Assembly: GCA_017381715.1 (NCBI GenBank)
Contig: JAFOBR010000013.1
Coordinates: 12,170-76,169, forward strand
Direction of reading: 5' to 3'
DNA from: Clostridia bacterium
Lineage (GTDB): Bacteria > Bacillota > Clostridia > Oscillospirales > CAG-382
DNA length: 64,000 bases
Shown here: in pieces, positions 1 to 64,000 of the stretch
Position numbering within the stretch: the stretch's first letter is position 1
Layout of the letters: the number at the start of each line of letters is the position of its first letter
Made by a program: the position numbers and the translations under genes
The notes under the pieces: model-generated
The model's input: only the letters and a program-made list of their open reading frames with translations
Databases searched by the model: none
Told to the model about the DNA's origin: nothing

Positions 1-1642
1 CGCGTATTTGCTTGAAGGAAGGCAGACGACGGTTTACGTTCATAATCTGCGTTCTGAGTGCAGAGGATATTTCCTCTTCAGACATACCCTTGAACTTATC
101 GTAATCGGGGAAAAGTACTGCTGTGAGAACCACATCGTCGTCATTTTCTCTGCCCACTACGACACATTCTTTGATAACGTCAATATTTTCAAGATATTCT
201 TCGATCTCTTCGGGATAAACGTTTTTACCGTTGGTGAGAACTATAATATTCTTCTTTCTGCCGCTGATAAATATATATCCGTCTTTATCAACATAACCGT
301 AATCGCCGGTACGGAAGTATCCGTCTGCGGTGAAGGCTTCCTTAGTTGCTTCGGGGTTGTTATAGTATCCAAGCATTACGTTGGGGCCCTTAACACAAAT
401 TTCGCCGATTTCACCGGTTTCTGCTTCGTAAACCACGCCGTAATTGTTATCAACGATAATCTTTACGCTGGAGCCAATAGCTGCACGACCTACAGAACCA
501 ACCTTATGGGTGGAAGAAGGGTTAACGGCAACAAGAGGAGAGCATTCGGTAATGCCGTAGCCCTGCTCGATTCTTATGCCCACAGAATCAAACCATTTAA
601 CTATATCGGGATTAACTGCTGCGCCGCCGCATACGATCTTAGTTACGTTTCCGCCAAGATTGTCAATGATCTCCTTAAACATATTTCTACGAAGATCAAT
701 ACCTACTTTGCGCGCCGCACCGGTGATCGCCATACCTGTCTTAACAGTACCGGATTTTCCTTTTTTCTCTATCTCATCGGTAATACGTCTGTAAATAGTA
801 TTAACAAACAGAGGAACGAGAACCAGTCCGGTAGGCTTGAAGAGTGCTACGTTCTTCATAAAGTATTTAAGACTGTTATTAAAGCAAATGGTAACACCAC
901 ATGTCATTGCAGCGATATTGCCTGCGGTACATTCGTATGTATGGTGAAGAGGAAGTGCAGAGATATTAACGTCATCCGCAGAAAAGTCAACTTCGTTTAC
1001 ACACTGATATGCGTTGAACAAAAGGTTATTCTGGGAAAGCATTACTCCCTTGCTGGTACCGGTGGTACCGGAGGTAAATACAAGGGAAGCCAAAACAGAA
1101 GTATCGGGACGGTAATTACAGAACGTCTTGTTTCCGTTTTTATAATCCGCAAGACCTTCTTTCATAAGCTTGGAAAATGTAAAGTGTCCGCGTGCTTCAG
1201 AAGCTTCGCAATCATCAAGATTAATAAAGATACCTTCTGCAGGCTTTGCGTCTTTTACCTTGTCATAATGAGATTCGGTATAAAAAACACCATCACACTC
1301 TGCGTATTCAACAAAGTTACATATCTGCTCTGCGAAAAGCTCTTTATCAAGAGGAACAATAACACCGCCGGCAGACATAACGGATAAGAACGAGCTCATC
1401 CACTCGGGCTTGCTTTCGCCAACTATAGCAAAACGCTTTCCGTTCCACCCGCGGTTAAAAAGGGTTGTACCCATTCCCATAAACCAGTCTTTATACTGAT
1501 TAAAGCTTACTTCACGGATATCTTTACCTACGTAATATTTATATAAAACGTTATCACCATAAGAATCTGCAACAAAGTTTACGATATCGTGCATAGAATT
1601 AAAAAGCGGATATCTTGGCTTTGTCTCTTTGATCTTTTTCAA
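1..1642 (-). CDS. Long-chain acyl-CoA synthetase / AMP-dependent ligase (3' end runs off the window)
   Basis: This gene is not in the ORF track because it has no stop inside the window. My own minus-strand translation starts at TTG 1642, with GGAAGGA about 11 nt upstream. It reads ...LVFTSGTTGTSKGVMLSQNN... (AMP-binding motif), ...EQGYGITECSP... and ...RTGDYGYVDKDGYIFISGRKKNIIVLTNG..., and stays open to base 2. The + ORF 8..1387 is its codon-aligned shadow. Confidence 0.85.
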   Translation of the reverse strand, partial: MKKIKETKPRYPLFNSMHDIVNFVADSYGDNVLYKYYVGKDIREVSFNQYKDWFMGMGTTLFNRGWNGKRFAIVGESKPEWMSSFLSVMSAGGVIVPLDKELFAEQICNFVEYAECDGVFYTESHYDKVKDAKPAEGIFINLDDCEASEARGHFTFSKLMKEGLADYKNGNKTFCNYRPDTSVLASLVFTSGTTGTSKGVMLSQNNLLFNAYQCVNEVDFSADDVNISALPLHHTYECTAGNIAAMTCGVTICFNNSLKYFMKNVALFKPTGLVLVPLFVNTIYRRITDEIEKKGKSGTVKTGMAITGAARKVGIDLRRNMFKEIIDNLGGNVTKIVCGGAAVNPDIVKWFDSVGIRIEQGYGITECSPLVAVNPSSTHKVGSVGRAAIGSSVKIIVDNNYGVVYEAETGEIGEICVKGPNVMLGYYNNPEATKEAFTADGYFRTGDYGYVDKDGYIFISGRKKNIIVLTNGKNVYPEEIEEYLENIDVIKECVVVGRENDDDVVLTAVLFPDYDKFKGMSEEEISSALRTQIMNVNRRLPSFKQIR

Positions 1643-1714
1643 TTTATCACATATCCTTCCAATTTAATAGTCATCCTATATTATACCCCAAACATCAATA
1701 TTGTCAAGAGAATT

Positions 1715-1744
1715 GCATAAAATTTATGTTTTTCGTGCAGATTA
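1715..1744 (+). promoter_or_regulatory. Possible forespore (sigma-G/F-type) promoter of the spoVA operon
   Basis: GCATA (1715-1719), an 18-nt spacer, then CAGATTA (1738-1744). This resembles the GnATR / CATnnTA consensus and lies 25 nt upstream of the spoVAC start. It is a pattern match only. Confidence 0.3.
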
Positions 1745-1768
1745 TTCTTAAGAATAAGAGGTGAAAAG

Positions 1769-2218
1769 GTGAACAGAAAACAATATATTGAGTTTGCAGA
1801 GGGGCGCGCCAAACGCACCTCATCGCTAAAAAACTGTATTTGGGCATTTATCACAGGTGGTATGATATGCGTTATCGGTCAGCTGCTGTTCTTTGTATAC
1901 AGCACATTTATGAAGGATGAAAAAAGCGCATATTCCTTGGCTTCGGTAACGCTGGTGTTTTTAGCGGGGCTTTTAACGGGTTTAGGATTGTTTGATAAGT
2001 TTGCAAACTTTGCAGGTGCAGGGACTCTTGTGCCAATAACCGGTTTTGCAAATGCTGTTGCGTCACCCGCAATTGAGGGTAAAAGCGAAGGATATATCAA
2101 AGGAGTTGCAACACAAATGTTTGTAATTGCAGGACCGGTTATTGTCTACGGCTCTGCGTCCAGCGTAATATACGGCATAATTTATTATATTTATATGGTG
2201 ATTGCAGGTAATATATGA
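1769..2218 (+). CDS. spoVAC: Stage V sporulation protein AC
   Basis: The protein is 149 aa and polytopic, with GTG start after AAGAGGTGAAAAG. The translation (...FANFAGAGTLVPITGFANAVASPAIE...) is typical SpoVAC. Its stop overlaps the spoVAD start (ATGA). Confidence 0.9.
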   Translation: MNRKQYIEFAEGRAKRTSSLKNCIWAFITGGMICVIGQLLFFVYSTFMKDEKSAYSLASVTLVFLAGLLTGLGLFDKFANFAGAGTLVPITGFANAVASPAIEGKSEGYIKGVATQMFVIAGPVIVYGSASSVIYGIIYYIYMVIAGNI

Positions 2219-3204
2219 AAACCGAAATTATTAAATTTGATAACGTATTCCTTAATCAAACCGCTGCTGTTGTCGGATCAAAGGAAAAAGAAGGACCTTT
2301 GGGAGATAAATTTGACAGCTTTTGCGAAGATGACCGTTTTGGGCAGGATACCTGGGAAAAATCTGAAACGGAAATGGTTAAAAGAACCCTTGAAGCTTTA
2401 TTAACAAAAAGCGACTACGATTGGAAAGATATAGATTTATTGGCAGGCGGTGATCTGCTGGACCAATGCATCGCAACATCCCACGCAGTAAATAACAACG
2501 GTATCCCCTACCTCGGCCTTTACGGTGCTTGCTCTACCGCAGCGGAAGGATTGATAATCGGTTCTGCTTTTGCGGAAAAAGGTATGGTTGTGGGAACACT
2601 CGCTTCCTCCCATTTTTGTTCTGCGGAACGGCAGTTCAGATTCCCGTTAGAATACGGGAGTCAAAGGACTCCAACCGCTCAAAATACGGTAACGGGCTGC
2701 GGCAGCTTTTTGTTAAGTCAAAATAAAAGTCTTGTAAGAATAACAGAAGCGGTAATAGGAAAAATTCAGGATAACGGCATTTCCGACGCAAACAATATGG
2801 GAGCGGCTATGGCAACCGCAGCTATAGACACACTCACCCGTTATTTGCAAAATTCGGGAAAAAATGTTAATGATTTTGATCTGATAGCAACCGGCGACCT
2901 TGGCCACGAAGGCTTTGAGCTGGCAAAAGAATATGCGAAAAGCACCGGTCTTATTCTGGGAGACAATTTTATGGATTGCGGTATGATGATATACGATCTT
3001 AACACACAGGACGTGCAAGCGGGAGGCAGCGGTTGCGGGTGCTCTGCCAGTGTCTTTGCCGCCGATATTTGCCCAAGAATTGCTGACGGTGAGCTGAAGC
3101 ACGTACTTTTGATCGGCACCGGCGCGCTGCTTTCCCCGAAAAGTATTATCCAAAATAAAATCATTCCGAGCGTTGCCCATCTGGTCTGTTTTGAGAGGTG
3201 TTGA
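2215..3204 (+). CDS. spoVAD: Stage V sporulation protein AD (thiolase-fold)
   Basis: The protein is 329 aa, with N-terminus MKTEIIKFDNVFLNQTAAVVGSKEKEGPLG... and ...GGSGCGCSA.... Its position between spoVAC and spoVAEB supports the call. Confidence 0.9.
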   Translation: MKTEIIKFDNVFLNQTAAVVGSKEKEGPLGDKFDSFCEDDRFGQDTWEKSETEMVKRTLEALLTKSDYDWKDIDLLAGGDLLDQCIATSHAVNNNGIPYLGLYGACSTAAEGLIIGSAFAEKGMVVGTLASSHFCSAERQFRFPLEYGSQRTPTAQNTVTGCGSFLLSQNKSLVRITEAVIGKIQDNGISDANNMGAAMATAAIDTLTRYLQNSGKNVNDFDLIATGDLGHEGFELAKEYAKSTGLILGDNFMDCGMMIYDLNTQDVQAGGSGCGCSASVFAADICPRIADGELKHVLLIGTGALLSPKSIIQNKIIPSVAHLVCFERC

Positions 3205-3205
3205 A

Positions 3206-3574
3206 ATGCAAATCGACTATCTTTTGATTCTTAAAGCCTTTTTGATAGGCGGCATTTTATGCGTTATAGCCCAGATTTTAATAGATAAAACCAAGCTTAC
3301 CCCTGCTTATATTCTGGTAGGATACGTTTGTTCAGGAGTTTTGCTTAACGGCTTGGGGATTTATCCAAAGCTTGTAAAATGGGCAGGAGCGGGCGCTACA
3401 GTGCCTCTTACGGGGTTCGGAAACACACTTGCCGAAGGCGTAAAGCAGGCAATAGAAAAAGACGGGGCTTTCGGAATCATATACGGCGGTATTTCAGCTA
3501 CTGCTGCCGGAATAACCGCTGCTATACTTTTTGCTTTGCTGTGGTCTATACTCTTTAAAAGCAAGAACAAATAA
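3206..3574 (+). CDS. spoVAEB: Stage V sporulation protein AE (AEB-type)
   Basis: ATG 3206 follows GAGAGGTG; the track start at 3173 lies inside spoVAD. The membrane protein has ...WAGAGATVPLTGFGNTLAEG..., paralogous to the SpoVAC motif. Confidence 0.85.
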   Translation: MQIDYLLILKAFLIGGILCVIAQILIDKTKLTPAYILVGYVCSGVLLNGLGIYPKLVKWAGAGATVPLTGFGNTLAEGVKQAIEKDGAFGIIYGGISATAAGITAAILFALLWSILFKSKNK

Positions 3575-3577
3575 CCG

Positions 3578-3606
3578 TTGCAAAAATCAATAATATATGT
3601 TATATT
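3578..3606 (+). promoter_or_regulatory. Sigma-A-type promoter for the CDF transporter gene
   Basis: TTGCAA (3578-3583), a 17-nt spacer, then TGtTATATT extended -10 (3598-3606). Confidence 0.5.
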
Positions 3607-3633
3607 GAATATGGTTATTTTGGAGGTATGCTT

Positions 3634-4803
3634 ATGATAAAACTGCTGGCTTCGATATTTATAAAAGACCGTGAAAACCACCGCCTGCCCGCTGTAAGAC
3701 GAGCTTACGGTATTCTGTGCGGAATCGTAGGTATATGCCTTAATGTTTTGCTGTTTGCCATTAAATTTATTGCAGGTACCCTTTCCGGTGCAATTTCTAT
3801 AATGGCAGATGCTTTTAACAACCTGTCGGATGCGGGCACTTCGATTATAACACTCATAGGATTTAAGCTTTCCGGTTCTAAGCCGGATTCCGACCACCCC
3901 TTCGGTCACGGCAGATACGAATATATAACCGCCCTTATGGTGGCGATGCTTATAATGCTTATGGGATTCGAATTGGCAACGGAATCTATAAGCAAAATAA
4001 TTACCCCTGCACAAGTGGAGTTTTCTTATATCGCTATCGGAATTCTGATTGTTTCTGTACTGATAAAGCTTTATATGGCGTTTTACAACCGTGCAGTACA
4101 CAAAAAAATAAACTCCCCTTCCCTTTCTGCCACCGCTGCCGATTCACTTTCCGATTGTATTGCAACCACCGTTATTTTGGGTTCGATGATTATTTCAAAG
4201 GTGTGGAGCATTAACATTGACGCTTGGTGCGGTCTTGCAGTTTCTGTGTTTATACTTTACAACGGATTTAAAGCCGCAAAGGAAACTATTTCTCCCCTTT
4301 TGGGTCAACCGCCGGAAAAGGAATTTGTAGAAAGTATAGAAGCCATTGTATTGTCTGAAGAATGTGTGCACGGTATTCATGACCTTGTGGTACACGATTA
4401 CGGCCCCGGCAGAGTTATGATATCTCTTCACGCTGAAGTACCCGCAGATGCGGATATGCTTGAAACACACGATGCTATAGACAATATAGAACGCAGACTG
4501 CGGCAGGAACTGAACTGCGAAGCAGTCATACATATGGACCCCATACTGACCGATGATGAAACCACAAATAAGCTTAAAAAGATTGTTGCAGACCTTCTTT
4601 CCACCATTGGCGAAGGTGTAAGTATTCACGATTTCCGCGTGGTTACAGGTCCCACCCACACAAACCTTATATTTGACATTGTTATCCCCTACGAACTTAA
4701 GCTTGACAGAAAAACTGTTACCGAAAAAGTAAACAGCCTTATATCCACAATCGATGGTAATTATTATCCTGTCTTCAACATTGACAACGTATACGTAAAA
4801 TAA
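3634..4803 (+). CDS. Cation diffusion facilitator (CDF) family metal efflux transporter
   Basis: The translation has ...SIMADAFNNLSDAG... and ...DSDHPFGHGRYEY... signatures, six TM helices and a C-terminal cytoplasmic domain. ATG 3634 is 7 nt after GGAGG; the track start at 3628 is only 1 nt after it. Confidence 0.85.
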   Translation: MIKLLASIFIKDRENHRLPAVRRAYGILCGIVGICLNVLLFAIKFIAGTLSGAISIMADAFNNLSDAGTSIITLIGFKLSGSKPDSDHPFGHGRYEYITALMVAMLIMLMGFELATESISKIITPAQVEFSYIAIGILIVSVLIKLYMAFYNRAVHKKINSPSLSATAADSLSDCIATTVILGSMIISKVWSINIDAWCGLAVSVFILYNGFKAAKETISPLLGQPPEKEFVESIEAIVLSEECVHGIHDLVVHDYGPGRVMISLHAEVPADADMLETHDAIDNIERRLRQELNCEAVIHMDPILTDDETTNKLKKIVADLLSTIGEGVSIHDFRVVTGPTHTNLIFDIVIPYELKLDRKTVTEKVNSLISTIDGNYYPVFNIDNVYVK

Positions 4804-4806
4804 AGT

Positions 4807-4836
4807 AAAATCCCCGAATTAAATTCCGGGGATTTT
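4807..4836. terminator. Bidirectional stem-loop between convergent genes
   Basis: AAAATCCCCG (4807-4816) pairs perfectly with CGGGGATTTT (4827-4836). An A-run and a T-run flank it. Confidence 0.6.
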
Positions 4837-4839
4837 ATC

Positions 4840-5127
4840 TTATATATTCATTATAAAACTGTATTGTGATTTTTTGAAAATAAAACCGCATTTTTCGTAA
4901 AACTTGTGAGCTTCGGAACGTTCAGCGCCCGAATTTAACCTAATAGCAACAGCACCTCGTTCCAACGCCCAATTCACAAGTGTTTTTAAAAGCACCCTGC
5001 CAACACCTATTCTGCGATACATTTTACACACAGCTATTCCCAACACGTTCACCATTGGCTCGGCGTATAATAAATTAAATTCGCAGCCGTGAATATAACC
5101 TATTACCTCTTTATTTGGTAATGCCAA
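4840..5127 (-). pseudogene. 5'-truncated GNAT N-acetyltransferase remnant
   Basis: The 95 aa contain only the C-terminal GNAT half (...VIGYIHG..., acetyl-CoA motif YRRIGVGRVLL, ...FYEKCGF). The frame is closed by TAA 6 codons upstream of the TTG start. The N-terminal ~45-50 aa of a normal GNAT are absent, and the operon terminator sits where they should be. Confidence 0.5.
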
Positions 5128-5160
5128 TATAATACGTTCCCGCCATTATTTCAATCAAAA

Positions 5161-5196
5161 AGACAAAAAGAGTTGCTTTTGAAAGCAACTCTTTTT
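5161..5196 (-). terminator. Rho-independent terminator of the 12-kb operon
   Basis: AAAAAGAGTTGCTTT (5165-5179) pairs with AAAGCAACTCTTTTT (5182-5196), a perfect 15-nt inverted repeat. On the minus strand UUUUUGUCU follows the stem. Confidence 0.75.
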
Positions 5197-5211
5197 ATGT
5201 GATTAATTTTA

Positions 5212-6324
5212 TTAACCTGTAATACCGGAACGCTCAACGCCTTCGATAAGGGTACGCTGACCGAAGAGATACATAATAAGCAAAGGAATGAGTATGAGAA
5301 TACCGCAACCATTTCTGATAGCAGTTTCATATGCCATCTGACCGGCATACTCGGTATCCAAAGACTTAGGTATCGAAACGATATTATTAAGCAATATGTT
5401 ACCGCCGGAAGCGGGCATAAACAGATCGGTGTAGAACGTATCTGTCCACTGCCATGAGAAGGAGAACATAAAGATGGTAACCATCATGGCGGTTGACATC
5501 GGCAGGATTATACGGACAAAGGTCTTTATAACGCCTGCACCGTCAACGTATGCAGCTTCTTCCAATTCGTCGGGAACGCCTCTGTAGTACTGACGCATCA
5601 TGAAGATGTACAGACCGTTCTTAAATGCAAGACCGGTAAGAGAAAGGATCGCCATGGGCCAGTATGTATTAAGCGCGTTGGGGATAAGTCCGATGAAATC
5701 TGTGAATTTTTCGTATGTTTCGGGAGAAATAGTTCCGCCATCAAACATATTGAAAATCCATCCGTTTAACTGCGGTATGATACCGATAAGATCCAGATAA
5801 CGGAAACGCAGTATCATTGCCTGACGGATAGTTTCGTGAGGAACTACCATGGTAAAGATTACCAGCAGGAACAGGATACCCTTGAACTTGAACTTGAACT
5901 TCGCAAAGCCGTAGCCTACGATAGCGCAAACCAAGGTCTGGGATACACCGCAAAGCAAAGAAAGTGTTGTGGTGTTAAACAAAGCGGTAAAGTACTTGTT
6001 ATCGTTAATAATCGCCTTGTAAGTATCCAACGTCCAGTTACGAGGAATCATAAGAACGGTGGTATCAACAAAGTCTTCCCTCGCCATAAGAGAGGTGGTG
6101 ATCTTTGAGAAATACGGATAGATAATTACATAGGAAATACCGATAAGAAGAACCAATCTGAAGATAACCCAACCGAGCTTCTTAACGAAAAACATGTTAA
6201 AGTATTTAGCCTTAATACGCTCCCATAAAGAAGTTTCGGTATCTATCTTTGCGTTACCGGTTACGATTTTTTCAGGCTTTTTCTTTTTTGTAAAAAGACC
6301 TTTTAATTTTTCTGTAAAACTCAT
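5212..6324 (-). CDS. ABC transporter permease (MalG-like, CUT1-type) with N-terminal and loop insertions
   Basis: The protein is 370 aa and polytopic, with EAA loop ...DELEEAAYVDGAGVIKTFVRIILPMS.... Confidence 0.9.
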   Translation of the reverse strand: MSFTEKLKGLFTKKKKPEKIVTGNAKIDTETSLWERIKAKYFNMFFVKKLGWVIFRLVLLIGISYVIIYPYFSKITTSLMAREDFVDTTVLMIPRNWTLDTYKAIINDNKYFTALFNTTTLSLLCGVSQTLVCAIVGYGFAKFKFKFKGILFLLVIFTMVVPHETIRQAMILRFRYLDLIGIIPQLNGWIFNMFDGGTISPETYEKFTDFIGLIPNALNTYWPMAILSLTGLAFKNGLYIFMMRQYYRGVPDELEEAAYVDGAGVIKTFVRIILPMSTAMMVTIFMFSFSWQWTDTFYTDLFMPASGGNILLNNIVSIPKSLDTEYAGQMAYETAIRNGCGILILIPLLIMYLFGQRTLIEGVERSGITG

Positions 6325-6335
6325 AACGCACCTCC

Positions 6336-7340
6336 TTACTTTTCACGACGCTGATAGAATACGAACAGCGACGCAAATGCGGTACAGATTGCAAGAATAA
6401 GTATAACTATAAGGAAGTACAGCCAAGCCATTGCAGTACCGAGAGGCTTACCATTAGCTTCGTTACTTGCAGTAGTGATAAAGGACATCATTACGTTGGA
6501 CTTGGTAGTAAAGGAGTCGATTATAGTATAAACAAGGTTAACGAGAATCATGGGGCTGATCATGGGGAAAGTGATCTTCCAGAAGGTTTCCCAACCGGTA
6601 GCACCCTCAACCTTACAGGATTCGTATATCGAAGGAGATATAGACTGAAGAGCTGCAAGGAATATAAGCATCTGAACACCGGAACGGTTTACGATGTTGT
6701 ATACGTTGTTTGCCCATCCGCTAACGATGCCGGCGAGTTCAGAACCGATTTTCATGGATCCGAAGAAACGCTCAACGTCGATAGCATTAATAATCTCGGT
6801 ACCGGTATTCACAGCGCCCTCAACACCGTCTCCGTTAAGGTTGGAAACCTGGTCGCCAAGCTGAGCAAGAGTGTTCTGAAGGTCGATAGATTCAATAATA
6901 CCGGTGGATACTATAACGGGAACGAAGAAGATTGCACGGAATGCCGCTCTTCCCTTCATATCCTGGTTAAGCAAAATTGCCATAAACAGAGAGAATATGA
7001 TAATTGCGGGAATATCGAATGCCATTCCGCCAAGACACTCAACGAGTGTCTTGGTGAAATCTGCTTCTTTTAAAAGTGCATTTGAATAGTTAGTGAAAAG
7101 AGGTTTACACCATGTAAGCACCTGTCCGATATCCTCATACGCGATGGTACTGAAGGAAATCTGGATAGAAGAAACTATCATGGGGAGATAAATGAGGAAG
7201 AAACCAAGAAGGAACGGAAGTATAAACAGCCAACCGAAGGTCGATTTCTGTTTTTCAAGAGACTTTGCTTTTCTCTTTTTAACCTTCAAAGGCTTTACTT
7301 CAACGGTAGCTTGCTCGTTTGTTTTAAGCGCCTTATCCAT
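6336..7340 (-). CDS. ABC transporter permease (MalF-like, CUT1-type)
   Basis: The protein is 334 aa and polytopic, with EAA loop ...YESCKVEGATGWETFWKITFPMISP.... Confidence 0.9.
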   Translation of the reverse strand: MDKALKTNEQATVEVKPLKVKKRKAKSLEKQKSTFGWLFILPFLLGFFLIYLPMIVSSIQISFSTIAYEDIGQVLTWCKPLFTNYSNALLKEADFTKTLVECLGGMAFDIPAIIIFSLFMAILLNQDMKGRAAFRAIFFVPVIVSTGIIESIDLQNTLAQLGDQVSNLNGDGVEGAVNTGTEIINAIDVERFFGSMKIGSELAGIVSGWANNVYNIVNRSGVQMLIFLAALQSISPSIYESCKVEGATGWETFWKITFPMISPMILVNLVYTIIDSFTTKSNVMMSFITTASNEANGKPLGTAMAWLYFLIVILILAICTAFASLFVFYQRREK

Positions 7341-7354
7341 TATATTCCCTCCTG

Positions 7355-10246
7355 TTAAATTTGATTTCCGTCAGCGTCGAGCTTGATAAAGTCCTCAGCG
7401 CCGATAGTGTAGGAATTGCCGTCAACTTCAACGGTGGCTGCATTAAGGTCGTAGTTGATTATGAAGGAAATTCCGTTGCTGTAAGTTACCTTAACAACGT
7501 CATATTCGTCATCAAGGAACTGGTGATCAACGATATTCTCAGTCTTAACGTCTGCCAAAGCTTCGTTAAGTTCATTATAGGTTGTAACCATATCGTTAAG
7601 CCAGATGTTGTAACGAACGGAGTAGTAACCGGATACTTCGTACCAAGCGTTAAGTTTCTTAAGCTCGGAAGTGTTTTCCATAGCGAGTACGAAATAGGGG
7701 TTTGCGCCGTTTTCGATAGTTTTAAGTACGGTATAGCGGTAGTCACCTGCAAGGTTGATAGCTTCGCCGGTGTATTCGATATAGCCGTGAAGAACCATTC
7801 CGAGGAAAGGAACGCTGGTTGCGGAGTACTTGTAACCGGAGTCATCAAGAGCGATATTAACGATATCGGTAACATAGGGGAACGCATAAGCATTACCGCC
7901 GCTGATCATTACCTTGCCGTTATCTTCCTTTATCTGAGCAAAAAGCTTGGTGATAAGGGTCTTGTTGTCTTCGCGGTTGTAAGGTTCATCTTCATCAAAG
8001 TCGGAGGAAAGGGATTCGCCCAGTACGCCGACAGAAATGCTGCCTACATTGTAATCCTTGTAGTCATCCCAAGAGTTGGAATAGAACTTGTTCATTACAC
8101 TTGCAGAGATAATACCCATACCGGATCTGTCATATCCCTGGTAAAGTGCGCTGTAATACTGATGTCTTGCATAACGATCGTTAATAGTCTTTGCAAGATC
8201 GTCAGACTGAGAGAAGCCATCGAACCATCTGTCGTTATGAGCATAAACAAAGTCAAAATCGGGATACAGAGTAGCGCCGCTGGACTTTGCATACTCGATA
8301 AGCTTCTTAAAGCCTTCTTCGCCGCCGATAACTTTTTCAACCTTAACGCCATTGGGAACGGTATCACCGATACCGCCGTCCTGCCAGCCCATAAGTCTGA
8401 GCTTAACGTTGGAAATATCTGCGTCTTCGCCGAGAAGTTCAAGCATTTCGATTATCTTCTCAAAGCTTGCAAGAGAGTACATCTTATTAATGGGAACACC
8501 CATGAAGGAAGAAGATGCCTCAAGTGCGCAAAGGGTTTCGACATAGAGAGGAATATCTTTATGGGTTGTATCTTTGTCAATAGCAGTAAGAACGCCCTTA
8601 TTCTTGAGATACTGACGATAAATGTTTGCCATACCGGCAACGGAGGATTCTTCATCATTAAGAAGGAACACTCTGATCTTGTAATCCTTGGTGTACTTAC
8701 GGTCACATTCAACGGTCCAGGAAGAAGAGGAGCCGGCGGAAAGACCTGCATCAAGAGAAATGGTATCGGAAGGACGGGGGTTGATCGTACCGTAGCAAGA
8801 TACGAACATGTGAGTAGCACCGCCGTTTTCGATAGTAAGGTTAACCAGAGATTCACCTTCTTCAACGATTGCGAAGTAACCATTCTTGAGATACTTGGTA
8901 GTTTCTACCACTACCTCATTACCGTCTTCATCATATTCGGTGGTCTTAATCTTCTCTGTATAAGAGTTGTTCTTGGTCTCGATTATACCGAAAACAGGAA
9001 GTCTTACAGCCTGCTTGTTGGAGCCGCTGATTTCGCTGTAGGCATAGTCCTGACCGTAGATCTTGCTGGTATTCTTGAACTGACTGCCCATAATATCAGC
9101 AAAATTGATTATTGTACCGGAACCATCAGCAGAGAAAACGTAACCTTCGTTAGAAACAACGTTACCTGTACCTGCATAAGGCAGAATGCTGATGTTCTTC
9201 AAAGAATAAACGGAAGAGTCGAAACGAACGTTACCCATGTTACAACGGATAGAGAGTCCGTCTGCATCCAGCTTGTATTCCAGAGCGAGTTTGAACTGTG
9301 CGGGAGCTGCGTCCTTGTTTACATATTCAACTTCGTCGTGGTCGATCTGGAGCTGTTCAAGAGAGTAATCGGTATACATCTTCAACCAGCCTTCAAGAGT
9401 CTTAAGCTCCTGAACGGAGATTGCAGGTTCACAAACAGCTATAGGGAACTGTTCGCAGATAGGATACTTTTTCTTGTATTCTTCTTTACTCTTATCGGAA
9501 ATGTGAGGATCGTTTACGTCCTTAATAGTATAGAAGGACTCAAAACGGTTAGCGGGTCTGGTTTCTGTGCAGTTGGTTCTGATCTGCTCAAGCAAAGCCT
9601 GGAATTTTTCAAGCTTAATAACACGAGGAACCATATATGTGTTTTCTGCACGACCAAGCTTATATTCAACACGGATACCGTTTGCGATCTTCTTAACGGT
9701 AATCTGATTGTTTTTCGCAGAATCCTTATAAGAAGTCATTTCGTTTTCGGTGTTGCTGGAGCTCTTATCAACGTACTTTATAATAATCTGAGAATAAAGC
9801 AACTGCTTGATAGAGTCGGTAGAAGCTTGCTTGGAGGGGTTGGTACTTGCACCCGCATTATAGGGGTTGGAGCACCAGTAAGACTGATAGTAATAAATAC
9901 CGTCTGCACCGTATTCGAATTTGCCGTCTACGGGGTCTTTACAGCGGAGAACGATAACTTCACCGGTAAGCTTATCTACATACATTGCGTAAGGAATAGC
10001 TACGGTAGGTTCAAGATAAAGTTCAAGTGCATCAAGAGAGGTGTTACCAAGAATTCTTGATTTTACGCTGGAAAAGCTTACAGACATATATGCGGGACCT
10101 TTAGTATCCCAGATATCAACGTCTTTGCTTTCTTCCTCATCCCCTTCCGCAGCAAATGCGAAAAGACCGGATACGGAAGAAATTACAGGCAGGCAGAGCA
10201 GCAAGCAGAGTGCAAATGCCAGTATTGATTTGAAGAATTTACTCAT
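7355..10246 (-). CDS. Large secreted protein of unknown function, possibly DUF5696-like with a glycoside-hydrolase-like barrel region
   Basis: The protein is 963 aa with signal peptide MSKFFKSILAFALCLLLCLPVISSVSGLFAFA. The C-terminal third (...LRLMGWQDGGIGDTVP...ATLYPDFDFVY...SISVGVLGESL...) alternates beta-strand and helix like a TIM-barrel hydrolase. The family assignment is from memory and is not verified. Confidence 0.75.
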   Translation of the reverse strand: MSKFFKSILAFALCLLLCLPVISSVSGLFAFAAEGDEEESKDVDIWDTKGPAYMSVSFSSVKSRILGNTSLDALELYLEPTVAIPYAMYVDKLTGEVIVLRCKDPVDGKFEYGADGIYYYQSYWCSNPYNAGASTNPSKQASTDSIKQLLYSQIIIKYVDKSSSNTENEMTSYKDSAKNNQITVKKIANGIRVEYKLGRAENTYMVPRVIKLEKFQALLEQIRTNCTETRPANRFESFYTIKDVNDPHISDKSKEEYKKKYPICEQFPIAVCEPAISVQELKTLEGWLKMYTDYSLEQLQIDHDEVEYVNKDAAPAQFKLALEYKLDADGLSIRCNMGNVRFDSSVYSLKNISILPYAGTGNVVSNEGYVFSADGSGTIINFADIMGSQFKNTSKIYGQDYAYSEISGSNKQAVRLPVFGIIETKNNSYTEKIKTTEYDEDGNEVVVETTKYLKNGYFAIVEEGESLVNLTIENGGATHMFVSCYGTINPRPSDTISLDAGLSAGSSSSWTVECDRKYTKDYKIRVFLLNDEESSVAGMANIYRQYLKNKGVLTAIDKDTTHKDIPLYVETLCALEASSSFMGVPINKMYSLASFEKIIEMLELLGEDADISNVKLRLMGWQDGGIGDTVPNGVKVEKVIGGEEGFKKLIEYAKSSGATLYPDFDFVYAHNDRWFDGFSQSDDLAKTINDRYARHQYYSALYQGYDRSGMGIISASVMNKFYSNSWDDYKDYNVGSISVGVLGESLSSDFDEDEPYNREDNKTLITKLFAQIKEDNGKVMISGGNAYAFPYVTDIVNIALDDSGYKYSATSVPFLGMVLHGYIEYTGEAINLAGDYRYTVLKTIENGANPYFVLAMENTSELKKLNAWYEVSGYYSVRYNIWLNDMVTTYNELNEALADVKTENIVDHQFLDDEYDVVKVTYSNGISFIINYDLNAATVEVDGNSYTIGAEDFIKLDADGNQI

Positions 10247-10261
10247 ATTGCTACTCCTTTC

Positions 10262-12421
10262 TTATGACCATCTGTATGACAGCTCTGCGTAGATATTGTA
10301 GAAGAAGGTAAATACTCTTCCAAGCAAGCTGGTGAACAGAACGGCTACGAACATTACAAACATCATAAAGATGATTGTTGCAACAGTGATAATAATATTT
10401 TTAAACAGACCGTAATCGTGGATTACCATCATACCGAAGAACCAGAGCAGTGCTGTCCAGCCCCAAGCAATAGTCTCGATCATAGTAAGGATACCCTGTT
10501 CGCTCAAAGTAACGAAGTTGGATACCATAACTGTGGGAAGAACGAGCATTACAACGGGAAGCAAAGAATAGCAGGTTGCAATGTAAACGTCGGCAAGGCT
10601 GCCTTCACCGTCAAACAAAGTGGTAAGACACCAGTTGGAAACGGTAAGCAAAACTACGGGAAGCACGATGGAGCTTATCTGAATAACGTAGTTAACGCCG
10701 GTTCCTTCATATTTATTATAAAGGAAGCCTCTACCTACAGACTGGTAAACGAATGTGAACACAGTAAGAAGCAGAATAATGGTAGCGCCTCGTACAGAAC
10801 CGCGTTTTTCGTGCTTGAGGTCCCAGAAGCCGTCAAAGGGATGTACTATAACGTGGAAGCCATAGCAAACCTCTTCGTACCACTTGCGCTTTTCGGAATA
10901 CTTAAGACCGGCAGCATTAACCTTGTTAACCCACTTAGCAAACATCAAAACAGCAACAAGAACTACTACGATAATAAGAGCAAGTATCCAAAGGTTGGAT
11001 TCCATCCAATCCTTACGGTAGTGCTGATATGCTTCGGAATAGCTTTCCTGATCGTATGCGTACTTGTAGTACTGCATTGCGGTAATGTAGTCGCCTTCAC
11101 GATACTTTGCGTCACCGATTGCGATATACGCCTGGTCAAAGTTGTTGTTTCTCTGAAGAATACCCATGTAGTAGTCAACAGAAGCGGCATAGTCACCGTC
11201 TTCAATAGACTGTACAGCGGATATAAGCAAATCACCATACTCGGTGCGCTTGTAAATAGTGATGGAGTTGGTACTCTCATCAAGGAGAAGCATATAGGAA
11301 CCCTGGTAATCCATTGCGGTAAGACGCTGGATATTACCAAACTGATCACCCATATCACCGAAAGCAAACAGTAAGTTACCGTTGCTGTCATAAGTAAATA
11401 CGCGGCTACGCTTCTGGTCGATGATGGACCAGGTATTTGCTTCACCGAGAGCAACGTCTACGATAGTAGAGTTACCGGTTACGGTGTAATCTGTGCTGTT
11501 AGTAGAGGTAACGGTAACTTCACCGGACGGCGGATGGAAACCGTTTCTGTTAAGAACGTCACTTCCCTTGGGGTTGAGCTTCTTAATAGGAACCTGGGTA
11601 GTATCTGCACTCTGAGTTGCATATACAAATCCGTCTGCGTCGATAGTGATGTTATTGTACTCGATAGAAACAACAGATGCACTTGCGTCTATCTGAGCCT
11701 GAGTCTGGAAGTTTCTCCAGAACATATCCCAAGCATTTGCCTGCTGGGTAATAGCACCTACGAATCCGTTGAAGGAACCATCACGGTTAAGAGAAATAAT
11801 ACCGTAGTTGGTAGCCTTACCTACAACGTAAATACGTCCTGCAGAGTCAACTGCAACTGCGGAAGGCTTGTAAACGGAGTTTTCGGGCATAACTTCGGAA
11901 ACGGGTTCGTGAACGATATCTCTGAAGTTACCAAGCTTATCGAAAATAACGATACGGGATTTTTCGGTATCTGCAACGTAGATTTCTGTATCGGTTGCAA
12001 ATACGCCTTCGGGTGAAGCCAAAGTATCGGGAACACCCTGGTCATTTACGAATTCCTTAATGATAAGGTGGAGACGATACTGTTCATCAAGAATTACTAT
12101 ACGGCTGTTGCCGGTATCGGCAATGTATACGTAATTGAGATCGTCTACAAAAACATCCTTAGGTGTTGCAAGAGCACCGAAATCCTCGGCAGAATATTTA
12201 GCAGAGGCAGGATTGGATTCATTAAGAGATGCGAGCAAAGAAGCGGTAGTAATCTGCTTATAGGGAACGTAAACATCGGGGCTTTCCTGCATGAAAGCGT
12301 CTATATCATAAGTATAAGTGGTATAGGGAACGCTTGCGTTTGCAGTAATCGGAAGAGTGAATGCGCCTATAAGAAGGAAGCAGACACAAAAGAGGAGAGA
12401 TTTTGTAAGTATTCTTTTCAT
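10262..12421 (-). CDS. Signal peptide + NHL-repeat beta-propeller + TPR-like segment + C-terminal Yip1-type polytopic membrane domain
   Basis: The protein is 719 aa. NHL-like repeats include VYIADTGNSRIVILD, IYVADTEKSRIVIFD and GRIYVVGKATNYGIISLNRDG. A TPR-like segment reads ...GDAKYREGDYITAMQYYKYAYD.... A TM helix follows, then a ~230-aa domain with five TM helices resembling Yip1/DUF1282. Confidence 0.85.
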   Translation of the reverse strand: MKRILTKSLLFCVCFLLIGAFTLPITANASVPYTTYTYDIDAFMQESPDVYVPYKQITTASLLASLNESNPASAKYSAEDFGALATPKDVFVDDLNYVYIADTGNSRIVILDEQYRLHLIIKEFVNDQGVPDTLASPEGVFATDTEIYVADTEKSRIVIFDKLGNFRDIVHEPVSEVMPENSVYKPSAVAVDSAGRIYVVGKATNYGIISLNRDGSFNGFVGAITQQANAWDMFWRNFQTQAQIDASASVVSIEYNNITIDADGFVYATQSADTTQVPIKKLNPKGSDVLNRNGFHPPSGEVTVTSTNSTDYTVTGNSTIVDVALGEANTWSIIDQKRSRVFTYDSNGNLLFAFGDMGDQFGNIQRLTAMDYQGSYMLLLDESTNSITIYKRTEYGDLLISAVQSIEDGDYAASVDYYMGILQRNNNFDQAYIAIGDAKYREGDYITAMQYYKYAYDQESYSEAYQHYRKDWMESNLWILALIIVVVLVAVLMFAKWVNKVNAAGLKYSEKRKWYEEVCYGFHVIVHPFDGFWDLKHEKRGSVRGATIILLLTVFTFVYQSVGRGFLYNKYEGTGVNYVIQISSIVLPVVLLTVSNWCLTTLFDGEGSLADVYIATCYSLLPVVMLVLPTVMVSNFVTLSEQGILTMIETIAWGWTALLWFFGMMVIHDYGLFKNIIITVATIIFMMFVMFVAVLFTSLLGRVFTFFYNIYAELSYRWS

Positions 12422-12438
12422 ATAATATATCTCCTCTC

Positions 12439-13356
12439 TTAGTCTTTCATGCCCGAAGTGGACATTGTCTGAATAACGTTACTCTGTGTAATATAGAATA
12501 CTGCACAAGGTACGATCATCATTACCACGGTAGAAGCGGCAGATACACCGGTACGTGCAACACCACTGGTTACCAACTGGCTGATCGCGTAGTTAAAGGT
12601 TTTAAGTTCTTCGCTGTAAATATAGGTGCTGGCGCCGGAGTTCCACAGATCCTTGAAAGCAAAGATAATAAGTGTGATCCAAGCGGGCTTAACCATAGGC
12701 ATTGCGATCTTCCAGAAAATTCTGAACTCCCCTGCACCGTCGATACGAGCGGATTCGAGAACAGCGTCTGTAACGGAGGATTCCATAAACTGCTTCATAA
12801 GGTACAGACCGAAGGTTGTACAGCAAGCAGGAATTATAACTGCCCAATATTTGTCTATCATCTTAAGATAGCTCATAAGAAGGAAGTTAGTAATACCGGT
12901 AACGGTAGAGTTAAACATCAAAGAGTAAACTATGGTCTGGAACAGCATGTTTCTTCCGGGGAACGGAATCTTTGCGATCGCGTATGCAGCGAAAGAAGAC
13001 AGAATTACGTTACCAAACGTACCGGATACGGAAATAAGAACCGTATTAAAGATGTATCTGGAGAAAGGTACCCAAGAATCTCCCATCAATCTGAACAGGT
13101 CAACGAAGTTATCGATAACCCATCTGTTGGGGAAGAAGTGAGGGGGGAACAGCCAAAGCTCATCAAGAGGCTTAAATGACTGACCGAGAGCGTATATTAC
13201 GGGCAAAGACATTGCCAACGCACATATAATAAGGAAAAACAATACGCCAAAGTCACCGCCGGCAGAACGGTTTATAGAACGTTTAAACTGCTCTTTGGGC
13301 TGCTTGCCTTTTGCAACGCGGCGCATTTCTATTTTCTCGGAAAGTTTTTTGAACAT
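12439..13356 (-). CDS. ABC transporter permease (MalG-like, CUT1-type)
   Basis: The protein is 305 aa, with EAA loop ...VLESARIDGAGEFRIFWKIAMPMVKP.... Confidence 0.9.
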   Translation of the reverse strand: MFKKLSEKIEMRRVAKGKQPKEQFKRSINRSAGGDFGVLFFLIICALAMSLPVIYALGQSFKPLDELWLFPPHFFPNRWVIDNFVDLFRLMGDSWVPFSRYIFNTVLISVSGTFGNVILSSFAAYAIAKIPFPGRNMLFQTIVYSLMFNSTVTGITNFLLMSYLKMIDKYWAVIIPACCTTFGLYLMKQFMESSVTDAVLESARIDGAGEFRIFWKIAMPMVKPAWITLIIFAFKDLWNSGASTYIYSEELKTFNYAISQLVTSGVARTGVSAASTVVMMIVPCAVFYITQSNVIQTMSTSGMKD

Positions 13357-13358
13357 AA

Positions 13359-14297
13359 TTATGAACCTACCTTTCTGAGAATTCGAGGGATCAACAGGTT
13401 ACAACCGATCATCATAAAGAACAGTATGGTTGCAATTGCGGAAGCGTAACCCATTTCGTAACGGGCTCCGCCGTAGTCATCAAGATGGTGCATTATGGTA
13501 TGTACGCAGTAGTCGGGAGACGGGAAGCCAACGAGAGCTGTAATAACGCCGCCGAAACCGAAAGCACCGGTGATGGAGAGAATTGCGGAAAGCATCATCT
13601 GAGGACGCATGGAAGGAAGGGTGATATACCAAAGTTCCTGCCAACGGTTCTTGATACCGTCGATAGCGCCTGCTTCGTAAAGGTCTTTATTAACAACCTG
13701 GAAACCTGCGATAAAGGTAAGGAAGCTGGTACCCAAAGAGGTCCACAATGCTACTACGATGATGAGGGGGAAGATGGTATCGGTATCCTGGAACCAAAGT
13801 TTAGGCTCGTTTATAATACCGAATTCGATAAGGTAAGCGTTCACGAAACCGTATTGGTCGCTGGAGAAGAACACTGCCCAGATAAGATATACCGCACCGG
13901 AAATAGAAGGAGCGTAGAATATCAAGGTAAGGAAAGCACGAAGCTTGGGGCGGAGTTCGTTAATGAACCAAGCGAAGAAAAGTGAAAGCAAATAGGAAGC
14001 GGGGCCGGTAATTACAGCGAATATAAGGGTATTTTTGATAGCTGTAATAAACACTTCGTCATCAAACAGAAGTCGGATATAGTTATCAAAGAATACGAAT
14101 TCGGGGAACTCCAGCATATTGAACACTGTAAAGCTCAATACTACGGACAAAACAACAGGAACGACATAGAACATGATAAAGAGTATAAAGAAGGGTGCAA
14201 CCATAAGATAAGCTACCTTATGTTTCTTTATCTCGTTCAAAGTCCAACTGAATCTGGAAATGTCTTTCCTGACGACAGCTTGTTCTTTTTTAGCCAT
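13359..14297 (-). CDS. ABC transporter permease (MalF-like, CUT1-type)
   Basis: The protein is 312 aa, with EAA loop ...LYEAGAIDGIKNRWQELWYITLPSMRP.... Confidence 0.9.
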   Translation of the reverse strand: MAKKEQAVVRKDISRFSWTLNEIKKHKVAYLMVAPFFILFIMFYVVPVVLSVVLSFTVFNMLEFPEFVFFDNYIRLLFDDEVFITAIKNTLIFAVITGPASYLLSLFFAWFINELRPKLRAFLTLIFYAPSISGAVYLIWAVFFSSDQYGFVNAYLIEFGIINEPKLWFQDTDTIFPLIIVVALWTSLGTSFLTFIAGFQVVNKDLYEAGAIDGIKNRWQELWYITLPSMRPQMMLSAILSITGAFGFGGVITALVGFPSPDYCVHTIMHHLDDYGGARYEMGYASAIATILFFMMIGCNLLIPRILRKVGS

Positions 14298-14317
14298 TAG
14301 ATAATTCCCTCCTTTAA

Positions 14318-17300
14318 TTATTTATCATCTGCTACGGAACCAAGTTCTTTAAAGGTTTCCGTGGTAGGAAGATCGAACTCCTGACGCTTACGTGTAAGCT
14401 CTGCGTTGATATCGTCGAGGTAAGAACGCATTTTTTCTACAGGGTTGTCATCGTTGTTATAAGCGCCCAAGAATGCGAAGTTGGTGAAACGGCCGATAAT
14501 GTAAGAACCGGGATATTCGGGAGTACACTCAACTGCGTTAAACTGTGCTACCAGGTTATCAAGCTCGTCCTTAGACCAGCTCATCTTCTGAAGCGCTTCA
14601 ATATTTGCGGTGGAGTATTTAGCAGAAGGACCGAGCAGAGCAATCTTTTCGTTACCGAAGGTAGACTGAACATCTGCGCTGGACCACCACTGCATAAATG
14701 TCCAAGCGGAAAGTGCATTTTTCTCGTTTGCACCTCTCATCATAATAAGAGAGGAAACAGCTGCGATAGTGCTGTTATTGATAGTTTCGGTCTCGGGATC
14801 GAAAGTACCGGGCAGAGGAGTGAATTCCCACAAACCGGAAATTTCGGGAGCAAAGATTACCATAGTATTATATGTAGAGGTGTAATCTGCTATTGCCAAA
14901 GGCATAATACCCTGACGGAAACGGGTAGCAATACTGTAAGAATAGGGGAAGTCGTAATCGGTGAACAGTTCGCAAACCTTCTTGAAGGTTTCAAGCATTG
15001 TGTTGCTTCCCAGGTTGATCTCCATACCGTCGATCTTGGGACGAACTTTACCGCTTGCATCGGTGTATACCCAGCCCATTTCAACCAGTTCGTCCATGGT
15101 ATACTGAGTAAGAAGTTGATTAAGATATGCATCATATTCTTCATCGGTATAAGTTACGAACAGGTCGTCATTCTGCTGATATGCCCAAATGAAGGAGCCG
15201 CCGGTACCCTGAGGGAAGCCGATATCAAGAGAATTGGACTGCATGGTGTAAATGAGGTCATAGAAATCTTCCCAAGTGTTGGGAACTTCCAAGCCGAGTT
15301 CTACAAACAAGTCTTTTCTGTAGAACATCATAGAGAAGGACATGGTATCTGCAATACCGTAAGCTTCACCATAGAGAGTGAAAGGAACCATTGCAGCAGG
15401 AGCGAAACGCTTTGTTACTTCGTCAAACGTTGCGATATCATCAATAAATTCACCATATACGGGGTGATCAGCCCACTTGGAAAGATCATTGAAGTTATAA
15501 CCGTGAGCTTCGCTGTTGAGAGAGTAAACAGCAGAACGGATAGCAAAGTTAACAGGGTCACTCTGACCTGCGCCCATATATACGTCGGGACCGGTACCTG
15601 CAAGAGTTGCGGGAAGCAAAGTGCCACCTACAACCAGCTTAACGGTTACGGGGATGCTGTAACGTTCGTTGAAGGAATCGTCTACCAGGTTACGGATAAT
15701 AGTAGCTTCTTCACGGGAGTTAGCGGTCCATACTTCGATAGCACATTCCTGAAGAGCTTCATCGGAGTAATCCTTTTCTACGAGAGAACCGATAGAGTTA
15801 TAATCTGCAGAGAAGGAACCGAAGAACTTAAGGATTTCTGCCCACATGGAAGCAAAGAATCCTGCTTCTGCCTTGGGAGCCTTTGCGTCGACAGCCTGGA
15901 ATGCTACATAGTCAAGAAGCAGAGGCTGAGAAGTGTTATCGGAAAGCCAAGTACCGAGGGTTGCGGTATATTCCTTAAGAGTGTTCATATAGCCGGCGAT
16001 TTCGGAGGGGTGTTTACCCATACGCTCAACTATAACTGCAACCTTCTTAAGAGTACCGGTCTGGTCGCCGGCACTACCGGAAATAAGGATAATCTCTTCA
16101 GCGATCTGATTAAGATTTTCTGCCTCTTCCTTAAAGCCCTTGAGTACATCGGGAATAAGCTTCTGGAACTTATAGTCACGAGTATCATCAGGTTCTGCAC
16201 CGGTGATCATGAGTATTTTTCTGTAGTATTCGTTAAGGTTGGAAAGAGAATCGGAAACGCGGCCGAGAATATCGGACATATCACCGAGAACAACCTGGAA
16301 ACGAATGGTATGTATACCCTCTTCAAGATAGAACTTGAAATTGGTTACGCCGTTGTTAAGAACATCGGTACGCCAAGAAGTGGAGTAGTTAAATCTGAGG
16401 TTCTGTGCTTCTTCAAAGGGAAGCTCGCCATCGATAAGAATCTTTCTGGAAACGAATGAGCCCATAAACTCTTCCTGCTTGGAACGAGGAATTATGGAAT
16501 AGAATCCGGATTCTTTAACATCGATAGTGTACTCTATCCACTGGCCTACGTACTGCCACTTATTAGAACCGATACTGTTGTAACGGATAAGAGTGGAATC
16601 CTGAGGTTCGGAAACAGAGGACTTACGATCGTTTATCTGATACAGAGTACGGTCGGAAGTAAGAACGGGATACTCAGCCTGAATCTTGAGAGTTTCGCCG
16701 GTGTAGTCCTTTGCGCCAGCTGCGGTATGCTTAGCGATGTATTCATCGTAAGTCAAAGTATCGGAAGCAGCTTTAAGAACTATCTTCTTGATAGCCATAG
16801 GCTCGGTAATAGTCTCAATATTAAGGGTGTGAGCACCTTCGGTGAGATAATATTTGAGAGGGTTGGGATAGTATCCGCTGGTGTCGTAAGCAAAGGATCC
16901 GGTCCACATACCGTAGATCTCTTTGGTGGGCTTTGCTTCGTTGCCATTGGTATCATACGGGAAGAGACGATCGCTGTCGGGAGACATATTCGCCTGATCG
17001 CGCACGAAATCAAGGAAGAAATCGCTTACGGAATCGAAGTAGGATTTAGACTTATCATCTTCGATCTTGGTGTAAACATCCTTCCACGCACGGGTGAATG
17101 TAAGAGAACGGGATTCCTTGAAGGAAACCGATTCGTCAAAGTAAATAATACGTTCGATATCTGCAGATTTACCGACAGCGGCAACCGCACCGGAAGCATC
17201 GAGTACTTCGATATCGCCGGTCCAGTATTCGATATAAACAGAATACATAGCCGTTTCGGGAACGTCGATATCAAACACGATCTTACCGTCATCGCCCATC

Positions 17301-17620
17301 AAAAGGACGGTGCCTTCAGCGCCCTCGTAACCGTCTTTGAGGTTAACGGTGGCAGTGCTGTCTTCCTTGTAAGCAGAAAGATCGATCACAATCTCTTTGT
17401 CCGCATTCTTTACGTCCTTGTAGATTTCAAGATAACTCGAATAGGATACCGAAGTAAGAAGTTTTTCGATCTCACTAAGCGAGGTGCGAACCAAAGAATC
17501 CGAACCGTCGACAGATTCCACTTTTGCATAAGCGCCGAGAAGAGCATAATCGCCCAACAGCATCACGCAAACAAGCAGGACCGCCATCAGTTTGGAAAAG
17601 CAGTTCTTAAACCTGGTCAT
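14318..17620 (-). CDS. Giant (~1100 aa) extracellular solute-binding protein with two N-terminal beta-rich (carbohydrate-binding-like) modules
   Basis: ATG 17620 follows GGGAGGAA; the track start at 17770 adds 50 implausible residues. The signal peptide is MTRFKNCFSKLMAVLLVCVMLLGDYALLGAYA. Two related modules end in ...EGAHTLNIETITEPMAIKKIVL and ...EGIHTIRFQVVLG. The C-terminal ~450 aa look like a family-1 sugar SBP (...PDVYMGAGQSDPVNFAIR..., ...FRQGIMPLAIADY...). Confidence 0.85.
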   Translation of the reverse strand: MTRFKNCFSKLMAVLLVCVMLLGDYALLGAYAKVESVDGSDSLVRTSLSEIEKLLTSVSYSSYLEIYKDVKNADKEIVIDLSAYKEDSTATVNLKDGYEGAEGTVLLMGDDGKIVFDIDVPETAMYSVYIEYWTGDIEVLDASGAVAAVGKSADIERIIYFDESVSFKESRSLTFTRAWKDVYTKIEDDKSKSYFDSVSDFFLDFVRDQANMSPDSDRLFPYDTNGNEAKPTKEIYGMWTGSFAYDTSGYYPNPLKYYLTEGAHTLNIETITEPMAIKKIVLKAASDTLTYDEYIAKHTAAGAKDYTGETLKIQAEYPVLTSDRTLYQINDRKSSVSEPQDSTLIRYNSIGSNKWQYVGQWIEYTIDVKESGFYSIIPRSKQEEFMGSFVSRKILIDGELPFEEAQNLRFNYSTSWRTDVLNNGVTNFKFYLEEGIHTIRFQVVLGDMSDILGRVSDSLSNLNEYYRKILMITGAEPDDTRDYKFQKLIPDVLKGFKEEAENLNQIAEEIILISGSAGDQTGTLKKVAVIVERMGKHPSEIAGYMNTLKEYTATLGTWLSDNTSQPLLLDYVAFQAVDAKAPKAEAGFFASMWAEILKFFGSFSADYNSIGSLVEKDYSDEALQECAIEVWTANSREEATIIRNLVDDSFNERYSIPVTVKLVVGGTLLPATLAGTGPDVYMGAGQSDPVNFAIRSAVYSLNSEAHGYNFNDLSKWADHPVYGEFIDDIATFDEVTKRFAPAAMVPFTLYGEAYGIADTMSFSMMFYRKDLFVELGLEVPNTWEDFYDLIYTMQSNSLDIGFPQGTGGSFIWAYQQNDDLFVTYTDEEYDAYLNQLLTQYTMDELVEMGWVYTDASGKVRPKIDGMEINLGSNTMLETFKKVCELFTDYDFPYSYSIATRFRQGIMPLAIADYTSTYNTMVIFAPEISGLWEFTPLPGTFDPETETINNSTIAAVSSLIMMRGANEKNALSAWTFMQWWSSADVQSTFGNEKIALLGPSAKYSTANIEALQKMSWSKDELDNLVAQFNAVECTPEYPGSYIIGRFTNFAFLGAYNNDDNPVEKMRSYLDDINAELTRKRQEFDLPTTETFKELGSVADDK

Positions 17621-17652
17621 TGAAAAGTTCCTCCCAAATAAATACTCAGAAA

Positions 17653-17674
17653 AATGCGTACTTCTATACGCATT
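17653..17674 (-). promoter_or_regulatory. 5'-leader stem-loop between the promoter and the SBP RBS
   Basis: AATGCGTA (17653-17660) pairs with TACGCATT (17667-17674), a perfect 8-bp stem. On the minus strand UUUUUC follows it. It starts about 10 nt after the predicted TSS, so it could be an mRNA-stabilising 5' hairpin or a weak attenuator. Confidence 0.35.
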
Positions 17675-17690
17675 ATATTCGATACTATGA

Positions 17691-17719
17691 ATAATACCAC
17701 TACTCCCCCATTTTGTCAA
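17691..17719 (-). promoter_or_regulatory. Sigma-A-type promoter of the 12-kb operon
   Basis: On the minus strand, TTGACA (17719-17714), a 17-nt spacer, then TATTAT (17696-17691). It lies about 70 nt upstream of ATG 17620. Confidence 0.5.
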
Positions 17720-17742
17720 TAGTGTATATATATGAAGGTTGT

Positions 17743-18079
17743 TTTTTGTGCGCTTTTTACCTATTTTCACTAACCGAAGAAACGCCGTTTTTAAATACTT
17801 AATATATATGTAATAAACTGCACAAAAATTTAAAGCCGTAAATTCGGGTACAATTTGATACAGCGTTCAAAATCGCGGATAGAAAAAGTTTCGCTTTCCC
17901 GCGAAATCCGTGGTTTTTTTCGGCGCACTTCTTTTTCGCCGCCTCATATATATGAAACTTTCGGTTAACAAATTGTAAACCAAAATTTCACATTCGACTT
18001 GATTGAACCGATAACGGCGTTTTTGTGCAAAATTTCGACATTTCAACGATTCGGTTCAATGTGCACCATGCACAAAAAC
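17743..18079. repeat. Cluster of short inverted repeats in the operon-upstream noncoding region
   Basis: TTTTTGTGC is at 17743-17751 and its complement GCACAAAAA at 17820-17828. GTTTTTGTGCA (18019-18029) has its perfect complement at 18069-18079. Interleaved with that pair, ATTGAACCGA (18002-18011) has its complement TCGGTTCAAT at 18051-18060. All were read directly from the sequence. Confidence 0.8.
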
Positions 18080-18180
18080 CGACTCACAATTTCGGCACTT
18101 TGCTACCCATCACAAAACATTTGTTCCGCTGTTTTTGGCTAAAATGTTTTGACATATTATATAAAAAACACCGTTCGCCA

Positions 18181-18213
18181 CAAAAAAAGAAGGAAGGCGA
18201 ACCTTCCTTCTTC
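18181..18213 (-). terminator. Rho-independent terminator after the VanY-like gene
   Basis: On the minus strand, GAAGGAAGG-ttcg-CCTTCCTTC is followed by TTTTTTTG. Confidence 0.8.
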
Positions 18214-18227
18214 ATAATGATTTGTGT

Positions 18228-19190
18228 TTAACCGGTAACGGTAATTATAAACCCATCGTAATTATTACCGGAGATGAGGTAGGCGGAATCATTGGGCACG
18301 TTAATACCGGATGTAAGTCCGTCTTCCATAGGCTGGTAATACACTTCGTAGGATTTATTCTGAACGTCGATAATCAACGGCTCTTCGGGAGTGTATTGCT
18401 TGAGCAATTCCAGATACTCTTCGAGACACAAATTGTTTTTGTACATAAAGTACGCATGGCAAACGCCCACATAACGATATATACCTTTGTGTGCAGCGTG
18501 TCCTGAAACAGCATCCTTCCCTTCGGGATATCTGAGGATGAATCCGTAGGAATAGCAATTATCAAGAAACCAAGCGAAGGTTCCTTCCCCCATGCTTCCA
18601 ACCTTGGAAGGCCATGCCATAAGTCTGACAGAATTACCAATATGGTAATCACTTGCGCCTGCAGCATCTGTGCCTTCTTTTTCCAATGCTTTTTCGTAAG
18701 AAAGATAAGCATCGTGAACAAGAACACCGGAGTTGAGACCGGATTCGGCATAGAAAGCTTCACACATCGCCTTGAGAGATTTAGCGGCAGTTGTGTTAAG
18801 GTACAATCCCGATCCGCTGAAGGAAACGTTACTGTCTTTCAGCGAAGCATAAAGATTAACCATATCTGTTTCTGCGGGAAAAGCATAGCGGTTATCCGAA
18901 TTTACCAAAATAAGCAATCCGTTATTAACCTCTGAATTATCGACGGATGCGAGAGTGAATCTTGAAGTCTCACTCTCGTCACCGAGGAATCCGGAGTTTT
19001 CGTTATCCGGTTGCGAAGGAGCCGCAGAAGACGAATTACTATCTACAGGTCCAGAAGGATTCGGCTTTTTGAACAATCCGGAACCGAACACCATAAGTGC
19101 AACAACCAAAGCGACAACTACGCAGGCGACAATGGACAACAAATATACATACATGTATCCGTCGCCGGATGAGTACTTATCTCTTGACAT
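18228..19190 (-). CDS. Membrane-anchored VanY/M15B-like D,D-carboxypeptidase homolog with apparently degenerate metal-binding motifs
   Basis: The protein is 320 aa with an N-terminal TM anchor. ...GFILRYPEGKDAVSG....YRYVG is the M15B C-terminal signature, but the expected SxHxxGxAxD reads SDYHIGNSVR and the expected EPWH reads HKGI. The RBS GGAGG is present, and the gene starts 28 nt after the nifJ stop. Confidence 0.75.
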   Translation of the reverse strand: MSRDKYSSGDGYMYVYLLSIVACVVVALVVALMVFGSGLFKKPNPSGPVDSNSSSAAPSQPDNENSGFLGDESETSRFTLASVDNSEVNNGLLILVNSDNRYAFPAETDMVNLYASLKDSNVSFSGSGLYLNTTAAKSLKAMCEAFYAESGLNSGVLVHDAYLSYEKALEKEGTDAAGASDYHIGNSVRLMAWPSKVGSMGEGTFAWFLDNCYSYGFILRYPEGKDAVSGHAAHKGIYRYVGVCHAYFMYKNNLCLEEYLELLKQYTPEEPLIIDVQNKSYEVYYQPMEDGLTSGINVPNDSAYLISGNNYDGFIITVTG

Positions 19191-19218
19191 AACAAACCTC
19201 CGTTAATTTAGGATTAAA

Positions 19219-22200
19219 CTATTTCTGTTCTGCGAGTTCCTTGTAAGTTTCGTACTTGATAGCAGCCTGTTCCTTTGCCTTTTCGAAGAGTTCTTTAGCT
19301 CTTTCGGGGAACGCCTGAACAAGACGGCTGTATCTGGTCTCGCTGCTGATAAAGTCAATATAATCTGCGGTGGGAGCCTTGGAATCCAATGTGAAGGGAT
19401 TCTTTCCGTCTGCCTTAAGGAGAGGATTGTAACGGAACATCTGCCAGTAGCCTGCGTCAACCGCACGCTTCATTTCGTTCTGGCAGTTAGCCATACCGCC
19501 CTTAACACCATGCATTTCGCAAGGAGCGTAGCCGATGATAAGAGAAGGTCCGGGATAAGCTTCTGCTTCAAGGATAGCCTTGAGAGTCTGATTCTTATCT
19601 GCGCCCATAGCGATCTGTGCAACGTAAACGTAACCGTAAGACATTGCGATAGCTGCAAGGTTCTTCTTGCCGATAGCCTTACCGGCTGCTGCAAACTGAG
19701 CTACCTGACCGATCTGAGAAGCCTTGGAAGCCTGTCCGCCGGTGTTGGAGTATACTTCGGTATCGAATACCATAATGTTTACGTCTTCGCCGGAAGCGAT
19801 AACGTGGTCAAGACCGCCGAAGCCGATATCGTATGCCCAGCCGTCACCACCAAAGATCCATACGGATTTCTTTGCAAGGTAATCCTTGTCTGCGAGAATC
19901 TTCTTGGATGCTTCGCAGCCTGCTGCGGACCATTTTTCAAGAAGCTCTACGAGAGCTGCGGTAGCAGCTTCATTTGCCTTACCGTCGTTAACGGTATTGA
20001 GATAATTATCGATCACTGCCTGATCAGCTTCGTTTTCAGCCTTAAGCTCCTTAACGTAACCGATAAGACGCTCACGAATGGTCTTCTGACCGAGGTAGAT
20101 ACCCAAGCCGTGTTCAGCGTTGTCTTCGAACAAGCTGTTAGCCCAAGCGGGACCGCGGCCGCTGTCTCTGTTTACGGTGTAAGGCGTAGCAGGTGCGGAG
20201 CCGCCCCAGATAGAAGAACATCCGGTAGCGTTGGATATATACATTCTTTCACCGAAGAGCTGGGTAATAAGACGTGCGTAAGAGGTTTCTGCACAGCCTG
20301 CGCAGGATCCGGAGAACTCGAGGAGAGGCTGCTCGAACTGGCTGCCCTTAAGAGTGTTTGCTGCAAAAGGAAGTTCCTTCTTGCTTACCTTATCTACACA
20401 GTAGTTCCAAGCTTCTGCCTGCTCGGACTGGGATTCCTGACTCTTCATAACGAGCGCCTTTTCCTTTGCGGGACAAGCGGAAACGCAGAGAGTACAGCCC
20501 ATACAGTCAAGAGGACTTACAGCCATGGTAAATACGTAGTTTTCACATCCCTTGCCTACCATCTTCTTGGTCTTTACGGAAGCGGGTGCATTTGCAGCCT
20601 CTTCTTCGTTAAGAGCGTAAGGACGGATGGTTGCATGAGGACAAACGAAAGCACACTGGTTACACTGGATACAGTTTTCGGGGATCCATTCGGGTACGTC
20701 TACTGCAACGCCGCGCTTTTCATAAGCTGCAGAACCCTGAGGGAATGTACCGTCTACGTAATCAACGAATGCGCTTACGGGGAGAGAATCGCCGTTCATC
20801 TTACCTACGGGAAGAACAACGCTTTCTACAAACTTAACAACATCGGGTCTGCCGGAAACTGCAGAAGCGGAAGCGGCGGATGCGGAAACTGTCTTCCAGG
20901 ATTCGGGAACTTCGATCTTGACAAGAGCTTCAACACCTGCGTCAATAGCCTTGTAGTTCATTTCAACTACAGCTTCGCCCTTCTTCATATAGGACTTCTT
21001 AGCCATATACTTCATATACTCTACTGCGTTTTCAATAGGCATAATGTTTGCGAGTGCGAAGAAAGCAGCCTGGAGAATGGTATTGGTTCTCTTGCCCATA
21101 CCGATCTCACGAGCCTTATCTATTGCGTTAACGGTGTAGAACTTGATATCGTTATCAGCGATATAACGCTTAACCTCTGCGGGAAGATGCTCTTCCAGCT
21201 CTTCTGCGGACCACTGGCAGTTAAGAAGGAAGGTTCCGCCGGGCTTAACGTCGTTTACGATCTTATAACCCTTGGTAATATAGCTGGGGTTATGGCAGGC
21301 GACGAAGTTTGCCTTTGTAATATAATAAGGAGATTTAATAGGCTTATCACCGAAGCGGAGGTGAGAAATGGTAACACCGCCGGTCTTCTTGGAGTCATAC
21401 TGGAAGTATGCCTGAATGAACTTTTCGGTATGGTCGCCTATAATCTTGATAGAGTTCTTGTTTGCGCCAACGGTACCGTCGCCGCCCAGGCCCCAGAATT
21501 TGCAGGAAATAGTTCCTTCGGGAGCTGTATCGGGGCAAGTCTCTTCGGGAAGAGAGAGACCGGTAACGTCATCTACGATACCGAGAGTAAAGCTGTTCTT
21601 GGGCTCTTCAGCATCAAGATTCTTAAAGGTTGCAAAGATAACGGAAGGAGGAGTATCCTTGCTTCCGAGACCGTATCTACCGCCAACGATAGTGCCGGTA
21701 AAGCCGTTCTGACGGAGAGCTGCCACAACGTCAAGGTAAAGGGGTTCGCCGAGAGAACCGGGTTCCTTGGTGCGGTCAAGCACTGCTATCTTCTTTGCGG
21801 TTGCAGGAATAGCGGAAATAAGATGCTTTGCGGAGAAAGGTCTGTAAAGTCTTACTTTGATAAGACCAACTTTTTCACCCTTTGCGGTAAGGTAATCGAT
21901 AACTTCTTCAGCTACGTCGCATACGGAGCCCATAGCAACGATAACCTTTTCTGCATCGGGAGCGCCGTAATAGTTAAAGAGCTTGTAATCGGTACCGATC
22001 TTTTCGTTTACCTTATTCATATATTCTTCCACTACTGCGGGGAAAGCTTCGTAATAAGAGTTACAAGCTTCTCTGTGCTGGAAGAAGATATCACCGTTTT
22101 CTGCGGAACCGCGGAGAACGGGATGTGCGGGATTGAGAGATCTTGCACGGAAAGCCGCAACAGCGTCTTTATCAAGCATTTCTTCAAGATCCTTGTAATC

Positions 22201-22758
22201 CCATTCTTCAATCTTCTGAATCTCGTGAGAGGTTCTGAAGCCGTCGAAATAGTTAAGAACGGGAACTCTGCCCTTTATAGCGGAAAGATGTGCAACAGCG
22301 GCAAGATCCATAACTTCCTGAGGGTTGGATTCAGCCATCATTGCGAAGCCTGTCTGACGGCAGGCATATACGTCGGAATGGTCACCGAAAATGTTGAGTG
22401 CGTGGGTAGCTACGCAACGTGCGGAGCAGTGGATAACGCAAGGCAACAATTCACCGGCGATCTTATACATATTGGGGATCATGAGAAGCAGACCCTGGGA
22501 AGCAGTGAAAGTGGTAGTAAGAGCACCTGCTGCAAGAGAACCGTGAACGGTACCTGCGGCACCTGCTTCGGACTGCATTTCAACAACCTTAACCTCATCA
22601 CCGAAGACATTCTTCTGACCTGATGCGGACCAAGCGTCTGTGAGTTCAGCCATTACGCTGGAAGGGGTAATGGGATAAATAGCGGCAACTTCGGTAAACG
22701 CATACGCTACGTGAGCGGCAGCTGTATTACCGTCCATTGACCTTTTGTTTCTGGACAT
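19219..22758 (-). CDS. nifJ: Pyruvate:ferredoxin (flavodoxin) oxidoreductase
   Basis: The protein is 1179 aa, with N-terminus ...MDGNTAAAHVAYAFTEVAAIYPITPSS.... It has two ferredoxin-type CxxCxxCxxxCP motifs (CIQCNQCAFVCP, CMGCTLCVSACP) and a TPP-binding GGDGWAYDIG motif. Confidence 0.97.
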   Translation of the reverse strand: MSRNKRSMDGNTAAAHVAYAFTEVAAIYPITPSSVMAELTDAWSASGQKNVFGDEVKVVEMQSEAGAAGTVHGSLAAGALTTTFTASQGLLLMIPNMYKIAGELLPCVIHCSARCVATHALNIFGDHSDVYACRQTGFAMMAESNPQEVMDLAAVAHLSAIKGRVPVLNYFDGFRTSHEIQKIEEWDYKDLEEMLDKDAVAAFRARSLNPAHPVLRGSAENGDIFFQHREACNSYYEAFPAVVEEYMNKVNEKIGTDYKLFNYYGAPDAEKVIVAMGSVCDVAEEVIDYLTAKGEKVGLIKVRLYRPFSAKHLISAIPATAKKIAVLDRTKEPGSLGEPLYLDVVAALRQNGFTGTIVGGRYGLGSKDTPPSVIFATFKNLDAEEPKNSFTLGIVDDVTGLSLPEETCPDTAPEGTISCKFWGLGGDGTVGANKNSIKIIGDHTEKFIQAYFQYDSKKTGGVTISHLRFGDKPIKSPYYITKANFVACHNPSYITKGYKIVNDVKPGGTFLLNCQWSAEELEEHLPAEVKRYIADNDIKFYTVNAIDKAREIGMGKRTNTILQAAFFALANIMPIENAVEYMKYMAKKSYMKKGEAVVEMNYKAIDAGVEALVKIEVPESWKTVSASAASASAVSGRPDVVKFVESVVLPVGKMNGDSLPVSAFVDYVDGTFPQGSAAYEKRGVAVDVPEWIPENCIQCNQCAFVCPHATIRPYALNEEEAANAPASVKTKKMVGKGCENYVFTMAVSPLDCMGCTLCVSACPAKEKALVMKSQESQSEQAEAWNYCVDKVSKKELPFAANTLKGSQFEQPLLEFSGSCAGCAETSYARLITQLFGERMYISNATGCSSIWGGSAPATPYTVNRDSGRGPAWANSLFEDNAEHGLGIYLGQKTIRERLIGYVKELKAENEADQAVIDNYLNTVNDGKANEAATAALVELLEKWSAAGCEASKKILADKDYLAKKSVWIFGGDGWAYDIGFGGLDHVIASGEDVNIMVFDTEVYSNTGGQASKASQIGQVAQFAAAGKAIGKKNLAAIAMSYGYVYVAQIAMGADKNQTLKAILEAEAYPGPSLIIGYAPCEMHGVKGGMANCQNEMKRAVDAGYWQMFRYNPLLKADGKNPFTLDSKAPTADYIDFISSETRYSRLVQAFPERAKELFEKAKEQAAIKYETYKELAEQK

Positions 22759-22787
22759 AATAACAACCTCCTATTTTCATTCAGCTT

Positions 22788-22816
22788 ATAATAACACTTT
22801 TTTATCAATCTGTAAA
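22788..22816 (-). promoter_or_regulatory. Sigma-A-type promoter of nifJ
   Basis: On the minus strand, TTTACA (22816-22811), a 17-nt spacer, then TGtTATTAT (extended -10, 22796-22788). Confidence 0.5.
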
Positions 22817-22907
22817 GATGATTTTCGCTTTTTCCAAAAATTTTGTTATTAAACAGCGTATAAGGTAAAATAAAAAAAGACAAATTATGAATTTTCTGTG
22901 TGAAATC

Positions 22908-22936
22908 TTGATTAAAATAAATATATGTGATATTAT
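22908..22936 (+). promoter_or_regulatory. Candidate promoter of comM/yifB
   Basis: TTGATT (22908-22913), a 17-nt spacer, then TGaTATTAT (22928-22936). Confidence 0.4.
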
Positions 22937-22963
22937 AAAGTGAAGTTTTTTGCGGAGGTCGTT

Positions 22964-24493
22964 ATGATAACTGTTATAAACTCGGTAGCGTTGTCCGGCA
23001 TCGACGGTATAATGGTATCCGTTGAATCCGGAGCATCCTCTTCCAACAAGCCAAGGCTCGATATAATCGGTTTACCCGACGCAGCTGTCAAAGAAGCATC
23101 GGGCAGAGTATATTCAGCCGCACGTTCGTGCTGTATCAATCTTAAGAAGGGTGTGCTTACGGTAAACCTTGCCCCTGCCGATCTGCGAAAAGAGGGTTCG
23201 GTTTACGATCTTCCCATACTACTTTCCATTACCGACGAAACAAAGCTTAATTTATGCGATCTTTCCAAAAAATGTTTTGTAGGCGAATTGTCTCTTAACG
23301 GAGATGTGCGGAGCATCAACGGCTGTCTTGCAATGGCGGTTGCTGCAAGAGATAACGGATTTAAAGAAATCTACGTGCCTGCGGTAAACGCAAACGAAGC
23401 TTCCGCCGCAGAAGGTATTGACGTATTCCCCGTTAAAAACGTACGCCAGCTTATAAACCACCTTATCGGCGCCGAACCTATAGAAAAAACTTCATTTAAC
23501 CGCGATGATTTTTTAAAAGACATTTCGGCCCATCCTCTGGATTTCAGCGACGTAAAGGGACAAAGCGCCGCAAAATTCGCCGCAGAGATCGCCGCGGCAG
23601 GCGGACACAATCTGCTGCTTATCGGCCCTCCCGGCTCGGGAAAGAGTATGATAGCCTCCAGACTTCCTTCCATACTCCCTCCCCTTTCGCTTAAAGAATC
23701 CATAGAATGTACGGAAATATATTCGGTAGCGGGATTGCTTACGGACGGGCTTATTACAAAGCGTCCTTACAGAAGCCCCCACCATTCCGCATCCCCCAAC
23801 GCTTTGGTCGGCGGCGGCGCAATTCCCCGCCCCGGCGAGATATCACTTGCCCATAACGGCGTGCTTTTCCTTGATGAATTCACCGAATTTCCAAAGGTTA
23901 CCAGAGAAGCGCTGAGGCAGCCGCTGGAAAGCAGAAACGTAACAGTATCCCGTGTAAACAACACTATTACATATCCCGCATCCTTTATGCTGGTGTGCGC
24001 AATGAACCCTTGCAAGTGCGGTTATTTCGGACACCCCACCAGAGAATGCACTTGCTCCCCTGCATCCCGCCACGATTATATTTCAAGAGTTTCCGGCCCT
24101 CTGCTTGACAGAATAGATATCCAGACCGAAGTGCCGCCGCTGGATTACAGAGACCTGCACTGCGACGAGGCTTCCGAAACCAGCGCACAGATACGGGAAA
24201 GAGTTATTAACGCCAGAGAGTTTGCAACCCGCAGATTTAAAGATAAAAACGAGTTTGTACCCAACGCTTCCCTCTCTTCTTCCGAAATGAGAAAGCATTG
24301 TGTTATGACTTCCGAAGCGGAGCAAACGTTGGAAAAAGCATACAAGGTGCTTTCCCTCTCCGCAAGAGGACACGACAGATTACTTAAGGTAGCGCGGACT
24401 ATTGCGGACATACACGAAAGCGAAAAAATAGAAAGAGCCCACATTGCGCAAGCAATGCATTTGCGCTCTCTTGACAGAAAATATTGGTCTTAA
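22964..24493 (+). CDS. comM: YifB/ComM family Mg-chelatase-like AAA+ ATPase
   Basis: ATG 22964 follows GGAGG. The translation has a Lon-protease-like N-domain, Walker A GPPGSGKS and ...GVLFLDEFTEF..., and is 509 aa. Confidence 0.9.
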   Translation: MITVINSVALSGIDGIMVSVESGASSSNKPRLDIIGLPDAAVKEASGRVYSAARSCCINLKKGVLTVNLAPADLRKEGSVYDLPILLSITDETKLNLCDLSKKCFVGELSLNGDVRSINGCLAMAVAARDNGFKEIYVPAVNANEASAAEGIDVFPVKNVRQLINHLIGAEPIEKTSFNRDDFLKDISAHPLDFSDVKGQSAAKFAAEIAAAGGHNLLLIGPPGSGKSMIASRLPSILPPLSLKESIECTEIYSVAGLLTDGLITKRPYRSPHHSASPNALVGGGAIPRPGEISLAHNGVLFLDEFTEFPKVTREALRQPLESRNVTVSRVNNTITYPASFMLVCAMNPCKCGYFGHPTRECTCSPASRHDYISRVSGPLLDRIDIQTEVPPLDYRDLHCDEASETSAQIRERVINAREFATRRFKDKNEFVPNASLSSSEMRKHCVMTSEAEQTLEKAYKVLSLSARGHDRLLKVARTIADIHESEKIERAHIAQAMHLRSLDRKYWS

Positions 24494-24505
24494 TGAGGTA
24501 AACCC

Positions 24506-25213
24506 ATGGATTACGAAGGCAAGCACTTTCCGGAAGAGGAAAGAAAATTAGAAAAAGAACGTTCTTCCAAATTCGGATGGACAATAAAACAGATATTCAG
24601 ATACACCTTTTGGGGAATATGCGCTCTTGTATGGGGTGTAATTCTGTTCCGTATTTTTACCAGCACGGACGCAAGGTTGTTTAAGCAAATGTATTTTTCC
24701 GATGATGCAGCAGTTATTGCGCAAAAGCTTGGTGATGAATTCACCGTGTACGCTTTGCAGACGGCATCTACCATGAACGAAGACGGAACTGTGCAGGTGC
24801 GAAACAATTTCTATGCGGAAGACGCAAAGGAATTTGAAGTGGGTGTTCGCTACCGTATGAAGCGTTTTACCGGCAAGAAAGACGCACAGCTTCCTTTCAC
24901 CGTTGAATTGGTAGATAACAACGGCAACAAATATCCTGTATGCAACGTGGAATTTACCACCAAGAACGATTACGGATTTGCTCGCGTATCCTTCCAAGGC
25001 GTGGAGATAGACAAGACCACCAACCAGTATTACTTTGACGATGGCGATTTTTCCCACGATACGCCCGATATCAACGCCGATAACGGTCAGGTCATAAACA
25101 CACGCACATCTTTGTATCTGTATGTTTATTACGAAGGCAAAGAGGTTGCCAAACTGCAGGTTTATCACGATTTTGCAATTCTTGAAGAAGTAGACTACAA
25201 ACCCGGGAGATAA
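24506..25213 (+). CDS. Hypothetical single-pass membrane protein
   Basis: The protein is 235 aa with RBS GAGGT. It has one N-terminal TM helix (FWGICALVWGVILFRIF) and a beta-rich C-terminal region. I recognise no family. Confidence 0.7.
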   Translation: MDYEGKHFPEEERKLEKERSSKFGWTIKQIFRYTFWGICALVWGVILFRIFTSTDARLFKQMYFSDDAAVIAQKLGDEFTVYALQTASTMNEDGTVQVRNNFYAEDAKEFEVGVRYRMKRFTGKKDAQLPFTVELVDNNGNKYPVCNVEFTTKNDYGFARVSFQGVEIDKTTNQYYFDDGDFSHDTPDINADNGQVINTRTSLYLYVYYEGKEVAKLQVYHDFAILEEVDYKPGR

Positions 25214-25218
25214 TCAAA

Positions 25219-26091
25219 ATGGGAAAAGCTACAAAACTTTATAACAAAACAAAACGTAAAGGCTTGCCTTCCGCAATCGCAGGCGGCATTATGACCGCCG
25301 CGGGCATTGTGTTTTTAATACTCCCCCTAGCAATTGTTTCGGGAGTTGATGGCATCGTACGCAACCTTATATTCCTCGGTGTAGGTGCGGTTTTACTAAT
25401 ATCCGGCTTCTGCTTGCTGATATCGGGGCTGACTCAATGGTTGGTACGTCCCTACGCGGTTGTGTTCACCGACGAAGGCTTGTTCGATTTTACGGGAAAG
25501 CATAAAAACGGAATGTTTATTGAATGGAACAACATAAAAGACGCCCGTATTTACGGTAAGGGAGATGCTGCTTTTATAGGTATAGACCTTATAAGTCTTG
25601 ATATGGCGTATAAGAACATATCCGCTAAACAAAAGCGGGAAATTTGCGAAAACATATCCAACAATATGCCTGCCGTAATTATAAACCAGTACGAGATCAC
25701 CGAACCTATCGGCAGCGTGGTGAAATCCGTTTTACAGATACGTCTGGGCACAAAAACCGATATCTTCAAAATGGAAGAACTTGAAAACGCAGTTAACAAC
25801 GTAGAGCCGCCCGCGTTCTCAAAAGAGGAACTGGATGAGCTTAACAAAACCGGTGACGTTGATTTTTCTTCCAACAAAAAGGAATCAAAAGCTCCCGAAG
25901 CCGTTATCAAAAAAACGGTTACAACAAAAGAACCCGTACCCGAAGAGACCGAAGAAGCTACCGAAGAAGAGCTGAAAAAGCTTGATACCGCCGAAATTAA
26001 TATTTCTTCAACGGAAATGGCGAAGAAAATGTCCGAAACAGCTTCTATCGACGATCTGCTGGCAATGCTTTCCATCGGCGATGACAAATAA
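25219..26091 (+). CDS. Hypothetical 2-TM membrane protein with a PH-like middle region and an acidic tail
   Basis: The protein is 290 aa with RBS GGGAGA. It has two TM helices, then ...VVFTDEGLFDF...IEWNNIKDARIYG..., and a C-terminal E/K-rich tail. Confidence 0.7.
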   Translation: MGKATKLYNKTKRKGLPSAIAGGIMTAAGIVFLILPLAIVSGVDGIVRNLIFLGVGAVLLISGFCLLISGLTQWLVRPYAVVFTDEGLFDFTGKHKNGMFIEWNNIKDARIYGKGDAAFIGIDLISLDMAYKNISAKQKREICENISNNMPAVIINQYEITEPIGSVVKSVLQIRLGTKTDIFKMEELENAVNNVEPPAFSKEELDELNKTGDVDFSSNKKESKAPEAVIKKTVTTKEPVPEETEEATEEELKKLDTAEINISSTEMAKKMSETASIDDLLAMLSIGDDK

Positions 26092-26102
26092 TTAAAAACA
26101 AT

Positions 26103-26136
26103 AAAGAGCAAACACTTTTTTGAGTGTTTGCTCTTT
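26103..26136. terminator. Bidirectional terminator between convergent genes
   Basis: AAAGAGCAAACACT (26103-26116) pairs with AGTGTTTGCTCTTT (26123-26136), a perfect 14-bp stem with T-rich flanks. Confidence 0.75.
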
Positions 26137-26143
26137 CTGTTTC

Positions 26144-27304
26144 TTATTCGATAATCAAAGAATAATCGGAAGCGCCTACCTGATGCGTTATTGCGATTAC
26201 ATAGGGTTTATCGTTGTTCAGCCCTTGCAGTTTAAGGTAAGTTCCGTTTTCCGCGCTGTAATCGTATGCTATCGTTTCTCCAAGATAATTATACACGTGT
26301 ATGCCCATTAGGCATCCGTTTTGGATTTCTTCAAGCACAAGCGTTGCATTGTCTCCTTTGGGCCAGAAGGTATAGTAGTTTATTTGGTCGGCATATTCGA
26401 TACTATCGTTAACTATATCATAGCCCATAATATCTGCTGTTTCTTTTTGGTAACCGATTTGCATTTTGTAATCAGTGTAGCCGATAGACTGGGACACTGT
26501 AACCGTATATCTTTCCCCTGCAACCGCTTCAAATATTGTTGCGCCTTCTCCGTTACCGAGATTATATGATTCGCAAAGGGTTTCTCCCAAACGGTTTGTG
26601 ACACGGAACTCAAGCCCGCAATCGTTCATTACCTCGTAAAAATCAAATCTGTATATTCCGTCGATTTCGGGAGTGAAGATATATCGGTTTTCCTGATTCA
26701 TATACTCCGTGCTGTCATAAACGACAGTGTATCCGCTTATATCGGAGGACATGTTGGGCACCCCTATATTAAGAGTAAAGGTGAAAGCGGAGTAACCTGC
26801 CTCCACGTCTATGTAGTAGGTGTTGCCGGCTTTAACGTCTGCGGAAATACCGTATCCGTTTTTATCTACGTAATCGGACACGATTTCTTCACCGTATTCA
26901 TCCTTGATATACATCCACGCAACGTTACCCGCATACATTTCTGTTATCCAAGCGGAAAGGACACCGTCGACATCTGCAGTGTAAGTATAGGAAATTATTT
27001 CGGTATCATCGTAGAACTCTTCTTCAAATGTGTATATTTCCGCTTTTTCCATTTCTGTTTCGGATTGCCAAAGCTTTTCGATATTCAAAACCTGCTTTGA
27101 TTCGACCTCGGGAACCAATTCTACAGAAATAGATACGTCTTCAAGCAAGCCATCATCGGGTAAAATGATTACACCTTTGAAAGATTCTTCTGACGGCGTT
27201 TTTTCCGAAGACTGTAAATAGCGGAACAAAAGCGTGCAGGATGACATTGAAACACAGAGCACCATACATATTGCCGCAATGGCAAGCTTCTTTAGATTTT
27301 TCAT
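26144..27304 (-). CDS. Lipoprotein with three tandem ~100-aa beta-rich repeats (pre-peptidase-C-terminal-like?)
   Basis: ATG 27304 follows GGAG. The lipobox is ...CVSMSSC. Three related modules end in ...AGYSAFTFTLNIG, ...SIGYTDYKMQIG and ...QVGASDYSLIIE. Confidence 0.75.
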   Translation of the reverse strand: MKNLKKLAIAAICMVLCVSMSSCTLLFRYLQSSEKTPSEESFKGVIILPDDGLLEDVSISVELVPEVESKQVLNIEKLWQSETEMEKAEIYTFEEEFYDDTEIISYTYTADVDGVLSAWITEMYAGNVAWMYIKDEYGEEIVSDYVDKNGYGISADVKAGNTYYIDVEAGYSAFTFTLNIGVPNMSSDISGYTVVYDSTEYMNQENRYIFTPEIDGIYRFDFYEVMNDCGLEFRVTNRLGETLCESYNLGNGEGATIFEAVAGERYTVTVSQSIGYTDYKMQIGYQKETADIMGYDIVNDSIEYADQINYYTFWPKGDNATLVLEEIQNGCLMGIHVYNYLGETIAYDYSAENGTYLKLQGLNNDKPYVIAITHQVGASDYSLIIE

Positions 27305-27386
27305 AAAACACTCCAAAATGCAATTATTAACAATATATTAACATTATACATTTTCAGTTCTTTTTGTCAAGGTGCGTTTTAAACAA

Positions 27387-27413
27387 GGAAACAAAACACT
27401 TCCGTATATCGTA
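27387..27413 (+). promoter_or_regulatory. Candidate ECF-type (autoregulatory?) promoter upstream of the sigma-fusion gene
   Basis: GGAAAC (27387-27392), a 17-nt spacer, then CGTA (27410-27413). Compare the B. subtilis SigW-type TGAAAC-N16-CGTA. It lies about 185 nt upstream of the ATG and is a pattern match only. Confidence 0.25.
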
Positions 27414-27451
27414 CGCAACCAACGATTGAGTTACGTTCAACTTTTAAGTTA

Positions 27452-27480
27452 TTGACTCTCCGGAGTTTGCAATGTATATT
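27452..27480 (+). promoter_or_regulatory. Candidate sigma-A-type promoter upstream of the sigma-fusion gene
   Basis: TTGACT (27452-27457), a 17-nt spacer, then TATATT (27475-27480). Confidence 0.4.
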
Positions 27481-27596
27481 TGTATTTGCAAGGCGATAAA
27501 AAATATTTTTTATTCAAACCCAACCTTTTTATGCTTTTTGACACTCTTATAAGTGAAAGCCCCAAAAACAGGCAACAAAAAATGTGAGGATATGCA

Positions 27597-30227
27597 ATGA
27601 ACGGTTACAAAAACTCAATAGACAAAGACCTGGTGGAAATGACACTTATGGGCGATGAAAACGCATACGAAGAGCTGGTAACGCGCCACGAAAGAAGCGT
27701 ACACGGCACGGCGTATAAGATAACGGGAAACAAATACTCAGCGGAGGACGCTTCGCAGGATGCATTTGTTGCCGCTTGGACAAAGCTTGACACCCTTAAA
27801 GAAAGGGAAAAGTTTGGTTCGTGGATCTGTGCTATTGCCAAAAACTGCGCTTTTCGTATTGCCGACCATTACCGCTGTGCCGTTTCCGATATAAGCTTTG
27901 ACGCACTGGAATACGCTTTATATAACAAAAACGAGGACGAGAAATATCAAAACAGCCTTGACCTTGCGTTTATAAACGAGTATGACCAAAGCGAGAAATT
28001 GCGGGATGCGGTTGAAGCTTTAACCGAAAAGATACGCGAAACCGTTAAATTGCATTATTTTGAAGAGTTATCTGTTGCCGAGATCGCCCAAAAACTTTCC
28101 CTACCGGTGGGGACTGTTAAGTGGCGTCTTTCGGAGGGGCGAAAGCAACTCAGAAAGGAATACGGTATAATGGATAAAGAATACAATGAAAACGAAACTA
28201 TCGTTGAACGTGTAATGAGGCAGGTTGAGGCACTTAAACTACTTGCAAAACAAAACGACAAAACCGAATTTCAAAAACAATACAAAAAAGTTCTGGCAGA
28301 CGTAGAAAGTCTTAAGGATTCTAAAGAAAAATCCCACGCACTTGCAGACGTGCTTATGCACGGTGTCTGGTGGATGGAGGGCGAAAAAAGCGAAGAATTG
28401 TACGAACGCATAAAAGCCGAGGCGTTAGCGGGACACAACGATGACGTTATGCAATCCGTGATATCGAGAGAAGCCGGTAAATACAGCGGAAAAGAACGGG
28501 TTGACTATATGATCAACATTCAAGTTCCGTTTTTGGAAGAACACAATTTCCCTCTTTCTCTGGGATACACTTGGTTCTGGGCAGGTTGGTCTTACGCCTG
28601 CGAAAACGAAATCGAAAATGCGATTGTCTGCTTTAACAAGGTTTTGGAGGTCTTAAAGCCTTCCGACGTATATTACGCCAACGCATTGTCAGCTAAAGAA
28701 TGTGAAAAAATCAGAGAGAATCATAGAAACAAGCAAAGAAAACAGTTTGGCGGTGGTGCGACGGGAGAGGTATATAAGCTTATAAACGGCAGACTGCTCT
28801 TCTGGTCCCAGCCGGGATATTCCTTTGGAAACCCCAGCGACGGTAAAAGTATATTCTGGAACGCGGGACGGTGCGACTGCGTGATATACGATGAGAATAT
28901 GCTCCCTGGGGACGTATACGTTTGCTCCGATAAAAAGAGTACACTGGAGTACCGCAAAAACGGCATTACCGTAGAAACAAAGGCGGGGATTTTTGAAAAC
29001 TGCTCTCTTTGGGTTTTTACGGGGGAAAGATACGGGCTCACAAGCTGTGAAACCTACATTTGCCCCGGAGTGGGAATTGTAAAACAACACTCTGTAAGAT
29101 ACGGCACTGAGACAACTTGGGAACTCAGTACGTACGCGCTAAAAGGCGGAAACGGTCTTATACCCTTTGAAAAGGGCAACCGCTGGGAATACACGCCCCT
29201 GCCTACCGATGGACTTGATGTTGAGGCAAACAGCTATTTTGAGGTACTATCCGCCGAAAAGAATACCTTTGTTGTTACGGCGGGTCACACTTATCAGCTT
29301 TTGGGACTCGGTTCCCCCACTACATGGCAAGGCGCCATGAACAGCTTTACACAAGGATATTATGTAAACGACGGACAGCTAAAAGCGAAAATGATCGACG
29401 TTGAGGAGTACATCCGCCTTGCGGAAAAGTATGCAAAAACGAAACGAGAAAAGGTTATAACCGCAGTTTCTGCCGATGTTATGCGAAGAATTCAAAGGTG
29501 TTATCCCTATATAAATCCCGATTACACCGAAAAAGGCAAATGGAACTTTTTCAGCGCACAATCCGTTTCAAAAAGTGCTGACGGAACACTATGTATTTCC
29601 AATTCCCGAAAAGTATCAAACTTCGGCTTCACCTGGAAGGGCAATATGTGGAATATCGGCACAGAGGGATACAAGGTGCTGTACGGCAATTTCCTTTTGG
29701 AGATACAGCAAGCCATAGGCTGTGTTTGGTCCGACGAATGGATACCCGGATACAAAAAGACCTCCCCCTCCCGTGCGCAAAAGGGTGCGAAATATATCCT
29801 TGAAGTTTTGGATGACGAAACCGTTATTACCCCCTGCGGAACCTTTGAAAATTGCCGCCACGTAACATACAAACTTTCCGGCATGGATAAACACGGCGCC
29901 CAGTTCCAAGGCGGTAAAAAGGATATATGGTATGCGCAGGGAATCGGAATAGTGAAATTCCAAACCGATTACTGGTATGACCGTAACCTTTCCTGCATCT
30001 GGGAGCTGAAAGAGTACCGCAAAACGGGAGAAGGTTACTACCCTATCGTTGACGGTGCATACAGAAAATATGCTCCCGACACCATAGGTGACGGCTGGAA
30101 CGCTTCCGTTGAGCACACCTATGATAGCGACGAAAATGAAACTATAATTTTATTTAACGTGCTGGGCACGAGAAACAGAGCGGAATACGAAGCAGATAAT
30201 GACTGCAACGATTCCGATTATGATTGA
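27597..30227 (+). CDS. ECF (sigma-70 family) sigma factor fused to a ~685-aa soluble C-terminal extension
   Basis: Residues 1-190 read as sigma region 2 (...AYEELVTRHERSVHGTAYKITGN...DASQDAFVAAW...FGSWICAIAKNCAFRIADHYR) and region 4 (...LHYFEELSVAEIAQKLSLPVGTVKWRLSEGRKQLRKEY). The remaining residues are a helical, TPR-like stretch plus two related beta-rich modules. I see no hydrophobic TM segment. Confidence 0.85.
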   Translation: MNGYKNSIDKDLVEMTLMGDENAYEELVTRHERSVHGTAYKITGNKYSAEDASQDAFVAAWTKLDTLKEREKFGSWICAIAKNCAFRIADHYRCAVSDISFDALEYALYNKNEDEKYQNSLDLAFINEYDQSEKLRDAVEALTEKIRETVKLHYFEELSVAEIAQKLSLPVGTVKWRLSEGRKQLRKEYGIMDKEYNENETIVERVMRQVEALKLLAKQNDKTEFQKQYKKVLADVESLKDSKEKSHALADVLMHGVWWMEGEKSEELYERIKAEALAGHNDDVMQSVISREAGKYSGKERVDYMINIQVPFLEEHNFPLSLGYTWFWAGWSYACENEIENAIVCFNKVLEVLKPSDVYYANALSAKECEKIRENHRNKQRKQFGGGATGEVYKLINGRLLFWSQPGYSFGNPSDGKSIFWNAGRCDCVIYDENMLPGDVYVCSDKKSTLEYRKNGITVETKAGIFENCSLWVFTGERYGLTSCETYICPGVGIVKQHSVRYGTETTWELSTYALKGGNGLIPFEKGNRWEYTPLPTDGLDVEANSYFEVLSAEKNTFVVTAGHTYQLLGLGSPTTWQGAMNSFTQGYYVNDGQLKAKMIDVEEYIRLAEKYAKTKREKVITAVSADVMRRIQRCYPYINPDYTEKGKWNFFSAQSVSKSADGTLCISNSRKVSNFGFTWKGNMWNIGTEGYKVLYGNFLLEIQQAIGCVWSDEWIPGYKKTSPSRAQKGAKYILEVLDDETVITPCGTFENCRHVTYKLSGMDKHGAQFQGGKKDIWYAQGIGIVKFQTDYWYDRNLSCIWELKEYRKTGEGYYPIVDGAYRKYAPDTIGDGWNASVEHTYDSDENETIILFNVLGTRNRAEYEADNDCNDSDYD

Positions 30228-30244
30228 TAAGGAGAAAACTGATC

Positions 30245-30943
30245 TTGGAAAAGAAAAACTTTAAAAAATATTTTACCCAAAGCAGCCTGCTGTTCATTAT
30301 CGGAATTATAACCGCGGTTGCAGGCGCACTTCTTTACGGAATCAACTATTTCTTCGTACACGAATACGTGCTGTGGCAAGGTTCTGTCCTTACTCTTGTT
30401 GCCGGAGTGGTTATAGTTATATGCCACTTTTCTATGCGTGTGCGTGACGGCGCGGTAGACGAATACGCCCAATCATTCCACAAAGTAGCAGAACAAGAGC
30501 TGGAAGCTTTTGTAAACGATACAGAAAAGAGACCCGTAAAGGTATTTAATTTTACCACCGGATGTTATGCGGCAGATGATCCCGATGTTAAAAATATGAC
30601 GGTCGGCGGGGATTCAACCCCCAAATGTGAAAAATATTCAAGCACTGCTATACTGTATACTACCCAAAACCTATTTGCCGTAAGTGCAAAGCTGGATCTT
30701 ATAACCGGCGATATAACCGCAGAAAAGACTGTTACACCGCTATCGGATATACTTAACGTAAGTGTTTGCGATAAAAGCTTTACAAAGGAAATAAAGGGTA
30801 AAAACAGATATATTGAATGCTTTAAGCTTTTGGTTGAAACAAAAGAAAACACCTTTTCCTTTGACGTGCGCAACGATGCACTCACCGACGAAGCTATTGT
30901 TAAAATTAGCAGAATGGCAGAAAGTAAAAGACGGGAAAGCTAA
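30245..30943 (+). CDS. Hypothetical 2-TM membrane protein, translationally coupled to the sigma fusion
   Basis: The track start TTG 30224 overlaps the sigma stop. TTG 30245 lies 10 nt after AAGGAG (30229-30234). The protein has two TM helices and a ~150-aa cytoplasmic or extracytoplasmic domain. Confidence 0.7.
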   Translation: MEKKNFKKYFTQSSLLFIIGIITAVAGALLYGINYFFVHEYVLWQGSVLTLVAGVVIVICHFSMRVRDGAVDEYAQSFHKVAEQELEAFVNDTEKRPVKVFNFTTGCYAADDPDVKNMTVGGDSTPKCEKYSSTAILYTTQNLFAVSAKLDLITGDITAEKTVTPLSDILNVSVCDKSFTKEIKGKNRYIECFKLLVETKENTFSFDVRNDALTDEAIVKISRMAESKRRES

Positions 30944-30951
30944 TATATTTA

Positions 30952-31009
30952 CCCCGTAAAAACATTACGGGGAAAGAGAAAAATCAGGGATTACCCCTGC
31001 TTTTTCTCT
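30952..31009. terminator. Two tandem stem-loops between convergent genes
   Basis: CCCCGTAA (30952-30959) pairs with TTACGGGG (30965-30972). AGAGAAAAA (30975-30983) pairs with TTTTTCTCT (31001-31009), with an inner CAGGG/CCCTG pairing. Confidence 0.5.
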
Positions 31010-31783
31010 TTATTCAAACCAATTTACTTTTCTGCTGTTTGCGTGGGCGTACCATTTTTCAAACTCGAAGCAAAGCATATCGCTTCGGTGGGAATCGCTG
31101 TTAAGTAAAATGCTTCCGCCTTTTTCGGTTATTTTATCAAGAATAAAATCCGAAGGATAAGGTTTATCTTTATATCCCCGTATAATAACGCCTGTGTTTA
31201 TTTCAAAAGGCTTTCCCTTTTGTATAAGAACATCTATAGCTTTGAATGCCGCATTTACATATCTCGGGTGCTGTTCATCAAACATAACGCCGTTTTGATT
31301 GAATTTGGTTATTAAATCAAAATGTCCGATAATATCAATATTCTTATTTTCAAGCTTTGATACGGTTTCAAAATACGCTTCGGTAAGGGCATATACGTCC
31401 CCGTAAAAATGCTCAGTTACTGCGTTTCGAAGTGTATCTGCGGAAAGATCCACGGGTATGTAGTATCCGTCTTTTTTAATATAATGGGCGGAACCTATAG
31501 CGTAATCAAAAAGAGAAACGTCTATATCCGAATATACATCCAATTCTATTCCGCAGAGAATATTGATTTTATCACCGTATTTCTCTTTTAAAAGAGTTAT
31601 TTCTTTTATGTATTTTTCTGTTTTTTCCGGAGTCATACAATAATCCGTGTCGAAGGGAGTGTAGGAATGTCCGGAAAAGCCAAGTGTATGCACCCCGCGG
31701 TTTATGGCAGCTTTTACAGTTTCTTCGGCGGTACTTTTTCCGTCGCAATATGTAGTGTGAACGTGATAATCCTTTAAAACCAT
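31010..31783 (-). CDS. Histidinol-phosphatase, HisJ family (PHP domain)
   Basis: The protein is 257 aa, with MVLKDYHVHTTYCDGKS... and ...LGFSGHSY..., the PHP metal-binding His pattern. Confidence 0.85.
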   Translation of the reverse strand: MVLKDYHVHTTYCDGKSTAEETVKAAINRGVHTLGFSGHSYTPFDTDYCMTPEKTEKYIKEITLLKEKYGDKINILCGIELDVYSDIDVSLFDYAIGSAHYIKKDGYYIPVDLSADTLRNAVTEHFYGDVYALTEAYFETVSKLENKNIDIIGHFDLITKFNQNGVMFDEQHPRYVNAAFKAIDVLIQKGKPFEINTGVIIRGYKDKPYPSDFILDKITEKGGSILLNSDSHRSDMLCFEFEKWYAHANSRKVNWFE

Positions 31784-31799
31784 AAATATTCACCTTATA

Positions 31800-31826
31800 C
31801 AAAGGCGGCTTATATTAAGCCGCCTG
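31800..31826 (-). terminator. Terminator after the PPIase lipoprotein gene
   Basis: AGGCGGCTT (31803-31811) pairs with AAGCCGCCT (31817-31825). A T-rich tract follows on the minus strand. Confidence 0.7.
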
Positions 31827-31838
31827 AATTCAGTATTT

Positions 31839-33233
31839 TTACTTTTTCTCGGAGAAGAAGGAACGCACTGTCTTAATATCGTACTTCGCCATTTCAGCTT
31901 CGTTGATTTCGACAGATTTAGCAAGCTCGTTTATATACTTGGTAAACTTTTCGCCAAGAATGGTTGCGGAAACCTTTTCGGAATATTCCTTTACGTCCTT
32001 TTCATCAAACTCAACGCGCTTGAAGATGTAATAGCCGTAGGAACCGTACTGATACATAAAGTAATCCCCCATTTCGGTGCTCTTGAAGAGCTCGTAAAGG
32101 TCTTTACCCATAGTATCGTCTTCCTTGTTTACAACCATACCTTCGCCGTATTTATAAGAATCGTCTTCGGACTTTTTGAATTCTTCTTCGCCGTTTTTAA
32201 GCTTTTCGAGGAAGTCTTCTGTTTCCGCTTTAATTCTCGAAGAGGTTACAGCTGCTTTAACGTCGCTTACCATCTTATCAAAGGCGGCAACATCCAATTC
32301 TTCCTTCATCATAAGATGATAACCATAAGCGGTTTCAACAACGCGGGTTTCGCCGGGCTGCATTTCAAAAGCGGCTTTTTCAAACTCGGAAACCATTTCG
32401 CCGTAAGTAAAGGTGTACTCAATGTTGCTGTCCTCATTATCTTTTTTGAAATCCTCAAACGCTTTTTCGCCGGACTGGATAGCGGTGAGAGCAGCTTCTG
32501 CTTTTGCCTTTTTATCTGCCTTTTTATCATCGGAAAGATTCTGGGTAAGGTAAAGAACGTGCTTTACGGTAACGTAATTGGAAAGGAAGAAATCCTTTGC
32601 CTGCTCATCTGTAATATCCTTATCTACAATAGGCTTGTTGGAGGAATCCAACGTTGAGAAGAGAATGTAATCGAAATTCCAATAATCGGAAAGGTATTCC
32701 AGTATTTCTGCATCACTTACCGCAAGGGTACCGTCGGAAACCAGATATTCCTGCATAAGGCTGATATACTGATAACTGCGGAGATATTCAACCAGCATAT
32801 CGTAATCTGCGCCGTATTCAGCAAGCTCGATGTTCAAAAGATCCTTGCTGCCTGCGGTCTCTATATAATCCTGCGCCAGCTTTTCTATATCTGCTGCAGC
32901 ACTTTCATCCTTAACGGAAATACCGTGATCCTTGCAGAATTTCATTGCAACGAGCATATTGCAAAACTCGGTGTTGATATAATCTGTCCAGGTGATCTTG
33001 TTTTCCTGGTCATAATACTCATCCCAGAAAGCGGGAGTATTGCTTATGTCCATTTGATAGTAATAGTAAAGATACTCTTGAACTGCTCTTTTCTCAACAG
33101 CCAGATGCAAAGCGTACATAGAGCTGTCAAGCGACATACCCTCGTAAGTTGCAATAACGGGACTGTTGGAGCAAGCACAGAGGGACAACATTAATACTAC
33201 GCACAGCAGTGCGCAAAAAACTTTTTTAAACAT
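31839..33233 (-). CDS. Lipoprotein with parvulin (PpiC-type) peptidyl-prolyl isomerase domain, PrsA/SurA-like foldase
   Basis: The protein is 464 aa with lipobox LSLCAC. The parvulin signature is ...VTVKHVLY...GEMVSEFEKAAFEMQPGETRVVETAYGYHLMMK. Confidence 0.8.
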   Translation of the reverse strand: MFKKVFCALLCVVLMLSLCACSNSPVIATYEGMSLDSSMYALHLAVEKRAVQEYLYYYYQMDISNTPAFWDEYYDQENKITWTDYINTEFCNMLVAMKFCKDHGISVKDESAAADIEKLAQDYIETAGSKDLLNIELAEYGADYDMLVEYLRSYQYISLMQEYLVSDGTLAVSDAEILEYLSDYWNFDYILFSTLDSSNKPIVDKDITDEQAKDFFLSNYVTVKHVLYLTQNLSDDKKADKKAKAEAALTAIQSGEKAFEDFKKDNEDSNIEYTFTYGEMVSEFEKAAFEMQPGETRVVETAYGYHLMMKEELDVAAFDKMVSDVKAAVTSSRIKAETEDFLEKLKNGEEEFKKSEDDSYKYGEGMVVNKEDDTMGKDLYELFKSTEMGDYFMYQYGSYGYYIFKRVEFDEKDVKEYSEKVSATILGEKFTKYINELAKSVEINEAEMAKYDIKTVRSFFSEKK

Positions 33234-33277
33234 TTGAAAAATCCTCCATTGGTCATGAACATATTATATTACAAAAT

Positions 33278-36200
33278 TCAGTCGTTGTCTACACTGTTTT
33301 GCAGTAAATTTTTAAACTTTTCAAGAATTTCCGCAACTGTATCAAGCACATCCTCTTTTTCCGATGGTCTGTAAGCAAAATGAGGCTTACCTCCCAGTGA
33401 AAGAAGCATTCTGCCCCTGTACTTCGGTTCGGATGCGAGAAGAGTGCATGCACGCACATCGATATGTTCGGGAAAAAACGATATAAGACCGCGTTTTTGC
33501 TCAATAAGCTTTATACCGCAAGCACAGGCGCTGTTACGCACAAGCGCTACTCTTACAAGGTTCCACAATGTAGGCGGTATATCACCGAAGCGGTCCAGAA
33601 GTTCATCAAGCAGATCGTCTCTGTCCGCTTCCGATTCGATACAGGCGATCTTCCTGTAAACGTCTATACGCATCTGGGAAGACGGAATATAATCTTCCGG
33701 TATAAATGCGCTTACGGACATATCCACCGTGCAATCGCTCTTTAACATTCCGGGGTTACCCTTAAGTTCTTCAACGGCTTCTTCGAGTATTTTAACGTAC
33801 AGATCGTAACCGATCGCCTCCATCTGTCCGCTTTGCTCGGCCCCCAGCACGTTACCTGCGCCTCTCAGCTCCAGATCTCGCATTGCTATCTTGAATCCGC
33901 TTCCGAATTCAGTGAATTCACGTATAGCGTCAAGACGCTTTTCTGCGATCTCTTTTAAAATACTTCCTGTTCTGTAAGTGAAATATGCATACGCCTTACG
34001 TGCAGAGCGTCCTACTCGACCTCTCAGCTGATGAAGCTGTGAAAGTCCCATGTGGTCGGCGTTTTCTATTACAAGAGTATTTGCATTGGGTACGTCGATA
34101 CCCGTCTCTATAATGGTGGTGCTAACCAAAACATCGATTTCGCCCCGCACCATATTTTCCCATATTTCCCCAAGCTCGTCCTTGCTCATTTTTCCGTGGG
34201 CAACGGCGACCACAGCGTCAGGAAACGCTTCGGAAAGCTTTTTGGCGCAGGAATATATGGTTTCCACCACATTGTGGAGATAGAATACCTGACCGCCTCT
34301 TCGCAGTTCACGGCGTATAGCCTCGTGAACCACGGCATCATCGTGCTCCAAAACAAAGGTCTGTACGGGAATTCGGTCCGAAGGTGCTTCCTCCAATACC
34401 GACATATCTCTTATTCCGGATAACGCCATATTAAGAGTTCTGGGAATGGGAGTTGCGGTAAGGGTAAGCACGTCTATATTTTCGGAAAATTGTTTTAGCT
34501 TCTCTTTGTGGGTAACTCCGAACCGCTGTTCTTCGTCTATAATAAGCAATCCGAGATCCTTAAACTTTATATCGCTTTGAAGTATGCGATGAGTGCCGAC
34601 GACTACGTCGATCTTGCCGATACGCAGATCTTCTACAGTCTGTGCCTGTTCCGCTTTGGTGCGGAAACGTGACATCATCGCCACTTTTACGGGAAATGCG
34701 CGGAAACGGGAAAGCATTGTCTGATAATGCTGCATTGCAAGAATTGTGGTGGGCACCAAAACCGCCACCTGTTTTCCGGAAACTATTGCTTTAAAAGCGG
34801 CGCGCAAAGCAACCTCTGTTTTGCCGAACCCAACGTCGCCGCACAGAAGTCGGTCCATAGGCACGGTACTTTCCATGTCCTTTTTGATATCCTCTGCAGC
34901 TCTGAGCTGGTCATCGGTTTCGTCATACTCGAACATAGCCTCAAACTCTTCCTGCATCTCTTCATCGGGAGGAAAAGCAAAACCTTCTTTAAGCTGTCGG
35001 GCGGCGTAAAGAGCAATAAGCTCTTTCGCAATATCCTTTGCGGCGCTTTTTGCACGGGCTTTGGTGCGTTGCCATTCGGATGTGCCCATTTTGGAAAGCT
35101 TTGTGTTTTCGTTTCCGATATATTTGGAAACCAAATCAAGCTGGTTACAGGGCACGTACAATATATCCGTGCCTGCATAACGTATTTTAATATAATCTTT
35201 TGAAACGCCGTTGGCAGTAAGGTTTGTTATACCTTCAAACCTTCCGATACCGTGGTTTGCATGAACCACAAGATCTCCGAAGGTAAGGTCTGCGTAGGAT
35301 GCGATACGCTCGCTTTTTGTAACCTTTTTTCTTACACGCTCTTTTCGCCGTGCGGAAACATTTTGCAGAGTGTCCGTATCGGTATACAAAACGAAATTGG
35401 CTCTGGGCAGTTCGAATCCGCAAAGAGATTGGTTTCCGTCCAAAGTACCGACACCCGCAAGTCCTTTATGAAGCTGCCCGCTGAAACGGTAACAGCCTAT
35501 ATTCCTGTCATTGAGCGCAGTCAGCATATTGTCAGCGGCGCGCTCGCTCACGGTTAAAACAAGTACGTTACGCTTGAGCTCGACAGAGGATTTCAGGTCG
35601 TCTGCCAAAAGCTCAAGATTAGAAAGATATGAATTCACGGATTTGGTTAAAACCGTGTATTCATCGCGGTAATCGAACATTTTATTGGCACCGGAAAAAT
35701 AGTCCAGAGCCAATGTTTTTTTCGCCAATGAGGACACGAGTGTATCCAAGTCCATATGAGGGAGCTGACTTCCCGCAGGTAAAATTCCGCTTTCCGCAAG
35801 GGATGCAAAGGTCTGCTCGTTTTGCCAACAGAACGCCCCTGCTCTTTCCTTTATACGGGAGGTGTTGACAGCAATTACCGCAAAATCCGAAAGATAATCC
35901 AAAACGGTTGCTTTTTCCTCGTAAACAAAGGATGCATATTTATCAAGAGCGGTAATTCTTATATGATTTTCGCAGTTTTCTTTTTCTTTTATCAGAAGAT
36001 CTCTGAGCTTTTCACTGCCGGTGAATTTTTTTATCTGCTTTCCGATATGGAAAGCTATATTTTCATACGCCAGATTATCGGGCAAAAGCTCGTACACGGG
36101 AAGAATGCTTACGGTTTCGGTGTTTTCGTAACGTCTTTGGGAGGTTATATCAAAAAATCCGATAAGATCGACTTCATCACCAAAAAAATCTATACGGAAC

Positions 36201-36766
36201 GGGTTGGGATACGAGGGAGAAAACACATCCACAATACCGCCGCGTACAGCAAACTGCCCCTCTCCTTCCACCTGCTCGGTGCGCTGATAGCCCAAAAGGG
36301 CAAGCCAGGAGGAAAGCTGTGAAACGGAAATGCTTTCACCGGTACGCACGTGGAGAGTTATATCCTGCAATATTTCGGGAGGAACGGTATATTGCATAAC
36401 AGCATCGGGTACGGTTATTACCGCATCTGCTTTTCCATCCAGAAGTGCGGAAAGTACGCCGATACGCTGTTGCTCGAATTCACGGGAATATCCCTTTACG
36501 TTATCGAAAACGAAATCTCTTGCAGGGAAAAACAAAACGTTTTCCATATAATATTCCAATTCCGAGCGAAGACGCTGAGCTTCTCTCTCATCGGGCATTA
36601 TAATGAGCAGCTTTTTGTTTATTTCCTTTGAAAAAGCCGTGCAGAAAAGGGGGCGGGCAGCGTCGCACACCCCTGTTGCAACACACGGAACCCGTCCCTT
36701 TGAAAAATTTTCGGTAAGCGCCGAAAATTCGGTATCAAGTGAAAATTGTGAAATTACGGTATTCAT
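33278..36766 (-). CDS. mfd: Transcription-repair coupling factor
   Basis: The protein is 1162 aa. It has a UvrB-like N-terminal part, helicase motifs (...LLCGDVGFGKTEVA..., ...LIIDEEQRFGV..., ...QLHQLRGRVGRS...) and sits immediately downstream of pth. Confidence 0.95.
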   Translation of the reverse strand: MNTVISQFSLDTEFSALTENFSKGRVPCVATGVCDAARPLFCTAFSKEINKKLLIIMPDEREAQRLRSELEYYMENVLFFPARDFVFDNVKGYSREFEQQRIGVLSALLDGKADAVITVPDAVMQYTVPPEILQDITLHVRTGESISVSQLSSWLALLGYQRTEQVEGEGQFAVRGGIVDVFSPSYPNPFRIDFFGDEVDLIGFFDITSQRRYENTETVSILPVYELLPDNLAYENIAFHIGKQIKKFTGSEKLRDLLIKEKENCENHIRITALDKYASFVYEEKATVLDYLSDFAVIAVNTSRIKERAGAFCWQNEQTFASLAESGILPAGSQLPHMDLDTLVSSLAKKTLALDYFSGANKMFDYRDEYTVLTKSVNSYLSNLELLADDLKSSVELKRNVLVLTVSERAADNMLTALNDRNIGCYRFSGQLHKGLAGVGTLDGNQSLCGFELPRANFVLYTDTDTLQNVSARRKERVRKKVTKSERIASYADLTFGDLVVHANHGIGRFEGITNLTANGVSKDYIKIRYAGTDILYVPCNQLDLVSKYIGNENTKLSKMGTSEWQRTKARAKSAAKDIAKELIALYAARQLKEGFAFPPDEEMQEEFEAMFEYDETDDQLRAAEDIKKDMESTVPMDRLLCGDVGFGKTEVALRAAFKAIVSGKQVAVLVPTTILAMQHYQTMLSRFRAFPVKVAMMSRFRTKAEQAQTVEDLRIGKIDVVVGTHRILQSDIKFKDLGLLIIDEEQRFGVTHKEKLKQFSENIDVLTLTATPIPRTLNMALSGIRDMSVLEEAPSDRIPVQTFVLEHDDAVVHEAIRRELRRGGQVFYLHNVVETIYSCAKKLSEAFPDAVVAVAHGKMSKDELGEIWENMVRGEIDVLVSTTIIETGIDVPNANTLVIENADHMGLSQLHQLRGRVGRSARKAYAYFTYRTGSILKEIAEKRLDAIREFTEFGSGFKIAMRDLELRGAGNVLGAEQSGQMEAIGYDLYVKILEEAVEELKGNPGMLKSDCTVDMSVSAFIPEDYIPSSQMRIDVYRKIACIESEADRDDLLDELLDRFGDIPPTLWNLVRVALVRNSACACGIKLIEQKRGLISFFPEHIDVRACTLLASEPKYRGRMLLSLGGKPHFAYRPSEKEDVLDTVAEILEKFKNLLQNSVDND

Positions 36767-36770
36767 AAAA

Positions 36771-37358
36771 CTAATTAAAAAGATTCATCGCTTTATCTGT
36801 TTCACCGGAAACTATAAGCTCCACAGCCTTTGAAACGTCGTCAAAACGGCTACATACGGATTTAAATTCCGATTGTGAAAAGTTGGAAAGCACCCAATCC
36901 GCCATATCGTAATCGGGATGAGGCTTTTCGCCCACACCGATCTTGACGCGGGGAAAATCCTGGGTACCCAAATGCTCGATAAGAGATTTGATTCCGTTAT
37001 GACCGCCTGCGCTTCCCTTGCGGCGTATGCGCAGTTCACCAACGCCGATAGCGCAATCATCAAAAAGTACAATAACCTTTGCCGGAGGTACCTTATAAAA
37101 TGACGCAGCACTTTTAACGGATTCTCCGGAATTGTTCATATATGTTTGGGGCTTTAAAAGCAAAACCTTCTTACCGGCGATCTCCGCCTTGCCGCAAAGA
37201 GCTTTGTGTTTTAACGAATTTATACGGGCGCCGCAGTTTTCTGCAAGACGATCTATTGCTCTGAAACCGGCGTTATGCCTTGTATTATCATATTTGGGCT
37301 CAGGATTACCAAGACCTACTATAATGTATTCTATTCCCGAGGATGAAAACAAACTCAT
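36771..37358 (-). CDS. pth: Peptidyl-tRNA hydrolase
   Basis: ATG 37358 follows GGAGGG; the track start at 37418 adds 20 basic residues. The translation reads ...YIIVGLGNPEPKYDNTRHNAGF.... Confidence 0.92.
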   Translation of the reverse strand: MSLFSSSGIEYIIVGLGNPEPKYDNTRHNAGFRAIDRLAENCGARINSLKHKALCGKAEIAGKKVLLLKPQTYMNNSGESVKSAASFYKVPPAKVIVLFDDCAIGVGELRIRRKGSAGGHNGIKSLIEHLGTQDFPRVKIGVGEKPHPDYDMADWVLSNFSQSEFKSVCSRFDDVSKAVELIVSGETDKAMNLFN

Positions 37359-37464
37359 CTGTAAAACCCTCCTTCGGTGTGTAAGTTTATCCTTTTTAAG
37401 ACGTTTTGTCAAGTGCAATAAGTATACAAATTATATAATATGAAATAAAGTTTTGAAAAAAGTA

Positions 37465-37492
37465 TGGACAAAACCAATTTTTGTGTTATAAT
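37465..37492 (+). promoter_or_regulatory. Sigma-A-type promoter of ppdK
   Basis: TGGACA (37465-37470), a 16-nt spacer, then TGtTATAAT extended -10 (37484-37492). Confidence 0.5.
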
Positions 37493-37522
37493 ATATCGAT
37501 TAAATTTTACGGAGGTACACAC

Positions 37523-40144
37523 ATGGCAGAAAAAAAGTATGTCTATTTGTTTTCAGAAGGCAACGGCTCCATGCGCGAATTACTTGGCGGTAAAGGTGCA
37601 AACCTTGCAGAGATGACAAATCTGGGCTTGCCCGTTCCCCAGGGATTTACAATTACTACGGAGGCTTGTACTCGTTATTACGATGACGGCAAAAAGATCG
37701 GCGACGATATAAAAGCGCAGATTTTGGAATATATAGGCAAGATGGAAGAGGTTACCGGCAAAAAGTTCGGTGATACCCAAAATCCTCTCCTCGTTTCGGT
37801 AAGATCCGGCGCACGCGCTTCTATGCCCGGTATGATGGATACTATCCTCAACCTCGGTCTTAACGAAGATGTTGTTAACGTTATTGCAGAAAAATCCGGC
37901 AATCCTCGTTGGGCTTGGGACTGCTACAGAAGATTTATTCAGATGTATTCCGACGTTGTTATGGAAGTCGGAAAGAAATATTTCGAACAGCTTATAGATA
38001 AGCTTAAGGAAGAAAAAGGTGTAACTCAGGACGTTGACCTTACCGCAGAAGATCTTAAGTATCTTGCTACCCAGTTCAAGCAGGAATACAAGGACAAGAT
38101 CGGCGCAGATTTCCCCAACGATCCTGTTGAACAGCTCTTTGGTGCTATTACCGCAGTATTCAGAAGCTGGGATAACCCCAGAGCAAACATTTACAGAAGA
38201 GATAACGATATTCCCTATAGCTGGGGCACCGCTGTTAACGTACAGATGATGGCTTTCGGTAATATGGGCGATACATCCGGTACCGGCGTTGCATTTACCC
38301 GTGACCCCGCAACCGGTGAAAAGCGTCTTATGGGCGAATTCCTTATGAATGCTCAGGGCGAAGACGTTGTTGCAGGTGTTCGTACTCCTCTTCCCATTGC
38401 AAAGATGGCAGAAGTTATGCCCGAATGCTTTGAACAGTTCACCAACATTTGCAATATACTTGAAAACCATTACCGCGATATGCAGGATATGGAATTCACC
38501 ATTGAAGACAGAAAGCTGTTTATGCTCCAGACCAGAAACGGTAAGAGAACCGCACAGGCAGCTCTTAAGATCGCCTGCGATCTGGTTGATGAAGGTATGA
38601 TCACCGAAGAAAAGGCCGTTCTTATGATCGACCCCAGAAACCTTGATACTCTTCTCCACCCTCAGTTCAGCACCGAAGCTCTTAAGAAGTCAGTTCCCAT
38701 GGCAAAAGCTCTTGCAGCTTCCCCCGGAGCAGCTTGCGGTAAGGTAGTATTCACCGCAGAAGATGCAAAGGCATGGAACGAGCGCGGCGAAAAGGTTATT
38801 CTTGTAAGACTTGAGACCTCTCCCGAAGATATCGAGGGTATGAAGGCAGCTCAGGGTATTCTTACCGTACGCGGCGGTATGACCAGCCACGCAGCGGTTG
38901 TAGCACGCGGAATGGGTACCTGCTGTGTATCCGGATGCTCCGCTATTGCTATGGACGAAGAAAACAAGAAGTTTGTTCTTGCAGGCAAAACCTTTAACGA
39001 AGGCGACGAAATTTCCATTGACGGTTCTACCGGTAATATTTATGACGGTATCATCCCCACTGTTGACGCAAAGATCGTCGGCGAATTGGGCAGAATAATG
39101 GAATGGGCAGATAAGTTCAGAAAGCTTAAGATCCGCACCAACGCAGATACCGAAAAGGACGCAAAGAAGGCTTACGAGCTTGGCGCAGAAGGTATCGGTC
39201 TCTGCCGTACCGAGCACATGTTCTTTGATAAGATCGACGCTATCCGTGAAATGATCTGCTCCGACACCGTTGAGCAGAGAGAAATAGCTCTTGAAAAGAT
39301 CCTTCCTCTCCAGCAGGCAGACTTTGAGAGCCTCTACGAAGCAATGCAGGGCAACCCCGTAACCATCCGTTACCTGGATCCCCCTCTCCACGAGTTCGTT
39401 CCCACCGAGGAAAAAGATATAGAAAAGCTTGCAGAAGCTCATGGCAAGACTGTTAAGCAGATCAAGGATATCATTGCTTCTCTCCACGAATTCAACCCTA
39501 TGATGGGTCACAGAGGATGCCGTCTTGCGGTTACCTATCCCGAAATTGCGGCTATGCAGACAAGAGCTGTTATCCGCGCCGCACTCAATGTTCAGGCACG
39601 CCATCCCGAATGGACTATGGTTCCCGAAATTATGATTCCTCTTGTAGGCGATGTAAAAGAGCTTGCATACGTTAAGAAGACGGTTGTAAACACCGCAAAC
39701 GAAGAGCTTGCCAACGCCAACAGCGATATGCAGTACAAGGTTGGTACTATGATCGAAATCCCCCGTGCGGCTCTTACCGCAGACGAGATCGCAAAGGAAG
39801 CTGAATTCTTCTCCTTCGGTACCAATGACCTTACTCAGATGACCTTCGGCTTCTCCCGTGATGACGCAGGCAAGTTCCTTGACGCTTATTACGACAGCAA
39901 GATCTACGAAAGCGATCCCTTCGCACGTCTTGACCAGAACGGCGTAGGTAAGCTGGTTGAAATGGCTTCCAAGCTGGGCAAGCAGACCCGTCCCGATATC
40001 AAGCTGGGTATCTGCGGCGAACACGGCGGAGATCCCTCTTCCGTTGAATTCTGCCACAAGGTAGGTCTGTCTTACGTTTCCTGCTCTCCCTTCAGAGTTC
40101 CCATAGCACGTCTTGCGGCGGCTCAGGCAGCTCTTAAAGACTAA
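37523..40144 (+). CDS. ppdK: Pyruvate, phosphate dikinase
   Basis: ATG 37523 follows GGAGG. The N-terminus is MAEKKYVYLFSEGNGSMRELLGGKGANLAEM.... The phosphohistidine loop is ...GGMTSHAAVVARGMG... and the PEP-utilising C-terminal domain has ...GICGEHGGDPSS.... Confidence 0.95.
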   Translation: MAEKKYVYLFSEGNGSMRELLGGKGANLAEMTNLGLPVPQGFTITTEACTRYYDDGKKIGDDIKAQILEYIGKMEEVTGKKFGDTQNPLLVSVRSGARASMPGMMDTILNLGLNEDVVNVIAEKSGNPRWAWDCYRRFIQMYSDVVMEVGKKYFEQLIDKLKEEKGVTQDVDLTAEDLKYLATQFKQEYKDKIGADFPNDPVEQLFGAITAVFRSWDNPRANIYRRDNDIPYSWGTAVNVQMMAFGNMGDTSGTGVAFTRDPATGEKRLMGEFLMNAQGEDVVAGVRTPLPIAKMAEVMPECFEQFTNICNILENHYRDMQDMEFTIEDRKLFMLQTRNGKRTAQAALKIACDLVDEGMITEEKAVLMIDPRNLDTLLHPQFSTEALKKSVPMAKALAASPGAACGKVVFTAEDAKAWNERGEKVILVRLETSPEDIEGMKAAQGILTVRGGMTSHAAVVARGMGTCCVSGCSAIAMDEENKKFVLAGKTFNEGDEISIDGSTGNIYDGIIPTVDAKIVGELGRIMEWADKFRKLKIRTNADTEKDAKKAYELGAEGIGLCRTEHMFFDKIDAIREMICSDTVEQREIALEKILPLQQADFESLYEAMQGNPVTIRYLDPPLHEFVPTEEKDIEKLAEAHGKTVKQIKDIIASLHEFNPMMGHRGCRLAVTYPEIAAMQTRAVIRAALNVQARHPEWTMVPEIMIPLVGDVKELAYVKKTVVNTANEELANANSDMQYKVGTMIEIPRAALTADEIAKEAEFFSFGTNDLTQMTFGFSRDDAGKFLDAYYDSKIYESDPFARLDQNGVGKLVEMASKLGKQTRPDIKLGICGEHGGDPSSVEFCHKVGLSYVSCSPFRVPIARLAAAQAALKD

Positions 40145-40168
40145 ATACTTTAGTTTACCACACTTTAT

Positions 40169-40203
40169 GTGCGGATGCGAAAATCCGCATCCGCACTTTG
40201 CTT
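40169..40203 (+). terminator. Rho-independent terminator of ppdK
   Basis: GTGCGGATGCG (40169-40179) pairs with CGCATCCGCAC (40186-40196), followed by TTTGCTT. Confidence 0.8.
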
Positions 40204-40218
40204 ATAATAATTGATATT

Positions 40219-41244
40219 ATGACATACGCTTCAATAACACAAAACATTTACAACGATAACAAAAAAACCTATAAAAAGGCTAAGTCCCGTATATGCTGGG
40301 TAATATTTGCGGCGTGTTTTTGTCTTGCTCTGCTTAATTTTCTGGGGTATATCATAAGCGTACCTTTGAGCAAGATAATTCCCTACGTTGAAGAGGTTAT
40401 GCCCCTTACAACCTTTGATCTGCTGTTAAGCATGGGAATGTACATTTTTTGTCTTGTCTTCCCCTTTGCCATTGCAATGATTCCGTGCAAAACAAAGATA
40501 AGATCAATTTTCCCTATAAAAGCCCGTCTTACCAAAAATCCCATAGGATATACTCTGTTCGTTTTCGGTATATGCATACTGTTTAACCTTTTTATGAACT
40601 TGCTGTTTCCCTGGTACCGTGACGTTTTTGTTGCGGAGCCGGAAATATACGAAAGCACCACCGATATTATTCTATACTTTATAAGTGCCGCGGTTTTACC
40701 TGCAATATTCGAAGAATTGGTGTTCAGAGGAATTTGCATATCCTGCCTGCGCCCTGTCGGTACGAAATTTGCAGTTATAGTTTCTGCCGCAATTTTCGGA
40801 CTTGCCCACGTTGACCCGCTTCAGAGTATGTTTGCATTTCTGTTCGGTCTGCTTATAGGCGGAGCATTCGTTGCCACCGGTTCTATTTGGCCCGGTGTAC
40901 TGTTGCACTTCTTCAACAACTCCGTTTCCGTAATTTCCGGTTACGGCCACGATGCGGTCCTGTACTTTTACGGACTGCTTATTATGGGTGCGATGGCGTA
41001 CTCTCTTGTATATCTTTACAAATTCTCAAAGCTGCCTGGAAGATTTCCCATTCTGGTTAAAAACGAAAGAGAAAGTCTTCTTACGGGAAGCGGTTTTACA
41101 CCGATACGCGCTCTTTTTTCCAACGTATGGACGTATTTCTTTATTATCCTTTATTTCGCTGCGGTGATGATACGCTTTTTCCCCGAAACATTATCATATA
41201 TCTTACTTGCTGTATCTTCCCTGTTCGGTGCTTCGGTTAAGTAA
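40219..41244 (+). CDS. CPBP family intramembrane glutamic endopeptidase (CAAX protease / Abi family)
   Basis: Motifs are ...PAIFEELVFRG..., ...FGLAHV... and ...HFFNN.... ATG 40219 is preferred because the track start at 40198 lies in the ppdK terminator. Confidence 0.85.
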   Translation: MTYASITQNIYNDNKKTYKKAKSRICWVIFAACFCLALLNFLGYIISVPLSKIIPYVEEVMPLTTFDLLLSMGMYIFCLVFPFAIAMIPCKTKIRSIFPIKARLTKNPIGYTLFVFGICILFNLFMNLLFPWYRDVFVAEPEIYESTTDIILYFISAAVLPAIFEELVFRGICISCLRPVGTKFAVIVSAAIFGLAHVDPLQSMFAFLFGLLIGGAFVATGSIWPGVLLHFFNNSVSVISGYGHDAVLYFYGLLIMGAMAYSLVYLYKFSKLPGRFPILVKNERESLLTGSGFTPIRALFSNVWTYFFIILYFAAVMIRFFPETLSYILLAVSSLFGASVK

Positions 41245-41261
41245 TGGAAGGGAATTTACGG

Positions 41262-41735
41262 ATGAAAGAAAAGTTTATGCGCCGCGCTATGAATTACGCC
41301 CGCAAAGCTGCTGAAAAAGGCGAAGTGCCCGTTGGTGCTGTAATAGTAAAGGACGGGAAAATAATAGCTTCCGGATATAATAAACGGGAAGAAAAGAAAA
41401 ACGCCCTTATGCACGCAGAGATGATCGCCATTGACCGAGCCTGCAAAAAGCTGGGAGCTTGGCGGCTTGAGGAATGTGAACTTTACGTAACCCTTGAGCC
41501 CTGCCCCATGTGCGCAGGCGCTGTAGCAAATGCCCGTATAAAAAAAGTATATTTCGGCGCTTACGATACCAAAATGGGCGCTATGAGCAGTGTTATTGAT
41601 TTAAGCAAATATAATTTCAACCACCATTTCGAAGCAGAGGGCGGCATCCTTAAGGATGAATGTGCTTTCCTGCTTTCGGATTTTTTCAAAAAACTAAGAA
41701 ATAAAAACGAAAGGCAATGCGCAAATGAACAATAA
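41262..41735 (+). CDS. tadA: tRNA-specific adenosine deaminase
   Basis: ...GEVPVGAVIV...HAEMIAI...LEPCPMCAGA... is the CDA zinc motif. ATG 41262 is 7 nt after GGAAGGGA; the track start is 41244. Confidence 0.9.
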   Translation: MKEKFMRRAMNYARKAAEKGEVPVGAVIVKDGKIIASGYNKREEKKNALMHAEMIAIDRACKKLGAWRLEECELYVTLEPCPMCAGAVANARIKKVYFGAYDTKMGAMSSVIDLSKYNFNHHFEAEGGILKDECAFLLSDFFKKLRNKNERQCANEQ

Positions 41736-43353
41736 AGAAAAGTTTTATATTACAACCGCCATTGCATATACCTCAAAGCTTCCACATATCGGCAATATTT
41801 ACGAAATAATACTTACGGATGCCATTGCCAGATATAAAAAGAAAAAGGGCTATGACGTATTTTTTCTGACCGGTACCGACGAACACGGACAGAAGATTCA
41901 ATCTGAGGCGGAAGCAAGCGGTGTTACTCCTCAGGAGTACGTTGATAAGATCGCAGGAGGAATAAAGGACCTTTGGGATCTTTACCAGTGCGAATATGAT
42001 AAATTCATACGTACCACCGATAAACAGCATGAAAAAGTAGTAAGCCATATCTATACCAAGCTTTATGAGCAGGGCGATATTTACAAGAGCGCATACGAAG
42101 GTCATTACTGCACTCCCTGCGAATCCTTCTGGACAGATTCCCAGCTTGTAGACGGAAAGTGCCCCGATTGCGGCAGAGAAGTAAAAAAAGCAAAGGAAGA
42201 GGCTTACTTCCTTCGTCTTTCCAAGTATGCTGATAAGCTGCTTGAGTACTACGAATCCCACCCCGAATTTATTACTCCCGTTTCCAGAAAGAACGAGATG
42301 GTAAACAACTTCTTAAGGCCGGGACTTCAGGACCTGTGCGTATCCAGAAGCAGCTTTACATGGGGCGTTCCTTTAGAATTTGACCCCAAGCACGTTTCCT
42401 ACGTTTGGATAGACGCGCTTTCCAACTATATAACCGCTATCGGCTATGATACGGAAAACCCCGATGAACTCTATAATAAGCTGTGGCCTGCAGACCTTCA
42501 CGTTATCGGCAAGGATATAGTTCGTTTCCACACAATATACTGGCCCATAATCCTTATGGCGCTTAACGTTCCCCTGCCCAAAAAGGTTTTGGGACACCCT
42601 TGGCTTCTCTTCGGCGAAAACAAAATGTCCAAATCCCGCGGCAACGTGCTTTACGGCGATAAGCTGGCAGAGCAGTTCGGTGTTGATGCGGTAAGATATT
42701 ATCTCCTTTCCGAAATGGGCTTTTATAACGACGGAAGCATTACCTACGAAAGCCTGATCGCACGTACCAATTCCGACCTTGCAAATATAATAGGAAACCT
42801 GGTAAGCCGTACTTCCGCAATGATCAAGCAGTATTTCGGCGGTACCGTACCCGCACCCACTTCTGCTGTTGGCGAAGCTGACGAAACCCTTAAAAACGCT
42901 GTTTCCGCCGCAAAGGAAGCATTCATGGCGAAGATGGACGAATATCTTGTAGCAGACGCTTCCGAAGCAGTGCTTAACGGATTTAAGGCTTGTAACAAGT
43001 ATATTGACGAGACCACTCCCTGGGTGCTTGCAAAGAGCGAAGAAAGCAGAGACAGACTTGCTACCGTAATGGCAAATCTGGTACAGAGTATTCGTATCTG
43101 CACTGCAATGCTTTATCCCTATATTCCTTCTACCGCAAAGCGTATTTCCGAAGTATTTGCTTATGCGGAAGATGCTTACGATTACGATAAGCTGGGCTTT
43201 GATTACAAGGTTGACGGCGTAACCGTAAACGCAGACGGCGCAAAGCTTTTTGAGCGTATAGACGAAAAGAAGTTTATGGCGGCTATCGAAGCAGAGCAAA
43301 AGGAAAAAGAAAAAGAACGCAAAAAAGAAGAAAAGAAGGCTGAAAAAGCCTAA
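41725..43353 (+). CDS. metG: Methionine--tRNA ligase, catalytic and anticodon-binding body, ending at an in-frame TAA
   Basis: The ORF is 542 aa. It has the HIGH-type ...YTSKLPHIGNIYE..., a zinc knuckle CTPCESFW...CPDCG and KMSKS. The ORF ends in a K/E-rich linker, and the same frame continues into the C-terminal domain. Confidence 0.9.
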   Translation: MNNKEKFYITTAIAYTSKLPHIGNIYEIILTDAIARYKKKKGYDVFFLTGTDEHGQKIQSEAEASGVTPQEYVDKIAGGIKDLWDLYQCEYDKFIRTTDKQHEKVVSHIYTKLYEQGDIYKSAYEGHYCTPCESFWTDSQLVDGKCPDCGREVKKAKEEAYFLRLSKYADKLLEYYESHPEFITPVSRKNEMVNNFLRPGLQDLCVSRSSFTWGVPLEFDPKHVSYVWIDALSNYITAIGYDTENPDELYNKLWPADLHVIGKDIVRFHTIYWPIILMALNVPLPKKVLGHPWLLFGENKMSKSRGNVLYGDKLAEQFGVDAVRYYLLSEMGFYNDGSITYESLIARTNSDLANIIGNLVSRTSAMIKQYFGGTVPAPTSAVGEADETLKNAVSAAKEAFMAKMDEYLVADASEAVLNGFKACNKYIDETTPWVLAKSEESRDRLATVMANLVQSIRICTAMLYPYIPSTAKRISEVFAYAEDAYDYDKLGFDYKVDGVTVNADGAKLFERIDEKKFMAAIEAEQKEKEKERKKEEKKAEKA

Positions 43354-43374
43354 AAGAAGGCTGAAAAAGCAAAA
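43333..43374 (+). repeat. 21-nt (7-codon) tandem duplication containing the metG stop
   Basis: AAGAAGGCTGAAAAAGCCTAA (43333-43353) is followed directly by AAGAAGGCTGAAAAAGCAAAA (43354-43374). The copies differ only at 43350 (C/A) and 43351 (T/A). Confidence 0.9.
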
Positions 43375-43692
43375 GAGCTTATCGGTATTGATGATTTTGC
43401 AAAGGTAGAGCTTACCGTAGGCAAGATACTCACCTGCGAAAAGGTGGAAATATCCGATAAGCTGTTAAAGCTTACCGTTGATATCGGCGAAACACGTCAG
43501 GTGGTTTCCGGTATCGCAAAATGGTATGCGCCCGAAGCTCTTATCGGCAAGAAGATAATACTCGTTTCCAACCTCCGTCCCGCAGTTCTTCGCGGTGTAG
43601 AGAGCAACGGTATGATCCTTGCGTCCGGTGAAGATGAGGTTAAGGTTGTCTTTATTGACGACAGCGTTCCTGTGGGAAGTAAGGTAAGATAA
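43354..43692 (+). other. Detached MetRS C-terminal tRNA-binding OB-fold domain (EMAP/Trbp111/CsaA-like), in frame behind the TAA
   Basis: The same frame as metG (41725 and 43444 are both 1 mod 3) has no further stop. The translation is KKAEKAKELIGIDDFAKVELTVGKILTCEKVEISDKLLKLTVDIGETRQVVSGIAKWYAPEALIGKKIILVSNLRPAVLRGVESNGMILASGED.... The first canonical start is GTG 43444 (track ORF 43444..43692), which lies inside the domain. Confidence 0.8.
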
Positions 43693-44453
43693 TGTTTGAT
43701 TCCCACGCTCACTACGATGATAAGCAGTTTGACGAGGACAGGGATATACTTATCTCTTCCCTCTTTGAACAAGGCGTTAAAGGATTTTTAAACGCATCTT
43801 CCGATATAGCATCTTCCTACGCTTCTCTCGCTTTGGCACACAAATACGAAAACGTATATGCCGCCGTGGGTATTCATCCCCACGAAGCGGCTGAAGTAAG
43901 CGAAGACTGGCTGAACGAGCTGGACAAAATTTCAAGTGATAAAAAAGCTGTGGCTATCGGCGAGATCGGCTTGGATTACCACTATGATTTTTCTCCCCGC
44001 GACATACAAATGAAGGTGTTTGAAGCACAGATGGCGTTTGCGGAAAAGAAGAATATGCCGGTAGTAATCCACGACCGTGAAGCTCACGGAGATACGCTTG
44101 CGGTAATAGACAAATTCCCCAACGTAAAAGGCGTGCTTCACAGCTTTTCCGGCAGCTACGAAATGGCTGAATACCTGGTTCGCAAGGGCTGGTATATTTC
44201 CTTTTCCGGTTCGGTTACCTTTAAGACAGCGGAAAAACTACGCCACGCAGTGACTGCGGTTCCCATAGACCGCGTTATGTGTGAAACGGATGCGCCGTAT
44301 CTTACTCCCGTACCCTTAAGGGGCAAGCGAAATGACAGCGTTAAGATGCGTCATACCGTTGAAAAGCTTGCGGAAATATACGGTATTTCCTTTGAGGAGA
44401 TGGCGGAAATCTGTTTAAACAACGCTTATACCCTGTTCGGTATAGTAAAATAA
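43692..44453 (+). CDS. tatD: TatD family metal-dependent hydrolase/DNase
   Basis: The protein is 253 aa, with MFDSHAHYDD..., ...EIGLDYHY... and ...VIHDREAHGD.... The metG-tatD order matches Bacillus (metS-yabD). Confidence 0.9.
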   Translation: MFDSHAHYDDKQFDEDRDILISSLFEQGVKGFLNASSDIASSYASLALAHKYENVYAAVGIHPHEAAEVSEDWLNELDKISSDKKAVAIGEIGLDYHYDFSPRDIQMKVFEAQMAFAEKKNMPVVIHDREAHGDTLAVIDKFPNVKGVLHSFSGSYEMAEYLVRKGWYISFSGSVTFKTAEKLRHAVTAVPIDRVMCETDAPYLTPVPLRGKRNDSVKMRHTVEKLAEIYGISFEEMAEICLNNAYTLFGIVK

Positions 44454-44466
44454 CCCAAAAACCAAA

Positions 44467-44496
44467 GTGTTTTTATAAAAGTTTTATAAAAAACAC
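44467..44496. other. AT-rich near-perfect palindrome between tatD and gap
   Basis: GTGTTTTTATAAAA (44467-44480), then g, then TTTTATAAAAAACAC (44482-44496). The arms are 14 bp with one extra A. Confidence 0.6.
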
Positions 44497-44598
44497 AAAA
44501 TTTACAAAAAACCCCTTGTTTTTTCTCAATATATGGTATAAAATAAATCGGTTTAAAAAATTAATTAACACTCATAAACATTTTTTGGAGGAATTAAA

Positions 44599-45618
44599 AT
44601 GGCAGTAAAAGTTGCAATCAATGGTTTCGGCCGTATCGGTCGTCTCGCATTCAGACAGATGTTCGGCGCAAAGGGTTATCAGGTAGTTGCTATCAACGAC
44701 CTTACCAGCCCCTCTATGCTCGCTCATCTTATCAAGTATGACTCTGCACAGGGCAGATACAACCACGAAGTTTCCGCTAACGACGAAGAAGGCACCATCA
44801 CCGTAGACGGTAAGACCATCAAGATCTACGCTGAAAAGGATGCTAACAACTGTCCTTGGAAGAAGCTCAAGGTTGACGTAGTTCTCGAATGCACCGGTTT
44901 CTACACCAGCAAGGCTAAGGCTTCTGCTCACATCAACGCAGGCGCTAAGAAGGTAGTTATCTCTGCTCCCGCAGGAAACGATCTTCCTACCATCGTTTAC
45001 AATGTTAACGAAAACACCCTTACCGCAGAAGACAACGTAATTTCCGCTGCTTCCTGCACCACCAACTGCCTCGCTCCCATGGCTAAGGCTCTCAATGATT
45101 ACGCTCCCATCCAGAGCGGTATCATGACCACCATCCACGCTTTCACCGGCGACCAGATGGTTCTCGACGGTCCTCACAGAAAGGGTGACCTCCGCCGCGC
45201 TCGTGCAGCAGCTGTTAACATCGTTCCTAACTCTACCGGCGCTGCAAAGGCTATCGGTCTTGTTATCCCCGAACTCAACGGCAAGCTCATCGGCTCCGCT
45301 CAGAGAGTTCCCGTTCCTACCGGTTCTTCCACCCTTCTCGTTGCAGTTGTTAAGGGCAAGGACGTTACCAAGGAAGGCATCAACGCTGCTATGAAGGCTG
45401 CTTCCAACGAATCCTTCGGTTACACTGAAGAACAGCTCGTTTCCAGCGATATCGTTGGTATCACCTACGGTTCTCTGTTCGATGCAACTCAGACCATGGT
45501 TTCCAAGATCGACGATGATACCTATCAGGTACAGGTAGTTTCTTGGTACGATAACGAAAACAGCTACACCAGCCAGATGGTTCGTACTATCAAGTACTTC
45601 GCTGAACTCAGCAAATAA
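44599..45618 (+). CDS. gap: Type I glyceraldehyde-3-phosphate dehydrogenase
   Basis: The protein is 339 aa, with [19 protein letters not shown]... and the active site ...[12 protein letters not shown].... The RBS is GGAGGA. Confidence 0.97.
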
Positions 45619-45637
45619 GAAGCATTTTAAAAATTCA

Positions 45638-45670
45638 AGTGCCGCGGTATATTCGCGGCACTGATTTTAT
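45638..45670 (+). terminator. Rho-independent terminator of gap
   Basis: AGTGCCGCG (45638-45646) pairs with CGCGGCACT (45654-45662), followed by GATTTTAT. Confidence 0.8.
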
Positions 45671-45703
45671 ATCTTGGTATCATAAACATTTTAAGAGGTA
45701 ATT

Positions 45704-46285
45704 ATGCCCACGCTTATCTTTAACAGCATTTTACTCGGAATAGGTCTTGCTATGGACGCTTTTTCGGTTTCCCTGGCAAACGGACTCAACGAGCCGTGTA
45801 TGTCAAAAAAGAAAATATGCGGCGTTGCGGGAACTTTTGCCGTTTTTCAGGCAATAATGCCCCTTATCGGCTGGCTGTGCGTTCACACCGTAGTTCAGTA
45901 TTTCACAGCGTTTGAAAGCTTTATCCCCTGGATAGCTCTTGTGTTGCTGGGCTTTATCGGCGGTAAGATGATATACGAAAGCGCCACCTGTAAAGAAGAA
46001 GGCGGATGCGAATGTAAAAAGCTGGGAATAGGCGCTTTGATCGTTCAGGGCATAGCCACTTCCATAGACGCTCTTTCCGTTGGGTTTACCATTTCCGATT
46101 ACGACCTTACAAAAGCGCTGTTATGTGCCGCTATAATCGCGATACTGACGTTTGCCATCTGTTTTGCAGGTGTTATTATCGGCAAAAGAGCGGGCACAAA
46201 GCTTGCGGGAAAAGCAGGATACCTTGGTGGCATCATACTGATAATTATCGGTCTGGAAATATTTATAAAAGGAATATTCTTTTAA
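45704..46285 (+). CDS. mntP: Manganese efflux pump MntP
   Basis: The protein is 193 aa. ...LGIGLAMDAFSVSLANG... and the second-half repeat ...GIATSIDALSVGF... are the typical MntP/DUF204 pattern. Confidence 0.9.
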   Translation: MPTLIFNSILLGIGLAMDAFSVSLANGLNEPCMSKKKICGVAGTFAVFQAIMPLIGWLCVHTVVQYFTAFESFIPWIALVLLGFIGGKMIYESATCKEEGGCECKKLGIGALIVQGIATSIDALSVGFTISDYDLTKALLCAAIIAILTFAICFAGVIIGKRAGTKLAGKAGYLGGIILIIIGLEIFIKGIFF

Positions 46286-46301
46286 TTTAAAATCACAAAA
46301 A

Positions 46302-46335
46302 ATACCTGCTTTGGCATGAAACGCAAAGCAGGTAT
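46302..46335. terminator. Bidirectional terminator (mntP / S-component gene)
   Basis: ATACCTGCTTTG (46302-46313) pairs with CAAAGCAGGTAT (46324-46335), a perfect 12-bp stem. An A-run lies upstream and a T-run downstream. Confidence 0.8.
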
Positions 46336-46341
46336 AATTTT

Positions 46342-46926
46342 TTATTTTCTGTTTTTCTGAAGAGCAAAAACGACTGCGGGACACAAAGCAACGCAGGTAA
46401 TAACCTCTATAATAAAATTAACACCCACAAGTCCCAAAAAGATATAAGATACAACCGTAGCGCTTTGAGCAGATGCCCACTCATGCAACAGAGGGTTAAA
46501 CAGCGTTATGAACGCTATGAGGAAAAATCCGGTATTGAAAACGGGCAGCAAAGCCGAAAGCAGAAAAGAACGCCACTTTTTTTCCTTGAATTTTGCGGTA
46601 AGCGCACTCACAAGAACAACACAGCAAGCTGCAAGTATAACTCTTAACGCAGAGCCTATAAAGGTTTTTACAGGGCTTAAAGCAAACATTATTCCTCCGC
46701 CCACATCAAAGCCTATGGCACATTCAACAAAAAGGGTTATTCCCATTGCCGCAGAAACAATTATGCCGCATTTTGCACCGTAGTGTATACAAGCAACGGC
46801 AACCGGAATAAGAGCCAGTGTAAGAGAAAACTGTAGATAATTTGTCATTAAAGTGGACAGTATCTGCAAGACTACGGTAAGCGAGCACAGAATAGCGCAA
46901 TCCACAATGAATTTGCTTTTTTTCAC
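46342..46926 (-). CDS. Small polytopic membrane protein, ECF-transporter S-component-like (vitamin uptake?)
   Basis: GTG 46926 is 5 nt after GAGGTG. The protein is ~194 aa with 5-6 TM helices and a RibU-like size and topology. The family call is weak. Confidence 0.55.
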   Translation of the reverse strand: MKKSKFIVDCAILCSLTVVLQILSTLMTNYLQFSLTLALIPVAVACIHYGAKCGIIVSAAMGITLFVECAIGFDVGGGIMFALSPVKTFIGSALRVILAACCVVLVSALTAKFKEKKWRSFLLSALLPVFNTGFFLIAFITLFNPLLHEWASAQSATVVSYIFLGLVGVNFIIEVITCVALCPAVVFALQKNRK

Positions 46927-47074
46927 AGCTGCACCTCGATTCGAATTTTTGTGCACAAACATTATAAATAAAATTACAAAAAAATCAATACTTATATAGA
47001 AAAAGGATCAAAAAACATCTTTATTTTTTTTAAAACATATGTTATAATATTACGATAATTTTATTAAGAGGTGC

Positions 47075-48466
47075 TTGTTTTTGGATATAAATAATATCTC
47101 GCATAACGGCAATATATATTTTGTAGGTATCGGCGGAATTTCTATGTCCTCTCTGGCAGAGATACTGCACAGAAAAGGATATAAAGTAAGCGGTTACGAC
47201 TGTTGCTCCTCCCCTGCTACAGACCATCTTAAAGAGCTTGGTATACCCGTATACCACCAAACGGAAAAAGAACATTTTGACGGCGTAACAGCGGCAATAG
47301 TTACCGCCGCAGTACACGAGGATAACCCTGAGATTATCGAGCTTCGCTCAAGAAACATTCCCTGCTACTCCCGTGCAGAGCTTTTGGGTGCATTGGGAAG
47401 TAAATATGCAAATTCAATTGCGGTGGCGGGGACTCACGGAAAATCCACCACCACAGGTATGCTGAGCGATATTTTTACCACAGCAAAAAATTCCGACCCT
47501 ACCATTCTCGCAGGCGCAATAGTGCCCGAGCTGGGAAGAACCTTCAGACTGGGAACCGACGAAAACTTTATTTACGAAGCTTGTGAATATACCGATTCGT
47601 TTTTGTCCTTTTATCCCCATATTGCCGCAGTTCTTAACCTTGAACTGGACCACACGGATTATTTCCCCGATATAGCGGCTTTGGAAAGATCTTTTTCCAA
47701 ATTCATAAACAATGCGGGAAAAGACGGAATTGCCGTTGTAAATATGGATTCTCTGCACACCATGGAAGCGGTTAAGGGATGCGTGCCCAAAGTAGTTACC
47801 TACTCCCCTTCCGGTAACAAAGAAGCAGATTATTACGTTACAGACCTTGAGTTTGATCACGGCTTTGCAAGATATAAAATTTGGCACAACTGCAAAATGC
47901 TTGCCGAGATATCTTTATCCGTTCCCGGTGTTCACAATGTGGCGGATTCCCTCTGTGCCGCCGTATGTGCGGATTTAAGCGGCATAGAAGCAAACGATAT
48001 TGTTGCCGGTTTAAAGATGTTCAAAGGCGTTTCCAGACGTTTTGAGCTTAAAGGCACGCTTAACGGCGCACCCGTGTTTGATGATTACGCCCACCATCCT
48101 GACGAAATTAAAGCAACTCTTTCTGCCGCAAAGATGATGGAATATGACCGTGTGATCACCGTATTCCAGCCCCACACATATTCAAGATTACACGATCTGT
48201 TTGAAGATTTCGCAAGCTCCTTTAAAAACTCCGATATTACCGTATTTGCAGAGATCTTTTCCGCATCCAGAGAAAAGGATGTTTTCGGTATCTCTTCAAA
48301 GAATCTTGCCGAAAAGGTTTCCGGCTCGGTATACTTCCCTACCTTTGCGGAAATTGAGGAATATTTGCAAAAAGAAGTGCGCAAAGGCGATATTGTTATC
48401 GTTATGGGCGCAGGCGACGTAACGAAGATTAGCAAAGATTTGATAAAAAGCGAAAAAAACAGTTGA
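47075..48466 (+). CDS. murC: UDP-N-acetylmuramate--L-alanine ligase
   Basis: ...IYFVGIGGISMSSLAEIL... and the ATP site ...AVAGTHGKSTTT.... The start is TTG 47075, or more likely TTG 47081, which is 7 nt after AAGAGGTG. An extended -10 TGtTATAAT lies at 47040-47048. Confidence 0.93.
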   Translation: MFLDINNISHNGNIYFVGIGGISMSSLAEILHRKGYKVSGYDCCSSPATDHLKELGIPVYHQTEKEHFDGVTAAIVTAAVHEDNPEIIELRSRNIPCYSRAELLGALGSKYANSIAVAGTHGKSTTTGMLSDIFTTAKNSDPTILAGAIVPELGRTFRLGTDENFIYEACEYTDSFLSFYPHIAAVLNLELDHTDYFPDIAALERSFSKFINNAGKDGIAVVNMDSLHTMEAVKGCVPKVVTYSPSGNKEADYYVTDLEFDHGFARYKIWHNCKMLAEISLSVPGVHNVADSLCAAVCADLSGIEANDIVAGLKMFKGVSRRFELKGTLNGAPVFDDYAHHPDEIKATLSAAKMMEYDRVITVFQPHTYSRLHDLFEDFASSFKNSDITVFAEIFSASREKDVFGISSKNLAEKVSGSVYFPTFAEIEEYLQKEVRKGDIVIVMGAGDVTKISKDLIKSEKNS

Positions 48467-48491
48467 CAAACAAAGAATTTTATAGTATTAT
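48463..48491 (+). promoter_or_regulatory. Sigma-A-type promoter of rpmB
   Basis: TTGACA (48463-48468, overlapping the murC stop), a 17-nt spacer, then TATTAT (48486-48491). Confidence 0.55.
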
Positions 48492-48535
48492 AAGGTGTTC
48501 GAATTTTTATAGCATTTGATTTGGAGGTGTAATAG

Positions 48536-48721
48536 ATGGCAAAGTGTTCCGTATGTGGAAAGAGCGTTACTTTCGGTCACAACGTTTCCCATTCCAACAG
48601 AAAGACCAACAGAGTTTGGAAGCCCAACATAAGAAAGGTTAAGGCTGTTGTAAACGGCAGCAATACTACCGTTTCCGTATGCTCCCGCTGCCTTCGTTCC
48701 GGCAAGGTTGAAAGAGCTTAA
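48536..48721 (+). CDS. rpmB: 50S ribosomal protein L28
   Basis: The protein is 61 aa: MAKCSVCGKSVTFGHNVSHSNRKTNRVWKPNI... Confidence 0.95.
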   Translation: MAKCSVCGKSVTFGHNVSHSNRKTNRVWKPNIRKVKAVVNGSNTTVSVCSRCLRSGKVERA

Positions 48722-48745
48722 TTTCTGAATTAAACGACCAAAAAC

Positions 48746-48779
48746 AAATCCGACAGAAAACTCTGTCGGATTTTTGTTT
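48746..48779. terminator. Bidirectional terminator (rpmB / anti-sigma-like gene)
   Basis: AAATCCGACAG (48746-48756) pairs with CTGTCGGATTT (48763-48773), then TTGTTT. An A-run lies upstream. Confidence 0.8.
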
Positions 48780-48787
48780 AGGTTGTT

Positions 48788-51574
48788 TTAGCAGGTATAA
48801 TCCAAATTTTTCACCATACTGACAGCTTGGAAATCAAATTCCGAAAGATCGTATTCTATGTTTTCTTTCGGGATTTCTATAAACATATAGTAATGTGTCA
48901 TCCAATACTTCTCTTGCTTATCTCTGTCTTTATCCATATCCCAAACAAAATATAACGTTTGGGGATGATCGTCTTCTCCAACAGTATATACTCCCGTACC
49001 CTTGCAATCAAAGGTAGGTACGTATGATATAAACTTTATGAGATAATTATCTTCAAACCATTCATCTGTGTATTTCGTTATAAACTTTTCATAGTTTTCT
49101 GTGTCGTAGCACATATTATGATAGTCATCGAAAACCAGCCGTTCCGGATCGGTAATAAAGAATCCGTTATTAAAATTCCCTGCGATACCGTGGTTTTCAT
49201 ACACAAGAGGCATTTTTACAACTTCCACACTGTAATCTAATTCTATATTTTCCAGCTTGCCTTTAAGTGAAGGCTCTTTGGAAAGCTTATAACCGTTAGA
49301 TTCGGCTTCTTTCGTTTCCATTGCTCTAACGAAGAAGACATTATGGATAATTTCATTTCCGTCCTCGTCTTTTACGGTATATCTTTCACCTATATCATAA
49401 GGAATATCCTTCTTTGATATCTCTATAAACGCTTTGGAACCATAGGTAAGATCCCAATCGAAGTTCGGATCTCCTTCATCGTATATAAAAAGCATTTTGG
49501 GTTGTTTTCCGTCTTCAAAATGGAATCCTATATGCTTCAGGTTGATTTCCTTTTCGACACCGTGTAAAACAATCAGCCAGTTATCTTCAAACCATGCGTC
49601 GGTATACTTTTTTATCCACTCGTTGTAGGAAGGATCGCCTTTATCGGGTTTCCAAAACTCTTTTACATGTTCACCTATAAGCAATTCTTCCGGCGATAGT
49701 ACTATGCCTCCGTCCCACGGCCACTGTCCCGCTGCATAAAGAGGGTCCAACACAGGAACGGTGATAACGTTTACTTCAAAAGGAATATCAAGAAATTCCA
49801 CATCGCCTTTAATTTCGGGGATATTCGTTTCCGGCTTACTTGTTTCGGGGATTTTTTCGCTTTCCCAACCTAAAATCGTGCTGTCAATAGCGTTTACCTT
49901 TACTCTGTATTCGTTGTCTTCGGTTTTCAACGTTACCAAGTAGACCATTTTTTCGCTATCGAATTTATGGGACACGCTTTGTACTTTTATATCAAGCCCC
50001 TGCTCTGTTCGCAGATACGCAATAGCCGCGTCTCTCGCCGCCAACGCTGTAATATAGTCTTTTTTGTCGATGCTTGTTTCGGGCGACTGCGAAGATTGAC
50101 TTTCATTGTCCGGCGGAATTGAAAGATTTAATTTATATGAAAATATAACGCATTGTTTTCCTTGTTGCAGTACAGATACAGAAACGAGGGCATTTTCAGT
50201 ATCAACAGAGTCTATATTTTCAATTCTCTGGGTGAACATATAATTGTTCGCCAGCGAATATACGATAACCTTATCACTTCCACGCACGTAGATATAATAA
50301 TAGCCGCACCACTCCTGATAATCCGTAACATTTTCGGCAAGAAGCATTTTTTCTCCTATGCCAAACAAAGGTGAAACGTACAAGGAGTACACCGATTTGT
50401 GACTATCGCGAGTTACCTCAAAAAGATCCTGCTGTGTGAATTCATAGTTTTCGGTTACATCAGCGCAGTCGGACAGACGAATGACAACAGATTCGCTGTA
50501 GTCGGTTTCACTATTAAAAGCTGTTTGAAATATAGCGGCATCTTCTCTTGCGGTGAACTTTTTAAATGTTCCCGAAACGAAAAAGCTGTTTCCCGTCATC
50601 AGATCGTAAATTTTCCAACGAGTTGCTGTGCCGTTCATACTCGCGGCAACGCTTCCGAAATAGTATGCATGCAAATAATATCTGCCGTCAGGTGAAAAAA
50701 CGCCGTTTTTACCCGCACAATATTCATCGGTAGGGGACGTTATCTCCGTTTTTGTCCTTACGTCGGTATTGTAAACAAAGATTCGATATCCTTTATCTGT
50801 AGCTTTATATGTGGCGATATTCTTATAATCTGCAGATATTTTAAAGATATTTCCCGAAGGAAGCTCCTTAATTCCGCCTGTTTCCAAATTTGCCTTATAT
50901 AACTTTCCCGCAACTTCCACGGTACACCATTCGTTGCTTGCGCCAAGCTCTACGAGATTAATATCGAAGCAAGTGATACCGTGGCCCAAAACATTTTTGG
51001 AATCAAGTTCAATTATTCGGTTACCAAGACTGAAAATTTCGCATGTTTGGATATCGTAAATTATGTTATGCCCCATTTCCGCTATGACATCCTTGTATTC
51101 GGGCCATTTACATGTAAGCTGGATGTATCTGTCGTTTAATTGATATGCGGCGTATACCCACTCAGGAAAGCTATACGTGTTTTTTTCTGTTGCCGACATT
51201 AATCTGACTGCGCTTTGCTTTTGTGCTATCGTAAGATCGGCATTACCGCTGAGTCCCAGTCCTTTCGCAGCAAACTCGCCCGGAGCATACCAATCCTGCA
51301 ATCCTTCAAAGCAGACAATCTCGTTTGAAAAGCGCAATGTGTCTTCTTTGCCGCGTAGTTTATATATAACTGCGCCTATCGCAAGAAACAGTATAAGGCA
51401 AGCAGCTAATGCCGCAACGTATTTATAATTAAAAATACGTTTTCTTTTTGGCAAAGCTTTGATCATATCTTTTTCCGAAACGCCGGCAAGGATATCGTCT
51501 TTCGGCATCGCAAAGCTTTCGGCTTCTGCGGTATAATATTCTTTTAATGCTTTTTCAATGTCTGTAGCTTTCAT
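48788..51574 (-). CDS. Large single-pass membrane protein (anti-sigma-like position): beta-propeller-like region + PepSY domain + two C-terminal repeats
   Basis: ATG 51574 follows GGAGGA, 1 nt after the sigma stop. The TM helix is YVAALAACLILFLAIGAVIY. TolB-like strings include ...SPDGRYYLHAYY.... The PepSY-like segment is ...ARDAAIAYLRTEQGLDIKVQSVSHKFDSEKMVYLVTLKTEDNEYRVKVNAIDSTILGWE. The duplicated module carries KYTDAWFEDNWLI and KYTDEWFEDNYLI. Confidence 0.8.
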   Translation of the reverse strand: MKATDIEKALKEYYTAEAESFAMPKDDILAGVSEKDMIKALPKRKRIFNYKYVAALAACLILFLAIGAVIYKLRGKEDTLRFSNEIVCFEGLQDWYAPGEFAAKGLGLSGNADLTIAQKQSAVRLMSATEKNTYSFPEWVYAAYQLNDRYIQLTCKWPEYKDVIAEMGHNIIYDIQTCEIFSLGNRIIELDSKNVLGHGITCFDINLVELGASNEWCTVEVAGKLYKANLETGGIKELPSGNIFKISADYKNIATYKATDKGYRIFVYNTDVRTKTEITSPTDEYCAGKNGVFSPDGRYYLHAYYFGSVAASMNGTATRWKIYDLMTGNSFFVSGTFKKFTAREDAAIFQTAFNSETDYSESVVIRLSDCADVTENYEFTQQDLFEVTRDSHKSVYSLYVSPLFGIGEKMLLAENVTDYQEWCGYYYIYVRGSDKVIVYSLANNYMFTQRIENIDSVDTENALVSVSVLQQGKQCVIFSYKLNLSIPPDNESQSSQSPETSIDKKDYITALAARDAAIAYLRTEQGLDIKVQSVSHKFDSEKMVYLVTLKTEDNEYRVKVNAIDSTILGWESEKIPETSKPETNIPEIKGDVEFLDIPFEVNVITVPVLDPLYAAGQWPWDGGIVLSPEELLIGEHVKEFWKPDKGDPSYNEWIKKYTDAWFEDNWLIVLHGVEKEINLKHIGFHFEDGKQPKMLFIYDEGDPNFDWDLTYGSKAFIEISKKDIPYDIGERYTVKDEDGNEIIHNVFFVRAMETKEAESNGYKLSKEPSLKGKLENIELDYSVEVVKMPLVYENHGIAGNFNNGFFITDPERLVFDDYHNMCYDTENYEKFITKYTDEWFEDNYLIKFISYVPTFDCKGTGVYTVGEDDHPQTLYFVWDMDKDRDKQEKYWMTHYYMFIEIPKENIEYDLSEFDFQAVSMVKNLDYTC

Positions 51575-51575
51575 T

Positions 51576-52121
51576 TTACCGTCCTCCTTCACAGTAGTTT
51601 TTAAGCTTTTCCAACGCACGCTGATATTTTTTGCGCACCAATACCGTGTTCTTTTCGATTACGTTTGCTATCTCCGAATGAGAAAGACCTGCGTAAATAC
51701 GAAGCTTTACTATCAGCTTTTCTTCATCGGAAAGAGTGTTCAGCGCATCCCGAAGCATAATTTGTTGAAGCGTTTGGGGCTCAAAAGCACTTTGAGCTTT
51801 TTCTTTTTCCGAAATTTCTTCCAAAGATAAAGTGTGCTTTTTTTCTTTGACCTTGTCTACAGCGCTGTTTCTTGTTACCTTCAATACTCACGCTTTAGGG
51901 TTTGTTCCCTTTTTATAGGTATGTGAAAGGCGGAGGATCCGTATCATCGTATCCTGCAGCACGTCTTCTGCTTCCCCAAAATCTCCCGTTATCTGGTATG
52001 CAACGGAAAGTATCATACGCCCGTATTCATTATAAACACGTTCAAGTGCTTTTTTGTTTCCCGAAGCGATTTCCGTAATGGCAATATCGCAAGGGTCTGC
52101 TAAATTCAAAAACAGGATCAT
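51576..52121 (-). pseudogene. ECF sigma factor interrupted by an in-frame TGA at the conserved Trp codon
   Basis: Track ORFs 51888..52121 (region 2: ...EAEDVLQDTMIRILR...GTNPKA*) and 51576..51884 (...VLKVTRNSAVDKVK...; region 4: ...LSHSEIANVIEKNTVLVRKKYQRALEKL) are in the same frame. Both ends are 0 mod 3, and only TGA 51888-51890 separates them. Confidence 0.8.
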
Positions 52122-52239
52122 ATAAACACCTCACTTTCCGGTTTCATACTATATAACCGAAGATTTTGTTAAAACGTGACATTAAACAGCAAAATTTTTC
52201 CATATTGCAAGAAGAGAATATCCGATATCATATTAACAC

Positions 52240-52267
52240 AAAAGACTGTGTTTTACCACAGTCTTTT
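52240..52267 (-). terminator. Terminator after the PepSY anti-sigma gene
   Basis: AAAAGACTGTG (52240-52250) pairs with CACAGTCTTTT (52257-52267). On the minus strand UUUUGUGUU follows the stem. Confidence 0.7.
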
Positions 52268-52282
52268 ATTTTTCATATTAAC

Positions 52283-53736
52283 TTAATCATCGGTGTCCCG
52301 CTCATAGCATATTATCTCGCCGGTATCTGCATTCACCTCGGCTTCGTATTCGTATTTGCCGGAAATGAATTCTATCTCGTATTTCCATACGTTATCATCG
52401 TGATCAAGCTCAATATTCAAACGGGAAATATCATCTTCCGCAAGTCCCGCACGGTCGAGCACCTTTTTAAGTGCTTGTTCTTTTGTAATAAGTCCGTTTT
52501 CTTCGGAATTACCGCTTGAATTATCTTCATAATGATAATATCTGTCCGATTCCACGGAGAGAACTTCGCGCGTCTTTGCGTTAACCTCGAATTCGTATTC
52601 GATACCCTTATAAGAAACCTCGGCTTCGCATATGAGCACGCCGTCATCGTATTGGAACTTATATTCAAACCGTTCCACTCCTGTCTTTCTGGGCAGTATG
52701 CGGATATAATATCCTCGACCTCTTTTGCCGAAACGTATTCTCCTACAGCGCCACCGATCAAAACATCTCTGTTCTTCTTTTCACAGGAGATGATGTTGCC
52801 GTTTACGGCATTTACTTCTATCTCGTATCTAACACCTTCGACAACAAATTCAACCTCATAAATCATCATACCGTCATCGTGTTCGAACTCTACCTTTATG
52901 CTTCCGTATACCATATCTTCGGTAACCTTTGCATACTCAAGGGCGGCAGCTTTGGATTTTTCAACACCTATATACGCCTTATCGCTGGCAGAACCTACAA
53001 ATTCTCCCTTAAGTTCTGCGCCTATCTCTTGCAACAGCAGGGACAGCTCATTTATTCCCAGTTTAGCCAGAGATTCGGGATCGTATTTTGCGTTATTTGC
53101 GCAGAGAGAAAGGATAAGCTGTGCTTTGCCCAAGGAAATGCCCAGTTTATCTGCAAGATATGCGGAATCGGTATCGTTTTTATCTATCTGCAAAGCGATA
53201 ACCGCACCCTCTGCATTCTCGGTGGTTATAAGACCGCTGATAATAGCATTAAGCTTTTCACGCAAGGCGGCATTTTTATCCGCATTTCCGTTATCAACGC
53301 TTACCAGCACCGAATTTGCCAGTTCATCAATATATCCGCCGGTTATCATAGATCCGATAAGGGCATTGAGAGCAACCTCTATCTTTGTTCCCGTAAGGTC
53401 CATATTGCCAATGATTTTTTGACCGTCCTCATTCAGCGCCTTTATATCTACCACAACGTCTTTTCTGTTTAATTTAATTTCAATACTGGGGTTAACATCA
53501 ATGGATACCACGCTGGCAACAGCGTTGTTCCCCATATATGCCAGCACGCCTGCAAAAACACCGAACAGCATAACGAATGCTGCCGCGGCGGCAACGATAG
53601 CTATGGGTAATCTTCTTTTTTGTTTCACGAGCATCGCCGTTCCTTTCCCGCTTACGCTGTCAGAAACAACGGTTTCGAGAATATCGGGGGTGATAGCTGT
53701 AAAAGCATTTTTAATTTTGTTTTCTGTTTGTTTCAT
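52283..53736 (-). pseudogene. Anti-sigma-like membrane protein with three PepSY domains, split by a 1-nt frameshift
   Basis: ORF 52417..53736 gives sensible protein up to ...AKEVEDIISAYCPE and then 87 codons of implausible read-on. ORF 52283..52678, offset by one frame, continues with (V)ERFEYKFQYDDGVLICEAEVSYKGIEYEFEVNAKT... and a third PepSY domain. The junction is at the A-run ccagAAAgacagg (52681-52693). Confidence 0.8.
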
Positions 53737-54311
53737 TCCGTTCCTCCGTCAGCAAGTATCTTTCTTAATTTTCGTATTGCGCGGCTGTACTTTGATAAAA
53801 CAGTGGGAAGCGGCAAGGAGAGGAGCTCCGCTATTTCTCTGTGCTTGAACCCCGAAACCGCGTGGAGAGTAACGATACGCAATTCCTCATCCGAAAGCTT
53901 TTCCATACAAGTGCGTACAACCACTGTATCCTCAACGGAAAGTCCCGTTGCCTTCGCAAGAGTATCTTCCCAATTTTCCGGGCAATAATCAGCGTTCTTC
54001 GCTCTGTTTCTAAGCTTCATAAGACAGTGATTTTTTGTTATGGTGAGCATCCAAGCTAACGGTTTTCCTTTATCCTCGTAGCTTACCGCAGAAGCGGAAA
54101 CGGTAAGGTACACATCGTGCATAACGTCTTCCGCATCGTGACTGTTTTTCAAAATTGACAGCGCAAAGGAGTATATACTTACAGAAGTTAATTTATACAG
54201 TTCACCCAGACTTTGAATATCTCCGGCGGCAACCGAAGAAATTAATTCCGCCAGTTCACCATTATCGGTGTGAACGATTTTACGAGCCGTCGACAAGCTG
54301 CTCAATATCAT
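53733..54311 (-). CDS. ECF (sigma-70 family) sigma factor
   Basis: ATG 54311 is 8 nt after AAAGGAGG; the track start is 54329. Region 2 reads ...HDAEDVMHDVYL...PLAWMLTITKNHCLMKLR, and region 4 reads ...FKHREIAELLSLPLPTVLSKYSRAIRKLR. Its stop overlaps the anti-sigma start (ATGA). Confidence 0.9.
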   Translation of the reverse strand: MILSSLSTARKIVHTDNGELAELISSVAAGDIQSLGELYKLTSVSIYSFALSILKNSHDAEDVMHDVYLTVSASAVSYEDKGKPLAWMLTITKNHCLMKLRNRAKNADYCPENWEDTLAKATGLSVEDTVVVRTCMEKLSDEELRIVTLHAVSGFKHREIAELLSLPLPTVLSKYSRAIRKLRKILADGGTE

Positions 54312-54372
54312 CTGTAATCCTCCTTTCATAACATTAACGCGGAAATCGCCGGTTTTATTGCAAACAAAAAAT

Positions 54373-54954
54373 TTATTTTTTAATTTTTTCCCATTTTTCT
54401 TTTGTAAGAGAATAATAATGGATAATTCTGTCCTCTCCCTTTACGTTAAGAGGCTCTTCACCTACCTTAATAAAATCAAATCCCAAACGTCCGGCAAGGC
54501 GCATTGACGGTTTATTCTCTTCCATTATACGAAGGTTCACTTTTTCCAGTCCTATTCTGTCAAAGGCGACGGAAAGAACGGCTAAAACAGCTTCGCTCAT
54601 ATATCCGTTTCCCTGATATGCGGGATTAAGGACGTAACCTACCTCACCGGTGTTGTTTCCAAAATCAAAATCTGCAAAACCGGTGGTGCCGATAAGCCTG
54701 CCTTCACTTTTCAGAAAAACGCCCCAATCCGCATACATCCCTTTTTTGTACTGTCTGTTCAGAAATTCTATATATCCCCGTGTATCGTCAATATTAAGAT
54801 GGGGAGACCAAAGCAAAAATCTGGTAACCGAATTCAAGGAAGCATATGAATACATATCCTCCGCATCCGAAACCGATATCTTTTTGAGGGTAAGTCTGTC
54901 CGTTTCTATTTGAGGAAGGTCGCGAAACACCCTTCTGAAATTCATATTATTCAT
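54373..54954 (-). CDS. GNAT family N-acetyltransferase (RimJ/RimL-like)
   Basis: ...TDRLTLKKIS... and ...GEVGYVLNPAYQGNGYMSEAV...NKPSMRLAGRLGF.... ATG 54954 is 8 nt after GGGAG; the track start is 54963. Confidence 0.85.
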   Translation of the reverse strand: MNNMNFRRVFRDLPQIETDRLTLKKISVSDAEDMYSYASLNSVTRFLLWSPHLNIDDTRGYIEFLNRQYKKGMYADWGVFLKSEGRLIGTTGFADFDFGNNTGEVGYVLNPAYQGNGYMSEAVLAVLSVAFDRIGLEKVNLRIMEENKPSMRLAGRLGFDFIKVGEEPLNVKGEDRIIHYYSLTKEKWEKIKK

Positions 54955-55057
54955 AACCAACACTCCCGATTAGTCATTTTGTAATAATTATACTATCTCT
55001 TTTTGTGCATTTCAATATATGTTTAATAAATATTAATATTTTCAATGGAAATTTACC

Positions 55058-55086
55058 TTGACACCGGCAACGCAATAGTGTATAAT
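55058..55086 (+). promoter_or_regulatory. Perfect-consensus sigma-A promoter of the 801-aa lipoprotein gene
   Basis: TTGACA (55058-55063), exactly 17 nt, then TATAAT (55081-55086). It lies 31 nt upstream of ATG 55117. Confidence 0.65.
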
Positions 55087-55116
55087 TCATATGATTAGAT
55101 ACTTGGAGGTACCGTA

Positions 55117-57522
55117 ATGAAAAATCGCGTTGCAGCATTATTGCTGATCGTACTCATGCTCTTACCCGTCCTGGCTTCTTGTAGCAAAGAAGTTCCCCCT
55201 ACAGAGACAGAGGTAACCGTTTATACTCTTCATATGATTAAGGGAGATACCACTACCGAAGAGGCTATAAAGAAAGTGGAACTTGCCCTTAACCGTATAT
55301 TGTTCTACCGTCTGGGCAGCTGTGTTGAAATACACGCTTATACCGAAGACGAGTATTACGACGTCATTGAAGCAAAATATGCTGAAATGGAAGAGTACAA
55401 GCTTAAAAAAGAAGAAGAAAAGAAAAACAACAAAGATAAAGACAAAGATAAGAACAAGAACGAATCTTCCGAGGAAGTTTCTGTTGACGTTTTCACCGGC
55501 GATGATTACCTTGATCTGCTTATGGATGGCGGCGAATACGTAAGAGAGGAACCCAGATTCGATATCTTCCTTATCAATGACTACGATAAGTATTACGAAC
55601 TCGCAACCGATGGCAAGCTTTCCGCTATCAATGAAATTCTCAACAGCGAATGCAAAATACTTAAAGACTATATCCACCCCACAATTCTTTCTGCTGCTGT
55701 TATAGACAAAAAGACTTACGGCGTTCCTCTTAACACCATTATCGGCGAATATTCCTATATGGTGTTTGACAAAGAACTTCTTGACCAGCACGGCGTTGAT
55801 TACCAGACTATGAAATCTCTGGATGACCTTCAGGATTATCTTTCTGTTATCGCAGAACAGAATCCCGATGTCATTCCCCTTTCCAACACTGCGGATCCTA
55901 CCTCTGTTGACTACATATTCAGCTCTCTCTCCCCTGCTTATGTAAAGGATAAATACGTTTATTCTTCCTTCGAAAGCAACGAGCTTGCTTCCTATTATTC
56001 CGTTATCCAGATGTTTAACTCCATGGGTTATCTCCGTGAAGCCGACGAGGATGACAGAGTTGCAGTTCAGTTCATTTCCGGTAACGAAGAAACTATCGCA
56101 AAGCTTGAGGCTGAAACCGGCAGAGAATACGAATACACCGTATACAGCAATCCTGTTGCTACCAATGATAACTGTATAAACGGTATCTTCGCATTCAGCT
56201 CCTTCTGTACCGCTAACGAGCTTAAGGCAGCAATGGAACTTGTTGCGGCTATCTACACCAACCCCGAGCTTGCAAATATCTTTGCATACGGTGTTGAAGG
56301 CGAACACTACCTCCTTAATGATGACGGTCAGGTAGAACGCAGAAACGAAGATTATATTATCGACCCCGAATATTCCGGCAACCGTTTCCTTACCTACACC
56401 CTTGCAGGTGATGATGCAGACAAATGGGAAAAGGCTAAGCTCCAGAACCTTAACGCTAAAGTTGCTGTTGATATCGGCTTTACTCTCCAGCCCAATGAAT
56501 TCACTTGGGAAATTGAAGTAGAAGACGAAGACGGCAAGAAGACAAAGGAAGAAATTATCGTTGCTTCTCCCAATTATATCGATATCATCAACAAGATTTC
56601 TTCTAAGTACTATTACGATATAGTAAACGGTAAGGCACTTGAACTTGATCTCGAAGCACTTTATGCAGAAGCTGAAGCAGGTATCGAAGATACTCTCCGT
56701 GCAAATCTGCAGAACACATACGCTTCCAGAATTCAGAACAATTACTCCAACACTATTTCCGCAAGATACGGTCTTGAAACCGCAGAAGGCAAAAAGCTTT
56801 ACGCTGAAGCTGAAAAAGAGATCAACGATTCTCTCTTCACTCAGGTTAAAAATGACCTTGAAGTAAAGCACAGAAAAATAATAACCGAAGAACTTACTCC
56901 CTTGTATGATGATGAAGAAAAGCTTAAGGCAGCTGTTGAAGAACGCTTGGTAAAGCTTTTGACCGAGGACTTTATAAATCTTACCCTGCAAAACGAATAT
57001 GCAGATAAGATAGATGAATTTATTATGTCCAAGTTTAACCAGACTGTTCAGTCCAAGGTTGATGCTGCTGTTAAGCTTTATCTGCAGACTGACAATTATA
57101 CCGCTGAATACGAGGCTGCTATCACTTCTGATGAATTCGAAGCAGAACTCGAAGAAGCACTTAACTCCGACCTTTCCGCTACAATAAGCACCTCCGTTAA
57201 TACTCTTATCACTACTATGATGACCGATTATTTCGCAGTTATTATAGCTGAGTGCAACGAAGAACTTGAAATCGCCCTCGAAGATTTTATCGCAGAGGTT
57301 GTTGCAGCTTCCGAAAAGTATGACGGCGAAGAGGCTATGACAGAAGACGAAGTTCGCTTTGAACTGGGTCTTATGACCAAGGAAACCGAATCCGACGAAG
57401 AAGGTAATATTACCAGCGAAACCTACGTTCCCGTTGACATTACCGCTTACGAGTACGTGATCAAGGAAATCACCAACCAGTATTACAATATGTTCGGTGA
57501 CCCCACCAAGCCCGCAGCTTAA
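55117..57522 (+). CDS. Lipoprotein, solute-binding-protein-like core with a long acidic helical C-terminal extension
   Basis: The protein is 801 aa with lipobox LPVLASC and a K/D/N-rich linker (KDKDKDKNKNESSEE). The middle region resembles family-1 sugar SBPs (...DIFLINDYDKYYELATDGKL...KKTYGVPLNTIIGEYSYMVFDKELL...). The last ~330 aa are E/A/L-rich. Confidence 0.8.
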   Translation: MKNRVAALLLIVLMLLPVLASCSKEVPPTETEVTVYTLHMIKGDTTTEEAIKKVELALNRILFYRLGSCVEIHAYTEDEYYDVIEAKYAEMEEYKLKKEEEKKNNKDKDKDKNKNESSEEVSVDVFTGDDYLDLLMDGGEYVREEPRFDIFLINDYDKYYELATDGKLSAINEILNSECKILKDYIHPTILSAAVIDKKTYGVPLNTIIGEYSYMVFDKELLDQHGVDYQTMKSLDDLQDYLSVIAEQNPDVIPLSNTADPTSVDYIFSSLSPAYVKDKYVYSSFESNELASYYSVIQMFNSMGYLREADEDDRVAVQFISGNEETIAKLEAETGREYEYTVYSNPVATNDNCINGIFAFSSFCTANELKAAMELVAAIYTNPELANIFAYGVEGEHYLLNDDGQVERRNEDYIIDPEYSGNRFLTYTLAGDDADKWEKAKLQNLNAKVAVDIGFTLQPNEFTWEIEVEDEDGKKTKEEIIVASPNYIDIINKISSKYYYDIVNGKALELDLEALYAEAEAGIEDTLRANLQNTYASRIQNNYSNTISARYGLETAEGKKLYAEAEKEINDSLFTQVKNDLEVKHRKIITEELTPLYDDEEKLKAAVEERLVKLLTEDFINLTLQNEYADKIDEFIMSKFNQTVQSKVDAAVKLYLQTDNYTAEYEAAITSDEFEAELEEALNSDLSATISTSVNTLITTMMTDYFAVIIAECNEELEIALEDFIAEVVAASEKYDGEEAMTEDEVRFELGLMTKETESDEEGNITSETYVPVDITAYEYVIKEITNQYYNMFGDPTKPAA

Positions 57523-57536
57523 TCAATACAACAAAC

Positions 57537-57570
57537 AAACGCCCGAAGTTAATTCGGGCGTTGTTTTTAA
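57537..57570 (+). terminator. Rho-independent terminator of the lipoprotein gene
   Basis: ACGCCCGAA (57539-57547) pairs with TTCGGGCGT (57553-57561), then TGTTTTT. Confidence 0.75.
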
Positions 57571-57594
57571 AAACGTAACTTTTAAAGGCAATTT

Positions 57595-57626
57595 AAACAC
57601 CGCCGGAAAAATTCCCGGCGGTGTTT
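57595..57626 (-). terminator. Terminator after the LRR lipoprotein gene (also palindromic for the + strand)
   Basis: AAACACCGCCGG (57595-57606) pairs with CCGGCGGTGTTT (57615-57626), a perfect 12-bp stem. Confidence 0.7.
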
Positions 57627-57659
57627 TGTTTCATATAACCGAAGTCAATCGTTAGTAGA

Positions 57660-58589
57660 TTAATCTTCTATAGGCTTCATTTCATAGAGGTCCTTCCAAG
57701 CGAAGGTATCCCAGCCGGAAGTCTCGGAATCGTAATAAATAACGGACACACCAAAGTTTCCATTTCCTTCTTCCACTATTTCGGGTGCATCTCCCATAAA
57801 TGCTATCTCGGTCTTTGAATCTCTCCCTACCAGAAACAGATATGACGAGAATTTTTTAACGCTTCCGGGTACCGTTATTTTAATATCAAGACTGCCGTTA
57901 ACCAACGCATATCCGCGAACCTCTTCTCTGCCTTCCTCAAATACTATCTGCTCAAGAGAAGGAACCAAAGTAAGGGGTGAATCACCCGTATTTATAAAAT
58001 ACAGATCCAATTTTGCGGGAATGGTGATCTTTTTCAAAGCGGTGCATTCAGAAAATGCGTTTCCGCCGATTTTAAGCAATTCGTCGGGAAGATCCACTTC
58101 CGTAAGTGCTGAGCAACCGTAAAATGCACGCGCCTGGATTTTAGTCACCGTATTAGGCAACGCAATCTCTTTCAAAGCGGTACAGCCTTCAAAAGCGCTG
58201 ATGGCGATTTGAGTTAACTCAGAATTTTCAGCAAAGGTTACGCTTGTAAGCGCTGTGCAGTCCTTACAAGTGTTGTAACCGATAGAAAAAACAGTGTTGG
58301 GGAAAACTATCGATTTAATATTGCTTCCCTCAAAAACTCCGCTTTCCAATGAACCGTCTTCTGATAAACCAGCGCTGAGAGCGCGAACCGGCAGTCCTTC
58401 TATCTCCGCAGGGATAACTACGTTTTCGGAAGTACCGATGTATTTGTAAATAATTACGCCTGTTTTCGACTCACTTATTTCATACTCAAAATCCGATGCG
58501 GGATTTGGTTTATCAGCCCCTATATCGCAACCGACGAGCAGCGATAAGAGCAGCACCGTTGAAATTAATAGTACAATTATTTTTTTCAT
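57660..58589 (-). CDS. Lipoprotein with BspA-type leucine-rich repeats
   Basis: The protein is 309 aa with lipobox LLVGC. It has repeated ...AF.GC.AL..I.LP..V..I...AF..C..L units. Confidence 0.8.
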   Translation of the reverse strand: MKKIIVLLISTVLLLSLLVGCDIGADKPNPASDFEYEISESKTGVIIYKYIGTSENVVIPAEIEGLPVRALSAGLSEDGSLESGVFEGSNIKSIVFPNTVFSIGYNTCKDCTALTSVTFAENSELTQIAISAFEGCTALKEIALPNTVTKIQARAFYGCSALTEVDLPDELLKIGGNAFSECTALKKITIPAKLDLYFINTGDSPLTLVPSLEQIVFEEGREEVRGYALVNGSLDIKITVPGSVKKFSSYLFLVGRDSKTEIAFMGDAPEIVEEGNGNFGVSVIYYDSETSGWDTFAWKDLYEMKPIED

Positions 58590-58644
58590 TATAATACCTT
58601 CTGTTTTTTTGTAGCATCAAGTCAGACTTGCATAGTTTGCGTAA

Positions 58645-60015
58645 TTAAGATGCGTAGAAGGCTTTATCGGCTTTATACATCATATAGATATCGCCTTTGG
58701 AGGCAAGCTCGCCGGTGGAATGCATGGAAAGAATGGGTACACCGCAGTCCACAACGTCGATATTCAAAGCGGCAACCTCGGTAGCAACAGTGCCTGCTCC
58801 GCCCTGATCCACCTTGCCGTATTCGCCGCACTGCCAGATAACGCCTGCTTTATCAAACATTAAAGCTATGCGGGAAACAACTTCTGCGGAAGCATCGGAA
58901 CATCCGCCTTTACCGCGGGAGCCGGTGTATTTAACGATAACGGGACCGTTATTGATATATGCAGAGTTCTTGGGGTCATACGCACCGCCGAAATTGGGGT
59001 CGTATGCGCCGCCAACATCGGAAGAGAGGCAGATGGAGTTTGCACAGCAAGCAATATAATCGCTGTTATCGTTTGCACAAAGATCCATAAGGAAGTGAGG
59101 AAGGAAATCGGAGCGCAAACCGGTTACGCCCTCGGAGCCTATTTCCTCTTTATCCGCAAAAGCGGCAATGCAGGTATGCTCGGGTATATCCAGATCAAAA
59201 AGTGCGGTATAAGCGGGATAAGCGCATATACGGTCATCGTGTCCGTAAGCCATTATCATGCTGCGGTCAAGACCAACTTCACGGGAGCGGGTTGCGGGAG
59301 TAGCAATAAGCTCTGCGGTAATAAGGTCACGCTCGGTAATACCGTATTTTTCGTTAAGTATATTCAAAAGATTAAGCTTTACGCCGTCTTCTTCGTCGTA
59401 AGGTGCGCTTGCGGCTACGAGATTAAGTCCCTCACCCGTAATGCCTTCCGCAAGTGTTTTTGCATACTGGTCCTTTGCAATATGGGGCATAAGGTCGGTT
59501 ATGTAGAATACGGGTTCGCTTTCATCCTCGCCGATACATATCTTAACCTCGCTTCCGTCAGCACGGTAGATAACGCCGTGAAGAGAAAGAGGAATAGCTG
59601 TCCACTGATATTTTTTGATACCGCCGTAATAATGGGTCTTAAGAAGCGCGAGATTTGCTTCCTCGTAAAGAGGCTTTTGCTTAAGGTCAAGACGGGGACA
59701 ATCTGTATGAGCAATTATCATACGTACACCGGTCTCTGTCTTTTCTTTTCCGATAACCGCAAGATATATTCCTTTTTTGCGGTTAACATAATATACTCTG
59801 TCGCCGGGCTTGTAGCTTGCCTTGCGGTCATACGCAACAAATCCGTTCTTTTCTGCCTGCATAACAGCGTAATCAACCGCTTCACGTTCTGTTTTTGCAC
59901 TATCGATAAATTCGCGGTAGCCTTTGCAGTACTCATCTGCGTTTTGCTTTACGTCTTCGTTAAGAAAAACATTTAAGGGCTTGTATAAGAGTTTTTTAGA
60001 GAGTTCTTTATCCAT
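58645..60015 (-). CDS. M18 family aminopeptidase (ApeA-like)
   Basis: The protein is 456 aa, with ...IIAHTDCPRLDLK..., ...THYYGGIKKYQW... and ...DVGGAYDPNF.... Confidence 0.88.
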   Translation of the reverse strand: MDKELSKKLLYKPLNVFLNEDVKQNADEYCKGYREFIDSAKTEREAVDYAVMQAEKNGFVAYDRKASYKPGDRVYYVNRKKGIYLAVIGKEKTETGVRMIIAHTDCPRLDLKQKPLYEEANLALLKTHYYGGIKKYQWTAIPLSLHGVIYRADGSEVKICIGEDESEPVFYITDLMPHIAKDQYAKTLAEGITGEGLNLVAASAPYDEEDGVKLNLLNILNEKYGITERDLITAELIATPATRSREVGLDRSMIMAYGHDDRICAYPAYTALFDLDIPEHTCIAAFADKEEIGSEGVTGLRSDFLPHFLMDLCANDNSDYIACCANSICLSSDVGGAYDPNFGGAYDPKNSAYINNGPVIVKYTGSRGKGGCSDASAEVVSRIALMFDKAGVIWQCGEYGKVDQGGAGTVATEVAALNIDVVDCGVPILSMHSTGELASKGDIYMMYKADKAFYAS

Positions 60016-60562
60016 TTTTACTTTCCTCCGTATAGTATAATTGAATATAATAGCCGCGTGCCGTTTTTATACGGTTTACGAACTGTTTTGTTTCCCCATA
60101 AGGTATTTCCTTTAAAGTAACGCCATCATCGCTGTAGCGTTCGTCAGCGAGCCAACCGCCCACTGTTCCCTGCCCTGCGTTGTATGCGGCAAATACGGTT
60201 TCCCAATTCGAAAAGATTCCGTACAGATATTTAAGCATACAAGCACCGGTTCGGATATTTGATTCGGGGTCGAATATATTTTCCGCAATACATTCTTCCT
60301 TCATTTTATAGGTTATAAGCCATTCATAGGTTACGGGCATTAACTGCATCAAGCCGCAAGCCCCTACCGGCGAAACCGCTTCCGGACGAAAATCGCTTTC
60401 GCATTTTATTACCGCATATATAATGTCCTCCGGTACGCCGAATTCTATCGAGGCAGCGGTTACGAAGCTTTCGTATTTTCTGGGATACTGCTCTTCAAGA
60501 GTAGGTCCGCAGGAAGCGAGAAGCAGGGTGGCAATACATAATATAATCAAAATTTTACGCAT
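60008..60562 (-). CDS. Lytic transglycosylase (SLT domain) lipoprotein
   Basis: The protein is 184 aa with lipobox LLASC. ...AVIKCESDFRPEAVSPVGACGLMQLMP... carries the catalytic Glu-Ser motif. Confidence 0.85.
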   Translation of the reverse strand: MRKILIILCIATLLLASCGPTLEEQYPRKYESFVTAASIEFGVPEDIIYAVIKCESDFRPEAVSPVGACGLMQLMPVTYEWLITYKMKEECIAENIFDPESNIRTGACMLKYLYGIFSNWETVFAAYNAGQGTVGGWLADERYSDDGVTLKEIPYGETKQFVNRIKTARGYYIQLYYTEESKNG

Positions 60563-60563
60563 A

Positions 60564-61136
60564 TTACGCCCCCACGCACTGGATAAACAATGTGATCTTT
60601 TGGGAAAGTTCCTTTACTGTTCCCGAATTTTCTATAACGTAATCACAGTTTGCTTTAAGAAAATCATCACCGTACTGGCGGCTCAAACGATCGCGGAAAT
60701 CTTTTTCGGTGAATCTGCCGTTCATACGTTCAAGCAAAATTTTAAAAGGTGCGGTTAGCGCCAAGGTAATATCACACTCTTTATCAAAACCGCTTTCAAA
60801 AAGCAGAGGCGCCGCCACAACGCAGTTACCTTTGCTTTGCTTTATCCAACGGCGTACGTAATTCAATATGTGTTTATGGGTGATCTCATTTAAGATTTTT
60901 GTGTACTCCGCTGAAGTAAAGCATATTTTTGCGAGAGCGCTTCTGTTAAGGGAACCGTCTTCAGCCACAATACCGGTACCGAACACCGAAACCAGCTCTT
61001 CAAAGCACTGTTCATCGGGAAGGCAAACTAGACGGGAAACGTCATCACAATCGATAACGTTCAAGCCGAGTGAAGAAAATATCCTTAAAGCTTCGGATTT
61101 TCCCGTTCCCATTCGTCCGCAAAGACCTATTACCAT
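60564..61136 (-). CDS. coaE: Dephospho-CoA kinase
   Basis: The protein is 190 aa, with P-loop MVIGLCGRMGTGKSEA.... Confidence 0.9.
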   Translation of the reverse strand: MVIGLCGRMGTGKSEALRIFSSLGLNVIDCDDVSRLVCLPDEQCFEELVSVFGTGIVAEDGSLNRSALAKICFTSAEYTKILNEITHKHILNYVRRWIKQSKGNCVVAAPLLFESGFDKECDITLALTAPFKILLERMNGRFTEKDFRDRLSRQYGDDFLKANCDYVIENSGTVKELSQKITLFIQCVGA

Positions 61137-61768
61137 TCCCCTATCACCTCTTTGATCATCTTTTCCGTTACGGCGCCCTGACGCAAAATAACAGGCTTAT
61201 TCCCTGCCAGAGAAATAATTGTAGACGGAACTCCCACGGGGGTTAATCCCGAATCTATAATCGCATCTACTCTGTCACCCAAAGAGCGCATTACTGATTC
61301 TGCTTCCGCAGGGCTTGCTTCACCGGAAACATTCGCACTCGTTGCCGCAATAGGAAATCCGCACTTTTTTGCAAGTGCCAAAAACACGTTGTTTGAAGGG
61401 AAGCGCAATCCCACCGTATCCATACCCGAGGTTACGTTATCACCGATACGAGGCTTCTTTTTAACGATAACCGTAAGAGGACCGGGTGTAAATGCTTTTA
61501 TTAGAGCTTTTGCAGTATCGTCAAGATATCCTATTTCGTTTGCCTGCTCAACCGTATGAAGATGGCACAAAAGTGCCTTTTCCTTGGGACGGCATTTTGC
61601 TGTATACAGACGTTCTATTGCCTTTTCGTCAAAAACGTTTGCACCCACGCCGTATACCGTTTCTGTGGGGAAAACAGCTATTCCGCCGCCACACAGAATA
61701 TCGGCACAAATATTAATACTGTCGATATCCGGATTTGATTCCGACATAAGGAAATATTTTGCTTTCAT
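61130..61768 (-). CDS. tsaC: L-threonylcarbamoyladenylate synthase (YrdC/TsaC type)
   Basis: The protein is 212 aa, with ...GGIAVFPTETVYGVGANVFDEKAIERLYTAKCRPKEKAL.... Confidence 0.9.
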   Translation of the reverse strand: MKAKYFLMSESNPDIDSINICADILCGGGIAVFPTETVYGVGANVFDEKAIERLYTAKCRPKEKALLCHLHTVEQANEIGYLDDTAKALIKAFTPGPLTVIVKKKPRIGDNVTSGMDTVGLRFPSNNVFLALAKKCGFPIAATSANVSGEASPAEAESVMRSLGDRVDAIIDSGLTPVGVPSTIISLAGNKPVILRQGAVTEKMIKEVIGEW

Positions 61769-61771
61769 AGG

Positions 61772-63079
61772 TTATTTAACCACATACTCCCCATCCCCGA
61801 GACGGCGGATACGGGCGGAATAAAAGGCGGTAAGAGCGTTTATCATATGGGTAATATCTTCACTTCCTGCAGTTTCAAAAGAAGAATGCATTGCGAGCTG
61901 GGCGATACCGATATCCACAGTATTTACCGAAACGTGTGTTGCGGCAATATTGCCCAAGGTAGAACCGCCCATCATATCGGCGCGGTTTGTATAGCGCTGA
62001 ACGGGCACACCCGCTTCCGTACATATACGAGTAAACAGAGCATCGGAGACGGAATCCGTTGTGTATTTTTGGTTGGCATTATATTTTATAACCACACCGC
62101 CGTTAATATATACCTTGGAAGTGGGATCGGAATATTCGGGATGGTTGGGATGCACCGCATGAGCGTTGTCCGCCGAAACTAAAAAGCTGTTTGCCAAAAG
62201 AGAAAGCTTTTTGCCCTGAGTAAACCCAAAGGATTCGCAGATACGGGAAACTACGTCATCAAGGAATGTGGAATCCGCACCCTGCTTTGTGGTGCTGCCT
62301 ACCTCTTCGTTATCCAAAACAGCAAGAACGGGAACGGTATCCGCTTCGTTTGCCGCCAAAAAGCCCTGCAAAGAAGCATATACGCACTCGAGATCATCCA
62401 GTCTGGGGCAGGAAATAAATTCGCCGTTTGCACCCCACTGAACGCCGTTATCGTTATTGATAAGGAACAGATCCGTGCTGATGATATCTTCGGCAGATAT
62501 ATTCAATTCTTCTGCTATCTTTTTGCGCAAAGTATCGCAATCGCCGCTGCCCCACAAGGGAACCATATCCACGTTTGCCTTATATTCAAAGCCTGTGTTT
62601 GCGGCGCGGTTCATATGTATTGCCACGTTGGGAATGAGCACCATAGGCTCTTCGGAAGAATACAATAAAGAACGAATACGGTCGTCTTCCTTAACCATTA
62701 TTTTTCCCGCAATGTGCAAAGGTCTATCCATCCAGGTAGCGCACAGCATACCGCCGTAACGCTCGGTATTAAGGCGAACATAAGGCTTTGAATTCATTTC
62801 CGCCTGCTCTTTTATCTTAAACGAGGGGGAGTCGCTGTGGCTTGCGGTCATCATAAAGCCATTAAAGCCTTCTGCGGGAATTCTGAAAGCGATTACAGAA
62901 GACAGATTGCGGGTAACAAAATATTCCCTGCCTGCTTCCAACTTCCATTCGGAAGATTCCCACAGTTCGGTATATCCGTTTTCCGTGAGTATATTCTTAA
63001 CCTCGTCCACAGCGTGAAAAGGGCCTGTACTCTTTTTTATAAACTTAAAAAGTGAAGAAATAGTATATTTATCAGCCAT
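61772..63079 (-). CDS. M18 family aminopeptidase (ApeB-like)
   Basis: The protein is 435 aa, with ...MMTASHSDSPSFKIK..., ...ERYGGMLCATWMDRPL... and ...VDIGIAQLAMHS.... Confidence 0.9.
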   Translation of the reverse strand: MADKYTISSLFKFIKKSTGPFHAVDEVKNILTENGYTELWESSEWKLEAGREYFVTRNLSSVIAFRIPAEGFNGFMMTASHSDSPSFKIKEQAEMNSKPYVRLNTERYGGMLCATWMDRPLHIAGKIMVKEDDRIRSLLYSSEEPMVLIPNVAIHMNRAANTGFEYKANVDMVPLWGSGDCDTLRKKIAEELNISAEDIISTDLFLINNDNGVQWGANGEFISCPRLDDLECVYASLQGFLAANEADTVPVLAVLDNEEVGSTTKQGADSTFLDDVVSRICESFGFTQGKKLSLLANSFLVSADNAHAVHPNHPEYSDPTSKVYINGGVVIKYNANQKYTTDSVSDALFTRICTEAGVPVQRYTNRADMMGGSTLGNIAATHVSVNTVDIGIAQLAMHSSFETAGSEDITHMINALTAFYSARIRRLGDGEYVVK

Positions 63080-63099
63080 AAAAACACTCCGATTACAAC

Positions 63100-63125
63100 A
63101 AAGTGCGTGCCGAAGCGCGCACTTT
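63100..63125 (-). terminator. Stem-loop after the partial SBP gene
   Basis: AAAGTGCGTGC (63100-63110) pairs with GCGCGCACTTT (63115-63125), an 11-bp stem with one mismatch and loop CGAA. The U-tract is weak. Confidence 0.45.
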
Positions 63126-63138
63126 GGATTATATAATT

Positions 63139-64000
63139 TTATTTCAAACCGTTTACAAATTCATCGATAGCGCTCTGGGTGGTTCCGGAAATAGATTCAA
63201 ATGCTGAGGAGAAGGTATTGGATCCGCTGAACGCAACAGTGTTCATAAAGGTGGTAAGTGCGTTTGCATCCCACATGTTGGTAGCACCCCAGTTATATAC
63301 TGCGGCAAGATCAAACACACGGTTATTAAAGATGATATCGAGCATAGCAACGCCGTCGTCATCCTGAAGCTTTCTGTACTTAAGCATAGTGTCATAGTAG
63401 CTGGTCTTAACGGTATCGGTAGAAGCCTGACACATAGCGTCAAGAATTACAGCGCTCATTTCCGCATCCTTTGCGGAGATGGGAATTATTGCACTGGAAG
63501 CGTAAATAACAGAAACGTATGAATAATACTCGTCCTGTGCTTCATCAAATTTAGGAGTGGGAATGATACCGAAGTTGCATTCGTAGTTACCGAGCTCCTG
63601 AATATCAACGACTGCCATGGAACGGAAGAGTGCCTTTTTGGAAGCGACAGATTCGCTAGCCTTGGTGTACACATCATCATATGTACCAACGTAATCTTCG
63701 ATAAGCGCAATTTTATCGCTGTTACAAATATCAAAAATCTTGTTGAACACGGTAATAGCTCTTTCACCGTTAACAGAGATTATAGGCAGGTCATCGGTAT
63801 TCTTGCTTGTGAGAGTCTCGCCTGCACCGAAGTAAAGAGAGGTAGCATAGTTGTTATTGATAAGGAATCCCCATGTATCGTCAAGATCGGTCTTGCCGTC
63901 GCCGTTTTCATAGGAAACTACCTTCGCCATGGAAAGAAGCTTATCCATGGTCCATTCGCCGTCATAAACAAGATCATAAGGGTTATCAAGATTATTATCC
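63139..64000 (-). CDS. Extracellular solute-binding protein (sugar ABC, LplA-like), C-terminal part; 5' end off window
   Basis: The frame is open to base 64000: ...DNNLDNPYDLVYDGEWTMDKLLSMAKVVSYENGDG.... The C-terminal ...YDTMLKYRKLQDDDGVAMLDIIFNNRVFDLAAVYNWG... is typical of large lipoprotein sugar SBPs. Confidence 0.8.
   Translation of the reverse strand, partial: DNNLDNPYDLVYDGEWTMDKLLSMAKVVSYENGDGKTDLDDTWGFLINNNYATSLYFGAGETLTSKNTDDLPIISVNGERAITVFNKIFDICNSDKIALIEDYVGTYDDVYTKASESVASKKALFRSMAVVDIQELGNYECNFGIIPTPKFDEAQDEYYSYVSVIYASSAIIPISAKDAEMSAVILDAMCQASTDTVKTSYYDTMLKYRKLQDDDGVAMLDIIFNNRVFDLAAVYNWGATNMWDANALTTFMNTVAFSGSNTFSSAFESISGTTQSAIDEFVNGLK

Follow-up and report, generated by a model that had tools for sequence, protein, structure and literature searches.

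An NHL-TPR-Yip1 membrane protein encoded within a conserved seven-gene sugar importer cassette of uncultured Clostridia

RESULTS

The minus strand of the window, i.e., the whole stretch of 64,000 nucleotides analyzed here, carries at 10262..12421 an uninterrupted open reading frame of 719 codons plus stop, with a Shine-Dalgarno-like GAGAGGAG about 10 nt 5' of the ATG. All other features for which coordinates are given below lie on the same strand. Domain profiles and an AF2 model of moderate confidence (pLDDT, 73.5; pTM, 0.53) divided the product, here called NHL-Yip1, into a signal peptide, a six-bladed NHL propeller, two TPR motifs, a transmembrane (TM) helix, a basic linker and a five-TM Yip1 domain, in that order. 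The signal peptide (amino acids [aa] 1 to 29; 12335..12421) leads from MKRILTK through a hydrophobic core to a cleavage motif that separates ANA from SV. The predicted extracellular beta-propeller follows (aa 30 to 392; 11246..12334) and was recognized by Pfam PF01436 (NHL; score, 41.8 bits; cut-off, 20) as well as by the SBBP profile. Comparison of the family profile with solved structures returned Pizza, PknD and TRIM NHL propellers with E values down to 4e-40. Moreover, the AF2 model resembled the six-bladed NHL domains of TRIM71, Thin, Brat and PknD (target-normalised TM of about 0.75 over about 313 columns), with two low-confidence insertions in the propeller at approximately residues 224 to 251 and 293 to 313. 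Relatives are sometimes named "sugar lactone lactonase YvrE" in the sources, an automatic label given at the level of the fold. The two TPR motifs (aa 393 to 457; 11051..11245) were modeled as four helices at residues 394 to 455; consensus TPR proteins matched profile positions of about 423 to 476 (E, 6e-25), and precomputed TPR_19/TPR_16 matches were present in homologues. In the model, the TPR helices lead into a long helix, which goes on to form the TM segment (aa 477 to 495; 10937..10993; Kyte-Doolittle value, 3.3).

The TM helix is followed by a basic, predicted cytoplasmic linker of 45 aa (aa 496 to 540; 10802..10936; assigned by charge and hydropathy) bearing the motif HPFDGFWDLKHEKRG, whose P528 and G531 show conservation of at least 95% across divergent relatives. 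The ectodomain is acidic and the linker holds 9 K/R, so that the N-terminal side of the Yip1 bundle would be cytoplasmic by the positive-inside rule, the one ground for this orientation. The bundle itself (aa 541 to 719; 10265..10801) comprises five predicted hydrophobic helices in both the AF2 model and the hydropathy profile. PF04893 (Yip1) matched with an E value of 2.7e-14 and a score of 53.8 bits (cut-off, 28.6), spanning HMM positions 1 to 172 of 173 and residues 522 to 693 (10343-10858), and the DUF1282 profile gave no match to NHL-Yip1 at an E value of 0.01 or below. Conserved residues of the Yip1 part are W597, L602, G605, G607, Y618, P622, E641, W655, L659, H668, E713 and R717; at least 90% conservation across divergent relatives was found for P528, G531, W597, L602, G605, G607 and H668. 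Three Yip1 motifs, HPFDGFWDL, NWCLTTLFDGEG and HDY, are conserved in an alignment of 54 to 89% identity and lie on the predicted cytoplasmic side. The domain calls of the initial annotation, which had been read off the translation, were thus all borne out by profile searches, AF2 model and hydropathy, including the search for NHL and Yip1 profiles set beforehand as a test, in which both exceeded their cut-offs. Altogether, the sequence predicts an exported, membrane-embedded protein with an NHL/TPR head outside the cell and 1+5 TM helices, of which the five C-terminal ones form the Yip1 bundle.

NHL-Yip1 has 2701 database homologues, nearly all of full length among the 120 listed, and as a gene it is far beyond chance. 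It is present in at least 592 reference genomes, and about 1400 clusters formed at 50% identity gave matches below 1e-30, which does not fit the initial view of an unusual fusion event; the fusion is kept in nearly all of the best 150 representatives of such clusters, down to 31% identity. NHL-TPR-Yip1 is therefore the fixed standard architecture of a very large family. Matches of 335 to 591 aa also occur among the cluster representatives and are probably truncated genes on short contigs. Separate and unlinked genes for the two parts in related loci would have spoken against the fusion; the parts were linked in every related locus examined, and no separate NHL and Yip1 genes were seen among the loci inspected. 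The 80 inspected loci all came from metagenome-assembled genomes (MAGs) of uncultured Clostridia, from gut, rumen or other sources, and their host labels were mostly Eubacteriales, Oscillospiraceae or Ruminococcus. Every relative whose record was checked came from a MAG or a metagenome. A literature search on "YIP1 family protein" and on Yip1, NHL and solute-binding protein returned nothing on the NHL-Yip1 family.

As had been noted initially, the gene is placed between two permease pairs. Both pairs are of BPD_transp_1 type, and the gene for a binding protein of about 1100 aa lies upstream. This giant extracellular sugar-binding protein (SBP; 14318..17620) matched SBP_bac_1 (3.6e-11) and Lin1841 (PDB 5ysb; E, 1.9e-21). 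It comprises an N-terminal hydrophobic segment, an N-terminal region of about 600 aa without assignment and a family-1 sugar-binding C-terminal half, and it has no lipobox. The N-terminal region shows weak internal repeat similarity (E, 0.001 and 0.017) and, as we read the sequence by eye, presumably resembles carbohydrate-binding modules. Profile matches identified permease A1 as MalF/UgpA type with an EAA loop (13359..14297) and permease A2 as MalG/UgpE type with the EAA loop LESARIDGAGEFRIFWKIAMP, read by eye (12439..13356). Permeases B1 (MalF type; 6336..7340) and B2 (MalG type; 5212..6324) likewise carry EAA loops, together with insertions that are extracytoplasmic in B1. Thus, a family-1 SBP is present and a MalF/MalG-type pair with EAA loop is present twice, as in CUT1 importers. 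All but a few shorter open reading frames of the window were scanned, and none of those scanned matched an ABC ATPase (ABC_tran). No regulator was found in or beside the cassette among these reading frames, and the cassette contains no membrane fusion protein or MacB-like gene, all four permeases being BPD_transp_1 importer subunits.

The most informative neighbor of NHL-Yip1, absent from the initial annotation, is a protein of 963 aa assigned to DUF5696 by Pfam (7355..10246), for which a structural model and Foldseek predict a GH129/GH101/GH36-like glycosidase fold. The model (pLDDT, 84.6) consists of an N-terminal beta-sandwich, a (beta/alpha)8 barrel and a C-terminal beta-domain. Foldseek aligned it to ZgGH129 (5opq) with an E value of 1.3e-29 and a TM score of 0.70 on the target over about 940 alignment columns, and to 5wzq with an E value of 1e-21. 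By sequence, the family profile matched Bifidobacterium NagBb (5wzn; E, 2.6e-4) in an alignment that covers the start of the barrel only and ends before the region expected to contain the catalytic Asp nucleophile and Glu acid/base (barrel strands 4 and 6). The family differs from GH129/GH101 (ZgGH129, 5opq; NagBb, 5wzn) in having only about 10 to 12% sequence identity and an additional region of about 250 aa at the N terminus. Invariant residues of DUF5696 include D749, E759, D760, D835 and E845. The protein has a hydrophobic segment at its N terminus only, and C-terminal anchor, LPXTG and lipobox were absent in 64/64 orthologues. No paper in the literature searched mentions DUF5696. On the strength of the model, we hypothesize that DUF5696 may be a GH129-like glycosidase, a function that the cassette suggests for this family.

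The seven genes, in the order giant SBP, A1, A2, NHL-Yip1, DUF5696, B1 and B2, appear to form one transcription unit. Intergenic gaps in the cassette are 2 to 20 nt, with 15 to 17 nt on either side of the NHL-Yip1 gene. Among sigma-70-like promoters in the region, the best (TTGACA-17-TATTAT plus an extended TG; 11/12) is located at 17691..17719. It falls within the 5' extension of a mechanically called 1150-aa reading frame; hence, the binding-protein gene probably starts at the Met at 17620. An intrinsic-terminator-like hairpin of 16 pairs followed by a T-run (5163..5198) closes the unit, so that predicted terminators on both sides and one strong promoter bracket the seven genes. Across 80 genomes, no gene of this order was missing from 67/67 upstream or 56/56 downstream flanks, at identities as low as 43%, and the order was kept in different genomic neighborhoods, including ones with completely differing flanks. 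From sequence, NHL-Yip1 would thus be co-transcribed, and it is invariantly co-located, with the SBP, the two permease pairs and DUF5696.

We then compared rate covariation among the cassette proteins in 52 genomes (51 loci plus the window), using partial Mantel statistics, which over-reject on phylogenetically structured data. The NHL-Yip1 ectodomain covaried most strongly with DUF5696 (Pearson, 0.85; Spearman, 0.74; partial, 0.39; permutation p, 0.001), followed by permease B2 (0.35) and permease B1 (0.24). Values for the SBP (0.11), permease A1 (0.02) and permease A2 (0.00) were not significant in these 52 genomes. The Yip1 TM part showed the same pattern as the ectodomain. The cassette hence splits in two, with NHL-Yip1 tracking DUF5696 and pair B and not the SBP and pair A. 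This two-block pattern could instead reflect separate histories of two half-cassettes.

DISCUSSION

An almost unstudied bacterial Yip1 domain is locked here into a sugar importer cassette that occurs in Clostridia of the gut and rumen, in hundreds of species, and the cassette is probably one of the main carbohydrate acquisition routes of these hosts, lineages otherwise without experimental handles. It combines two permease pairs with one giant non-lipoprotein SBP and no ATPase. Firmicutes CUT1 importers (MalEFG/UgpBAE-like; Lin1841) share with it a family-1 SBP, MalF/MalG-type permeases with EAA loops and an operon without ATPase gene. In contrast to these importers, the cassette has one binding protein for two permease pairs; this SBP is about 1100 aa long, with a 600-aa extra N-terminal region and no lipobox, and two extracytoplasmic components, NHL-Yip1 and DUF5696, are added.

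Eukaryotic Yip1/YIPF proteins bind Rab/Ypt, a feature that, like the Golgi and vesicle budding, is inapplicable to a protein of a Gram-positive cytoplasmic membrane. They have in common with NHL-Yip1 the PF04893 domain, whose five TM helices and cytosolic N-terminal side are predictions in the case of NHL-Yip1, as outlined in an account that presents YIPF as Golgi proteins implicated in yeast vesicle budding (PMC6682643). A closer comparison is offered by YknW of B. subtilis/amyloliquefaciens, which the available accounts describe as a Yip1-family protein that makes up the fourth component of the ABC transporter YknWXYZ and as a modulator of YknXYZ assembly (PMC4887032, PMC4338810). YknW was overlooked in the initial annotation, which stated that no function is established for Yip1-domain proteins of bacteria. 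Both YknW and NHL-Yip1 are polytopic Yip1-domain proteins encoded in an ABC transporter operon. YknW is small and without ectodomain, whereas NHL-Yip1 bears a 450-aa propeller-TPR head, and the analogy is loose, since YknW acts together with a membrane fusion protein and an exporter of MacB type, and the neighbors of NHL-Yip1 are MalFG-like type I importer permeases and an SBP.

We tentatively favor the reading, with close to an even chance of being correct, that NHL-Yip1 serves a seven-gene cassette for carbohydrate capture and import as an accessory membrane subunit without catalytic activity. The Yip1 bundle would dock laterally on the ABC permeases, preferably pair B, by analogy with YknW and YknXYZ. 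Propellers and TPRs are classical protein- or ligand-binding modules; the continuous TPR-TM helix would keep the head directly at the membrane surface, where it may bind DUF5696 and/or the glycan substrate of DUF5696, and the products of glycan cleavage would be set free beside the transporter. DUF5696 may not need a tether, however, if its own N-terminal segment stays uncleaved and holds it in place. Sharing of an MsmK-type ATPase is established for Firmicutes CUT1 systems, and energy would presumably come from such a shared ATPase encoded elsewhere in the genome. An accessory subunit, a gate or a sensor had been suggested initially. The first of these suggestions gained from the invariant gene order, the single transcription unit and the covariation with DUF5696 and pair B, all of them indirect indications, and it gives bacterial Yip1 a testable role as a transporter-docking accessory subunit. 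The sensor suggestion lost ground, as discussed below.

The propeller-TPR head could instead be the substrate receptor of pair B, taking in membrane-tethered form the place of a soluble or lipoprotein binding protein. It would then pass ligand on to B1/B2 and set off ATP hydrolysis. There are two complete EAA-bearing permease pairs and only one canonical binding protein; moreover, NHL-Yip1 and DUF5696 precede pair B in the usual place of a binding-protein gene, and NHL-Yip1 covaries with pair B and not with pair A. However, the giant binding protein could supply both pairs, no ligand-binding pocket was identified in NHL-Yip1, the covariation is strongest with DUF5696 rather than with the permeases, and we know of no beta-propeller that acts as ABC importer receptor. 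We thus consider such a receptor unlikely. A bolder version, to which we assign quite a small probability, would make the cassette two importers, with B1/B2 lacking a classical SBP and having as partner the Yip1-tethered propeller and the GH129-like DUF5696. If true, the partner would be an ABC importer receptor of a new class, one in which uptake is directly coupled to cleavage of the glycan, and bacterial Yip1 domains would have a first defined role, as transporter-docking modules for importers.

A sensor or gate, in which ligand on the propeller changes the Yip1 bundle and so switches the transporter on or off within the membrane, appears similarly improbable. Consistent with this function, the structural relatives include the extracellular sensor domain of PknD of M. 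tuberculosis (PDB 1rwi). PknD too has a six-bladed NHL propeller outside the cell joined to a membrane segment, and of the solved structures, PknD and the Pizza proteins, which match in the same profile region, come closest by sequence profile. In PknD, however, one TM helix leads to a cytoplasmic Ser/Thr kinase, whereas NHL-Yip1 continues into the Yip1 bundle. Neither a kinase, HAMP or GGDEF domain nor any other output domain was found in the protein, and the 45-aa loop is the only predicted cytoplasmic stretch before the bundle. The three motifs on the predicted cytoplasmic side might also suit a sensor or gate, but HPFDGFW lies inside the Pfam Yip1 match and may be a structural feature of the whole family. 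We downgraded the sensor because of this missing output domain and because no regulator is located in or beside the cassette.

We also give rather little credence to a membrane-anchored ecto-enzyme, e.g., a lyase, lactonase or esterase of the NHL/SGL propeller type, that would process glycan together with DUF5696, with Yip1 as no more than its anchor. Virginiamycin B lyase was among the fold matches of the NHL-Yip1 model, the NHL model of ScyF matched weakly, and the lactonase naming of some relatives points the same way, but such names are fold-level labels only. Moreover, the propeller residues kept across divergent relatives are the repeating structural Asp/Gly/Pro positions of each blade, for which reason we downgraded the enzyme reading, and no conserved His/Glu/Lys/Tyr cluster or metal site was evident in the propeller across these relatives. 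The five-TM domain is also conserved to the same degree as the ectodomain, which would be excessive for a mere anchor.

Synteny in the closer relatives extends over the whole region, PFOR and a VanY-like gene included, so that part of the linkage reflects vertical inheritance; nevertheless, a function of NHL-Yip1 apart from the transporter, e.g., in the cell envelope, with mere co-inheritance, is highly improbable given that the seven-gene order is kept in loci with wholly different flanks and also down to 43% identity, and that the gene sits closely spaced between the permease pairs of one promoter-terminator unit. Within this order, some loci have a DUF5696-permease B1 gap of more than 0.9 kb. 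No plus-strand reading frame of at least 120 aa was found inside the gap in 10/10 such loci, and these gaps thus look like C-terminal extensions of DUF5696.

Architecture and distribution of NHL-Yip1

The NHL-Yip1 gene is a single unbroken ORF of 719 codons on the minus strand (10262-12421), with a Shine-Dalgarno-like GAGAGGAG about 10 nt 5' of its ATG. The initial annotation had read the product, without database searches, as a signal peptide followed by NHL blades, TPR-like helices, a TM helix and a C-terminal Yip1 domain, and all of these parts were recovered. In the signal peptide, a basic N-terminus precedes a hydrophobic core, which is followed by the cleavage motif ANA|SV. The NHL repeats matched PF01436 in Pfam at 41.8 bits (cut-off, 20), with SBBP matches too, and the family profile matched Pizza proteins and, over the same region, the M. 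tuberculosis PknD extracellular domain, as well as consensus TPR proteins at positions ~423-476. The Yip1 match was end-to-end (PF04893 HMM positions 1-172 of 173; residues 522-693; 53.8 bits versus 28.6). By profile criteria, NHL-Yip1 belongs to the NHL, TPR and Yip1 families.

An AlphaFold2 model (mean pLDDT 73.5, pTM 0.53) predicted a six-bladed propeller (residues ~34-392), four TPR helices (394-455) and one long helix (458-504) containing the TM segment (477-495), followed by two short helices and then five long ones reaching the C-terminus. Compared with the PDB using Foldseek, the model matched the NHL domains of TRIM71, Thin, Brat and PknD over ~313 columns (target-normalised TM, ~0.75). 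By charge count the ectodomain is acidic (61 D/E versus 31 K/R) and the 45-aa loop that follows the TM helix is basic (9 K/R); together with hydropathy, this suggests an out-TM-in topology followed by five TM helices. NHL-Yip1 is exported and embedded in the membrane, displaying two classical interaction modules on the outside in addition to its conserved polytopic domain.

A word-indexed search returned 2701 homologues. Among the 120 listed, nearly all were ~730 aa long with both Yip1 and NHL Pfam matches, and the only names were "YIP1 family protein," "hypothetical," "YncE" and "YvrE." When 1.84 billion cluster representatives were scanned exhaustively with HMMER, 1400 clusters scored below 1e-30, and the best 150 of these, down to 31% identity, were nearly all full-length (~700 aa). 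A relative was encoded in at least 592 of 600 candidate stretches from GTDB species-representative genomes. Judged from these sequences, NHL-Yip1 is a widespread and conserved family, not a one-off fusion. The 80 loci retrieved from other genomes were all from Clostridia MAGs, labelled mostly Eubacteriales, Oscillospiraceae or Ruminococcus, and most came from the gut (chicken, goat, sheep, yak, rabbit, horse and human). Across 142 divergent representatives, conservation was roughly even over all parts of the protein; the propeller positions reaching ≥95% amounted to a single structural Asp, Gly or Pro in each blade. Within the Yip1 part, conservation of ≥90% was seen at P528, G531, W597, L602, G605, G607, Y618, P622, E641, W655, L659, H668, E713 and R717.

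A conserved seven-gene cassette

NHL-Yip1 lies within a minus-strand run of seven packed genes separated by gaps of 2-20 nt. The run begins with a giant binding protein (14318-17620/17770) and continues with permease pair A (A1 and A2; 12439-14297), NHL-Yip1, the 963-aa DUF5696 protein (7355-10246; PF18952, E 1.9e-143) and permease pair B (B1 and B2; 5212-7340). The region's strongest promoter-like site (17719-17691, minus strand; 11/12 matches plus extended TG) and two flanking terminator hairpins, one after the upstream VanY-like gene (18213-18186) and one after B2 (5198-5163), delimit one transcription unit. The EAA coupling loop is retained in all four permeases (A2 judged by eye). The cassette holds two complete MalF/MalG-type pairs for one canonical binding protein, and pair B differs from pair A by extracytoplasmic insertions. 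The seven-gene unit encodes neither an ABC ATPase nor a regulator, and none of the scanned ORFs of the 64-kb window matched an ABC ATPase; the window otherwise carries genes of the core chromosome such as SpoVAD, PFOR, Mfd, PPDK, MetRS, GAPDH and MurC.

The seven window proteins were compared with the 80 loci by tblastn. Cassette order and orientation were the same wherever the contig reached (67/67 complete upstream flanks, 56/56 downstream) and held down to 43% NHL-Yip1 identity; distant relatives kept the seven genes in entirely different flanks. The fusion, which the initial annotation had placed in an ABC operon, was thus linked in related loci rather than split into separate genes. The NHL-Yip1 gene is transcribed together with those for a sugar-binding protein, a glycosidase-fold protein and two sugar-type ABC importer cores, and its linkage to them is invariant. 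Genes for a membrane-anchored VanY-like D,D-carboxypeptidase and PFOR lie directly upstream (18228-22758, minus strand) and are syntenic with the cassette in closer relatives (~49-89% identity, within loci L001-L024), not in distant ones.

The giant binding protein is ~1100 aa long. Its C-terminal half is, by sequence comparison, a genuine family-1 sugar-binding domain (SBP_bac_1, 3.6e-11; best PDB relative Lin1841, E 1.9e-21). For the N-terminal ~600 aa we found no relatives of solved structure; within it are a helical stretch and two beta-rich modules that weakly resemble each other (E 0.001 and 0.017). A lipobox is missing from about 60 of 64 orthologues, which by this measure are not lipoproteins; this is unusual for a binding protein in Gram-positives. 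The mechanical GTG start at 17770 probably makes the gene too long, since the added stretch contains the best promoter and a Met at 17620 is accompanied by a signal-like segment.

No mention of DUF5696 was found in the literature searched. Its AlphaFold2 model (30-sequence alignment; pLDDT 84.6, pTM 0.81) retrieved GH129 first in Foldseek (ZgGH129 5opq, E 1.3e-29; Bifidobacterium NagBb, 1e-21), then GH101, GH36 and GH31, and the family profile also matched NagBb weakly over the barrel start (E 2.6e-4). A GH129/GH101/GH36-like glycosidase fold is confidently predicted. Each of the 64 orthologues carries one hydrophobic segment, at the N-terminus, and none has a C-terminal TM segment, LPXTG or lipobox.

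Rate covariation and proposed role

The seven proteins were taken from 64 complete loci; length filters retained 51 of these and, with the window added, pairwise distance matrices were compared across 52 genomes. The cassette split into two covariation blocks: block A, with the binding protein, A1 and A2 (mutual partial correlations 0.52-0.63), and block B, with the NHL-TPR head, the Yip1 TM part, DUF5696, B1 and B2. Among all parts of the other proteins, the head correlated best with DUF5696 (Pearson 0.85, Spearman 0.74, partial 0.39; permutation p 0.001, in partial Mantel tests, which are liberal), then with B2 (0.35) and B1 (0.24); its values with block A were 0.00-0.11 and not significant. 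The Yip1 part preferred the same partners (DUF5696, 0.25; B1, 0.15). The blocks are not accounted for by rate class alone, because the binding protein evolves fast yet falls together with the slowly evolving A permeases. The pattern suggests two functional or historical sub-modules, and two half-cassettes differing in history could also have produced it.

We tentatively propose, as a reading that may well prove wrong, that NHL-Yip1 is an accessory subunit whose Yip1 bundle would contact the permeases, preferably pair B. The TPR continues directly into the TM helix, which would place the head at the membrane surface; there it could hold DUF5696 and/or its glycan at the transporter mouth. The preference of the head for pair B could also be read as that of a tethered surrogate receptor serving this pair, which we consider unlikely. 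A ligand-controlled gate or sensor likewise appears improbable, as NHL-Yip1 has no output domain, and an anchored ecto-enzyme is doubtful given that propeller conservation is purely structural. Co-inheritance alone is very improbable.

For an accessory subunit, YknW offers a functional precedent by analogy: this Yip1-family membrane protein is described as a modulator of YknXYZ ABC transporter assembly (PMC4887032, PMC4338810). NHL-Yip1 would act in the manner of the YknW type but falls outside it, since its cassette lacks the defining partner, a MacB-type exporter plus membrane fusion protein. Yip1 proteins also recurrently adjoin ABC transporters in bacteriocin clusters (PMC11580447). The core parts of the cassette are those of a CUT1-type importer system; unlike such systems, it has two permease pairs per one binding protein, a giant non-lipoprotein binding protein and two additional extracytoplasmic components.

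Other features of the window

An 876-aa ORF (27597-30227, plus strand) has sigma-70 regions 2 and 4 within the N-terminal 190 residues and no Pfam match in the remaining ~690; it represents a mis-joined ORF or else a sigma-factor fusion of unusual length. Another sigma-70 region 2/region 4 gene (53733-54329, minus strand) overlaps an RsgI-like anti-sigma gene (52417-53736, minus strand; PF23750) by 4 nt, a pair that we take to resemble the SigI/RsgI pairs sensing extracellular polysaccharides in cellulolytic Clostridia. The ORFs at 48788-51619 (minus strand; 943 aa) and 55117-57522 (plus strand; 801 aa) matched no Pfam family at E≤1e-5. Two M18 aminopeptidase paralogues (58645-60015 and 61772-63079, minus strand) are encoded within 4.5 kb, adjoined by a BspA-type leucine-rich-repeat protein (57660-58589). 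Long plus-strand antisense ORFs at 7361-10060 (899 aa), 19510-22623 (1037 aa) and 15116-16459 (447 aa) oppose the DUF5696, PFOR and binding-protein genes, respectively; we read them as mechanical "shadow" ORFs, since the minus-strand genes have Pfam, homologue and synteny support.

Follow-up and report, generated by a model that had tools for sequence, protein, structure and literature searches.

The Gram-positive LexA (DinR) operator, known as the SOS or Cheo box, has the form GAAC-N4-GTTC/T and the consensus CGAACRNRYGTTYC, with a central N4 that is A+T-rich and follows an R-N-R-Y rule. Among the repressors of sugar operons, the AraR-type operator is ATTTGTAC/GTACAAAT, and GalR/DeoR-type looping involves paired, in-phase palindromic operators. 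For clostridia, GAACnnnnGTTT serves as the LexA search motif, and the recA operator of C. difficile reads AGAACAAATGTTTGTAG (PMC4234289).

The region considered here is a 607-bp spacer (17621-18227) in the window, i.e. the whole 64-kb stretch of DNA that was analysed. A candidate box in this spacer resembles the LexA boxes in its core, in the A+T-rich R-N-R-Y N4, in the A or C before GAAC and in the adjoining -35-like TTG. It differs from them in that the nearest start codon is 506 bp away, the cited surveys having looked at most 350 bp upstream, in that no DNA-repair gene or ORF lies downstream, and in having an outer base that is always T and an invariant TGT extension. Like the operators of sugar-operon repressors, the spacer carries half-sites that resemble TTTGTnC...GnACAAA; several of them, in either orientation, are spread over a few hundred bp ahead of a carbohydrate-type ABC operon, with spacings of about 2-3 helical turns and a 10-bp indel that keeps the helical phase. 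Unlike in AraR, the half-site is TGTGCA with a 3-bp spacer and not TGTAC|GTACA, there is no linked regulator gene, and ~400 bp separate the sites from the promoter. H-type pseudoknots and alternative-hairpin leaders share with this one genome the order A, B, A', B' of 10-11-bp stems, but here the stems are not conserved, show no covariation, lie upstream of the known promoter and belong to no Rfam family. As in intergenic small RNA genes, promoter-like elements are followed by a 5' dyad, by a long AT-rich hairpin whose stem shows compensatory changes, and ~190 nt later by an A-run, hairpin and U-run; in contrast to such genes, the terminator is weak and found in only ~30% of lineages, and the hairpins are overall no more stable than those of shuffles.

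The spacer and its perfect inverted repeats

The spacer is bounded by the stop codon of a VanY-like gene (18228-19190, minus strand) on one side and by the ATG (17620) of the first gene of a sugar-type (carbohydrate-type) ABC transporter operon on the other; elements are given below as read on the minus strand. The operon, which is widely conserved, adjoins a pyruvate:ferredoxin oxidoreductase gene. It is preceded by a sigma-A promoter, P1 (17691-17730), consisting of a -35 TTGACA (17714-17719), a 17-nt spacing and a TG-extended -10 TATTAT (17691-17696) in the context TGgTATTAT, with 11 of 12 matches plus the TG; P1 is invariant in close loci. A conserved TATAT(G/A)CAnAC block precedes it, and the pattern TATATGCAnAC, TTGACA, AAA ... 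TGnTAnTAT is conserved in all lineages. On the other side, a terminator scan located the intrinsic terminator of the VanY-like gene (18186-18213), a 12-bp stem followed by a T-run, the stem being kept through compensatory changes in related loci. The sequence-only reading had called the spacer the largest noncoding stretch of the window, which is plausible, although not certain because 51620-52416 contains just short ORFs. Its statement that no regulator gene adjoins the operon was borne out by the gene context, and no candidate regulator gene linked to the operon was found in the window or the syntenic loci. For comparison, 46 orthologous loci with enough upstream DNA were collected, their lead protein identity extending down to about 35%; a metagenome scan gave only 9 loci, all distant. 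No conserved small ORF or type I toxin was shared on either strand of the spacer among the 46 loci.

Arm A, ATTGAACCGA (18002-18011), pairs exactly with A', TCGGTTCAAT (18051-18060), and arm B, GTTTTTGTGCA (18019-18029), with B', TGCACAAAAAC (18069-18079); as had been read from the sequence, the arms follow in the order A, B, A', B', with 39 nt between the arms of each pair. The second pair described, TTTTTGTGC (17743-17751) and GCACAAAAA (17820-17828), is also exact, and the CAAAATTTC-type direct repeats are present as two repeat families (D3 and D7). Perfect inverted repeats of 10 nt or more, with arms separated by 3-60 nt, number four in the spacer and only 17 in the whole window; one of the four is the terminator of the upstream gene (18187-18212). 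In 3000 dinucleotide-preserving shuffles of the spacer, the probability of one or more such repeats was 0.097 and that of two or more 0.004; four repeats were never obtained, nor was an interleaved pair (0/3000). Three of the 8 near-matches to GTTTTTGTGCA in the window were inside the spacer. A repeated element (MITE or REP) was rejected, the motifs not being dispersed within the window.

The perfect inverted repeats are thus genuine and beyond chance, yet specific to this genome. Each of the two interleaved repeats consists of one conserved and one lineage-specific arm: A' and B' overlap sequence-conserved blocks, whereas A and B (18002-18029), which are confined to this genome apart from partial presence in the two closest relatives, fall in a lineage-specific, non-conserved stretch of alignments A1 and A2. 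In the close-relative alignments, arm A was found in the window only, and arm B was kept in L001 and degenerate in L002, L003 and L007. A third window-specific arm, CAAAACATTT (18142-18151), is the perfect complement of the right half of the box (18113-18122) and is absent from all seven relatives. The repeat scan and alignment further showed that the second pair represents two more copies of TTTTGTGC in opposite orientation (17819-17829 and 17742-17753, spanning 17742-17829); the promoter-proximal copy lies within A-tract, UP-element-like DNA and is invariant in 8/8 close loci, and the distal arm is found in the 5 closest only. In the reading favoured below, the perfect interleaved repeats arose because this genome gained inverted copies of three conserved sites, and the gained arms would serve as additional half-sites or as local partners that sequester these sites, rather than as a conserved pseudoknot.

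The H-type pseudoknot or pair of mutually exclusive RNA hairpins proposed from the sequence was not supported by a comparison of 8 orthologous sequences (the window and seven close relatives) with 500 shuffles. The two stems paired in 58.1% of cells versus 58.5% in shuffles, 345 of the 500 shuffles reaching the observed value, and their covariation score was 0.107 versus 0.122 when shuffled, so that the stems showed no excess covariation; the paired fraction of cells was 49% for helix A and 66% for helix B. Transcription from the conserved P1 would begin 320-395 nt downstream of the repeats, which are therefore outside the known 5' UTR and would be transcribed only from an active upstream promoter (the candidate at 18156-18183 or the putative P2, both described below). 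No Rfam family matched the whole window at the gathering score, and a search of 17400-18400 at a permissive E-value returned noise only (E-values of 0.2 or higher).

The conserved module

Alignment of the 46 orthologous loci revealed a collinear module composed of a box (18112-18126), two TGTGCA-N3-TGCACA-type dyads (18088-18106 and 18060-18074) and an AT-rich dyad (17950-17993). Relatives of this organism, which are gut Clostridia, thus share predicted protein-binding DNA sites led by an SOS-type box, ~400 bp upstream of the operon promoter.

The SOS-type (LexA/Cheo-like) box, GAAC-N4-GTTTTGT, comprises GAACAAATGTTT (18115-18126) and the invariant TGT. Each of the 46 loci had exactly one copy, at a distance of 460-552 nt from the ATG and 368-425 bp from the P1 -35; a single stray match occurred across both strands of 455 kb, and the window contained no further intergenic GAAC-N4-GTTY site. 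In L020, L027 and L048 the box accompanies the operon although the genes upstream are different. GAAC was found in 36/38 loci (AAAC in 2) and GTTTTG in 38/38. The N4, most commonly AAAT, is A+T-rich, with a purine at N1 in 37/38 loci, a purine at N3 in 32/38 and a pyrimidine at N4 in 35/38, all three (R-N-R-Y) being combined in 30/38. The site therefore has both the 12-bp dyad GAAC-N4-GTT(C/T) and the A+T-rich R-N-R-Y N4 expected of a Firmicutes LexA box. It fits the clostridial LexA motif; GAACAAATGTTT matches the core of the recA operator in C. difficile exactly, and the box nearly equals the whole operator (PMC4234289). In the 46 orthologues the outer base is T throughout, never C; such constancy of GTTT in place of GTTC needs an extra constraint and could mean that another protein binds. 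No SOS gene (recA, lexA, uvrB) was found within the window or the orthologous loci.

Several other identities were considered for the box. An RNA hairpin lengthened by the flanks was rejected, as the flanks pair inconsistently in the alignment. The upstream gene's terminator contains the box in 4 loci, and in most loci a terminator lies 18-140 nt before it. An ECF or sigma-I-type promoter, with GAAC as -35 and CGTA/CGAA as -10, would have a wrong spacing of ~26 nt, and the sigma/RsgI-like pair in the window is preceded by a different sequence. The ArsR/SmtB 12-2-12 consensus is TGAACA-N2-TGTTCA; this operator was also discarded, since a T precedes GAACA in 1/38 loci and the right half is always TGTTTT.

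The first dyad, O1 (18088-18106), is degenerate and accompanied by an A-rich motif, GGTAGCAAAGTGCCGAAATT, in fixed register in class 1 loci. Its right half (TGCCGAA, TGACGAA, TGTAGAA or CGTAAAA) sits at +29 from the box, and a weak -10-like GAAATT is contained in it at +33; in L014 and L016 the O1 position reads TGTGCAAAGTGTAGA and TGTGCAAAATGCAGA, respectively. The second dyad, O2 (18060-18074), reads TGTGCATGGTGCACA here and is the sole match to TGTGCA-N3-TGCACA in the window. A conserved T-run (to 18079) and TTGAA (18055-18059) flank this dyad, which arms B' (18069-18079) and A' (18051-18060) overlap. O2 is at +52 or +53 from the box in 21/38 loci and at +42 in 7, these being 7 lineages in which the A-rich half-site and O2 are both shifted by exactly 10 bp, one helical turn. 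The register and helical phase of O2 relative to the box are thus fixed, as in operators; the exact shift was probably one ancestral event, so that the register lends weak support to the operator reading. The left half of O2 matches TGTGCA at 5-6 of 6 positions in 23/32 loci, and the right half likewise matches TGCACA at 5-6 of 6 in 24/32. Over 192 arm positions there were 135 Watson-Crick, 12 G-T and 7 A-C pairs and 38 other mismatches. Since each half stays near consensus and they decay independently, as in operators, the data point to sites for a dimeric DNA-binding protein and not to an RNA stem. Among 36 spacers, the top enriched 7-mers were TTGTGCA (44 occurrences versus 5.7 expected), TTTGTGC and TTTTGTG, the last occurring 25 times outside the module versus 8.9 expected; the presence of the motif in both orientations favours recognition of double-stranded DNA. 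The suggestion in the sequence-only reading that the repeats form dyad operators in DNA is therefore close to the comparative data as regards conserved dyads, though the perfect repeats themselves are genome-specific. Comparison of O2 and dyad 3 with the consensuses of Rex, CRP/FNR, NrdR, TnrA, CodY, Spo0A (0A box), the DnaA box, WalR and ArsR/SmtB, the last also counted across 38 loci, gave misfits in spacing or half-sites, and a literature search for a TGTGCA/TGCACA operator was uninformative.

The AT-rich dyad 3 (17950-17993), identified by RNAalifold and pairing counts, consists of ATGTGAAATTTT, 20 nt and AAAGTTTCATAT, and extends to about 18 pairs in this genome. Paired bases were found in 94.8% of cells, two pairs having compensatory changes, and 9 G-U cells were counted against 1 A-C. 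The compensatory changes and the 9:1 excess of G-U over A-C are consistent with a hairpin in RNA from the operon strand, and some of the module may therefore work at the RNA level; judged from these patterns, dyad 3 is predicted to be a wide palindromic site or an RNA hairpin. Many distant loci have inverted repeats of 9-15 bp at +115 to +180. A stable RNA hairpin at this position in all lineages was rejected, the mean of -7.0 kcal/mol (43 loci) versus -5.9 kcal/mol for shuffled sequences being overall no better than shuffles.

Further transcription signals

The minus-strand TATAAT reported near 18150 does exist, as part of a sigma-A-like promoter candidate (18156-18183) with TTGTGG (18178-18183), 16 nt and TATAAT (18156-18161), score 8.2, and would initiate transcription about 22 nt upstream of the box. 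Only about half of the loci carry a TAnnnT hexamer 31-39 nt ahead of the box, so such a promoter is not universal, and in several loci a terminator abuts the box; a universal sigma-A promoter upstream of the box was accordingly dismissed. On the downstream side, the last T of the box and the TGT give a -35-like TTGTGA (18110-18115). TTGTnn follows the box in all loci, and an nAnnnT hexamer is present at +31 to +37 in about 75%. The candidate -10 of such a distal promoter (P2) is weak, many loci having TAAAAA or TAGAAA without the final T, and the positional signal is modest (z about 1.3-1.8). The promoter-like sequences adjoining the box are only the weak TTGTnn and gAAAaT.

The terminator scan also detected an A-run, a short G+C hairpin and a T-run (17889-17920), terminator-like on both strands, in which a AAAAAACC block is conserved. 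A hairpin with a T-run, of -5 kcal/mol or better, was present at +170 to +290 in 13/43 loci (30%) versus 13.5% of shuffles; with an enrichment this weak, a conserved intrinsic terminator defining a small RNA was rejected.

Competing explanations and a possible mode of control

The reading we tentatively favour, at somewhat less than an even chance, is that the spacer is an extended upstream control region with a repressor-controlled distal operator/promoter module, possibly SOS-linked. As the sequence-only reading anticipated, the spacer does look like cis-regulatory DNA dedicated to the operon. It should be mentioned that a LexA site 506 bp from the start codon would be atypical, such sites usually lying in or beside the promoter of the gene they control and within ~350 bp of its start codon, and that it is not obvious why a sugar-type transporter should be under SOS control.

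That the conserved GAAC-N4-GTTTTGT is no LexA site, and forms together with the TTTTGTGCA-type dyads the operators of one dedicated unlinked regulator (e.g. a GntR/AraR-like, ArsR/SmtB-like or ROK-type repressor) controlling P1 by cooperative binding and looping between distal and proximal sites, seems rather unlikely to us. The right half of the box, GTTTTGTG(C)A, equals the dyad core, and the box runs straight into TGTGCA in several lineages; TTTTGTG copies recur closer to P1, TATATGCAnAC beside the P1 -35 resembles the right half of O2, and the strict GTTT and the confined box-to-P1 distance would suit such a regulator, as would the precedent of AraR-type regulons, in which in-phase pairs of operators ahead of sugar ABC operons are used with looping. 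However, an invariant GAAC with a variable N4 is the signature of the Gram-positive SOS box, T precedes GAACA too rarely for the ArsR/SmtB core, and no candidate regulator gene is linked. At the other extreme, a spacer without function, in which the repeats would be chance or neutral products of AT-rich low-complexity DNA or relics of local duplication, is very improbable. The partner arms are indeed young and lineage-specific, and the spacer shares only ~77% identity with those of the nearest relatives, against 95-96% for the lead protein, but the shuffles rarely gave two repeats and never the interleaved pair, every repeat includes a deeply conserved element, and the gain by each of three conserved elements of a perfect complement within 19-39 nt is hard to credit to drift alone.

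A structured RNA, i.e. a minus-strand transcript whose interleaved stems would act as an H-type pseudoknot or exclusive hairpins in a riboswitch/attenuator-like leader or small RNA, is likewise improbable. It would agree with the excess of repeats over chance in this genome, with the candidate promoter upstream and the terminator-like hairpin downstream, and with the compensatory changes and G-U bias of dyad 3 on the minus strand; moreover, a 223-nt stretch had a folding z-score of -2.1 with the B'/B stem in its minimum-free-energy fold. Nevertheless, the opposite strand folds equally well (z = -2.4), RNAalifold retains O2 and dyad 3 only, the halves of O2 decay independently, and dyad 3 hairpins hardly exceed shuffles. 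The stems pair no more than shuffles do, arms A and B are not conserved, downstream terminators are weakly enriched, and the region lies upstream of P1 and has no Rfam match.

If the distal-module reading is correct, the box and dyads would constitute a repressor-controlled promoter/operator module around the putative P2, with the -35-like TTGTnn formed by the invariant T and the TGT after the box, and the weak -10-like gAAAaT 16-18 bp further on; O2 would then be at, or just past, the P2 start point. P2 would presumably be kept silent by two proteins, a LexA-like repressor bound to the box and another, dimeric regulator bound to the TGTGCA dyads. Upon relief, P2 might give a noncoding transcript toward the operon, either a long leader or an RNA of ~190 nt ending near the weak terminator at 17889-17920, and the extra TTTTGTGC copies nearer P1 may permit cooperative binding or DNA looping. 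The full form of this proposal, an SOS-box-controlled noncoding transcript (small RNA of ~190 nt or leader of ~450 nt) upstream of a carbohydrate-type ABC operon, kept across a clade of uncultured gut/rumen Oscillospiraceae-like Clostridia and gated by a second regulator on TGTGCA-N3-TGCACA, is distinctly unlikely.

Should the box be a working LexA operator, it would represent a non-repair, probably noncoding target of the SOS regulon in abundant uncultured gut/rumen Clostridia. As it is situated at about -500, standard regulon scans (-350 to +50) would miss such sites. The TGTGCA-N3-TGCACA dyads would define the operator of a regulator of a widely conserved transporter operon, and the small-RNA or leader reading, if true, would couple the DNA-damage response to nutrient uptake. 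Significant inverted repeats of a single genome can be lineage-specific additions to older conserved sites and are therefore poor evidence of RNA structure without comparative support. Within the 5' UTR of the operon, about 30 nt before the ATG, a separate hairpin (17655-17672) is formed by TGCGTA, 6 nt and TACGCA, followed by a U-run, and its stem is kept in relatives via G-U and compensatory changes.

Gene context and inverted repeats of the spacer

All genes surrounding the 607-bp noncoding spacer (17621–18227) are carried on the minus strand. The spacer lies between the stop codon of a membrane-anchored VanY-like gene (18228–19190; only a weak VanY Pfam match), which is preceded by a pyruvate:ferredoxin oxidoreductase (PFOR) gene, and the ATG at 17620 of the lead gene of a sugar-type ABC transporter operon. 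The 1100-aa lead product had no Pfam match and is read, from its translation, as a putative secreted solute-binding-like protein. Behind it are ABC permeases, a Yip1/NHL protein, a DUF5696 protein and two more permeases, with neither an ATPase gene nor a regulator gene among the operon genes. It was noticed that the DUF5696 protein (963 aa) and a 719-aa protein, composed of NHL/beta-propeller repeats and a C-terminal Yip1 membrane domain, are encoded between two ABC permease pairs (7355–12421, minus strand).

On the minus strand, a clear intrinsic terminator (18186–18213) closes the VanY-like gene, and the operon has a near-consensus sigma-A promoter, P1 (TTGACA, 17 nt, TGgTATTAT; 17719–17691). 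A conserved TATATGCAnAC block abuts the P1 -35, and both were retained in all lineages. Three copies of (C)ATATATAT(G) were located in the spacer (17726–17735, 17799–17810 and 17944–17955), one of them abutting the P1 -35. In addition, a 5′-UTR hairpin (TGCGTA, 6 nt, TACGCA, then a U-run; 17655–17672, minus strand) lies ~30 nt before the ATG; G-U and compensatory changes preserve its stem in close relatives, distant lineages have other hairpins at this place, and an attenuating or stabilising role is possible.

The sequence-only reading had taken the spacer for the largest noncoding stretch in the window, a rank that 51620–52416 (~800 bp, with only short ORFs of 77–102 aa) may rival. Its four repeat arms, A (18002–18011), B (18019–18029), A′ (18051–18060) and B′ (18069–18079), were all exact, with A/A′ and B/B′ each 39 nt apart and interleaved in the order A, B, A′, B′. 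Also present as described were a second pair, TTTTTGTGC/GCACAAAAA (17743–17751 and 17820–17828), the CAAAATTTC direct repeats, and a minus-strand TATAAT near 18150, which we located at 18156–18161 with TTGTGG 16 nt upstream. Overall, the spacer contains four perfect inverted repeats (at least 10 nt, gap 3–60 nt), one of which is the terminator; another of the four, here called the third repeat (CAAAACATTT/AAATGTTTTG; 18142–18151 and 18113–18122), is absent from the earlier list. Finding at least two such repeats had P = 0.004 in 3000 dinucleotide-preserving shuffles, of which none had four repeats and none an interleaved pair. The inverted repeats are real and non-random for this genome. Since P1 is located ~70 nt before the ATG, the repeats at 18002–18079 lie 320–395 nt upstream of the implied transcription start.

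A conserved box in orthologous loci

A search with residues 1–400 of the lead protein, keeping one genome per species, gave 41 loci, and a metagenome scan added 9. All these loci belong to uncultured bacteria (Clostridia, Eubacteriales or Oscillospiraceae) sampled from ruminants, rabbits, humans or bioreactors, and lead-protein identity ranged from 96% down to ~35%. The order PFOR, VanY-like gene, spacer (~500–600 bp), 1100-aa gene and permeases (14318–22758 in the window) was found in nearly all loci, with identities in L001–L040 down to 45–60% for the binding protein and ~60% for PFOR. No shared ORF was found on either strand of the orthologous spacers.

GAAC-N4-GTTT occurred exactly once per locus in 46 of the 46 loci with enough upstream DNA, 460–552 nt before the ATG, and was always extended to GTTTTGT (18112–18126, minus strand, in the window); its distance to the promoter stayed within 368–425 bp. 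When both strands of the window and of 455 kb of fetched DNA were searched, 46 of the 47 occurrences of the pattern were this box. Three loci (L020, L027 and L048) had different upstream genes, yet the box stayed with the operon.

For Clostridia, the motif used for LexA operators is GAAC-N4-GTTT, and recA of C. difficile has the operator CAAGAGAACAAATGTTTGTAGA (PMC4234289); the commonest form of the box was (A)GAACAAATGTTTTGTAG. The N4 satisfied the Cheo-box R-N-R-Y rule in 30/38, and the base before GAAC was A or C in 34/38. By sequence, the box qualifies as a Firmicutes SOS box and is a putative LexA site, with two unusual features: its position, ~500 bp from any start codon, is atypical, and its outer base is always T and never C. 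In four loci (L026, L034, L035 and L036), the upstream gene had no separate terminator and the box region (~460–507 nt before the ATG) lay inside a longer hairpin with a T-run behind it, where the box palindrome would double as the terminator of that gene.

Operator-like dyads and RNA structure

Downstream of the box the register was strict. Counted from the box, an A-rich half-site (TGTAGAA, CGTAAAA or TGACGAA; TGCCGAA in the window) was found at +29, and a dyad, O2 (TGTGCA-N3-TGCACA; 18060–18074), at +52 or +53 in 21 lineages, both being displaced by exactly 10 bp in 7 related lineages. Given that +20 to +34 reads TGTGCA-N3-TG(T/C)AGA in L014 and L016, the A-rich motif is best interpreted as the right half of a putative degenerate second dyad copy (O1, 18088–18106), ~three helical turns from O2. 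Farther downstream, an AT-rich dyad (dyad 3, 17950–17993) and a short G+C hairpin flanked by an A-run and a T-run (17889–17920) were collinear in several deep lineages.

In RNA, the interleaved arms had been proposed to form an H-type pseudoknot or mutually exclusive hairpins. In the seven closest loci, conserved blocks take in B′, as part of TTTTGTGCA, which is invariant, and ATTGAA, with which A′ starts, whereas the partner arms B and A fall in unconserved sequence. Similarly, in the second pair the promoter-proximal arm was invariant but its partner was present only in the five closest genomes, and the partner arm of the third repeat was found in the window only. In an 8-sequence alignment, 58.1% of the cells of the two stems paired, versus 58.5% in shuffles, with no excess of covariation; the RNAalifold consensus retained none of these stems, the folding z-score was ~ -2 on both strands, and Rfam gave no matches. 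These results leave the proposed RNA structures unsupported: neither a curated RNA family nor the pseudoknot model held up when tested. Perfectly complementary copies, 19–39 nt away, have been acquired in this genome by each of three conserved elements: the box (its right half), O2 (its left half plus the T-run) and the TTGAA block that follows O2. Two more TTTTGTGC copies lie closer to P1. These copies are young and form no conserved structure; they may provide extra half-sites for the same protein, or local pairing if the region is transcribed.

Each half of O2 is conserved towards TGTGCA or TGCACA and decays independently, which points to a protein-binding DNA site: the 192 arm positions compared over 32 lineages comprised 135 Watson-Crick, 12 G-T, 7 A-C and 38 other mismatches, a pattern expected of a dimeric DNA-binding protein but not of selection for RNA pairing. 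TTGTGCA, TTTGTGC and TTTTGTG were among the most over-represented 7-mers of 36 spacers and occurred in both orientations, and reading of the anchored alignment revealed no consistent pairing of the box flanks. In their behaviour, O1 and O2 resemble operators bound by a dimeric regulator, recalling the in-phase operator pairs of sugar-operon repressors, but they matched none of the known motifs with which they were compared. The exception is dyad 3, in which 94.8% pairing, two compensatory pairs and 9 G-U versus 1 A-C cells on the operon strand hint at an RNA hairpin; over all lineages, hairpins at this position were no more stable than shuffles. Downstream terminators were weakly enriched (30% vs 13%). 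The most over-represented 7-mer of the 36 spacers was ATATATA (46 vs 5.6 expected).

Putative distal promoter and sigma factor genes

The invariant outer T of the box can be explained if, together with the invariant TGT, it supplies TTG to a -35-like hexamer (TTGTnn). In about three quarters of the lineages, in both spacing classes, TTGTnn was followed 16–18 bp downstream by a weak -10-like hexamer (gAAAaT, TAAAAT or TAGAAT). In our working model, this would be a distal promoter, P2, with O2 at or just past its start point and guarded by a repressor; the promoter signal is modest, and P2 is inferred from sequence. The spacer is filed as a putative conserved distal operator/promoter cluster. 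An SOS-controlled noncoding RNA tied to the transporter operon is an unlikely, minority possibility, which would be more interesting than an operator cluster if true.

Two sigma factor genes were noticed elsewhere in the window. One (27597–30227, plus strand) encodes an 876-aa protein in which an ECF-type sigma factor (regions 2 and 4) at the N terminus is fused to a long C-terminal extension (weak DUF3108-like match), an unusual single-chain architecture. The other, within 52417–54329 (minus strand), encodes a sigma factor of 198 aa (regions 2 and 4); behind it comes the gene of an RsgI-like anti-sigma protein (439 aa), and upstream of the sigma factor gene is a GNAT acetyltransferase gene with its own promoter (TTGAAA, 17 nt, TATAAT).

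Follow-up and report, generated by a model that had tools for sequence, protein, structure and literature searches.

The window studied here is a stretch of 64,000 nucleotides from the genome assembly of a Clostridia bacterium, and in it the gene for methionyl-tRNA synthetase (MetRS), metG, is interrupted by one stop codon. A sequence-only reading of this DNA had traced the metG frame from position 41725 to a TAA at 43351-43353 and from there, without another stop, to 43692. Translation gave the same picture. The ORF starts with the ATG at 41725 and is terminated by the TAA after 542 codons (ORF list and translation), and the frame past this stop stays open for 112 codons until it ends with a second TAA at 43690-43692, which brings the conceptual total to 542 + 1 + 112 = 655 codons. 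The TAA at 43351-43353 is genuinely in the sequence of this assembly. The features of the locus and of one other disrupted gene are given in Table 1.

Table 1. Features of the metG locus and of the second disrupted gene in the window
Feature	Position	Strand	Basis or remark
metG core: class I catalytic and anticodon-binding domains and most of the Lys/Glu/Ala linker; 542 codons	41725..43350	+	ORF list, translation, Pfam
In-frame TAA; T at 43351 in place of the G of GAA (Glu543); assembly-private	43351..43353	+	direct reading
Two 21-nt tandem units inside a degenerate period-21 array	43333..43374	+	array is 43303-43376
Detached tail: remainder of the linker and complete Trbp111-like OB-fold tRNA-binding/dimerisation domain; 112 codons and natural TAA	43354..43692	+	PF01588
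82-codon GTG ORF; the sole ORF of the tail with a canonical start	43444..43692	+	not credible as a gene
Short inverted repeat AGGCT-GAAAA-AGCCT	43337..43351	.	terminator-like scan, folds of the T and G versions
tatD	43692..44453	+	PF01026, 1.9e-84
RsgI-like anti-sigma factor with PepSY domains	52417-53736	-	484 aa in L096 and L098; 439-aa ORF in the window

The core of the window metG has the class I catalytic domain (PF09334, tRNA-synt_1g, 3.6e-110), and in its translation the HIGH-type motif is present as HIGN at residues 21-24 and KMSKS at residues 300-304, together with one CxxC...CxxC zinc knuckle. The MetRS anticodon-binding domain is also present (PF19303, Anticodon_3, 6e-09, residues 379-490), and solved cores could be aligned through residue about 490-532. 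The 112 codons past the stop cover the whole PF01588 (tRNA_bind) profile, positions 1-96, with E = 3.8e-28. Such a match is far beyond chance and bears out the claim that a complete OB-fold tRNA-binding domain lies downstream of the TAA. In the window this domain is not in one ORF with the core, as the TAA at 43351-53 intervenes, whereas it is so in 5/5 near-identical or close assemblies and in 159/159 distant relatives. The fact that core and tRNA_bind domain share an ORF in all comparators indicates that the window locus is a one-piece metG with one base changed.

At its 3' end, the natural stop of metG overlaps the ATG of tatD as TAATG (43690-43694), and the same arrangement was found in all near-identical contigs. 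This overlap suggests that tatD is translationally coupled to full-length metG. The metG start in turn lies 11 nt inside the end of a tadA-like deaminase ORF at 41244-41735 (overlap 41725-41735). Judged from these overlapping junctions, the genes tadA, metG, and tatD may form a translationally coupled run.

Compared with known systems, the window metG has the domain order of the one-piece MetRS of the Bacillus, Staphylococcus, and Clostridia type (9SHC, 665 aa). It also has the HIGN and KMSKS motifs and the single zinc knuckle of this type, and its 655 codons equal the length of the conspecific proteins. Core and tail each have a match in 9SHC (query 4-532 for the core; tail 7-110 to chain 555-663), and inspection of the alignment by eye gives about 50% identity between the core and the Staphylococcus aureus enzyme (7WPI, 3.5e-159). 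The difference from a one-piece MetRS is a single base, which gives TAA for GAA (Glu543) in the linker. MetRS forms that end near this point have been crystallised: residue 549 of the 551-aa Escherichia coli fragment 1QQT is aligned to residue 527 of the window protein, and both this fragment and the 500-aa Thermus thermophilus fragment 1A8H are active monomers, truncated by proteolysis or genetically, and lack the tRNA-binding/dimerisation domain that the window product would also lack if the stop is real. These fragments are laboratory constructs, whereas the truncation in the window would be due to a putative natural nonsense codon. The short MetRS of Aquifex aeolicus (2CSX, 497 aa) also aligns with the window core (8.8e-128) and is fully covered by it. 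The alignments show that the 542-aa product reaches past all crystallised active MetRS cores, and they support the earlier claim that a MetRS truncated at this site would keep a complete active core.

The closest solved homologue of the tail is Trbp111, the free-standing 'MetRS beta subunit' (1PYB, 8VTZ), and the match to 1PYB (7.7e-30) is nearly end-to-end, pairing tail residues 6-111 with residues 3-110 of Trbp111. In Aquifex, however, the OB protein is encoded by an independent gene with its own start, whereas the window tail has no start codon with a ribosome-binding site (RBS) and no relative in which the gene is split. CsaA and YgjH are other free-standing OB proteins that share the PF01588 fold, but they gave weaker matches (3ERS, 5.5e-14; 2NZH, 7.1e-10) and are encoded by separate genes elsewhere in genomes, not in frame beside metG. 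Between them, the Pfam and PDB sequence matches identify the domains unambiguously.

The stop codon lies in a repetitive part of the gene. As had been noted from the sequence, the first copy of a tandem repeat ends with the TAA. The two units, 43333-43353 and 43354-43374, are identical at 19/21 positions, and they belong to a period-21 array at 43303-43376 (3.7 copies, 77% matches) that codes for a low-complexity linker of Lys, Glu, and Ala. The sequence-only reading had connected the stop with this duplication. This connection was not upheld: all five comparators (L081 and L082-L085) have intact alleles that contain this 21-nt repeat base by base, with GAA at the stop position. The presence of an identical repeat in intact alleles means that the repeat predates the stop and is unrelated to it, and duplication as the origin of the TAA is ruled out. 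Among the members of the MetRS protein cluster described below, the linker varies in both sequence and length (653, 655, and 657 aa for the whole protein), as expected, judging from these sequences, for a slippage-prone and weakly constrained spacer. The T at 43351 turns an imperfect inverted repeat, AGGCT-GAAAA-AGCCG, into a perfect one, with 5 instead of 4 pairs.

The most direct information comes from assemblies of the same or nearly the same strain. Codon 543 is GAA (Glu) in 5/5 independent metagenome assemblies and TAA in the window (43351 G>T). Three of these comparators are 99.7-99.9% identical to the window, one is 98.7% identical (L085), and one is 94% identical (L081). Over window positions 31725-53691, L082 and L083, which come from two other samples, are 99.86-99.87% identical to the window. 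When the whole metG gene is compared with those of L083 and L084, the sole difference is position 43351, T in the window and G in the others, and G is also found at this position in the more diverged L085 and L081. By this comparison, GAA is the ancestral codon at 43351-43353. The sequence-only reading had stated that its claim would fail if resequencing gave a sense codon at 43351. A sense codon is indeed what every other assembly has, but this was found in those assemblies and not by resequencing of the same sample. Both a recent nonsense event and a sequencing error, which the same reading had proposed, survive the comparison, as either would be a single GAA>TAA change that none of the five independent assemblies has.

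The protein records point in the same direction. Across the stop position, the intact 655-aa proteins P0001 and P0127 read ...AEKAEKKAEKAKE... P0127 is present on 5 contigs and equals the conceptual protein of the window except for the E at the stop position. P0001, also intact at 655 aa and 99% identical to the conceptual window protein, is the representative of a 50-member cluster at 90% identity. The cluster members listed are all intact, with 653-657 aa, except for one entry of 459 aa that is marked partial by its source. Exact look-ups of the 542-aa product and of the 82-aa product of the GTG ORF found neither on record anywhere, and the same was true of the GAPDH and PPDK variants of the window. 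A search of the metagenome contig collection with the junction pattern, in which the base at 43351 was left free, gave zero matches, so that neither allele was found there and the result does not discriminate between them. Among the comparators, no independent assembly supports the TAA allele. The 339 nt past the stop have zero substitutions relative to the assemblies that are at least 99.6% identical. This indicates that no decay of the tail is visible and gives no evidence that the tail was ever free of selection.

The window species is an uncultured one, with Oscillospirales-like MAGs from animal guts. In more distant relatives, metG is one ORF through the OB domain in all of the species-representative genomes with a complete locus (79/79; 59-69% identity), and it is one uninterrupted ORF in 80/80 metagenome contigs among the matches listed with P0127 as the query (52-62% identity). 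A split metG was thus found in 0/79 genome relatives, in 0/80 of the listed metagenome relatives, and in 0/5 near-identical or close assemblies. With one ORF in all of these genomes and listed contigs, there is no conserved two-gene arrangement.

A base that is private to one assembly may be an error or a mutation, and the other private changes of the window bear on this. The comparison was widened to 61.5 kb of the window, with contigs from at least 6 other samples, and private changes were counted where at least 3 assemblies overlap. Twelve SNPs and one 1-nt deletion are private to the window, or 0.21 per kb, and the rates of the other assemblies span this value (0-0.32 per kb). Among the private SNP sites are 13388, 39442, 43351, 44731, 52658, 52690, and 61015. 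Eight of the window SNPs are non-synonymous or nonsense and 4 are synonymous; in the other assemblies, 5 private changes are non-synonymous and 15 are synonymous (Fisher p = 0.03, which becomes 0.065 when clustered changes are dropped; the counts are small). A random substitution in metG would be non-synonymous in 74%, a stop in 4.4%, and synonymous in 21.5% of the cases, and the ratio in the window is near this. By this measure, the private changes of the window look unselected. G:C>T:A changes make up 4/12 of the private SNPs in the window (39442, 43351, 44731, and 52690) versus 2/25 in the other assemblies (p = 0.07). This share may be an 8-oxoG signature, which could come from library damage or a mutator alike, and it is suggestive only. 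Of the residues that the remaining private G>T and C>A substitutions alter, GAPDH position 45 has L in only 5 relatives, and its change from L to I is conservative; PPDK is not syntenic in the relatives that were fetched for this conservation comparison.

The private 1-nt deletion lies in a T-run near 52666 and frameshifts the last ~120 residues of the RsgI-like anti-sigma factor. On either side of it, within 35 nt, lies a further private SNP (52658 and 52690), and the consensus around this site looks locally unreliable. Two genes are thus disrupted in about 57 kb of the window relative to 99.9% identical genomes, which is a poor fit to ordinary strain divergence and an easy fit to consensus errors. 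The comparator L084 (ERZ28654981) has a private 1-nt deletion of its own, at the equivalent of 35024, that breaks mfd into ORFs of 660 aa and 509 aa. Disruptive calls confined to a single assembly are thus found in this set of metagenome assemblies. L084 also has a scaffold gap of Ns in PPDK. The GAPDH gene of the window (gap, 44599-45618) contains a hypervariable patch at 45133-45620, where assemblies that share 99.9% identity elsewhere differ by dozens of SNPs. From its pattern, this patch looks like a recombination or gene-conversion tract, or else like an effect of strain mixture or paralogues on the assembly.

The window also contains an internal control. The ECF-type sigma-70 factor gene at 51576-52121 (minus strand) has an in-frame TGA at 51888-51890 that separates region 2 (77 aa) from region 4 (102 aa), in the context ...YKKGTNPKA*VLKVTRNSAVDKV... 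The stop presumably sits at the usual conserved Trp of ECF sigma factors and may be a TGG>TGA change; TGA is the leakiest stop codon. The same TGA is found in every other assembly that spans the site (two), and on this ground we consider it a real allele. As it is common to all assemblies that cover the site, genuine nonsense alleles are reproducible across assemblies in this strain cluster. The metG TAA, unlike the sigma-factor TGA, is not reproduced.

Taken together, the metG TAA is a single G-to-T change private to this assembly, most likely due to a consensus error or a very recent accidental mutation and not to a biological gene split. The gene itself is an ordinary one-piece metG of the Bacillus type, in which the core, the anticodon-binding domain, a Lys/Glu/Ala linker, and a Trbp111-like OB domain follow each other in one protein. 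In this one assembly, the first base of Glu543 is T instead of G, most probably by a consensus error arising in sequencing or in assembly, and on that reading the organism would make the normal dimeric 655-aa MetRS with its function unchanged. The change is a single private base and the repeat around it is older; that the T at 43351 is a consensus error we infer from the comparison of assemblies, and we regard it as probable. We favour a consensus error because the base is private, the relatives are intact, the private changes of the window look unselected, L084 has a singleton disruption of its own, the sigma-factor control is reproducible, and the tail has not decayed. Several points count against it. 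The private rate of 0.21 per kb is not that of an obviously poor assembly, the counts behind the statistics are small, and short-read errors that reach a consensus are more typically homopolymer indels than substitutions. The stop also lies in a variable linker before a dispensable domain, where a real nonsense codon would be tolerable.

This last point leads to the alternative that the strain carries a real and very recent nonsense mutation (GAA>TAA), which we hold to be possible but clearly the less probable explanation. The stop falls in a fast-evolving linker that differs among cluster members of 653, 655, and 657 aa, and it is C-terminal to everything contained in the active crystallised cores and in 2CSX of Aquifex. 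In the account of this domain in PMC11286949 and the references therein, the OB domain enhances aminoacylation and forms the dimer interface of some MetRSs, and it is described as not being part of the MetRS catalytic core. The share of G:C>T:A changes (4/12 versus 2/25, p = 0.07) fits an oxidative or mutator signature as well as library damage. In addition, the T completes a 5-bp inverted repeat, which is a typical outcome of quasi-palindrome template switching; this process may, if the mutation is real, have been the route to the T at 43351, but the evidence is weak. On the other hand, 0/5 further assemblies from this strain or a near-identical one have the allele, and no record of its products was found anywhere. 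If the second private disruption and the excess of non-synonymous changes were all real as well, they would amount to an implausibly high rate of pseudogene formation at 99.9% identity. The sequence downstream has not decayed, so there is also no sign that the allele has persisted.

A nascent or functional split, in which the core and the OB domain would be made as two proteins, like the MetRS and Trbp111 of Aquifex, with reinitiation at a near-cognate codon (ATC 43381 or ATT 43387) or at GTG 43444, is very improbable. It draws on the fact that the tail is a complete domain with the free-standing Trbp111 as its best match, and on a weak AAAGAG motif, which precedes ATC 43381 by 3 nt and ATT 43387 by 9 nt. 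However, a start with an RBS for the whole OB domain is absent from the window. As the sequence-only reading had stated, no canonical start with an RBS precedes the domain, and the first canonical in-frame start past the TAA is GTG 43444, which is codon 31 of the tail. The same reading placed this GTG about 23 codons into the homologous region. The position is correct, but the exact offset is not, as the GTG lies 21 codons past the I of IGIDDF and 25 codons into the stretch aligned to Trbp111. The 18 nt upstream of it, ATACTCACCTGCGAAAAG, have no properly spaced GGAGG-type Shine-Dalgarno site of the kind found before real genes of the window, and none of the possible starts in the tail has one. 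An ORF beginning at this GTG would also miss the part aligned to the first ~28 residues of Trbp111. Without a GGAGG-type start and without these residues of the fold, the tail is not producible as a functional protein. Moreover, the sequence past the stop is the same as in intact alleles, so no start signal has evolved, and the split is absent in 159/159 distant relatives (80 of them among the matches listed) and in all near-identical assemblies. The earlier suggestion of a nascent gene split or a conserved two-gene arrangement was therefore abandoned. It is equally improbable that the TAA is real and represents a first step of MetRS fission, with a monomeric 542-aa MetRS and an orphaned but still intact OB domain of which readthrough or near-cognate reinitiation would yield small amounts.

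Programmed readthrough or recoding of the TAA by a suppressor tRNA or an altered code, which would yield the full-length protein and had also been proposed, has only the open frame and the intact downstream domain in its favour and is ruled out for practical purposes, with a probability close to nil: TAA is the terminator of 32/39 genes in the window, the natural end of metG among them, no tRNA genes or Rfam elements are present in the window, the stop is not conserved in near-identical strains or other relatives, as all comparators have GAA, and we know of no reassignment of TAA in bacteria. Jointly, a functional split and readthrough account for a very small part of the probability.

The finding has more weight for curation than for biology. 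Curators should treat the locus as an intact metG that probably contains a base error, or else mark it low-quality or pseudo pending reads; annotation as a split MetRS or a separate Trbp-like gene is to be avoided. The window also offers a useful control, as near-identical assemblies tell reproducible nonsense alleles, such as the sigma-factor TGA, from assembly-private ones. If the fission reading were true, the locus would be a snapshot of the origin of free-standing Trbp111-like proteins and short MetRS forms. If the stop is simply real, the strain would make a monomeric 542-aa MetRS without the C-terminal OB domain, predicted from the alignment to be active but with weaker tRNA binding, while the tail would be untranslated apart from trace readthrough and tatD would probably lose its translational coupling to metG. 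The effect of such an allele would range from neutral to slightly deleterious, and purging or decay would be its expected fate. The biological weight of the finding is small: it would be at most a tolerated nonsense mutation in a dispensable linker of the MetRS of one strain.

Follow-up and report, generated by a model that had tools for sequence, protein, structure and literature searches.

A TGA codon at the conserved region 2 tryptophan of an ECF sigma factor gene in gut Clostridia: a genuine and probably recent nonsense allele

The 64 kb stretch of DNA analysed here (referred to as the window) carries on its minus strand a gene for an ECF sigma factor, sigma B, whose reading frame is interrupted by a single TGA at a codon where nearly all of its relatives have tryptophan. 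The question raised by this locus is what the stop represents: a sequencing error, a fresh pseudogene, or a sigma factor kept at very low dosage by readthrough, the three options left by the initial annotation of this DNA. The features needed for the argument are as follows.

51576..52121, minus strand: ECF sigma factor gene (sigma B), 181 codons, interrupted at codon 78 (from translation, Pfam, NCBIfam and orthologues)
51888..51890, minus strand: in-frame TGA, codon 78 (TCA on the plus strand); the next base is G
51888..52121, minus strand: N-terminal ORF, 77 aa plus stop, covering the sigma-2 helices up to the loop that precedes the Trp helix
51576..51884, minus strand: C-terminal ORF from TTG (codon 80), 102 aa, covering the remaining sigma-2, the linker and sigma-4
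52127..52134, minus strand: Shine-Dalgarno sequence GTGAGGTG, 5 nt before the ATG (read from the sequence and conserved in the orthologue alignment)
52151..52180, minus strand: candidate ECF-type promoter GTCAC-N16-CGGTTATAT, proposed from the orthologue alignment
48788..51574, minus strand: putative cognate anti-sigma factor gene, 928 aa, co-oriented downstream and intact
48746..48773, minus strand: terminator-like hairpin after the anti-sigma gene, taken as the operon end

The sigma B gene begins with an ATG at 52121 and ends with a TAA at 51578-51576, and translation across the stop gives ...HTYKKGTNPKA*VLKVTRNSAVDKVK... in one frame. When tryptophan is restored at codon 78, the protein matches Pfam Sigma70_r2 at residues 30–95, straight across the stop (E 6.9e-16), and Sigma70_r4/r4_2 at residues 122–174, and it scores 89.9 bits against the NCBIfam model TIGR02937 (sigma70-ECF, cut-off 42.9). 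The nearest solved structures are those of SigL, SigE, SigH, SigK and SigW, and full-length orthologues of 181 aa display 76–97% protein identity. Sigma B has the domain layout of the ECF family, that is sigma-2 and sigma-4 only within ~170–200 aa and neither region 3 nor region 1.1, but in the window lineage it does not have the intact frame of that family, owing to the TGA at codon 78. Judged by these domains and its orthologues, sigma B is a member by descent of the ECF (group IV) branch of the sigma-70 family, interrupted in the window lineage.

Codon 78 is the sole tryptophan codon of the sigma B gene. In an alignment with 26 homologues the corresponding column holds tryptophan in 22, tyrosine in two and phenylalanine in two, and over the 102 aligned sigma factors from the collected loci it holds 90 tryptophans, two tyrosines, one phenylalanine, one leucine and eight stops; the stops are confined to the eight copies of the window lineage (0 of the 94 other aligned sigmas). 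Structure alignments pair the codon with the tryptophan of Mycobacterium tuberculosis SigL (ARAWLFTVARN), with that of SigE and with that of 6dxo. The initial annotation had joined the two ORFs into one frame with TGA between them, assigned the gene to the ECF sigma factors, and proposed that the stop replaced a near-invariant region 2 tryptophan by a single TGG to TGA change. All of this stands: the reading is exact, with the stop at codon 78 of 181; the assignment is borne out by both Pfam regions, by TIGR02937 and by the solved ECF relatives; profile and structure alignments agree on the position; and the orthologues all have TGG.

Any TGG to TGA mutation has the property that misreading of the stop as tryptophan restores the wild type, and W78 to TGA is the one nonsense hit in sigma B for which this is so. 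It represents one of the 81 single-base nonsense paths in the gene, or 1–4% of nonsense hits depending on transition bias. This prior carries little weight, since the case was picked post hoc for that very coincidence, and we regard the coincidence as modest.

Six public contigs, from ERZ28018794, SRR12529364, ERZ28653950 (SAMN15829839), ERZ27256673 and ERZ28654981 (SAMN15829869), carry adjacent gene calls for identical fragments of 77 and 102 aa, and hence the same TGA; they represent at least four samples and include MEGAHIT-style, scaffold and Logan assemblies. Recurrence in at least four samples and with several assemblers indicates that the TGA is a genuine allele rather than an assembly error. 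The contigs are 99.95–100% identical to the window over 2–10 kb, differing from it by at most three clustered sites per 10 kb and by one synonymous SNP in sigma B (CGT to CGC at window position 51699, in contig L004), the only SNP among the sigma genes of the TGA alleles; this level of identity points to one very young, near-clonal lineage. Contigs L004 and L005 have a different gene end upstream of window position 52289, in place of the PepSY anti-sigma gene found there in the window, and the TGA allele thus exists in two structural haplotypes (the window with L001–L003, and L004 with L005). The upstream gene end common to these two contigs, which come from different studies (L004 1–58 and L005 1–87), reads ...MRIDTCKVLIKLI*. 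An allele present in several samples and in two upstream contexts is not strongly deleterious and has spread. Sample names, together with the sister genomes named 'Goat_Cecum' and 'Water_buffalos_Cecum', suggest ruminant hosts.

A scan of genome contigs returned only sister species (88–89% DNA identity, with TGG) and hence no further TGA carriers, and it returned neither the genome of the window itself nor GCA_054298315.1. An exact-pattern scan of metagenome contigs for AAAGCGTGRGTATTGAAGGTAAC gave no match, though the JGI contig L008 contains AAAGCGTGRGTATTGAAGGTAAC; that collection evidently holds no such short contigs, and the scan is therefore uninformative on allele frequency.

Codon 78 is TGG in every orthologue (L006, L007, L008, L009, L010, L011 and L093). 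These include GCA_054298315.1 (L006), two sequences at 92% DNA identity (L008 and L009) and sister species at 88–89% (L010 and L011), and TGG is retained throughout the more distant orthologues, at 88–97% DNA identity. The nearest allele, L007, which carries the lineage markers T225 and G251 like the window, has TGG. The 5' end of the sigma gene is replaced in L093. In L007 (positions 718–945) homology to sigma B ends at codon 89 and is followed by the 3' end of an ApbE-like gene on the opposite strand, with the motif YHNIIDPDT; this break may be either a second, independent disruption or a chimeric contig of 945 nt.

Pairwise pN/pS among intact sigma B orthologues is 0.13–0.22 (about 0.15), the pattern of purifying selection, from which it follows that the gene, where intact, is both functional and under constraint. 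Besides the nonsense change, the window branch has acquired one synonymous and three amino-acid changes (K84R, I91V and S161L). The surplus of the latter falls short of significance (P of about 0.12, a binomial estimate on few events), and the changes, which are compatible with relaxed constraint, lean in that direction. Position 161 is serine or alanine in 22 of 24 homologues, leucine in one homologue and threonine in the paralogue. Among the TGA alleles themselves, a comparison for purifying selection 3' of the stop has one SNP to work with, which is synonymous, and thus no statistical power.

TGA is used as an ordinary stop codon elsewhere in the window. The ORFs 1769-2218, 2215-3204, 47075-48466 and 33278-36766, identified with Pfam as SpoVAC, SpoVAD, MurC and Mfd/TRCF, all end with TGA, and three sister species share the position of the murC TGA, their sequences diverging directly after it. 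A genome-wide reading of TGA as tryptophan is excluded by these four gene ends, in agreement with the initial annotation, which had argued against global recoding from spoVAC, spoVAD and murC. A greedy set of 51 non-overlapping window ORFs ends with TAA in 41 cases, TGA in eight and TAG in two. Searching for genes split by a single stop yields many adjacent long segments, of which only sigma B lies within this set of 51; no other gene of the set is split in this manner. ARAGORN found no tRNA genes in the window. Several large window genes have very long ORFs, of up to 1037 aa, on their opposite strand (e.g. 7361-10060 on the plus strand against 7355-10246 on the minus strand, and 19510-22623 plus against 19219-22758 minus); these antisense ORFs are probably an effect of codon composition and not overlapping genes.

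The operon around the stop is otherwise in good order. Both blocks of GTCAC-N16-CGGTTATAT are kept in all orthologues, including L011, in which the spacer has diverged, making this element a candidate autoregulated ECF promoter. The gene for the 928-aa protein begins with an ATG 1 nt after the sigma B stop codon and is predicted to encode one transmembrane segment near residues 52–72 and a large ectodomain. The protein has no family or anti-sigma domain match in Pfam or NCBIfam, but is likely to be an anti-sigma factor on account of its position and of its first 60 residues, which travel together with the sigma gene. It contains a PepSY-like segment at residues 505–568 and two copies of a 'KYTDxWFEDN' domain at residues 646–725 and 822–905, a domain also present in L006.

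The surrounding locus differs considerably between relatives. In the window two adjoining sigma/anti-sigma pairs are flanked by an acetyltransferase gene and by rpmB/murC, and the first of these pairs is absent from L006 and L007. In L006 the sigma gene and the first 60 anti-sigma codons are 96.5% identical to the window at the DNA level (window 51399-52206 against L006 5916-6723), compared to 89–90% in the flanks. The remainder of the L006 anti-sigma gene (652 aa, L006 6548-8506) is chimeric: its RsgI_M/PepSY ectodomain shares 47% identity with the neighbouring anti-sigma A, and its C-terminal 'YTDEWFE' domain is of the anti-sigma B type, a pattern suggestive of sensor domains being swapped as modules while the sigma-binding head stays constant. 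Some relatives have a given cassette, others lack it or have a chimeric version, and on this comparative evidence the locus is a hot spot of recombination and turnover for sigma/anti-sigma cassettes.

The 64 kb window encodes at least three ECF-type sigma factors. The third, at 27597-30227 on the plus strand, is an 876-aa protein with an N-terminal r2 + r4_2 module and a C-terminal extension of ~690 aa that has a weak DUF3108-like match, and the TGA stop of its gene overlaps the start of the next gene; a sigma fusion of 554 aa is also encoded in L006. Upstream of sigma B, the window differs from the otherwise identical L001–L003 at three private sites within 52658-52690 (C to A, one T lost from TTTT, and T to G), which frameshift the RsgI_M/PepSY anti-sigma gene (52283-53736, minus strand), so that a protein of 484 aa, intact in L001–L003, is represented by ORFs of 439 and 131 aa in the window. 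At the first two sites L010 has the same sequence as L001; its alignment stops short of the third. The cluster may have arisen through misassembly at this spot or through a mutation private to the window.

We propose, with a probability of about 0.75, that the stop is a recent TGG to TGA nonsense polymorphism, a null or severely hypomorphic allele that is ordinary and not an evolved device. A real and recent G to A transition would have struck the sole tryptophan codon of an accessory ECF sigma gene in one near-clonal lineage of an uncultured, spore-forming Clostridia bacterium of the ruminant hindgut. Most translation would then end after residue 77, giving a product with the first part of sigma-2 but without the Trp helix, the remainder of region 2 or any of sigma-4. 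Such a product should be unable to direct transcription, because these parts are missing, and the allele would accordingly be a null or severe hypomorph and the gene a young pseudogene in which further damage has not yet accumulated. As a matter of course tRNA-Trp reads UGA as a near-cognate codon at a basal level, and it may thereby occasionally regenerate the exact wild-type sigma factor; such a leak would not be an evolved device, since it follows automatically from any TGG to TGA change. The loss of sigma B may have been tolerated through redundancy, given the many ECF sigma/anti-sigma pairs and the fast cassette turnover at the locus.

The comparative data agree with this proposal: the change disables a conserved domain of a gene that is intact and constrained in its orthologues (pN/pS about 0.15), and the fresh pseudogene option of the initial annotation fits all of the data, the TGA clade being very shallow, every orthologue having TGG and the stop not being recurrent. 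Against plain decay, no damage is seen in the 102 codons that follow the stop, in the promoter-like element and the Shine-Dalgarno sequence, or in the gene for the 928-aa anti-sigma, although an intact remainder of the operon is expected for so young an allele, and a maintained hypomorph would look the same. Also against it are the spread of the allele over several samples and two upstream contexts, the non-significance of the amino-acid surplus on the window branch, the low prior of 1–4% for the one nonsense hit whose leak restores the wild type, and the G that follows the stop, a context linked to weaker termination in E. coli reporters (PMC11126739).

The alternative that the window should read TGG, its TGA having arisen in sequencing or assembly, can draw on the cluster of private differences at 52658-52690, only 800 bp away, which includes a 1-nt homopolymer deletion. 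However the identical TGA stands on six contigs, built by three kinds of assembly from four or more samples, and a one-base artefact recurring in this way is so implausible that the error option of the initial annotation is effectively refuted. That annotation had also held that TGG in relatives would indicate an assembly error; relatives do have TGG, but they are different species or alleles, and the rule fails. Decoding of the TGA by a dedicated mechanism, either as selenocysteine or as tryptophan through genome-wide or partial recoding, has a practically negligible probability. Selenoproteins are frequent in Clostridia. Reading of UGA is possible in bacteria for variants of tRNA-Trp whose anticodon stem has 4 bp (PMC13092985). 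Yet TGA ends murC, at a site conserved in the sister species, as well as spoVAC, spoVAD and mfd, and no other real window gene is split by TGA. Selenocysteine at codon 78 was considered and rejected: the 91 nt around and after the stop form no stimulatory or SECIS-like RNA structure beyond chance (z = -0.45 against shuffles), and the column is only ever tryptophan, tyrosine or phenylalanine in the 26 homologues, never cysteine or selenocysteine.

A more substantial alternative, though still an unlikely one, is that the TGA has been kept by selection as a dosage or condition switch, with readthrough of UGA as tryptophan, which depends on growth phase, pH and temperature, providing a little wild-type sigma and so damping or gating the positive autoregulation of an ECF sigma factor. 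Readthrough would restore the exact wild-type residue from a nonsense type that is rare a priori; the rest of the operon, including the conserved promoter-like element, is intact; and several samples and both structural haplotypes carry the allele. In E. coli TGA is mostly replaced by tryptophan, a G at +4 lowers termination, and temperature and nutrients alter readthrough (PMC11126739), while a TGA reporter showed 6% readthrough in wild-type B. subtilis (Karow et al. 1998, as cited in PMC7918605). Two signs of programmed readthrough, conservation of the stop in diverged orthologues and a stimulatory structure, are nevertheless missing at sigma B, where the stop is found only in contigs of ≥99.95% identity, with TGG in every orthologue including the nearest allele, where the z-score of -0.45 argues against a structure, and where the G at +4 is the only favourable feature of the context. 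Divergence among the TGA alleles is too small to reveal purifying selection after the stop, and the rarity of the mutation weighs little in a case chosen post hoc for it. The low-dosage option of the initial annotation thus gains no positive support, the stop being unconserved beyond one lineage and no stimulatory structure being present. Were the leak selected after all, it would be of wider importance, as an example from nature of a transcription factor whose dose is set by readthrough of a stop codon. The more specific proposal of a selected translational attenuator, in which raised misreading of UGA as tryptophan (under stress, at low pH or in slow growth) would ignite the sigma feedback loop, we consider improbable; if true, it would mean that a stochastic or condition-gated response is encoded by a single stop codon. 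Very improbable, too, is a two-piece sigma factor, for which ribosomes would stop at the TGA and start anew at the TTG 3 nt further on, the 77-aa and 102-aa pieces reassembling on RNA polymerase. The TTG is in frame, gene callers predict both pieces, and in the SigL alignment the break falls at the junction of the loop and the Trp helix and not in the middle of a helix; a natural two-subunit sigma factor does exist in B. subtilis (SigO-RsoA). But the TTG at codon 80 has no suitably spaced Shine-Dalgarno sequence, the near-invariant tryptophan is lost and the cut lies within sigma-2, whereas the known two-subunit sigma is divided between domains, and the arrangement occurs in no relative.

On the reading of a recent nonsense polymorphism, the two short ORFs are best annotated jointly as one interrupted ECF sigma gene, either a pseudogene or a hypomorph. 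More generally, a premature stop in a metagenome-assembled genome can be a true allele of the population rather than an assembly error.

Several known systems invite comparison with sigma B. Nonsense alleles of rpoS occur in laboratory and natural E. coli, where this alternative sigma factor is repeatedly inactivated or attenuated and is polymorphic within the species. The two cases are alike in that premature stops inactivate or attenuate an alternative sigma gene and are polymorphic, but RpoS is a group 2 and sigma B an ECF factor, the stops are amber and TGA respectively, and a fitness trade-off is documented for rpoS only. The B. subtilis pair SigO-RsoA is a natural two-subunit sigma factor, and resembles the interrupted sigma B in having sigma-2-like and sigma-4-like functions on two polypeptides; its split, however, is conserved and lies between domains, whereas the break in sigma B lies inside sigma-2, removes the tryptophan and is found in one lineage only.

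Another parallel is the leaky reading of UGA in B. subtilis and E. coli. In an E. coli mScarlet reporter library, premature TGA codons gave ~0.5% full-length product on average at 37 °C and several percent at some sites, the residue inserted being mostly tryptophan and a G after the stop weakening termination (PMC11126739), and the 6% reported for B. subtilis was obtained with a catA86-TGA reporter in a prfB+ background (Karow et al. 1998, as cited in PMC7918605). The codon and the expected residue are the same in sigma B, and its +4 G matches the leakier E. coli contexts. However, those values are reporter measurements, and the RF2 and tRNA-Trp of the uncultured bacterium that carries sigma B may have other properties.

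Comparable, too, are the in-frame stops described by Belinky et al. (2021, PMC7918605), which are widespread in bacterial genes and show a mean dN/dS of 0.66 around in-frame TGA. As in those cases, sigma B has a single stop in an otherwise intact and conserved gene, restricted to a shallow lineage whose relatives have a sense codon, and likewise the stop may possibly have only lowered expression; nothing essential differs. The stop in sigma B is thus one more in-frame stop polymorphism, here in an ECF sigma factor of uncultured gut Clostridia.
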